Of a DNA stretch of 25,287 nt, positions 1 through 25,287 are shown piece after piece; the stretch's first letter is position 1, and every line of letters begins with the position of its first letter. Origin of the DNA: Longimicrobiales bacterium (GTDB taxonomy: Bacteria; Gemmatimonadota; Gemmatimonadetes; Longimicrobiales; Gaopeijiaceae); NCBI GenBank assembly GCA_965197725.1, contig CBDANQ010000026.1:1-25287 (forward strand), in the 5' to 3' direction. A program made the position numbers and the translations under genes. The notes under the pieces are model-generated. The model was not told where the DNA came from, searched no databases, and saw only the letters and a list, made by a program, of their open reading frames with translations.

Positions 1-36
1 GGCGCCCCGCTCCAATAGCTCGCGTCGCGTCAGCAT
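1..36 (-). CDS. N-terminus (partial, runs off window edge) of a probable Tat-exported protein
   Basis: Minus strand reads GGGAGGGAGGACTC-ATG, then MLTRRELLERGA. Strong RBS plus a twin-arginine (TRRELL) motif. Not in the ORF track. Confidence 0.6.
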   Translation of the reverse strand, partial: MLTRRELLERGA

Positions 37-52
37 GAGTCCTCCCTCCCGG

Positions 53-505
53 TCACCCGGCCTGCGGCCGCCCGTGCGCGTGATAGCGCCCATACGCAAA
101 CAGATAGGCGGCCAGAACCCAGTGGAAGAAGATCGGGATCGTTCCCCCGAACCAGCGCCGTTCCGGGTAGAGCGTCATCACGACGACGTAGCGGATGAGC
201 ATCACCGCGAAGTAGAGGACGCTCAACCAGCGGAGCCACATCCCCATGCGTGGACGCAGGGTCGCGAACCGCCCCCTGCCGCGCCAGAGGTCGCGCGAGA
301 TTCCCCACTGCACGCCGAGGATCGCCATTTGGGTCGGGAGCAGGATCGGATAGGGGATCAGGCCCGAGTACCACTCTTCGTTCGGGGGCAGGAACGTGGG
401 CTCGAAGAGCACGACGATTAGCTGGCCGAGCACTCTCAGGAAGAACGCGGAGGCGAGTCCGGCGAGGAAAAGCGCATAGGATCGCCGCGGGGAGCCGACC
501 GTCAC
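53..505 (-). CDS. Uncharacterised integral membrane protein (~150 aa, about 4 TM segments)
   Basis: C-terminal part of ORF 53..787. Hydrophobic segments YALFLAGLASAFFLRVLGQLIVVLF, LIPYPILLPTQMAILGV, WLRWLSVLYFAVMLIRYVVVM and TIPIFFHWVLAAYLFAYG. Probable GTG start at 505; the longer start overlaps the opposite-strand YdjC-family gene. Confidence 0.75.
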   Translation of the reverse strand: MTVGSPRRSYALFLAGLASAFFLRVLGQLIVVLFEPTFLPPNEEWYSGLIPYPILLPTQMAILGVQWGISRDLWRGRGRFATLRPRMGMWLRWLSVLYFAVMLIRYVVVMTLYPERRWFGGTIPIFFHWVLAAYLFAYGRYHAHGRPQAG

Positions 506-563
506 GCTCTTGACTCTCGCACTTCGTTGACGCGCGGGAAACAGCGTGCGGTAATGCCCGCCC

Positions 564-1457
564 ATGTCGATCATCGAGCAGCTGGGCTTCGGACCTGAGG
601 AGCGGGTGGTGGTCGTCCATGTCGACGATATCGGTCTGTGCCGGGCTGCCAACGATGGCGCTCTGCTGGCGCTCGCCGGGGCCGCAACGTGCGGGAGCAT
701 CATGGTCCCTTGCCCGGGCTTCGAGGAGGTCTCGGAGATCGCACGCGAGCGTCCCGAGCTTGACCTGGGCGTGCACCTGACCCTCAATGCGGAGTACGAG
801 AGCTATCGCTGGGCTCCGCTGCGTGACGACGTCCCAGGCCTGGTCTCGCCGGACGGGGGAATGTGGCGCACGCTCCAGGAGACGACGGAGCACGCCACGC
901 CCGAGGAAGTCGAACGCGAGCTCCGCGCGCAGATCGAGCGTGCGCTCGAGGCCGGCATCGACGTGTCCCACCTGGACAGCCACATGGGAACCGTCATCCA
1001 TCCGAAGTTCGTCGACGTTTACGTGAGGCTCGCGCGCGACTTCGAGCTCCCCGTCTTCATCCCGCGCATCGGTCGAGCAGCGCTGGAGCGGATCGCCAGT
1101 CCGGAGCACGTACGGCTCTACCAGGACCTTCTACAAGAAGTGGAGCGCCAGGGCCTCCCCCTCTTCGACTCGTTCTGCGCGAATTCGCTCTCCTTCGAGC
1201 CGGGCACGGGACACGAGCACAACCGGAAGCGTCTGGAGACCCTCGACTCGGGCCTGAGCTACCTGATCACGCACTGCGCGGTCGGCAACGACGAGCTACA
1301 GCAAATCACGCCTGACTGGCGACAGCGCGACGAGGAGCACCTCATCTACTCCGACGGCACGATGGCGACGGAGCTCGAGGACAGTCAGATCCGCACGATT
1401 GGCATGCGTGCGTTGCGTGAGCTCATGCGAGCAGTCAAGCCCGCGGCTCGCAGATGA
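564..1457 (+). CDS. YdjC/ChbG-family carbohydrate deacetylase
   Basis: Motifs VHVDDIG..N, LGVHLTL, QIERA..G...SHLDSHMG and ITHC are typical of YdjC/ChbG/HpnK. Confidence 0.9.
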   Translation: MSIIEQLGFGPEERVVVVHVDDIGLCRAANDGALLALAGAATCGSIMVPCPGFEEVSEIARERPELDLGVHLTLNAEYESYRWAPLRDDVPGLVSPDGGMWRTLQETTEHATPEEVERELRAQIERALEAGIDVSHLDSHMGTVIHPKFVDVYVRLARDFELPVFIPRIGRAALERIASPEHVRLYQDLLQEVERQGLPLFDSFCANSLSFEPGTGHEHNRKRLETLDSGLSYLITHCAVGNDELQQITPDWRQRDEEHLIYSDGTMATELEDSQIRTIGMRALRELMRAVKPAARR

Positions 1458-1887
1458 ACACGGGAATGTCGCGCTCGGTGCGATCCTGATAGGTCTGGAA
1501 GTCCGGATAGGACTCCACGCAGCGCGGCCAGACCTCGGCCTTCTCTTCTGCGCGCGCCTGCCGAGCTCGGAGCGAGAGCTTCTCCGCACCCACCTGCACC
1601 TCGATGTCCGGATTCGCGACCAGGTTGTGGTACCAGACCGGGTGCGACGGGGCGCCGCCGAGCGATGCCACCAGGATCACCCCATCGCGATACGGCACGT
1701 GCATGAGAGGACGCGTAAGCGTACGACCGGACCTGGCGCCCCGCATGGTGACCAGGCAGATGTCCCTCCCGCCGAGCCTTCCCATGATGCGCCCGCCAGA
1801 CATGCGGTACAGAGCCACGTTGAGCCCGGAGAACAGCCGGATGAAGTTCTTTCCTGGCTGACGCTCTCGATCCCCTTGCTCGCTCAT
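1435..1887 (-). CDS. Deazaflavin (F420H2)-dependent nitroreductase/quinone reductase, Ddn/FDOR-A family
   Basis: Motifs GARSG..(L)TRPL, VASLGG.PSHPVWYHNLVANP and YQDRTERDIPVF. 23-bp convergent overlap with the YdjC-family gene. Confidence 0.92.
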   Translation of the reverse strand: MSEQGDRERQPGKNFIRLFSGLNVALYRMSGGRIMGRLGGRDICLVTMRGARSGRTLTRPLMHVPYRDGVILVASLGGAPSHPVWYHNLVANPDIEVQVGAEKLSLRARQARAEEKAEVWPRCVESYPDFQTYQDRTERDIPVFICEPRA

Positions 1888-1904
1888 GTGACCTGCATCT
1901 CCCT

Positions 1905-1910
1905 AGTATA
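1905..1910 (-). promoter_or_regulatory. Candidate sigma70-type -10 element (TATACT) for the Ddn-like gene
   Basis: TATACT on the minus strand, 17 nt upstream of ATG 1887, in otherwise GC-rich DNA. Confidence 0.4.
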
Positions 1911-2027
1911 CAGCCGCGCCAGGAGAGTCCTCAGCTTCCGGTCCTGTTGTGCCGATGAGTGGACAGGGCTCGGTTTCCGTGGCCTGTCTCGCCACAAGCC
2001 AGGGCCCCCAAGGGGTGCGGGGAAGTG

Positions 2028-2531
2028 ATGCCGGCAAGAGCGGGCCTGATCGGCGCGGGGGTCTGTATGGTGTGCCTGATTGCCGGGCTGACGTTCGTCC
2101 TCTCCACCCGTGAGAGACGCTGCATGCCGCTGGATCTCGAGTTCGAGATTACGGCGAAAGAGAGCCCCAAGAGGAGCCGCCCATGGGACGTGGGTGGCAA
2201 GTCGTACTGGCCGCCAGACCCGATGGGACACGTGACTGTAGTTACGGACGGGAAGCGCTACGTCGAGAGCATCGCGCAGCGGAAAAACACGTATGCGTTC
2301 CGCGGTCGCTTCTACGCAAAGCGGGGCGTGCCGTTGGTTCGAGGCAGCAAGATCGTGGTCGAGCTCCTCGACAAGGACCTGGGCAGTGCGGAAAGCATCG
2401 GGAAGATCTCTTATCAGGTTACGAGCTCCCGTGGGGGAAGCGCCACCTCGAGCAACGGAGCCGTTAAGATGGCCTACACGTGTCAATCCGACGGGAAGCT
2501 CTTCGGGCTCTTCTCCAAGAAGGGGCGCTGA
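2028..2531 (+). CDS. Hypothetical N-terminally anchored protein with a C2-domain-like region
   Basis: Hydrophobic N-terminus (GLIGAGVCMVCLIAGLTFVL) followed by a WD..PDP.GHVTV ... NT ... IVVELLDKDLGSAESIG pattern reminiscent of C2 domains. Start at ATG 2028 or GTG 2025. Confidence 0.6.
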   Translation: MPARAGLIGAGVCMVCLIAGLTFVLSTRERRCMPLDLEFEITAKESPKRSRPWDVGGKSYWPPDPMGHVTVVTDGKRYVESIAQRKNTYAFRGRFYAKRGVPLVRGSKIVVELLDKDLGSAESIGKISYQVTSSRGGSATSSNGAVKMAYTCQSDGKLFGLFSKKGR

Positions 2532-2567
2532 GCTCCAGCCGCCAGTCCTCCGGAGCCGGTCCCGCGC

Positions 2568-4097
2568 TCACGGGCCAGCGCACCGAAAGCTCCGCTCGTC
2601 GTCGACGTCGCCCCGGCCGCTGTACTCCGCGTAACTCGGGTGGGGGCAGAGGGGGCGCGTGAACCTGCGCGGCTGCTCGACGCGCTCGTCCGGCAGCAGG
2701 TGGAACATGGGCGTCGGCCCGGGGTGCCTCGCCACGATCCGATCCGGGACGTCGCCCTCCTCGCGCCAGGCGATCAGGGGATCCACGTAGTCGGCCTGCC
2801 ACGCGCCCGGTCCACCGGAGCAGTGCGTCATGCCCGGCACCATGAACAGGCGGAAGAACTCGGCCGTTCGGCGCGCGCCGCCTGTCGCCTTCTCGGCCTC
2901 CGCCAGGTAGTCGAGCGCCCGCTGCGGGCGCAGGGGGTAGTCATTCCAGCCCTGGTACATCAGGAGCTTGCCCCCGCGATCTCTGAACTCGGTCAGGTCC
3001 GCGGTACGGATGTCGAGCGGGGACGTCACGTCGTCGAGCTGACCCCGGTCGGCGACCGGATCGAACTGTTCGACGTCGAAGTCCGGTTCGTAGCGTTTGA
3101 GCAGCGAGAGGATCTCGCCCATCCCTCCGATGATCGACTCGCTCCCGACCAGCGGGTTCGGCAGCATCCAAAACGCCCAGTCGCCCGCCGCCTCCGCCCC
3201 GGGCGGGACACCGGGAGACAGGAGATTCCCCTCGCCGTCCACGACATCCTCGTACACGGCGCGCGCGGTCTGGATCTGCCCGTCCGTCAGGCAGCCCTCG
3301 CTCTGCCCGCGTTTGCAGGCGAGCGCGCTCAGGTCGAATACCTGCCCCGTGCACCGGCGGGGATCCCCGATCACCCCATCCTCGACCCCGTCCAGGGCGT
3401 CACACGCCGTGCGCGAGGCGTCGTCGAGCAGCTTTAGCGACTCGCGTGTCAGGGGATTCGGCCCTTGCGCCCGGTGGACTCCGAGCATCCAGGAGGCAAA
3501 TTCCTGGAACCGGAATGCCGGTGCGCCGGCGATGATTCCGTCGTAGTCGTCCGGGAAGCGGACGGCTTCCATCAGGGCGGCGCGTCCGCCGTTGGAGCAG
3601 CCCTTCAGGTAGGCGTGGTCGATCTCCCGACCGTAGAAGTGTGTCGCGACCCGCTTCGCGGCGAGTGTCGCCAGGTGAACCCCGCGATAGGCGTAGTCGA
3701 GCAGCGCCTCGGGCTGGCTCCAGAACGCGTTTCCGTCCGACGCCTCGTGCCCGGTGTCGGTCGACGCCATCGCATAGCCGCGGTCCAGGAGACTGGTCGT
3801 GTCGCCGATGGTGCCCGCAAGGCCGCCCACCGTGGAGAACATGAAGCGGCCGTTCCACTCGGCGAGGGGCAGGGTGACCTCGAAGCGGATGGCGCGATTC
3901 ACCACGCCGCGGACGCGGCAATACGCTGACGCCGCTTCGGTGGCCCCCACTACCACGCCGGGCTCGATGGCGTGAGCAAGGTTCGTGAGGCGGTACAGGT
4001 TGCGACACTGCCGAGTGGCGTCCGTTGCCGCCGCTGCGCGCGCGCCCAGCGCCACCCCGATGAGCGCTAGGACGGCCAGAGCCCCGGAGTACTTCAT
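2568..4097 (-). CDS. Tannase/feruloyl esterase family alpha/beta hydrolase, secreted
   Basis: Signal peptide MKYSGALAVLALIGVALGARAAAA, then GYAMASTDTGH, GCSNGGR (nucleophile Ser), YDGIIAGAP, CDALDG..DG, YQGWND and FMVPGMTHCSGG. ATG 4097 forms an ATGA overlap with the upstream stop. Confidence 0.93.
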   Translation of the reverse strand: MKYSGALAVLALIGVALGARAAAATDATRQCRNLYRLTNLAHAIEPGVVVGATEAASAYCRVRGVVNRAIRFEVTLPLAEWNGRFMFSTVGGLAGTIGDTTSLLDRGYAMASTDTGHEASDGNAFWSQPEALLDYAYRGVHLATLAAKRVATHFYGREIDHAYLKGCSNGGRAALMEAVRFPDDYDGIIAGAPAFRFQEFASWMLGVHRAQGPNPLTRESLKLLDDASRTACDALDGVEDGVIGDPRRCTGQVFDLSALACKRGQSEGCLTDGQIQTARAVYEDVVDGEGNLLSPGVPPGAEAAGDWAFWMLPNPLVGSESIIGGMGEILSLLKRYEPDFDVEQFDPVADRGQLDDVTSPLDIRTADLTEFRDRGGKLLMYQGWNDYPLRPQRALDYLAEAEKATGGARRTAEFFRLFMVPGMTHCSGGPGAWQADYVDPLIAWREEGDVPDRIVARHPGPTPMFHLLPDERVEQPRRFTRPLCPHPSYAEYSGRGDVDDERSFRCAGP

Positions 4098-5005
4098 GCG
4101 GTCTCCTCCCGCTGCGTCGCCAGCTTGTCGTACACGAGCTTTGCAGCCGCGATGTCCTCGCAGGCGATGCCGACCGAGTCGAAGACGACCGTGGCCTCCG
4201 ACCCCACCGGTCGGCTGCCATCGAGGAGCTCGCCGAGCTCCGCATAGATCTCGGCGTTGAATCGGCACACGTTGCCAGACTCTGCCAGGGCGCCCTCGCG
4301 CGAGTCGACGATGACGATATGAGACATCGTTGCGGCATCGACCTCGCAGCCGTCTGCGCCTGCGAGACCGACGCTTGCGACTTTCGCGCCAGGGCTCAAC
4401 CACTTCCCTTGCAGCACTGGTTCGCTGGAGTGCGTCGCCACGACTACCACGTCCGCACCGCGCACCGCATCCTCACACGACACTACCTTCGCACCTACGG
4501 CCTCGGCGAGCTGCTCGGCTCGCGCCCGCGAACGATTCCAGATGCGGATCTCCTCGAAGCTCCGAACGTACGCCAGAGCCTCAATGTGACTCCTTCCCTG
4601 CGTGCCGGCTCCCAGAATTGCCAGGGTTTTCACGTCGGGCGCGGCAACAGCCTCGACGTAGCTCGCGGTCACGGCCGCGGTCCGCATCTCGGTGATCAAC
4701 CGTCCGTCCATCGTCACGAGGGGTTCGCCGGTCTCAGGGCGAAACAGGACGATCACACCATTGTGCGTGTGCAGGTTCCTCTTCGCATTTCCCGGATAGA
4801 TGGTGACGAGCTTGGCACCCGCGGCATTCGTACTGACTGCCGGCATGCTCATGAAGAGACCGCCGTGTGACCGAACCTCGAGAGTGCGCCTTAGCGGCTG
4901 CGTGATGCGCCCCTGCGAGTAATCGATCATAGTCTGGCGCATCAGAGGGATCAGCTCCTCCATGCGAAGTACGCTGGCCACCGCCGCTTCATCGATGTAG
5001 CGCAT
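4094..5005 (-). CDS. Ornithine cyclodeaminase / mu-crystallin (ketimine reductase-like) family protein
   Basis: Motifs MPA, AKLVT.YP.N, TG.P..MDG..IT..RTAA, Rossmann ILGAGTQG and SVG.A.ED. RBS AGAGG 5 nt before the ATG. Confidence 0.93.
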   Translation of the reverse strand: MRYIDEAAVASVLRMEELIPLMRQTMIDYSQGRITQPLRRTLEVRSHGGLFMSMPAVSTNAAGAKLVTIYPGNAKRNLHTHNGVIVLFRPETGEPLVTMDGRLITEMRTAAVTASYVEAVAAPDVKTLAILGAGTQGRSHIEALAYVRSFEEIRIWNRSRARAEQLAEAVGAKVVSCEDAVRGADVVVVATHSSEPVLQGKWLSPGAKVASVGLAGADGCEVDAATMSHIVIVDSREGALAESGNVCRFNAEIYAELGELLDGSRPVGSEATVVFDSVGIACEDIAAAKLVYDKLATQREETA

Positions 5006-5146
5006 CTGAACCTCTAGTCGGCGCCGCGCTCGGACGGCATCGAATGGGAAGAGGCGTTGCCATGAGAAAAGAGTCTAGCGCTTGCGAGGGTGAAACCGGT
5101 ACTTGACTACGTGTATCTCAGCAGGCGACGATCATACGGGCGCGTG

Positions 5147-5169
5147 TACAATCCGGGGTCTCCAGACCC
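5147..5169 (+). promoter_or_regulatory. Candidate -10 (TACAAT) followed by perfect inverted repeat GGGTCT-CC-AGACCC
   Basis: TACAAT at 5147-5152 and palindrome at 5156-5169 over the expected transcription start, upstream of the SRPBCC RBS. Confidence 0.4.
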
Positions 5170-5198
5170 ATCACCCACCGACGGAGGAGGGCAAGGTC

Positions 5199-5618
5199 GT
5201 GACAACAGTCAAGGTAGTGGAGAAGGTACCAGCGTCGGCCGCTGATGTGTGGGCCTTACTCGGCGATTTCGGCGGCATCAAGATCTCCGGCATGATCAAG
5301 TCGTTCGAGGTCGAAGGGGAGGGCGTCGGAGCGGTTCGGACCATCGGCCTGGGCGACGGGACCGTGGTGGAGCGGCTGGACCGCTACGATACCAGGCAGC
5401 GCATCCTCACCTACTCGATCACTAACGATGATTGCCCTCTGCCCGTGAGCAGCTACTCGGCCACGATCAAGATCGCAGACGACGGCGACGGCTCGTGCAC
5501 TGTCGACTGGACAGGCACCTTCGAGCCTAAGGGCGTTCCGGAAGAGCAGGCGTCCGCCGTCGTGGAGGGTGTCTACACCGGCGGCATCAAGGGCGCCCGC
5601 AAGCAACTGGGCGTCTGA
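5199..5618 (+). CDS. SRPBCC (START/Bet v1-like, polyketide cyclase/MxaD-like) family protein
   Basis: Motifs VPASAADVWALLGDF, G.GVGAVRT, ERL..YD...R..TYSI and YSATIKI...VDWTGTF. GGAGGAGG RBS before GTG 5199. Confidence 0.88.
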   Translation: MTTVKVVEKVPASAADVWALLGDFGGIKISGMIKSFEVEGEGVGAVRTIGLGDGTVVERLDRYDTRQRILTYSITNDDCPLPVSSYSATIKIADDGDGSCTVDWTGTFEPKGVPEEQASAVVEGVYTGGIKGARKQLGV

Positions 5619-5651
5619 ACACCTCGTTTCGGTGGAATCCTCGACCTAGGG

Positions 5652-7049
5652 ATGCACATGGACCTTATCCTGCGCAACGGAACCGTGGTGACGGCGACGG
5701 ATACGGTTCAGGCCGACGTCGGTATCGAAGGTGGAGTCGTGAAGCAGATCGGTCGGGCCCTCGCCGGCCCTGCCGCTCGCGAGATCGACGTCGCTGGCCG
5801 CTACCTCTTCCCAGGCGGCGTCGACGTGCACACGCACGCGGAGTGCCAGCTCGTCGGAGCGCAGACGATCGACGACTTCTACTCGTCGACTGTTCAGGCG
5901 GCCTACGGGGGCGTGACGACGATCGTGGACTATGCCCTGGGCGCACCCAATCAGACGCTTCTTCAGTCCCTCGAGCAGTGGAACGCCATGGCTCGCAACA
6001 AGACCATCATCGACTACGGACTCCACTCGGTGCTGTTCAAAACGCACGAGCGTACCGTCGCCGAGATGGCCGAGGTCGTTGCCGAGGGCTACACGAGCTT
6101 CAAGATCTTCACCACCGGTCGCTTCGACGCCCAGGTCGAGCGCTTCTATGCTGCGATCGCCGAGGCCGGACGCCTCGGCGCTCTCGTCAACATTCACTGC
6201 GAGGATCAGGCCTGCATCACGCACAAGATGCTGGAACTCGATCGCGACGGACATGCGGGCGATGTTCGCTACTACCCCGATTCGCGTACTCGGAGCTCCG
6301 AGGAAGTTGCCGTGCAGCGCGCGATCCAGCTGGCACGAGCTGCAGATGCGCCGATCTACCTGGTCCACCTCTCGTGCGAAGAGAGTCTCGCGGCCATCAA
6401 CGACGCGCGCGGGCACGGTCAGACCGTCTACGGCGAGACCCGCCCGATCTATCTGCACCTGTCTCGGGAGCGCTATGAGGAGAAGGCTGACGCGGAGCGC
6501 TACTTCTGCTGGCCGCCGCTGCGTGAGGCGAACCAGATGGACGTGCTGTGGCAGGCCCTCGACTCGAACGTGCTGCAGACGGTAGCGACGGATCACATCG
6601 GCTGGACACTGGAGCAGAAGAAGTCACGCCCGAAGCTGGACGAGGCGATTCCAGGCATGGCCAACCTCGAGACGTTGCTGCCCATGCTCTACTCCGAGGG
6701 TGTCGGGAAGGGGCGGCTCTCCCTCAACCGCTTCGTGGAGGTGAGCGCCACGAACCCGGCCAAGCTGTTCGGGCTGTACCCCAAGAAAGGAACGATCGCG
6801 GTCGGCTCAGATGCCGACATCGTGGTGTTCGATCCGGACAAGGAAGAGACGATCCGGGCGGAGAGCATGCACTCGAACCAGGACTGGGAGCTCCACGAGG
6901 GCTTCCGGGTCAAGGGCTGGCCCGAGCTGACGATCTCGCGTGGCGAGGTCATCGTCGAGCGGGGCAAGCTCCTCGCAGAGGCAGGCCGCGGCCAGCTGGT
7001 CAAGCGCAAGCGCTTCTCCGAGATCCAGAACATCGAGAACGTGAGATGA
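5652..7049 (+). CDS. hydA: Dihydropyrimidinase / D-hydantoinase (amidohydrolase superfamily)
   Basis: Motifs PGGVDVHTH, AAYGGVTTIVDY, SFKIF (carbamylated Lys), HCED, VHLS, GETRPIYL, PPLR, ATDH, NPAKLFGLYPKKG and GSDADIVVFDP. Alternative start ATG 5658. Confidence 0.93.
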   Translation: MHMDLILRNGTVVTATDTVQADVGIEGGVVKQIGRALAGPAAREIDVAGRYLFPGGVDVHTHAECQLVGAQTIDDFYSSTVQAAYGGVTTIVDYALGAPNQTLLQSLEQWNAMARNKTIIDYGLHSVLFKTHERTVAEMAEVVAEGYTSFKIFTTGRFDAQVERFYAAIAEAGRLGALVNIHCEDQACITHKMLELDRDGHAGDVRYYPDSRTRSSEEVAVQRAIQLARAADAPIYLVHLSCEESLAAINDARGHGQTVYGETRPIYLHLSRERYEEKADAERYFCWPPLREANQMDVLWQALDSNVLQTVATDHIGWTLEQKKSRPKLDEAIPGMANLETLLPMLYSEGVGKGRLSLNRFVEVSATNPAKLFGLYPKKGTIAVGSDADIVVFDPDKEETIRAESMHSNQDWELHEGFRVKGWPELTISRGEVIVERGKLLAEAGRGQLVKRKRFSEIQNIENVR

Positions 7050-7055
7050 CGGAAG

Positions 7056-7087
7056 ACCGAGGCCCGCTCCCCTGCGAGGCTCTCGGT
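7056..7087. terminator. Bulged GC-rich hairpin between convergent units
   Basis: ACCGAGGCCCGC-TCCCCT-GCGAGGCTCTCGGT pairs as a 12-bp stem with two single-nt bulges. No clear U-tract. Confidence 0.35.
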
Positions 7088-7167
7088 TAGCGGCCGAGGT
7101 ACGGCTCGGGAAGGGCTCCGTTCGCGTAGAGAAGTTCTCGCACCACCGGGACCGACGTATGCGGACT
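7087..7167 (-). pseudogene. Possible 3' remnant of a lost gene (SPHTSVPVVRELLYANGALPEPYLGR*)
   Basis: 26 codons with mostly G/C third positions and protein-like sequence, ending in TAA just before a hairpin. Starts at the lipoprotein stop codon in another frame, with no RBS. Confidence 0.3.
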
Positions 7168-7762
7168 ACGGGATGAGGCCCCGCTTCTCCAGGTCCTCGT
7201 TGGCAGCCTTCGCGATGCCATCGATCACCTCGTCCGCGCTCTCGGGGTTGACCGTACTACTCACCACCGCCCAGAGGAGCTGACCCCCGGCTACGTCGTA
7301 GAGGCTCGTCTCCACGATCACGTGGGTGTCCGTGCGGTAGTGACCGGGCTCCTGGACGACGGTGCGGCCCCAGTAGCCGTAGTAGCCGCCGGGGACGGTG
7401 TGGGTCATACCGGGCACGTACTTCGTCTTGTCTTCGACGCGGACGAGACTCAGGGTGATGGCGCCGTCGATCCCGTGCCGCTCGAGGACAGCGCGCAGAC
7501 GCTTGACGTCCGCCCGGTCCGCTTGGCTCAGCAGGGTGTAGGCCGGCGTCACCTTCGTTCTGGTTGCCGAGCCCGCGATCGCATCCTCGACAATTCGTTG
7601 CCGCAGCTCGTCCGGCAGCGCCGCGATCGCAATGACATGTTTGAACGCGAGGTCCGATGCCACGAGACCCGGGGCGGTCCAGCTATCGACGATCTTGGTC
7701 GTCGAGCAGCCGACGAGCAGAGAGAGGCAGACCAGAGTGAGAAGCGGTTCCGGAATGCGCAT
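7166..7762 (-). CDS. Hypothetical lipoprotein
   Basis: Signal peptide with lipobox LLVG-C (MRIPEPLLTLVCLSLLVGCSTT). Motifs GYYGYW and VETSLYD...QLLW. AGGAGG RBS. Confidence 0.85.
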   Translation of the reverse strand: MRIPEPLLTLVCLSLLVGCSTTKIVDSWTAPGLVASDLAFKHVIAIAALPDELRQRIVEDAIAGSATRTKVTPAYTLLSQADRADVKRLRAVLERHGIDGAITLSLVRVEDKTKYVPGMTHTVPGGYYGYWGRTVVQEPGHYRTDTHVIVETSLYDVAGGQLLWAVVSSTVNPESADEVIDGIAKAANEDLEKRGLIP

Positions 7763-7783
7763 GGAAGATCCTCCTGGACGCGT

Positions 7784-7789
7784 AGTGTA
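7784..7789 (-). promoter_or_regulatory. Candidate -10 (TACACT) for the lipoprotein gene
   Basis: TACACT directly after the upstream TAG stop and 8 nt before AGGAGG. Confidence 0.35.
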
Positions 7790-8200
7790 CTAGCCGTTCA
7801 GCTCTACCGTAGCATGGCCCGGCGAAGTGACCTCTCCGGCTTCGTTCTTTACGAAGATCTCCACCGTGACACGACGGTTGTCGGCATCGATCTCGGTGAC
7901 GACACCACCGGTCGTCAGCGTTTCGCCCAGATACGCCGCGCGCCGGTTGCTGTAGTCGAACCCGACCAGCCGCCCATCTTCGCCTACCCAGTTGATCACA
8001 CACTGCGACAGCCAGTCTCCCTGCAGCGGCCCGTCGATGACGATGCCTGGGTATTTCTCTACCTCGATGGTGTAACGCTCGTCGTAATGGATCCGCTGTG
8101 CGTTCCAGACCGCCGCGTTGTACATGAACAGCGACATGTTGGTCGCGGTGAAGTCTCGGCTCGGAAGCGAGTCTCCGACGCTCAACTGGGACATCTTCAT
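7790..8200 (-). CDS. MaoC-like (hotdog-fold) dehydratase, catalytic half
   Basis: Motifs LFMYNAAVWNAQRIHYD, PGIVIDGPL and YLGETLT..G.V. GAGGT RBS before ATG 8200. Confidence 0.85.
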   Translation of the reverse strand: MKMSQLSVGDSLPSRDFTATNMSLFMYNAAVWNAQRIHYDERYTIEVEKYPGIVIDGPLQGDWLSQCVINWVGEDGRLVGFDYSNRRAAYLGETLTTGGVVTEIDADNRRVTVEIFVKNEAGEVTSPGHATVELNG

Positions 8201-8204
8201 CGGT

Positions 8205-8663
8205 TTACCTCGCAATCATCGTTCGAATCTCATCGAGCACCGGCTCGCCGTCGGCGGTCTTCACCTCCAGCGTGCGCTCGGTGAAGATCAGCGGTCCGGT
8301 CGCTCCTTGCTTCTCGAGCAGATTGGTGATGCGCTGCGTCCCGATCAAGCGGTCACCGGGCCTGATCGACCGATGCAGCCGCAGCTTGGTTCCGCCAGCC
8401 ATCACGCGCTTCAGCGGCAGCTTGGGGCCAGCACCATCTCGCGCAAGCCCGTCGGGACGCATGTTCGCCATTTGCTGCAGCCGCTCGAACAGGTTGAAGA
8501 TAAACATCGGTGGGGCCTCGTCGCCGATCACGTATTTTTGCTGCACCTGCTCGGTTGCGATCGCGTATTTGACGATATCTCGACGGCTGATTTCGACCTC
8601 GACCGGAGGCTCGGGCTTACCGATCCAAGATAGATGCTCGTCGGTCAGCAATGAAGGCATCAT
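8205..8663 (-). CDS. MaoC dehydratase N-terminal-type (FAS1-like/HadA-like) hotdog protein
   Basis: Motifs WIG..E, ISRRDIVKYAIA, APPMF, GGT.L.LHR.IRPGD.L and KQG..GPLIF. Start at 8663 or 8660. Confidence 0.85.
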   Translation of the reverse strand: MMPSLLTDEHLSWIGKPEPPVEVEISRRDIVKYAIATEQVQQKYVIGDEAPPMFIFNLFERLQQMANMRPDGLARDGAGPKLPLKRVMAGGTKLRLHRSIRPGDRLIGTQRITNLLEKQGATGPLIFTERTLEVKTADGEPVLDEIRTMIAR

Positions 8664-8766
8664 GCGACTCCGTTCGCGATTGTGTTGGCACTCGCAGCGC
8701 GCACCCAGCAAGCGGCTTTCACCCTTAGTTGGGGACTGGCCGTCGTCGCAACTCCCGGCACCGGCG

Positions 8767-9336
8767 TCATGCGTAAATATTGTCTCCGACGCCCATCATG
8801 CGGGAGACCCCCTCGTTCTCCTGGGGGACCGATGGGCCGTCCCGGTCCGTCGGGTAAGGGTGCCACAGACCGAGCACGTCGTTGAGCTCGGGGTACTTCG
8901 CAACCGCCTTGGCGTTGTCGCCAACGGCTACCGTCTCGGACCACGTGTGAATGGGCTGGAGGTAGCTGCGCCCGTAGATGAAGGGAAGGGTAATGCGCAT
9001 CCCGGGGTTGTTCCGTGGCCGGGAGCCGTGCCAGATGGCGAGCGAGCCGGCACGGCCTACGAGCGGCACCGGCTGAACCGGGGCGTTCTCTTCCCACCAG
9101 TTCGCCTCGTCGGTTCGAGGTATGCGCCCGAACCGGTGGCTACCCGGGACGAGAACGGTCGGACCGTCCTCCTGGTCGGTGTAGTCGGTGAGTAGCCATG
9201 AGATGTTCACGAGCTGCGCCCATTCGGGGAGTGGGGAGGGCACACCGTGCGTGTCGGTATGCAGACGCATGTAGCCGTCCGGATTGAGTCGATCGGGCGT
9301 GCCGATGGTCTTGATGATCGCCGGTGTGCCGAACGT
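8767..9336 (-). pseudogene. 5'-truncated phytanoyl-CoA dioxygenase (PhyH, Fe/2OG) family gene
   Basis: Contains LHTD, NISWLLTDYT..DGPT.LVPGSH and AGSLAIWHG, but the reading frame emerges directly from the GGT-like stop. The N-terminal region present in the intact paralog at 24381..25181 is missing, and the distal-His region is 5 aa short. Confidence 0.75.
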
Positions 9337-11030
9337 CAGCGCTTGAGCCCGCCGGCCACGCCCATGCGGCGCGGGTCTGCGGTCGCCCCGAGCTTGCCCG
9401 TGCTCTCGTCGCGCCAGCACACCTGGAACGAGCCCATGTGGAAGTCGTACACGGGGGTCACGCGCAGGCCGACGCCGAGCCGCGCCAGAGCAGCTTGGGC
9501 CTCGTCGCTGACGCGGTCCTCCATGTTGAAGGAGTTGCCCTCGTCCATCGGGCCCATGCGCGGAGCGTCCACCGCCGGGTAGGGGTCCATCTCGAAGTCG
9601 AGCAGATTCGTGAGGACCTGCGGCACGGTGAAGGCCACGTTGCCCGGTGAGCCGAGCGAGTACACGGGAGCGCCATCTCTGAGCACCATGGTGTTGCCAA
9701 TGGTGCTGCGCAGGCGGAACCCTTTCCGGATCTTGGCGTCGATCGGACTCGAGTTCGAGCCGAAGGTGGCGTGCGAGCCCACCATCGGTACCCCTCCGAC
9801 GACCATGCCGGGAATGCCACCCGATTGGAGCGTGTTCATCATCTGCACCCAGTTTCCCTCTCGATCGACGACGGCGAGCTCGCAGCTCCCGGCGGGCTGA
9901 TGCTGGCGGCTGCTTCCGCCGGTCGGCTTGCCCGCGTGCACGAAGCCGAAACCAGGATCACCCGGCCCCTTGGTAAGCGCGGTGTGCTGCGTAAGGTCGA
10001 CCTTTGGTCGGGAGCCCGAGATCAGCCGGGCCAGCATGCGGTGGTACGCGTCGTCGAGCAGCACGTCTAGCGGGACGCCCTGCCCCTTCGGGTCGTTCGC
10101 GTACTCGTAGTGCTGCTGACCCTTGCGCAGCGCGTGCGCCATCGCGTAGAGCGCGTCCCCCGAGCCCGGCTCCATCTCGCGCACTCCGAGGTGCCTCAGG
10201 ATACCGAGCACGATCGCGCAGAAGATGCCCTGGAGCTCGGGCGGCCCGAGGCTCGCCACTTCGTACTCGTGGTGCGGGAAGCAGACCGGGTCGACCCAGC
10301 GCGGCGGTGTCTCGGTCATGTGCTTCTTCTTGATCTTCCAGCCCATCTCGTTGGCCTTGCGGATGAACTGCTCCGCCCAGCCGCCGGTGATCATGTAGTC
10401 GGGGCCTTCTTTAGCGACGCCTTTTAGTGTCGAAGCCATCTCCACGCTACCGAAGCGCTCGCCGACGTTCGCGAAGAAGCCAGCCGGCATGTAGAAGGCG
10501 CGTCCCTCTGGCAAGTACGTGATGAAGTCCTGCGCCCACACGTTCACGCCGTACTCGAACGAAGAGACGGGGTGTCCCTCCTCGGCCCAGTCGATGGCGT
10601 CCTCGCAGAGGCGCGCCCACTTCAGGCTGCCGAAGCGCTCGTAGATGGCCTTGAGACCCGGCATGAAGCCGGGGATGCACGATGACGGTGGACTGACGGC
10701 GTAGCCGACCGACATGCGCGAGACGGGCTTGTGCGGGCGCAGCCCGGCCGGGAAGGTGCCGCTCGACTCGAGCTGGTGGAGCTGGCCGGTTGCCGCCTCG
10801 TAGTAGAGGAACGTGACCGTACCTGTATGGTTGGTCATGAAGGGCTCGACGGCCGCCTGCACCATGCACCCCGCGATGGCCGCGTCGGCGGCGTTCCCAT
10901 CCTCCTTCAGGACCTCCTCGATCGTCTCCGTGACGATCGCGTTGTCCGTGCTGACGGCGGCGCGGAGGCCGGTCAACGGCTCCTTGGATCCGGGATTCCG
11001 CACGTAGCGAGAGACGGGCTTTCGAGCCAT
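9336..11030 (-). CDS. Gamma-glutamyltransferase-family Ntn hydrolase with non-canonical active site
   Basis: Motifs GNAADAAIA...AAVEP, IPG...GL, RFGSL.W..L...AI..AEEG, VVDREGN, GSPG, AVDAPR and ADPRR.G. Nucleophile position reads S-C-E instead of T-T-H. Probable start ATG 11030. Confidence 0.88.
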   Translation of the reverse strand: MARKPVSRYVRNPGSKEPLTGLRAAVSTDNAIVTETIEEVLKEDGNAADAAIAGCMVQAAVEPFMTNHTGTVTFLYYEAATGQLHQLESSGTFPAGLRPHKPVSRMSVGYAVSPPSSCIPGFMPGLKAIYERFGSLKWARLCEDAIDWAEEGHPVSSFEYGVNVWAQDFITYLPEGRAFYMPAGFFANVGERFGSVEMASTLKGVAKEGPDYMITGGWAEQFIRKANEMGWKIKKKHMTETPPRWVDPVCFPHHEYEVASLGPPELQGIFCAIVLGILRHLGVREMEPGSGDALYAMAHALRKGQQHYEYANDPKGQGVPLDVLLDDAYHRMLARLISGSRPKVDLTQHTALTKGPGDPGFGFVHAGKPTGGSSRQHQPAGSCELAVVDREGNWVQMMNTLQSGGIPGMVVGGVPMVGSHATFGSNSSPIDAKIRKGFRLRSTIGNTMVLRDGAPVYSLGSPGNVAFTVPQVLTNLLDFEMDPYPAVDAPRMGPMDEGNSFNMEDRVSDEAQAALARLGVGLRVTPVYDFHMGSFQVCWRDESTGKLGATADPRRMGVAGGLKR

Positions 11031-11059
11031 TGGGGGAAACCGCGAGTTAATTGGCAGAG

Positions 11060-11068
11060 ATCTTACCA
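11060..11068 (-). promoter_or_regulatory. Candidate extended -10 promoter (TGgTAAGAT) for the GGT-like gene
   Basis: Minus strand TATTGGTAAGAT in an AT-rich spacer, about 30 nt upstream of ATG 11030. Confidence 0.45.
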
Positions 11069-11088
11069 ATATCGCGGGCGGTGTGGTG

Positions 11089-12003
11089 TCACCCGCGGAA
11101 GGCTGGCAACACCTCGGTCGCCATGAGACGGTGATTCTCTTGCAGGTGGCTCGACGGACACGCCGACGCGAGGATCACGGTGGAGGCGCCTGCGTCAGCA
11201 TATTCGCGAAGGCGGGCGATGCAATCTTCCGTGCTTCCCGCTAGCGCGTACTTACCGACCAGCTTCGAGAAGTCCTGGTTGTACTGAACCGAGAGCTGCT
11301 CCGTCGCCATCTCAAGGCCGCGCTCGCGCTCCTCGCTGACCGCAAAGAACAGAAATACGCCCGGGGTTACGGGATCGCTGCGACCGAAGTCCGCCCGGTA
11401 GCGGGCAACGGTTTTGATGCTCTCGGCGAGCATCTCGGGCGTGTACATGTAGGGCAGCCAGCCGTTGGCAAAGCGCGCGGTGCGCTTCATCGCTGCCTCG
11501 CGCCTGCCCGCAACCCAGATCGGAGGATGCGGCTTCTGGACCGGTTGCGGGGCCAACGTAACGCCGGGGAGTCGCGTGAAGCGCCCGTCAAAGTGGACCT
11601 TCTCTTCGGTCCACAAACGGGTCAGGACTTCGAGCGCTTCGTCGGTGCGCACGCCGCGCTCCTTCACGGGGACCCCGCAGGCCTCGAATTCCGGGGCAAA
11701 CTCACCCCCAACACCTACGCCCAGGTGGAAGCGTCCCCCGGAGACGACGTCGAGAGCGGTGACCTGCTTGGCAAGCAGTGCCGTCCCGTAGAGAGGAACG
11801 AGGGTGATGGTGCTCATCAGCTTGATCCGCTCCGTCGCGCCCGCGGCCGCCGCTAGAGAGATCAGGCCGTTGCCGGTCGGCCCGTGGAAAAAGACGTGCT
11901 CTCCGGCCGTGACGAACTGATAGCCGAGGTCCTCGGCTTGCCGTGCTGCCAGTGCGACGTCATCGAGCCGACGCAATGAGAGGCCAAATTCGATCTCGGA
12001 CAT
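11089..12003 (-). CDS. LLM-class (luciferase-like) flavin/F420-dependent oxidoreductase
   Basis: Motifs AEDLGY..V..GEH, AAAAGATERIKL, LAKQV.ALD.VSGGRF.LGVG.G, EF.ACGV, PVQKPHPPIWVAG and R.ARFANGW. GGAGG RBS. Confidence 0.93.
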   Translation of the reverse strand: MSEIEFGLSLRRLDDVALAARQAEDLGYQFVTAGEHVFFHGPTGNGLISLAAAAGATERIKLMSTITLVPLYGTALLAKQVTALDVVSGGRFHLGVGVGGEFAPEFEACGVPVKERGVRTDEALEVLTRLWTEEKVHFDGRFTRLPGVTLAPQPVQKPHPPIWVAGRREAAMKRTARFANGWLPYMYTPEMLAESIKTVARYRADFGRSDPVTPGVFLFFAVSEERERGLEMATEQLSVQYNQDFSKLVGKYALAGSTEDCIARLREYADAGASTVILASACPSSHLQENHRLMATEVLPAFRG

Positions 12004-12049
12004 GAAGAGTTGCCTCCAGCTTCGGGGTATTCCCGTTCAAGACCGTGAG

Positions 12050-12868
12050 CTATTGGCTCACGTAGATACCGCCGTTTGGTGAGAGAACTTGACCGGTTAC
12101 GAAGCTCGACTCCTCGCTCGCCAGGTAGACGGCTGCCCAGGCGATGTCGTCGGGTTGGCCGAGGCGCCGCAGCGGGGTCCCGGCGGCAACATGCGAGAAG
12201 ATCGCACGGATCGGCTCGGTCCCCTCGGTCTCGACAAAACCAGGAGCGAGCGAGTTTACGCGAATATTGCGGCTCGCCAGCTCCTTGGCGAGAGAGCGCG
12301 TGAATCCCATGATCGCCGCTTTGGCCGTGCAGTAGTCAATCGCACCGGCGGTTCCGTTCGAGCCCTGGATCGACCCCATGTTGATGATCACGCCCGAATT
12401 CTGAGGACTCATGATGCGCAGTGCTTCTCGGCTGCAGAAGAAGGTTCCATTCACATGGACGCCTATCATGCGATGCCATGCGGCGTCGCTGAGATTCAGC
12501 GTAAAGTCCCAGTGGGTCTTGATCTGCCCATGCTCCTGCATCTCGGCGGCCTGCTTTCCTGCCGTTTCGAGCATTTCACTCACGTGGGCCTCGCTGTGGA
12601 GGTAGAATCCGGCGTTGTTCACCAGGATGTCGAGGCGGCCGTAGCGCTCCGCAACCTGCGCGAACATGCCCGCGACGCCGGCCGAATCGGATACATCGGC
12701 AACGATGGCGTCACCATCGACTTCTTTGGCGGTTGCCTCCGCAGCCTCTCGCCTCAGGTCGTTGATGATGAGTTGTGCACCTTCGGCGTGAAAACGGCGC
12801 GCAATGCCCGCTCCGATGCCCGAACCGGCACCGGTGACCAGGGCGAGTTTTCCGTCGAGTCGATTCAT
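12050..12868 (-). CDS. Short-chain dehydrogenase/reductase (FabG-like SDR)
   Basis: Motifs TGAGSGIG, LDILVNNAG, IINMGS, YCTAK, NIRVNSLAPG and FVTGQ.L..NGG. Confidence 0.95.
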   Translation of the reverse strand: MNRLDGKLALVTGAGSGIGAGIARRFHAEGAQLIINDLRREAAEATAKEVDGDAIVADVSDSAGVAGMFAQVAERYGRLDILVNNAGFYLHSEAHVSEMLETAGKQAAEMQEHGQIKTHWDFTLNLSDAAWHRMIGVHVNGTFFCSREALRIMSPQNSGVIINMGSIQGSNGTAGAIDYCTAKAAIMGFTRSLAKELASRNIRVNSLAPGFVETEGTEPIRAIFSHVAAGTPLRRLGQPDDIAWAAVYLASEESSFVTGQVLSPNGGIYVSQ

Positions 12869-12904
12869 GGAGCCTTCCGTTGCACGTCGGCCATCGAGGT
12901 GTGT

Positions 12905-13828
12905 CTACGCGGAGAGCTTCAGGGCTTCGGCCAGCTCGTGAAGGCGGTCCGGACTTGTCAGGAATTGGTAGTGAGTGATCATGCCTGGCGGCGCGGGCAT
13001 CTTCTCGGGTGAGCCGGGCACGTAGTTGAATAGGAAGCCGTTGAATCCCAGTTCCTGGTAGGAACCAATCAAGTCGTGCATCGCCTGGATCGACTCGAAC
13101 GCGGTCCGCTCCGCGAAGCCGCACAAGAGCCAGCGATCGATGGACTCTGGGTCGCGGCCGGCGTCGCTGACGTACTGGGAAAAGCGATCCGTGAGGGCCC
13201 TCGTCTCTTCTAGAGTCCGCACCTGGCCCTCCATAAACTCCATCTCACAAGCCACCCAAGCGTCCGCGTGCCTCGCGGCTATGCGCACGGACCGGGGTCC
13301 ATCAGCGGCCACCAACAGGCGCGGTCGGGGTCGCTGCAGCGGCTTTGTAAGCATCAGAGCTTCAGCCACCTCGTAGTACTCACCCTTGTACGTTGTGACC
13401 TCCTGTCGAAGCATCTGGTCGACGACCGTCACGAATTCTCCCAGGCGATCCACGCGTTCGCGCAAGGACCACATCGGTACGCCGGTCATGCTGTGGTCGA
13501 AGGGCGAGCCGCCTGCGCCCAGGCCCACTTCCAGCCGTCCGCCGGAGATGTGATCCACCGTGAGCGCGTGTTGGGCGATCACGGCTGGGTGCCGGTAGAT
13601 GGGGCTCGAGATCAGGCTTCCGATGCGGATTCGCTGTGTCGCGTTCGCCAGTGCTGCGAGCAGTGTCCAACACTCGAGCCAATCCGTTCTCCCAAATGGA
13701 TTGGCGAAGTGATCGGCCAAGAAAGCGCTGTCGAAGCCCGTCGTTTCCAGATCCTCGAAGTGCGCGAGCACATCAGGCCAACTGTGTTGTTGGAGGAATT
13801 GAACTCCGAAATGGGGGCGGGTACTCAA
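12905..13828 (-). CDS. LLM-class (luciferase-like) flavin/F420-dependent oxidoreductase
   Basis: Motifs GFDSAFLADH, ECWTLLAALA..TQRIRIG, RHPAV.A....TVDHISGGRLE.GLGAG, PLQRPRP and ARHADAW. TTG start with GGAGA RBS. Confidence 0.92.
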   Translation of the reverse strand: MSTRPHFGVQFLQQHSWPDVLAHFEDLETTGFDSAFLADHFANPFGRTDWLECWTLLAALANATQRIRIGSLISSPIYRHPAVIAQHALTVDHISGGRLEVGLGAGGSPFDHSMTGVPMWSLRERVDRLGEFVTVVDQMLRQEVTTYKGEYYEVAEALMLTKPLQRPRPRLLVAADGPRSVRIAARHADAWVACEMEFMEGQVRTLEETRALTDRFSQYVSDAGRDPESIDRWLLCGFAERTAFESIQAMHDLIGSYQELGFNGFLFNYVPGSPEKMPAPPGMITHYQFLTSPDRLHELAEALKLSA

Positions 13829-13913
13829 CGTTTTCTCTCCAGGGTGTTCGTTAGCTCAGGAGGCACCAAGCGTACATGGAATCCCCGCGTCGTGGGGGTG
13901 GCGGTCGCAGGCC

Positions 13914-15569
13914 TCAGCTCGAATCGGATGGATCGTACCCGTACTCCCGGGCCGCCGTCTCGGGGGTGACAAATCCGTCCTCGAGGTCACGCTGCACGCG
14001 CTCGCGGGGGCGATCGCGCGGATCGCCGAAGCCGCCCCCGCCCGCCTCGACCAGCGTGATCCGGTCGCCGGGCGCGAGCTTGTAACGCCCCTTCGGATCG
14101 ATGGGAGATCCGTTGATCCGGTGCTCGCGCCGATGCCCGTCGCTCCCGCCCGCGAATCCGAGCGCAGCGAACTCGGTGCGGTTCGCCATGCACTGCACGA
14201 CGAACGGGTGCCCGCTGTCGTTTCGGATGACGATCTCCTGACCGAGTCCCCCACGCGAGGTGCCGGCGCCACCCGAGTCCGGCAGGAGGCGCTTGCTAAG
14301 GACGGTGGTGCTTGTCAGAGTCTCCCACACCTCCACCGGCACCACAGCCATGTTCGAGGGCCCGGGCAGGGTGTCGGCCCCATCGAGCCCAGCAAGCGCC
14401 CCGAAGCCGCCGGCCGCGAAGTAGATCGTCGACACGTCGTGCCCGTCCCGGTGCCGGCCCTGCACCGCGAGCAGGTTCATCATCCCGCAATCCGCCTGCA
14501 CCCGGTCCGGGGCGGCCTCGGCGAGCGCCCCGAAGAGCAGCGGTGAGACATAGTGCCCGATCATGTGGCGCGCCCCGGTCGCCGACGGGGGACGTGCGTT
14601 CAGGATGCAACCCTCCGGCGCAGTCGCGGTGATCGGCACGGTCATCCCGCCGTTGTTCGGCAGCTCCGGCACGGTAAGACACTTTGCGGTGTAGAGCACT
14701 ATGGCGCGCGCGTAGCAGAAAGGGACGTTGATCCCCCGGCGCACGCTCCCGCCGGTGCCCTCGAAGTCGGCGTGCAGTCGCCCATCGCCCACGTCAATTC
14801 GCACCGCGAGGTCGATCGGCGCGTCGATCCCCTCGATCGAGATCGTGTTGCGGTAGCTCCCGGGACGCATCTCGCGCAACCGCTCGCGGATCGCGCGCTC
14901 GGAACGCGTGCGGATCTCTAGAGAGAGCTCGCCGAAGCCGTCGAGCCCGTACTCGTCCAGGAACTCGAGGAGCATACGCTCGCCCACCGCGGTTGCGGTC
15001 ACGTTGGCCATCAGGTCGCCCACCACCTCCTCGGGGGCGCGCACGTTGGTGCGCACGAGGTCGATCACCAGCTCGTTGCGCCGTCCCGCCTCGAACAGCT
15101 TGCAGATCGGGAGCCGCAGCCCCTCGTGGTAGATCTCCTCGGCGGTGGCGCCGAAACCGAGGCCGCCCACGTCGGGCAGATGGGTGATGCTGATCACGTA
15201 GGCTACGATGCGATCTTGGCGGAACACCGGACGCATCACGTTGATGTCGAACATGTGTCCGGTACCGAACCACGGGTCGTTGGTGATCACTACGTCGCCG
15301 GGGCGCAGGGTCTCGGGCGGGAACCGCTCGAGCATGAAGCCGAGCGTCGCGGGAGCGGTGCCCATGAACACCGGCACGCTGTAGGTGCCCTGCGCCATCA
15401 GCTCGCCGTCCGCGTCGAGCACCGCCACCGTGAGATCGTAGCTCTCGGTCACGATGGTGGAGAACGAGGTCCGCACCAGGGCCGAGACGATCTCGTCGGA
15501 GATCGCCACCAGACGGTCCCACGCGATTCCGACCCCGACCGCGTCGAGCGCTGGACGCACAGCGCTCAC
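13914..15569 (-). CDS. hyuB: Hydantoinase B / oxoprolinase family subunit
   Basis: Motifs RTSFS....ESYD, LRPGDV.ITNDP..G.GH..D, HLPDVGG, IYHEGL, PVEVWE, DSGGAG..RGGLG and GGGGFGDP..R. GTG 15569 forms a GTGA overlap with the hyuA stop. Confidence 0.92.
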   Translation of the reverse strand: MSAVRPALDAVGVGIAWDRLVAISDEIVSALVRTSFSTIVTESYDLTVAVLDADGELMAQGTYSVPVFMGTAPATLGFMLERFPPETLRPGDVVITNDPWFGTGHMFDINVMRPVFRQDRIVAYVISITHLPDVGGLGFGATAEEIYHEGLRLPICKLFEAGRRNELVIDLVRTNVRAPEEVVGDLMANVTATAVGERMLLEFLDEYGLDGFGELSLEIRTRSERAIRERLREMRPGSYRNTISIEGIDAPIDLAVRIDVGDGRLHADFEGTGGSVRRGINVPFCYARAIVLYTAKCLTVPELPNNGGMTVPITATAPEGCILNARPPSATGARHMIGHYVSPLLFGALAEAAPDRVQADCGMMNLLAVQGRHRDGHDVSTIYFAAGGFGALAGLDGADTLPGPSNMAVVPVEVWETLTSTTVLSKRLLPDSGGAGTSRGGLGQEIVIRNDSGHPFVVQCMANRTEFAALGFAGGSDGHRREHRINGSPIDPKGRYKLAPGDRITLVEAGGGGFGDPRDRPRERVQRDLEDGFVTPETAAREYGYDPSDSS

Positions 15570-17704
15570 GAGACCGGGCCTGCGGCGGCCGCAACCGCGG
15601 CAGTGGTCTCCACCCGCGCGCCGAGCACGGCGACCAGGTTCGAGGCCGCATCGACCGTGACCCGATCGGCCGGCCCGACGACCACGGTGGACTCGCGCTC
15701 CTCGACCAGGGCCGGCCCCTCGATCGTGGCGTCGCGGGCGAGTGCGTAACGGTCGTAGACAGGGGTATCGATCCACCCGTGCCCGGCGAAGTACGCACGG
15801 CGCTCGCCCTTGCGTGCGCCCGCGGGCGATTGTGCGCCACCGCCCGCGATCGCATAGCCCGCATCGAGGCCGGGCGCGGGGCCGCGCGCCTCGACCTTCC
15901 AGGTTGTGATCACCAGCGGTGCGTCGAGGTAGGCGAAGGCAAAGAGCGTCTCGTAGCGGCGCCGGAAGAGCGCCGGAAGGTCGGCGAGGCACGCGCCCGG
16001 ATCCGCTCCGGCGGGCAGGGTCACCTCGATCTCGTGCCCCTGGCCGTGATAGCGCATGTCGAGACGGCGCTCGATCGCGATCGCGGAGGCGTCGAGCCCG
16101 GCCGCGAGGAGCGGGGTGCACGCCTCGGCCTCGATCGCGGCGAATGCGCCCGCGAACGTGACCGCATCCAGGTCGCGCACGAACCGCTGTCGGGTCTGGG
16201 CCACCTCGAACGCGAGGGGGCTCGCAAGCAGCCCGAGGGCGGACATCACCCCCGCTGCGACCGGGAATACCACGCGCGGGATGCCGAGCTTCCTCGCCAC
16301 CCCCAGTGCGTGTACCGGTCCCGAGCCGCCGAACGCGATCATCGACCCTGCCCGGTAGTCGAAGCCGCGCTCGGAGGCGTGGATGCGGAAGGCGCGAGCG
16401 ACGTCCTCGCTCACGATGTCGTGGATGCCGGAGGCGGCTCGCTCGAGCGCGAGCCCGAGCGGCGCGGCGACACGCGTCTCGACGGCGCGCTCAGCCGCCC
16501 CGCGATCGAGCGCCATCTCGCCGCCCAGGAAGAAGCCGGGGTCGAGGTAGCCGAGCACGAGGTTCGCGTCGGTGAGCGTCGCCTCGGTCCCGCCGCGTGC
16601 GTAGCACGCGGGTCCGGGATCCGCCCCGGCGCTGCGCGGCCCCACCCGGATCGTGCCACGGGCATCGATCCCAGCAATGCTGCCCCCGCCCGCACCGATC
16701 TCGATCATGTCGATCACCGGGGTGCGCAGAGGCAGCCCGCTGCCCGCCTTGAACTCGTGCTCGCGCGCGACCTCGAGCGAGTACACCTTCATCGCGTCGC
16801 CGTCGCGAACCAGTGCCCCCTTCGCGGTCGTGCCGCCCATGTCGAACGAGAGCAGGTCCGGGAGCCCGAGCGCGCGGCCCTGGAACACCGACATCCGCGC
16901 GCCGGCGGCGGGCCCCGACTCGACCACCCGCACCGGGAGGCGCCGCGCGGTCTCGGGCGCCAGGGTGCCGCCGCTCGAGCTCATCACGTGGAGCCGACCG
17001 CGGAAGCCGAGCGACGCGAGCCCGCTCTCGATGCGCTCGAGGTAGCGGTCGAACATCGGACGGGTGAACGCGTTGACGCAGGTCGTGGTGAAGCGCTCGA
17101 ACTCGCGGCGTCCCGGGAAGACCTCCGAAGAGGTCGAGACCGAGACACCCGGAAACCGGGACTCGACCAGCTTGTGCAGCGCGACCTCGTGCGTCGGATT
17201 CGCGTACGCGTGCAGGAGACAGATCGCGAGCGCCTCGATGCCCTCGCGCTCGACGAGATCGCGCACCGCAATCTCGGCCGCGTCGAGATCGAGCTCGGTC
17301 TCGACGGTGCCGTCGAAGCGCACCCGCTCGCGGACCTCGCGCCGCAGCGCACGGGGCACGAGAGGATCGGGGAAGGTGATGCGCAGATCGAAGATGTCGT
17401 AGCGCTTCTCGTGACGCATATCGAGAATGTCCCGGAAGCCGTCCGTCGTCAGCATCCCGGTTCGCGCACCCTTTCGCTCGATGACGGCGTTGGTGACGAG
17501 CGTCGTACCGTGCACGACCTCGCTGACTCGCCCGACGTCGACCGCCTCACGTGCGAGGAGCGCCGCGACCCCGTCTACGACCGCAACGGAGGGATCCTCG
17601 GGGGTAGTGAGCTGCTTGGAGATCGCGAGGGCGCCGCTCTCGGCGTCGAAGAGCGCGAAGTCCGTAAAGGTACCCCCGATGTCGATGCCGAGGCGGTAGC
17701 TCAT
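15566..17704 (-). CDS. hyuA: Hydantoinase A / oxoprolinase family subunit (ATP-binding)
   Basis: Motifs GIDIGGTFTD, VHGTTL.TNA, HAYANP.HE, REFER..TT..NA, ESGPAAG, DMGGTT, IGAGGGS, VGP.SAGADPGPACY, TDAN, FGGSGP.H and RY.GQ.HE. ATG 17704 forms an ATGA overlap with the dgdA stop. Confidence 0.95.
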   Translation of the reverse strand: MSYRLGIDIGGTFTDFALFDAESGALAISKQLTTPEDPSVAVVDGVAALLAREAVDVGRVSEVVHGTTLVTNAVIERKGARTGMLTTDGFRDILDMRHEKRYDIFDLRITFPDPLVPRALRREVRERVRFDGTVETELDLDAAEIAVRDLVEREGIEALAICLLHAYANPTHEVALHKLVESRFPGVSVSTSSEVFPGRREFERFTTTCVNAFTRPMFDRYLERIESGLASLGFRGRLHVMSSSGGTLAPETARRLPVRVVESGPAAGARMSVFQGRALGLPDLLSFDMGGTTAKGALVRDGDAMKVYSLEVAREHEFKAGSGLPLRTPVIDMIEIGAGGGSIAGIDARGTIRVGPRSAGADPGPACYARGGTEATLTDANLVLGYLDPGFFLGGEMALDRGAAERAVETRVAAPLGLALERAASGIHDIVSEDVARAFRIHASERGFDYRAGSMIAFGGSGPVHALGVARKLGIPRVVFPVAAGVMSALGLLASPLAFEVAQTRQRFVRDLDAVTFAGAFAAIEAEACTPLLAAGLDASAIAIERRLDMRYHGQGHEIEVTLPAGADPGACLADLPALFRRRYETLFAFAYLDAPLVITTWKVEARGPAPGLDAGYAIAGGGAQSPAGARKGERRAYFAGHGWIDTPVYDRYALARDATIEGPALVEERESTVVVGPADRVTVDAASNLVAVLGARVETTAAVAAAAGPVS

Positions 17705-18978
17705 GCCGCGCGCGTGCACTCGACGAGTGCCTGATCGAGGATCGTCACCGCGGTATCGATCTGATCGCGGGACACGGTGAGCGGTGGCGCGATCCGGAAC
17801 ACGTTGGCCTGCGAGCGGCGCCCGATGTTAAGGCTCGCCCCTAGCTCGAGGCAGCGCCGGCTGACCGCCGTCCCCAGATCGAGCGCGGGTCGTTTGCTGC
17901 GCCGGTCTAGGACCAGCTCCAGCCCGAGCAGGAGGCCGCGGCCGCGGACGTCGCCGACCGCTTCGTGTCGCTGCTGCAGCTCGCGGAGCAGCGCCTTCAA
18001 GTACGTCCCGAGCTCGCGGGCCCGCTCGGCCAGCTTGTCGCGCACAACGATCTCGATCACCTTCCGCCCGACCGCGGCCGGGAGCGGATCCGCGGCGTGG
18101 GTCGTGTAGAAGAGGTAGTCGCGCTCGAAGCAGGTCTGCTCTAGCGCACGCGAGGTGATCGTCGCCGATAGCGGCAACCCCGCCCCCAGGGTCTTCGACA
18201 GGGTGAGCACGTCGGGCACCACCCCGTCGTGCTCGAACGCGAACAGGTCGCCCGTGCGCCCGAGACCGGTCTGGGCCTCGTCCACGACGAGGAGCATGCC
18301 GCGCGCGCGACAGCGTTCGGCAAGCGCCGGGAGGTACCCCTTCGGCAGCTCGATGATGCCGCCAGAGCTCAGAATCGGCTCGACGATGCATGCCGCGAGA
18401 CTGCCGACCGACTGGCGATCGATCAACTCGAAGCCGTAGTCAAGCTCGCCCTCCCAGTCGTAGCGACTCTCGCTCGCGAACGGCGAGCGATAGGCGTGCG
18501 GGGTCGGCAGCGCGAGCGCACCGGGCAGTGCTGGCCCGTAGCCGCGGCGCCCGCCATTGAAGGTCGCGGACGCCGCCCCTCCGGTCACGCCGTGCCAGGA
18601 CTGGTCGAAGGCGACGGTCTCGAAGCCGCCGGTCGCGAGCTTCGCGATCTTGAGCGCGGCCTCGTTCGACTCGCCGCCGGTACTGAGCGGCAGCACCGCA
18701 GAGAGCGACGGCGGCAGGATCGCGGCGAGCGCCTCTGCGAACTCGATGACCGGCGTCGAGAGGAAGCTGCTGTGAAGGTGGTCGAGCGCGCCGACTGCCT
18801 CGCGCACGGTGGCGACGATCTCGGGGTGCGAGTGACCGAGGATCGCGCTCATCTGACCAGAGGTGAAGTCGAGGATCGCCCGGTCGTCGCGATCGTAGAG
18901 ACAGGCGCCCTCGGCGTGCTCGATCAGCAGATCGGCGAACTCGCCACCGTAGCGAAAGACGTGGTGATCAGCGGGCAC
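17701..18978 (-). CDS. dgdA: 2,2-dialkylglycine decarboxylase-like PLP enzyme (aminotransferase class III)
   Basis: LDFTSGQMSAILGHSHPEIV, QSWHG.TG, ELDY.F.LIDRQS.G.LAA, EPILSSGGIIELP.GY, DEAQTG.GRTG, LTLSKTLGAGLPL, YLFYTTH..DPLPAAVG and VFRIAPPLTVS match Burkholderia cepacia DGD as I recall it, not just a generic class III enzyme. GGAGGA RBS before the GTG. Confidence 0.85.
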   Translation of the reverse strand: MPADHHVFRYGGEFADLLIEHAEGACLYDRDDRAILDFTSGQMSAILGHSHPEIVATVREAVGALDHLHSSFLSTPVIEFAEALAAILPPSLSAVLPLSTGGESNEAALKIAKLATGGFETVAFDQSWHGVTGGAASATFNGGRRGYGPALPGALALPTPHAYRSPFASESRYDWEGELDYGFELIDRQSVGSLAACIVEPILSSGGIIELPKGYLPALAERCRARGMLLVVDEAQTGLGRTGDLFAFEHDGVVPDVLTLSKTLGAGLPLSATITSRALEQTCFERDYLFYTTHAADPLPAAVGRKVIEIVVRDKLAERARELGTYLKALLRELQQRHEAVGDVRGRGLLLGLELVLDRRSKRPALDLGTAVSRRCLELGASLNIGRRSQANVFRIAPPLTVSRDQIDTAVTILDQALVECTRAA

Positions 18979-19018
18979 GGGCCGCTCCTCCGAGCGCGCG
19001 GCGACACGCGCCTGGCCC

Positions 19019-19049
19019 GATTCGACGTAGAATCATCTGGCGTAGAGTA
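19019..19049. promoter_or_regulatory. Divergent promoter region with 16-bp near-palindrome
   Basis: GATTCGACGTAGAATC (19019-19034, 14/16 self-complementary) contains plus-strand TAGAAT (19028-19033). Minus-strand TACTCT at 19044-19049. Confidence 0.4.
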
Positions 19050-19070
19050 GAGAAGAGAGGAGGCACGCTG

Positions 19071-20930
19071 ATGAGATGGTTCGTTATGGCATCGTTCGCC
19101 GTCACGGTGTTGCTGCCGGTGGTGACCTGGGGGCAAGTGACAGACTCAGCATACTACGTGATGTACGAGGAGCGGTGCGGGGTCTGTCATGGAACGACCG
19201 GTGCCGTCACCAACGCGGTCAGTCGCGAGGCCCTCCGAGCCATCTCCCCGGAACGGGTGCTCGAATCGCTGACGACCGGCGCAATGGCGGCCAATGCGAG
19301 CGGGCTCTCGGAGCAGGAGAAGCGCGGGCTGGCCGCGTGGGTGACCGGACGCCCGTTCGGACACGCGGCGGACCGCACAGCTGCGGCGATGCCGAACCGC
19401 TGTGCCGCTGGCATGCCGATGGGCGATCCGTCGACCGGGCCGCACTGGAACGGCATGAGCCCCGATCCCACGACGAGCGCTCGCTTTCAGCCCACCGCTG
19501 CCGCGGGGCTGACGGTGGATCAGGTGCCGCAGCTGCGGCGGAAGTGGGCGTTCGGCTTTCCGGATGGCAGCGCGGTCCGGGGCCAGCCGACGGTGGCTGG
19601 AGGTCGGGTATTCGTGGGTAGCGACAACGGGGTGGTGTACGCACTGGACGCGCAGACCGGCTGTGTGCACTGGTCCTTTGACGCCGGGGAAGCCGTCGTG
19701 ACGGCCGTGAGCGTGGGGAGCGTGCCCGGGTCGCAAGGCCGTCATGCCGCGTACTTTGGAGATTGGCGGGCGAACGTCCACGCCGTGGACGCCGAGACGG
19801 GCGAGTCGCTGTGGACGGTGGGCGTGGACTACCATGAGATGACGAAGATCACGGGGTCGCCGGTGCTCGATGCCCAGGGGGAACGCCTGTATGTCCCGGT
19901 CGCCTCGTGGGAGAAGGGCGCCGGCCAGATCAACCTCTCGTACGAGTGCTGCACCTCCCAGGGCAGCGTGGTGGCACTGGAGGCAGGAACCGGGCGGCAG
20001 ATCTGGAAGACCTATTCGATTCCCGAGCGTCCCAGGCCGGTCAGAAAGAACTCCGCCGGTACGCAGCTGTACGGCCCAGCGGGTGCCGGCATCTGGGTGG
20101 CGCCCACGCTCGACTACAGGCGCCGCGCACTCTACGTCGGTACGGCCAACGGCTACATCGATGTGCCGGACTCGGAGTCCAGTGACGCCATCATTGCCTT
20201 CGACCTCGACACCGGCAAGCGGCGCTGGTCGACTCAGCTGCTAGCCAACGACATGAACTGCGCAAGCGGAGGGACGGATGCAGACATCAGGCTCAACTGC
20301 CCCGGTTTCGTATTGAATCCGAACGACGATGTGTCGGGGTCGCCTGTTCTGTACACGCTGCCGAATGGACGTCAGATTCTGATCGCGGGGCAGGAGAGCG
20401 GAAGGATCACGGCACTGGATCCCGACAAGAGCGGCGCCGTGCTGTGGGTCGCGCAGGCTGGTGACGTGACTCCCCGAGACCAGGGCGGCGGCCTGGGCGC
20501 TGCGGCGGATGGAGAGCTCTACTACAGAGCCCTCGGGTTCCCCGACAAGACCGGTGCGATGGCTGCGCTCCGGCCTGCAACGGGAGAGCGGGTCTGGTAC
20601 ACCCCGCACGCCAAGCCGACGAGCTGCTCCGATCCCGAGGCGGACTGGTGCAGCTCGGGACTGTTCGCAGCAGCGACGGTGATCCCCGGCGCCGTGTTCG
20701 CAGGGGCGAGGGACGGCACCCTGCGTGCGTACTCGACGGGGGACGGCGAGATCCTGTGGGAGTACAACACCATGCAGGAGTACGAGACGGTGAACGGCGT
20801 GCGGGCCAAAGGGGGCACGATCGGTGGCCACGGGCCGGCGATCGTGGGGGGCATGCTGTTCATCGGAACCGGTTACGGCATCAGATACAGCGCCCCGGGC
20901 AACGTGCTGCTCGCGTTTGGCGTCGAGTGA
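19071..20930 (+). CDS. PQQ beta-propeller dehydrogenase with N-terminal cytochrome c (polyvinyl-alcohol dehydrogenase-like quinohemoprotein)
   Basis: Signal peptide, heme motif CGVCH, GL...QVP.L..KWAFGFP, repeated A.DA.TG...W propeller motifs, vicinal CC (YECC), TVNG..AKGG and C-terminal PGNVLLAF. AGGAGG RBS. Confidence 0.88.
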   Translation: MRWFVMASFAVTVLLPVVTWGQVTDSAYYVMYEERCGVCHGTTGAVTNAVSREALRAISPERVLESLTTGAMAANASGLSEQEKRGLAAWVTGRPFGHAADRTAAAMPNRCAAGMPMGDPSTGPHWNGMSPDPTTSARFQPTAAAGLTVDQVPQLRRKWAFGFPDGSAVRGQPTVAGGRVFVGSDNGVVYALDAQTGCVHWSFDAGEAVVTAVSVGSVPGSQGRHAAYFGDWRANVHAVDAETGESLWTVGVDYHEMTKITGSPVLDAQGERLYVPVASWEKGAGQINLSYECCTSQGSVVALEAGTGRQIWKTYSIPERPRPVRKNSAGTQLYGPAGAGIWVAPTLDYRRRALYVGTANGYIDVPDSESSDAIIAFDLDTGKRRWSTQLLANDMNCASGGTDADIRLNCPGFVLNPNDDVSGSPVLYTLPNGRQILIAGQESGRITALDPDKSGAVLWVAQAGDVTPRDQGGGLGAAADGELYYRALGFPDKTGAMAALRPATGERVWYTPHAKPTSCSDPEADWCSSGLFAAATVIPGAVFAGARDGTLRAYSTGDGEILWEYNTMQEYETVNGVRAKGGTIGGHGPAIVGGMLFIGTGYGIRYSAPGNVLLAFGVE

Positions 20931-20945
20931 CGCTTCCCGAAGCGT
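20930..20945. terminator. Short hairpin between convergent genes
   Basis: ACGCTT-CCCG-AAGCGT directly after the TGA of the PQQ gene. Weak U-tract. Confidence 0.25.
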
Positions 20946-20954
20946 TGCGGACCT

Positions 20955-22277
20955 TTAGCTGGACGACGCCGCAGACTCCATCGCTCGCGGGCCGAGTTCC
21001 AGCTCTTCCAGATCCGTCTTCAGCGTGCGCGCGGCAAGAAAGTAGTGGGCAGCGCACCACAAATTCAGAAACGCCAGAAAGAACAGAGCGACCCGCAGCG
21101 ACTCTTGACCGTAGTCTGCGGCAAACAGGTCGCTCAAGATCCCGACCAGCTGCGGCCCGAACCCCAGTCCGATGATGTTGAGGATGAATAGCGTGATGCT
21201 CGACGCCAATGCGCGCATCCGGACGTTGACCAGGCCTTGGACCAGCGCGAAGGTCGGCGCCAGGAAAAATCCGCCAAAAAACGCGGGGACGAGGTACACC
21301 GCGAGGAACGTCCAGAAGTCATCGACGACGAATACGAGCGCAAGGAACGGTACGTAGCCGCCCTTGGCGGCGGCCACCAGCCAGCAGCGCCAACGCTCGT
21401 CGCGCTTGGCCAACACGTCGACGAGCTTTCCAGCGGTAAAAGTCCCCAGGCCCCCGACGATGCCGGTCATCAAGGCGAGCGTCAGCCCGACTTCGGTCGG
21501 ACTCAGTCCGTGCGATCGCATGAGGAAGGACGGCATCCACAATACGAAGCCATAGCCAACGAACCCAGCCACCGATGCGCCTGCCACCAGATGACGAATC
21601 GACTTCACTCTCCACATCCGCGTCGCGACTGCGCTGAAAGGCGGCGCCTGGTCGTCGGATTGGCTCGCGACTTCCTCGCTCGCGCCGCGCTCAGGCTCCT
21701 GTGTCGTGAAGTACACCAGCGCTGCAATGACGAGGCCGGGCACGCCCACCGCAACGAAGGTCACGCGCCAGCCGAAGTGCTCGCTCATCCAGCCGCCGAC
21801 CAAGTAGGCGATCAAAAGGCCGACGTTGACGCCCAACGCGAATACGCCCATCGCGGTGCCGCGGGTGGCAGGTTCGAACAGATCCGCGATCACCGAATGG
21901 GAAGGTGGCGAGGAGCCCGCCTCGCCGCTCCCGACCCCGATGCGCGCGAGGGCAAGCTGGACAAACGTCTGCGCGACGCCACACAGCACCGTCATCAGGC
22001 TCCACACCGTGGTCGCGATTGCGATGATGTTGCGGCGATTCGTTCGGTCCGCAAGCATCGCGATAGGCATGCCTAGCGTCGCGTAGAAGATCGCGAAGGT
22101 CAGGCCGATCAAGAATCCCATCTGAGTGTCGCTGGCGTCGAGCTCGAGCTTGATCGGCTCCAGCAGGATGCCCATGATCTGCCGGTCCACGTGGCTCGAC
22201 GCATACACGGCGGTCAACACGCCGAGGACGTACCACTTGTACCGGGGCCTGGCAGCGATTCGATCACGAAGCGGCAT
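20955..22277 (-). CDS. MFS transporter, spinster family
   Basis: Motifs DRQI..IL.EPIK.EL..SDTQMG.L.G..FA.FY...G.P.A.LADR.NRRNII, ARIGVG.GEAG..PPSHS.IADLF and GWR..F...G.PG. About 12 hydrophobic segments. Start ATG 22277 (alternative GTG 22316). Confidence 0.92.
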   Translation of the reverse strand: MPLRDRIAARPRYKWYVLGVLTAVYASSHVDRQIMGILLEPIKLELDASDTQMGFLIGLTFAIFYATLGMPIAMLADRTNRRNIIAIATTVWSLMTVLCGVAQTFVQLALARIGVGSGEAGSSPPSHSVIADLFEPATRGTAMGVFALGVNVGLLIAYLVGGWMSEHFGWRVTFVAVGVPGLVIAALVYFTTQEPERGASEEVASQSDDQAPPFSAVATRMWRVKSIRHLVAGASVAGFVGYGFVLWMPSFLMRSHGLSPTEVGLTLALMTGIVGGLGTFTAGKLVDVLAKRDERWRCWLVAAAKGGYVPFLALVFVVDDFWTFLAVYLVPAFFGGFFLAPTFALVQGLVNVRMRALASSITLFILNIIGLGFGPQLVGILSDLFAADYGQESLRVALFFLAFLNLWCAAHYFLAARTLKTDLEELELGPRAMESAASSS

Positions 22278-22286
22278 GGCGGCGCC

Positions 22287-22317
22287 ACGATACTTCAGAT
22301 CCGTCCCGCGGTACACT
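22287..22317. promoter_or_regulatory. Back-to-back candidate -10 elements for MFS (TATCGT, minus) and hydrolase (TACACT, plus)
   Basis: Minus-strand TATCGT at 22287-22292, 9 nt before ATG 22277 with no RBS (leaderless-like). Plus-strand TACACT at 22312-22317 before an AGGAAGG RBS. Confidence 0.4.
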
Positions 22318-22341
22318 AGCCCAACAGGAAGGGCCCGATGA

Positions 22342-24324
22342 ATGGCGGTAGCTAGCTTTCAGATACTCTCGCGCGAGCCGTACGACGGGGGCACCGACTT
22401 TGGTTCGGTGGGGGCGTACGAGCAGATCAACGCCGTCGTCGACTACGCAGTCGACCCGGCTCATCCGCAGAACAGCGGAATCGTCGATCTCGCCCAGGCG
22501 GAGCGCGGCGGGGACGGCCTTGTTCACTTTCGCGGAGATGCCGTCCTCCTGCAGCCAGCCGACCCGTTGCGCGGACAGCGCGCGCTCCTGCTCGAGGTAC
22601 CGAACCGGGGCCGACGGACAGCGACGGGCATGTTCAATCGCAGCGCCCGGACGTTCGAGCCCACTCCCGAGATCGACGCCGGGGATGGCTTCCTGTTCCG
22701 CGAAGGCTGGTCGGTCGGTTGGTGCGGTTGGCAGTGGGACGTTCCTCGCGACGCGACGCGCATGGGGCTGGACGTGCCGATCCTCGTGGACCCCGCAGGC
22801 GCTCCCGTTGCGGACTGGCTTCAACTCCGGCTTCAGCTCCACGCCCCATGCGCATCGGTCAACCTCACGGATCAGCACGTCGGCTCGCTCGGCGTGCACA
22901 AGCGGATCCCCGCGGCGGACATCGACGATCCCGAGGCGAAGCTGCTCGCCCGGGATCGCCTCTGGGACGAGCCCGTCGAGCTCGGGCAGGACCAGTGGCG
23001 CTTCGCGCGAGCGGATGGCGACACCGTAGTCGCGGATCCAGAACACGTCTGGCTCCGCGGCGGCTTCGAGCCGGGCCGCATCTACGACTTGGTCTACCGC
23101 ACTGGGCGTTGCCCGGTGGCGGGCGTCGGGCTCCTCGCGGTTCGCGACCTGGCGGCCTTCTTTTCGAGCGACGGCGACGCGAACCCCGCGGCAGGCCGCA
23201 TCGACCACGTCGTGGGAACCGGCCAGTCTCAGTGCGGCCGCTTCCTGCGCACGTTTCTGCACCTTGGGCTGAACCGCACGGAGGACGGTGGAAGAGCGTT
23301 CGATGGAATCCTCGCGCACATTGCGGGCGGGCGCCGCGGCGAGTTCAACCACCGCCTCGCACAGCCGTCCGTACAGCCAACGCCGAGCTTCGGACACCGC
23401 TTTCCGTTTGCGGACAACGCGCAGACCGACCCGCGGTCAGGGAACACCGACGGTCTGCTGGCCCGGCTGCAGGAAGCTGGCTCCCTGCCCAAGGTGATCT
23501 ACACGAACACCGCAGCGGAGTACTGGCGCGGCGACGCCTCGCTCGCGCACACCTCCGTCATCGACGGAGGCGATGTCGCGCTTCCCGACGAGACTCGGCA
23601 CTACCTGTTCGCCTCCACCCAGCACGGCCCGGGCTCCCTGCCGCTGATGGACCTCAGTCTCTTCGGCAGCCGCGGGGGCAACTGCTTCAACGTCGTCGAT
23701 TACACGCCGCTCATGCGAGCGGCGCTCACGAATCTGCTTCGCTGGGTCGCCGACGATACGGCGCCACCCCCGAGCGTGGTCCCTCGCGCGAGCGAGGGGA
23801 CTGCGACCAGACGCGAGCAGGTGTTGGATGCCGTCTCGAAGATCCCGGGCATGGCTCGGCCGGACGGCAAGGGCCTGTGCACTCTTCGACCGATGGACCT
23901 CGGCCCGGGCGAGGCGTCCGGGGTTGGCTCCTTCCCCGCCCGCCCCCTAGGCGACGAGTACCCGTGCCGGGTCTCCGCGGTCGACGCAGACGGAAACGAG
24001 CTCGGCGGTATCCGCATGCCCGACGTCACCGTTCCCGTCGCAACCCACACCGGCTGGAACCCGCGCCACGCGAGCACCGGCGCGTCGGACCAGCTCTTGG
24101 AGTACCTGGGGTCCACAATCCCGTTCGCCGTCGATCGACAGACCCGCGAGGCCAGGGGAGACCCGCGAGCGTCGCTCGAAGAGCGCTATCGCGACGCGCA
24201 CGACTATCTGGACCGAGTTCGCGAGGCGGCAAAGCAACTGGCGACACAGGGCTACCTGCTCGCTGCCGACGTCGAGCTATGCGTCCGGCTAGCCAAACAC
24301 CGCTACGCCGCCTGCACCAGCTGA
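22342..24324 (+). CDS. Large alpha/beta-hydrolase-domain protein (uncharacterised family)
   Basis: Motifs FGSVGAYE, VDP..P.N..IVDL, EVPNRG, GWQWD, GFEPGRIY.LVY, G.GL.AVRD, nucleophile elbow GQSQCGRFLR, N.RLAQP, EYWRG, TQH and DADGNE.GGIR.P. No signal peptide seen. Confidence 0.8.
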   Translation: MAVASFQILSREPYDGGTDFGSVGAYEQINAVVDYAVDPAHPQNSGIVDLAQAERGGDGLVHFRGDAVLLQPADPLRGQRALLLEVPNRGRRTATGMFNRSARTFEPTPEIDAGDGFLFREGWSVGWCGWQWDVPRDATRMGLDVPILVDPAGAPVADWLQLRLQLHAPCASVNLTDQHVGSLGVHKRIPAADIDDPEAKLLARDRLWDEPVELGQDQWRFARADGDTVVADPEHVWLRGGFEPGRIYDLVYRTGRCPVAGVGLLAVRDLAAFFSSDGDANPAAGRIDHVVGTGQSQCGRFLRTFLHLGLNRTEDGGRAFDGILAHIAGGRRGEFNHRLAQPSVQPTPSFGHRFPFADNAQTDPRSGNTDGLLARLQEAGSLPKVIYTNTAAEYWRGDASLAHTSVIDGGDVALPDETRHYLFASTQHGPGSLPLMDLSLFGSRGGNCFNVVDYTPLMRAALTNLLRWVADDTAPPPSVVPRASEGTATRREQVLDAVSKIPGMARPDGKGLCTLRPMDLGPGEASGVGSFPARPLGDEYPCRVSAVDADGNELGGIRMPDVTVPVATHTGWNPRHASTGASDQLLEYLGSTIPFAVDRQTREARGDPRASLEERYRDAHDYLDRVREAAKQLATQGYLLAADVELCVRLAKHRYAACTS

Positions 24325-24380
24325 GTATCTGACAGAAGCTGCCGTACTCCCATCCTGCTCGCGACACGCCGACGCGAGAA

Positions 24381-25181
24381 TCACGGGGCGGGTCCGTGCT
24401 CCCCGCCATCCACCAAACCGAGGCCACGCCAGGCGTCGAATCCGAGCAACTGTCGGAGACGGCCGGGCTGACGGGCCTGCTCGACCACATGGTCGGCGAG
24501 GGACACGAACCAGTTTTCCTGAGTACGAATGTAGGGCCGCGTGTAGTACGCGAACACACCGGCTCGGGTCTCGTCCGGGGTGCAGTTGCACCCAGTGCGG
24601 TGCCACAGGCGACCGTCCATCACCGCGAGCGTGCCCGCCGGTGCGACGAGCGGCAGCGTCGCAGGCGGCGGTCCCTCGTGGTCGGTGGGGCCGTGGTCGA
24701 GGCGGTGCGACCCCGGAACGTATCGAGTGGCGCCGTTGTCAGCGGTGAAGTCGTCGAGCAACCACATGGCGTTGGCCGCCACGGGGTCGGCTGGGTAGGG
24801 CGTGGGGAAGTAGCCCTGGTCGCAGTGCATCCGCATCTCGCCACCACCTGGCTCGGTGATATTCGCACTGAGGTTCGAGAGGAGAATGGCCCGTCCGAGC
24901 AGCGCTTCGACGAGTTCGAGCGCCGTCGGGTCGATGCTCAGATCGACGAACTCCTGGCCGTGGTTCAAAAGCGTCCAGATCCGCTGGTTCGTGAGATCGG
25001 CGTCGAGCCGGTACCCGCGGCTATTGGGCGGCGCAGCGAGGGCGACCTCGTACAGGCGCGCTCGGGTACGGTCCAAGCGGCCGGGCTCCAGGGCGCGCGC
25101 CACGAGGCACAGCCCGTGGTCGGCCAAATCGCGGCGCGCCGCGTCGAGATCCCCGGTGAGTTGCGGGCCCCCTGAACCCAT
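24381..25181 (-). CDS. Phytanoyl-CoA dioxygenase (PhyH) family Fe(II)/2-oxoglutarate oxygenase
   Basis: Motifs DL..HG..LV, QRIW.LLN, MHCDQ (HxD), N.MWLLDDFT..NGAT..VPGSH, AGT...MDGRLWH and R.QEN. Confidence 0.93.
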   Translation of the reverse strand: MGSGGPQLTGDLDAARRDLADHGLCLVARALEPGRLDRTRARLYEVALAAPPNSRGYRLDADLTNQRIWTLLNHGQEFVDLSIDPTALELVEALLGRAILLSNLSANITEPGGGEMRMHCDQGYFPTPYPADPVAANAMWLLDDFTADNGATRYVPGSHRLDHGPTDHEGPPPATLPLVAPAGTLAVMDGRLWHRTGCNCTPDETRAGVFAYYTRPYIRTQENWFVSLADHVVEQARQPGRLRQLLGFDAWRGLGLVDGGEHGPAP

Positions 25182-25186
25182 CAGCT

Positions 25187-25287
25187 CTAGCCAGTCTCGC
25201 GCAACGCGCTCGTCGCAGCAGGATCCGCCGCCGACTGCGCGGAGGGACCGGTTTCGCGAAGAGTGGAGAAGAGCAGGACCGCGAGCA
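25187..25287 (-). CDS. C-terminus (partial) of an upstream gene, possibly a membrane transporter
   Basis: Open frame from the window edge reads LAVLLFSTLRETGPSAQSAADPAATSALRETG*. A hydrophobic stretch ending in LRET resembles MFS C-termini. The stop is 5 nt before the PhyH ATG. Confidence 0.5.
   Translation of the reverse strand, partial: LAVLLFSTLRETGPSAQSAADPAATSALRETG

Follow-up and report, generated by a model that had tools for sequence, protein, structure and literature searches.

A probably imported gene block pairing a dialkylglycine decarboxylase-type enzyme with a putative ATP-dependent lactamase in a Longimicrobiales bacterium

The window, a stretch of 25,287 nucleotides, carries on its minus strand a dgdA-like gene encoding a class-III PLP enzyme (17701..18978; 425 aa, GTG start, PF00202), hyuA encoding an ATP-binding subunit (15566..17704; 712 aa, PF05378/PF01968/PF19278) and hyuB encoding a metal-binding hydrolytic subunit (13914..15569; 551 aa, PF02538). 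The first two genes share an ATGA stop/start overlap (17701..17704) and the last two a GTGA overlap (15566..15569), both on the minus strand; a Shine-Dalgarno-like GGAGGAG (18985..18991, minus) lies 6 nt ahead of the dgdA GTG. These features, described in the sequence-only reading together with the high GC content, are all real, as judged by ORFs, coordinates, composition and bridging contigs. The window also contains a dihydropyrimidinase gene (5652-7049).

The dgdA-hyuA junction is spanned by contigs from four independent runs (X1, X6, X8 and X10), the hyuA-hyuB junction by contigs from three (X2, X6 and X8), and contigs from two (X6 and X8) run from hyuB into the left flank. Given these independent contigs and the host-like flanks, a chimeric assembly is ruled out at both gene junctions and at the left flank; at the right edge (~19000) a bridging piece was absent among the contig pieces listed from other runs. 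At the block's left edge (13859..13863), two other runs have 448 additional bases. Overlaps of four bases are a frequent feature of operons, and those of the trio are therefore a hint of coupling, yet not a rare one; they suggest that the genes are coupled, and co-transcription of all three is plausible. A sequence scan found neither a sigma-70 promoter nor a terminator consensus at the trio, and a repeat scan of the locus returned nothing useful. The single RNA run (X20) held two short near-identical pieces, one of them inside hyuB, which does not amount to evidence of expression.

The GC content of the block is 70.0%, against a mean of 64.6% for 5-kb chunks of the genome, none of which (0/563) reaches 70.0%, and its tetranucleotide distance lies at the 99.8th percentile. 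As the block is an outlier on both measures between host-like flanks, no dgdA was found at E <= 1e-120 in any of 313 further genomes from the host's family (Gemmatimonadota), and the closest HyuB among 40 relatives reaches 42%, the trio was likely acquired horizontally as one unit, a point absent from the sequence-only reading. A low-stringency contig comparison revealed no clear junction with a foreign lineage.

The top PDB match of the DgdA-like protein is the 2,2-dialkylglycine decarboxylase (DGD) of Burkholderia cepacia (1dka; E = 1.4e-161), at 541 bits versus 220 for the next family, a lead of 320 bits. Seven DGD site residues (Q52, W138, S215, K272, Y301, N394 and R406) are retained, as Q42, W128, S205, K262, Y291, N384 and R395. 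The yeast DGD1 study (PMC10169451) names Q52, W138, M141, S215, K272 and R406 as subsite residues, and five of these six are present; M141 is replaced by V, as it is in one of eight plasmid dgdA genes. By its sequence and its place in a tree, the PLP enzyme is a DGD family member, within an uncharacterised subgroup of more than 130 sequences, and is predicted to catalyse decarboxylating transamination. The subgroup is set apart from classical DGD by H69, F72, V131, G142, A295 and R387 (H79, F82, V141, G152, A305 and R397 in DGD numbering); the changes F79H, M82F and M141V and the new Arg387 are fixed in it, with H69 found in 116 of 117 homologues and R387 in 117 of 117. We take F79 and N394 of DGD to be pocket positions, and H69 and R387 presumably face the substrate. 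The Burkholderiales plasmid DgdA homologues, which are 58-59% identical to the trio's enzyme, have F at the H69 position and Q, K or A at that of R387 (8/8). Thus, the earlier assignment to DgdA holds for the family, but the enzyme belongs to a remodelled subgroup and is not a classical DgdA. The plasmid loci also differ in context: a divergent LysR (6/8) or Lrp (1/8) regulator stands where the trio has a cytochrome c/PQQ-type protein as divergent neighbour, and HyuAB is absent from their annotation in all eight. An AlphaFold model of the DgdA-like protein, built on a 56-sequence alignment, had a mean pLDDT of 61, with active-site loops below 50, and was therefore set aside.

In HyuA, the motifs DIGGTFTD (8), DMGGT (288) and GADPGP (360) match DxGGTxTD, DxGGT and GxxPGP, the ATP motifs described for CapA, and D45, H105, D108 and H130 of HyuB align with D41, H99, D102 and H124, the Asp-His-Asp-His ligands of CapB (both PMC8453981). 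With the full set of three ATP motifs and four metal ligands, HyuAB is predicted to be a member of the ATP-dependent lactamase (hydantoinase/oxoprolinase) family, in an uncharacterised subfamily in which HyuB R334, H335 and H339 are invariant (39/39). The two subunits match PDB 7hk5 (E = 2e-121 and 7e-48), and an ESM Atlas look-up yielded family names only. Pfam domains and catalytic motifs are shared with OplA/N-methylhydantoinase, with HyuAB of NS671 and with Aromatoleum IaaCE. In contrast to the fused 5-oxoprolinase OplA, however, the subfamily is split over two genes, and no diagnostic 5-oxoprolinase model matched HyuAB; the trio also has no adjacent HyuC carbamoylase, creatininase or iaa genes. 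The caprolactam pathway of Pseudomonas jessenii (PMC6061476, PMC8453981) resembles the trio: its ATP-dependent lactamase likewise consists of two subunits, carries these ATP motifs and the Asp-His-Asp-His site, and is encoded in a cluster with a PLP aminotransferase of class III. It differs in gene order (B-A there, A-B here), in its omega-aminotransferase, where the trio's partner is of DGD type and joined via a 4-bp overlap, and in the hydrophobic pocket region of CapB, which bears Arg/His in the trio's HyuB; the caprolactamase models for CapA and CapB (NF050156/NF050157) gave 512 and 204 bits, well below their cut-offs of 1000.

Linkage in other clades was scored for dgdA and hyuA alone, as presence on the same contig by size match, irrespective of gene order and distance. 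Between 243 contig sizes for DgdA and 171 for HyuA, 14 of at least 20 kb were common to both, compared with 0.04 in shifted controls; the smallest were 22.5, 26.0 and 26.6 kb (22,453, 25,989 and 26,594), and the larger ones include 41,955, 47,119 and 63,775. The linked orthologues form six further protein-cluster pairs, which share 69-78% identity both with the proteins of the window and among themselves and fall into two groups that are the same in the DgdA and HyuA trees. Same-contig dgdA-hyuA linkage therefore occurs in three groups, the window and two further clades. Three smaller matches were set aside: a size of 2335, a short HyuA fragment on a small dgdA contig, cannot hold both proteins, and the other two, 1549 (also too small) and 8254, are compatible with chance, which predicts 0.7 such matches. 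In one freshwater MAG (L004), a 48%-identical DGD-like gene lies directly after hyuA-hyuB of the same subfamily. On the other side, no DGD-like gene was found in the flanks of 37 of 38 close hyuB loci, and none of 27 wider dgdA-subgroup loci has window-type HyuAB, many flanks being cut short by contig ends; distant Hyu paralogues (27-41%) are present at four of these 27 loci. The trio's conservation, proposed in the sequence-only reading as a check, is thus partial. A search for further genomes of the other linked clades yielded none among 49 candidates and none that was new among 400 Gammaproteobacteria; in the Arenicellales order, dgdA is present in 7 of 243 genomes, and no Hyu gene occurs in the flanks examined.

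We consider lactam opening followed by decarboxylating transamination to be the best reading of the trio, and give it slightly less than an even chance. With the help of ATP and its metal site, HyuAB would cleave the ring of a small cyclic amide and so release an alpha,alpha-disubstituted amino acid. The DGD-type enzyme would then remove CO2 and the amino group, leaving a ketone or oxo-acid; pyruvate would accept the amino group and become alanine, and nitrogen would therefore be gained. The occurrence of capAB and a class-III aminotransferase within one cluster (PMC6061476) is a precedent. The fixed basic or polar residues in both enzymes (DgdA H69/R387, HyuB R334/H335/H339) count in favour of this reading. 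Against it, position 141 is V rather than R and W138 is retained, whereas DGD mutants from the Toney laboratory reportedly required W138F/M141R to use glutamate. We infer the two reactions, the order in which they take place and the substrate, the ring of which most likely bears a carboxylate, as in a 2-substituted 5-oxoproline or similar.

Alternatively, these may be separate scavenging enzymes that travel in one catabolic island, with unrelated substrates and with overlaps that reflect compaction, which we hold to be possible and on balance unlikely. Each part stands mostly alone in the loci counted above. In two proteobacterial orders, genomes with both orthologues number 4 of 53 and 12 of 33, always with the genes apart, and no significant co-occurrence appears at the level of genomes (P = 0.19 and P = 0.46). 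Carrier genomes often have 20-60 first-look Hyu candidates, so that chance neighbours would be common, and dgdA stably adjoins argJ and a NUDIX gene in one alphaproteobacterial order. The neighbours of HyuAB elsewhere are diverse (CoA-transferases, a molybdenum hydroxylase, racemases, amidases), and no close orthologue is common to hyuAB and dgdA loci; with a best match of 45%, and CoA-transferases at 36-38%, a common downstream pathway is unsupported. However, the same two sets of orthologues lie together on contigs in three groups that have diverged by up to ~30%, with matching trees, the freshwater MAG pairs a different DGD-like gene with the same HyuAB subfamily, and the gene overlaps are tight.

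A second alternative, which we judge rather improbable, is a caprolactam-like route, with an unbranched lactam, perhaps 5-oxoproline, as the ring that HyuAB opens and a PLP enzyme that no longer decarboxylates and simply transaminates. Such a route has the direct precedent of capAB with an omega-aminotransferase (PMC6061476); several positions depart from classical DGD, and the second half-reaction of DGD is, according to PMC10169451, ordinary transamination. Nevertheless, the DGD residues Q52, W138, S215, K272 and R406 are kept, and GABA and omega-aminotransferases score below 200 bits with the DgdA-like query versus 541 bits for DGD. Moreover, the host probably already has a housekeeping oxoprolinase, since other Hyu genes lie on its contigs C5, C55 and C56 and a distant HyuB is carried by 31 of 40 relatives.

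The sequence-only reading had allowed HyuAB to open either a lactam or a hydantoin ahead of DgdA; the lactam version stands as the best hypothesis, and the hydantoin version is disfavoured. In the latter, HyuAB would open a 5,5-disubstituted hydantoin and a carbamoylase from another locus would free the amino acid for DgdA. HyuAB of Pseudomonas NS671 does cleave 5-substituted hydantoins (PMC8453981), and the window has its dihydropyrimidinase. However, a HyuC-type carbamoylase, none being visible in the sequence-only reading, was not found in the 89%-complete genome either, where the best TIGR01879 score is 29 of 204 bits; because this is below the cut-off, a lactam is favoured and the hydantoin route appears very improbable. 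The remaining model of the sequence-only reading, that DgdA yields ketone and CO2 and HyuAB re-carboxylates the ketone like acetone/acetophenone carboxylase (AcxABC/Apc), has in its favour a common superfamily with homologous ATP- and metal-binding subunits and an identical metal tetrad (PMC8453981), but is rejected as scarcely credible because HyuAB has lactamase ATP and metal motifs and is not a carboxylase: HyuB is far nearer CapB (E = 9e-50) than ApcD (1e-20) or Acx alpha (7e-17) and, at 551 aa versus 684-776 aa, is no large coupling subunit, the scores for the ApcC and ApcD models (269 and 81 bits) stay far under the cut-offs of 1500, and the block lacks the further subunits (PF08882, the acetone-carboxylase gamma subunit, is unmatched in the genome, as it is in control genomes).

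For lactam opening followed by decarboxylating transamination, the leading named candidate is conversion of 2-methyl-5-oxoproline through 2-methylglutamate to levulinate and CO2, in itself rather improbable. A natural source exists in the 2-(S)-methylglutamine of methyl-CoM reductase (PMC9401015), which could cyclise to the lactam. On the widest and still doubtful view, this would be a mobile pathway in aquatic bacteria of several phyla that salvages 2-methyl-5-oxoproline or a similar 2-substituted pyroglutamate, one possible source being the C-alpha-methylglutamine of methyl-CoM reductase, and that runs via 2-methylglutamate to levulinate, with a DGD subgroup retuned by His69 and Arg387 for an acidic quaternary amino acid.

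If the substrates are separate, the finding reduces to an ordinary imported cluster and an unstudied DGD subgroup. As it stands, a DGD subgroup of this size, linked in three groups to one lactamase subfamily, permits a cheap and concrete substrate test, through which one HyuAB paralogue, out of the many in marine genomes that lack an assignment, would also gain a function. Biocatalysis has a demand for both enzyme types, for lactam opening and for quaternary amino acids. A 2021 paper (PMC7782822) gives DGD as the sole enzyme known at that time to use Aib, and PMC10169451 proposes fungal peptaibols as the origin of DGD substrates. If salvage of 2-methyl-5-oxoproline is true, the DGD family would gain a natural substrate besides Aib and isovaline.

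The three minus-strand ORFs are present as the sequence-only reading had described them: a dgdA-like gene encoding a PLP enzyme (18978-17701; 425 aa), hyuA (17704-15566; 712 aa) and hyuB (15569-13914; 551 aa), joined by ATGA and GTGA overlaps, with GGAGGAG ahead of dgdA. Their Pfam matches are PF00202 for dgdA, PF05378, PF01968 and PF19278 for hyuA, and PF02538 for hyuB. Contigs from independent sequencing runs span the dgdA-hyuA and hyuA-hyuB junctions and also contain the join of hyuB to the left flank; no piece spanning the right edge was found among the independent-run contigs listed. Two runs (X6 and X8) have an additional 448 bases at 13859-13863, with a 5-base overlap, at the left edge between hyuB and the next gene; this is a strain-level indel.

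The host falls in Gemmatimonadota by its ribosomal L2 cluster, whose named members belong to that phylum. The block is as GC-rich as had been claimed: at 70.0% it exceeds all 563 five-kb chunks of the genome (mean 64.6%), and its tetranucleotide distance falls at the 99.8th percentile, with ordinary flanks. In a Markov comparison each trio gene outscores the ten flanking genes tested, hyuB by a narrow margin. dgdA was not found in 40 relatives searched, where the best HyuB identity is 42%, or among five candidates scored in each of 313 other host-family genomes; DgdA at 55-63% identity, mostly of the classical type, occurs in 7 of 400 genomes of the phylum. The nearest named homologues belong to marine Gamma- and Alphaproteobacteria (HyuB at most 79%, DgdA at most 77%), and in composition the block comes nearest to loci from a single gammaproteobacterial order, in part because homologous genes are present at some of them. 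We infer that the trio was imported as a single block. Positions 8000-25287 gave only short DNA matches in four same-genus genomes, and no housekeeping gene was seen among 23 ORFs scanned in 1-25287, where accessory catabolic genes comprise two LLM oxidoreductases, two PhyH dioxygenases, a tannase, cyclodeaminase-like and MaoC-like genes and a cytochrome c/PQQ protein.

Our leading interpretation, to which we give slightly less than an even chance, is ring opening by HyuAB followed by decarboxylating transamination by a 2,2-dialkylglycine decarboxylase (DGD)-type enzyme; that unrelated genes merely share one island is unlikely, but is the strongest alternative. The neighbourhood check proposed earlier gave a divided answer. 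Using the size of the longest contig printed per sequence in protein searches as a co-location fingerprint, we found six contig sizes common to dgdA and hyuA among close copies (dgdA 96-100%), five of them also shared by hyuB. Outside these copies, 14 sizes of at least 20 kb were common to 243 DgdA and 171 HyuA contig sizes, against 0.04 in shifted controls. At least 6 of 116 DgdA clusters listed are linked (16 DgdA and nine HyuA clusters were expanded), and the DgdA/HyuA pairs P0008/P0238, P0041/P0236, P0048/P0237 and P0036/P0240 cluster together in both trees, as do P0032/P0372 and P0086/P0280; the three linked groups are mutually 69-78% identical. Linkage in the two further groups means the same contig, with spacing bounded by the contig, 22-26 kb at the shortest. 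In a freshwater MAG (L004), a DGD-like gene from a different subgroup (48%) lies just after hyuA-hyuB (64%, 68%).

Counting against conservation, a DGD-like gene is absent from 37 of 38 close hyuB loci within the flanks available, and window-type HyuAB from all 27 wider dgdA-subgroup loci (L040, L046, L083-93, L126-134, L171-175), four of which hold distant Hyu paralogues; many flanks stop at contig ends. Neighbours of close hyuB loci (107 of 205 cluster representatives scanned) include CoA-transferases, molybdenum hydroxylase, racemases, amidases and TRAP transporters. Both orthologues occur in one genome in 4/53 and 12/33 cases in two orders, never adjacent (Fisher p = 0.19 and 0.46, kin not being independent).

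The loci compared show other arrangements. At L046:195-9281, dgdA (77%) and a TRAP transporter with a distant hyuB-hyuA pair and an ATP-grasp gene are transcribed divergently, and at L126 and L133 dgdA diverges, across about 150 bp, from a fused OplA-like gene of about 1200 aa (27-31% to the window subunits). A dgdA-subgroup gene lies 3' of CoA-transferase III on the same strand at L083, L128 and L130, accompanied by an acyl-CoA dehydrogenase at L083 and L128, a context that would suit an oxo-acid product over acetone. The window HyuAB subfamily lies 3' of a molybdenum hydroxylase cluster and IclR at L010, L012, L013, L015 and L034, with a second HyuAB pair, a TRAP transporter and, in three, alanine racemase; these loci resemble hydroxylate-then-open N-heterocycle pathways such as iaa. 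L022:1-11620 is a tandem array (hyuA-hyuB-threonine aldolase-like-hyuA-hyuB-hyuB-hyuB), same-subfamily hyuB copies also stand in tandem in genomes G043, G808, G809 and G810, and at L178:3766-10591 an opposite-strand TldD/PmbA pair splits hyuA from hyuB of this subfamily.

That a lactamase is paired with a plain transaminase seems improbable. Among solved structures the PLP enzyme is closest, by a wide margin, to Burkholderia DGD (541 bits, 220 for the next), and of the subsite residues named in PMC10169451 (Q52, W138, M141, S215, K272, R406) all are retained save M141, which is V. H69 (DGD F79) occurs in 116 of 117 close homologues and R387 (DGD Q397) in 117 of 117; all eight plasmid dgdA have F at DGD 79 and Q, K or A at 397. 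F79 lines the pocket in DGD, as H69 probably does here, and the position of R387 along the sequence, close to N394 and R406, suggests the same for it. In a tree of 163 sequences, the 137 bearing the signature form a group of their own on a long branch (support 0.52, and 0.97 for a 134-tip core), with all 15 DgdA of plasmid or Gemmatimonadota origin outside it. In 7 of the 8 loci examined (of 58 matches), classical plasmid dgdA is divergent from a regulator gene, LysR or Lrp, and none of the 8 has annotated HyuAB. A further DGD-like subgroup (L098-L101; 40-44% identity) retains Q52, K272 and R406, has F138, Y141 and G301, and is another unstudied specificity.

The ATP motifs and metal tetrad of caprolactamase (PMC8453981) are both found in window HyuAB, and both subunits fall short of the CapA, CapB and Apc profile cut-offs. 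All 39 sequences at 60% identity or more share HyuB R334, H335 and H339. These residues align at or beside CapB pocket residues T336 and M339 and are compatible with a negatively charged substituent on the ring, although R334 is present in 10 of 25 distant paralogues as well. A hydantoin route is very unlikely, as the 89%-complete host genome holds no HyuC-type carbamoylase above cut-off, which bears out the earlier remark that none was visible. The host carries other Hyu genes, among them a hyuA-hyuB pair (L184; G000:C5:6543-12783) with a creatininase-family gene and a phage integrase nearby. The earlier suggestion that HyuAB re-carboxylates the DgdA ketone is rejected as barely credible, carboxylase subunits matching only weakly and scores lying below the Apc cut-offs.

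Under ring opening followed by decarboxylating transamination, and from family knowledge, HyuA would activate the ring with ATP and HyuB would hydrolyse it at the metal; the DGD-type enzyme would then decarboxylate and deaminate the freed quaternary amino acid, with pyruvate receiving the nitrogen. The altered residues of both enzymes would suit a 2-substituted 5-oxoproline, a substrate that requires no carbamoylase. Counting against this substrate, W138F/M141R mutagenesis reportedly gave DGD glutamate acceptance, and the window enzyme has neither change. A dihydropyrimidinase gene (5652-7049, plus strand; ATP-independent, exceeding the cut-off of TIGR02033) and a gamma-glutamyltransferase-like gene (9336-11069, minus strand), both of host-like composition, are possible suppliers of cyclic amides or compounds of the 5-oxoproline type.

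The caprolactam cluster (PMC6061476) works alike, but the trio misses the CapAB membership scores and its partner is DGD-type. Among the open-access papers listed, no title or abstract opening paired DGD with HyuAB; a single paper contained the names of both dialkylglycine decarboxylase and hydantoinase. Methyl-CoM reductase naturally contains 2-(S)-methylglutamine (PMC9401015), which is a possible source, through presumed cyclisation and environmental supply, of the 2-methyl-5-oxoproline suggested earlier. The trio is real, probably imported and partly conserved, with 2-methyl-5-oxoproline as a candidate substrate.
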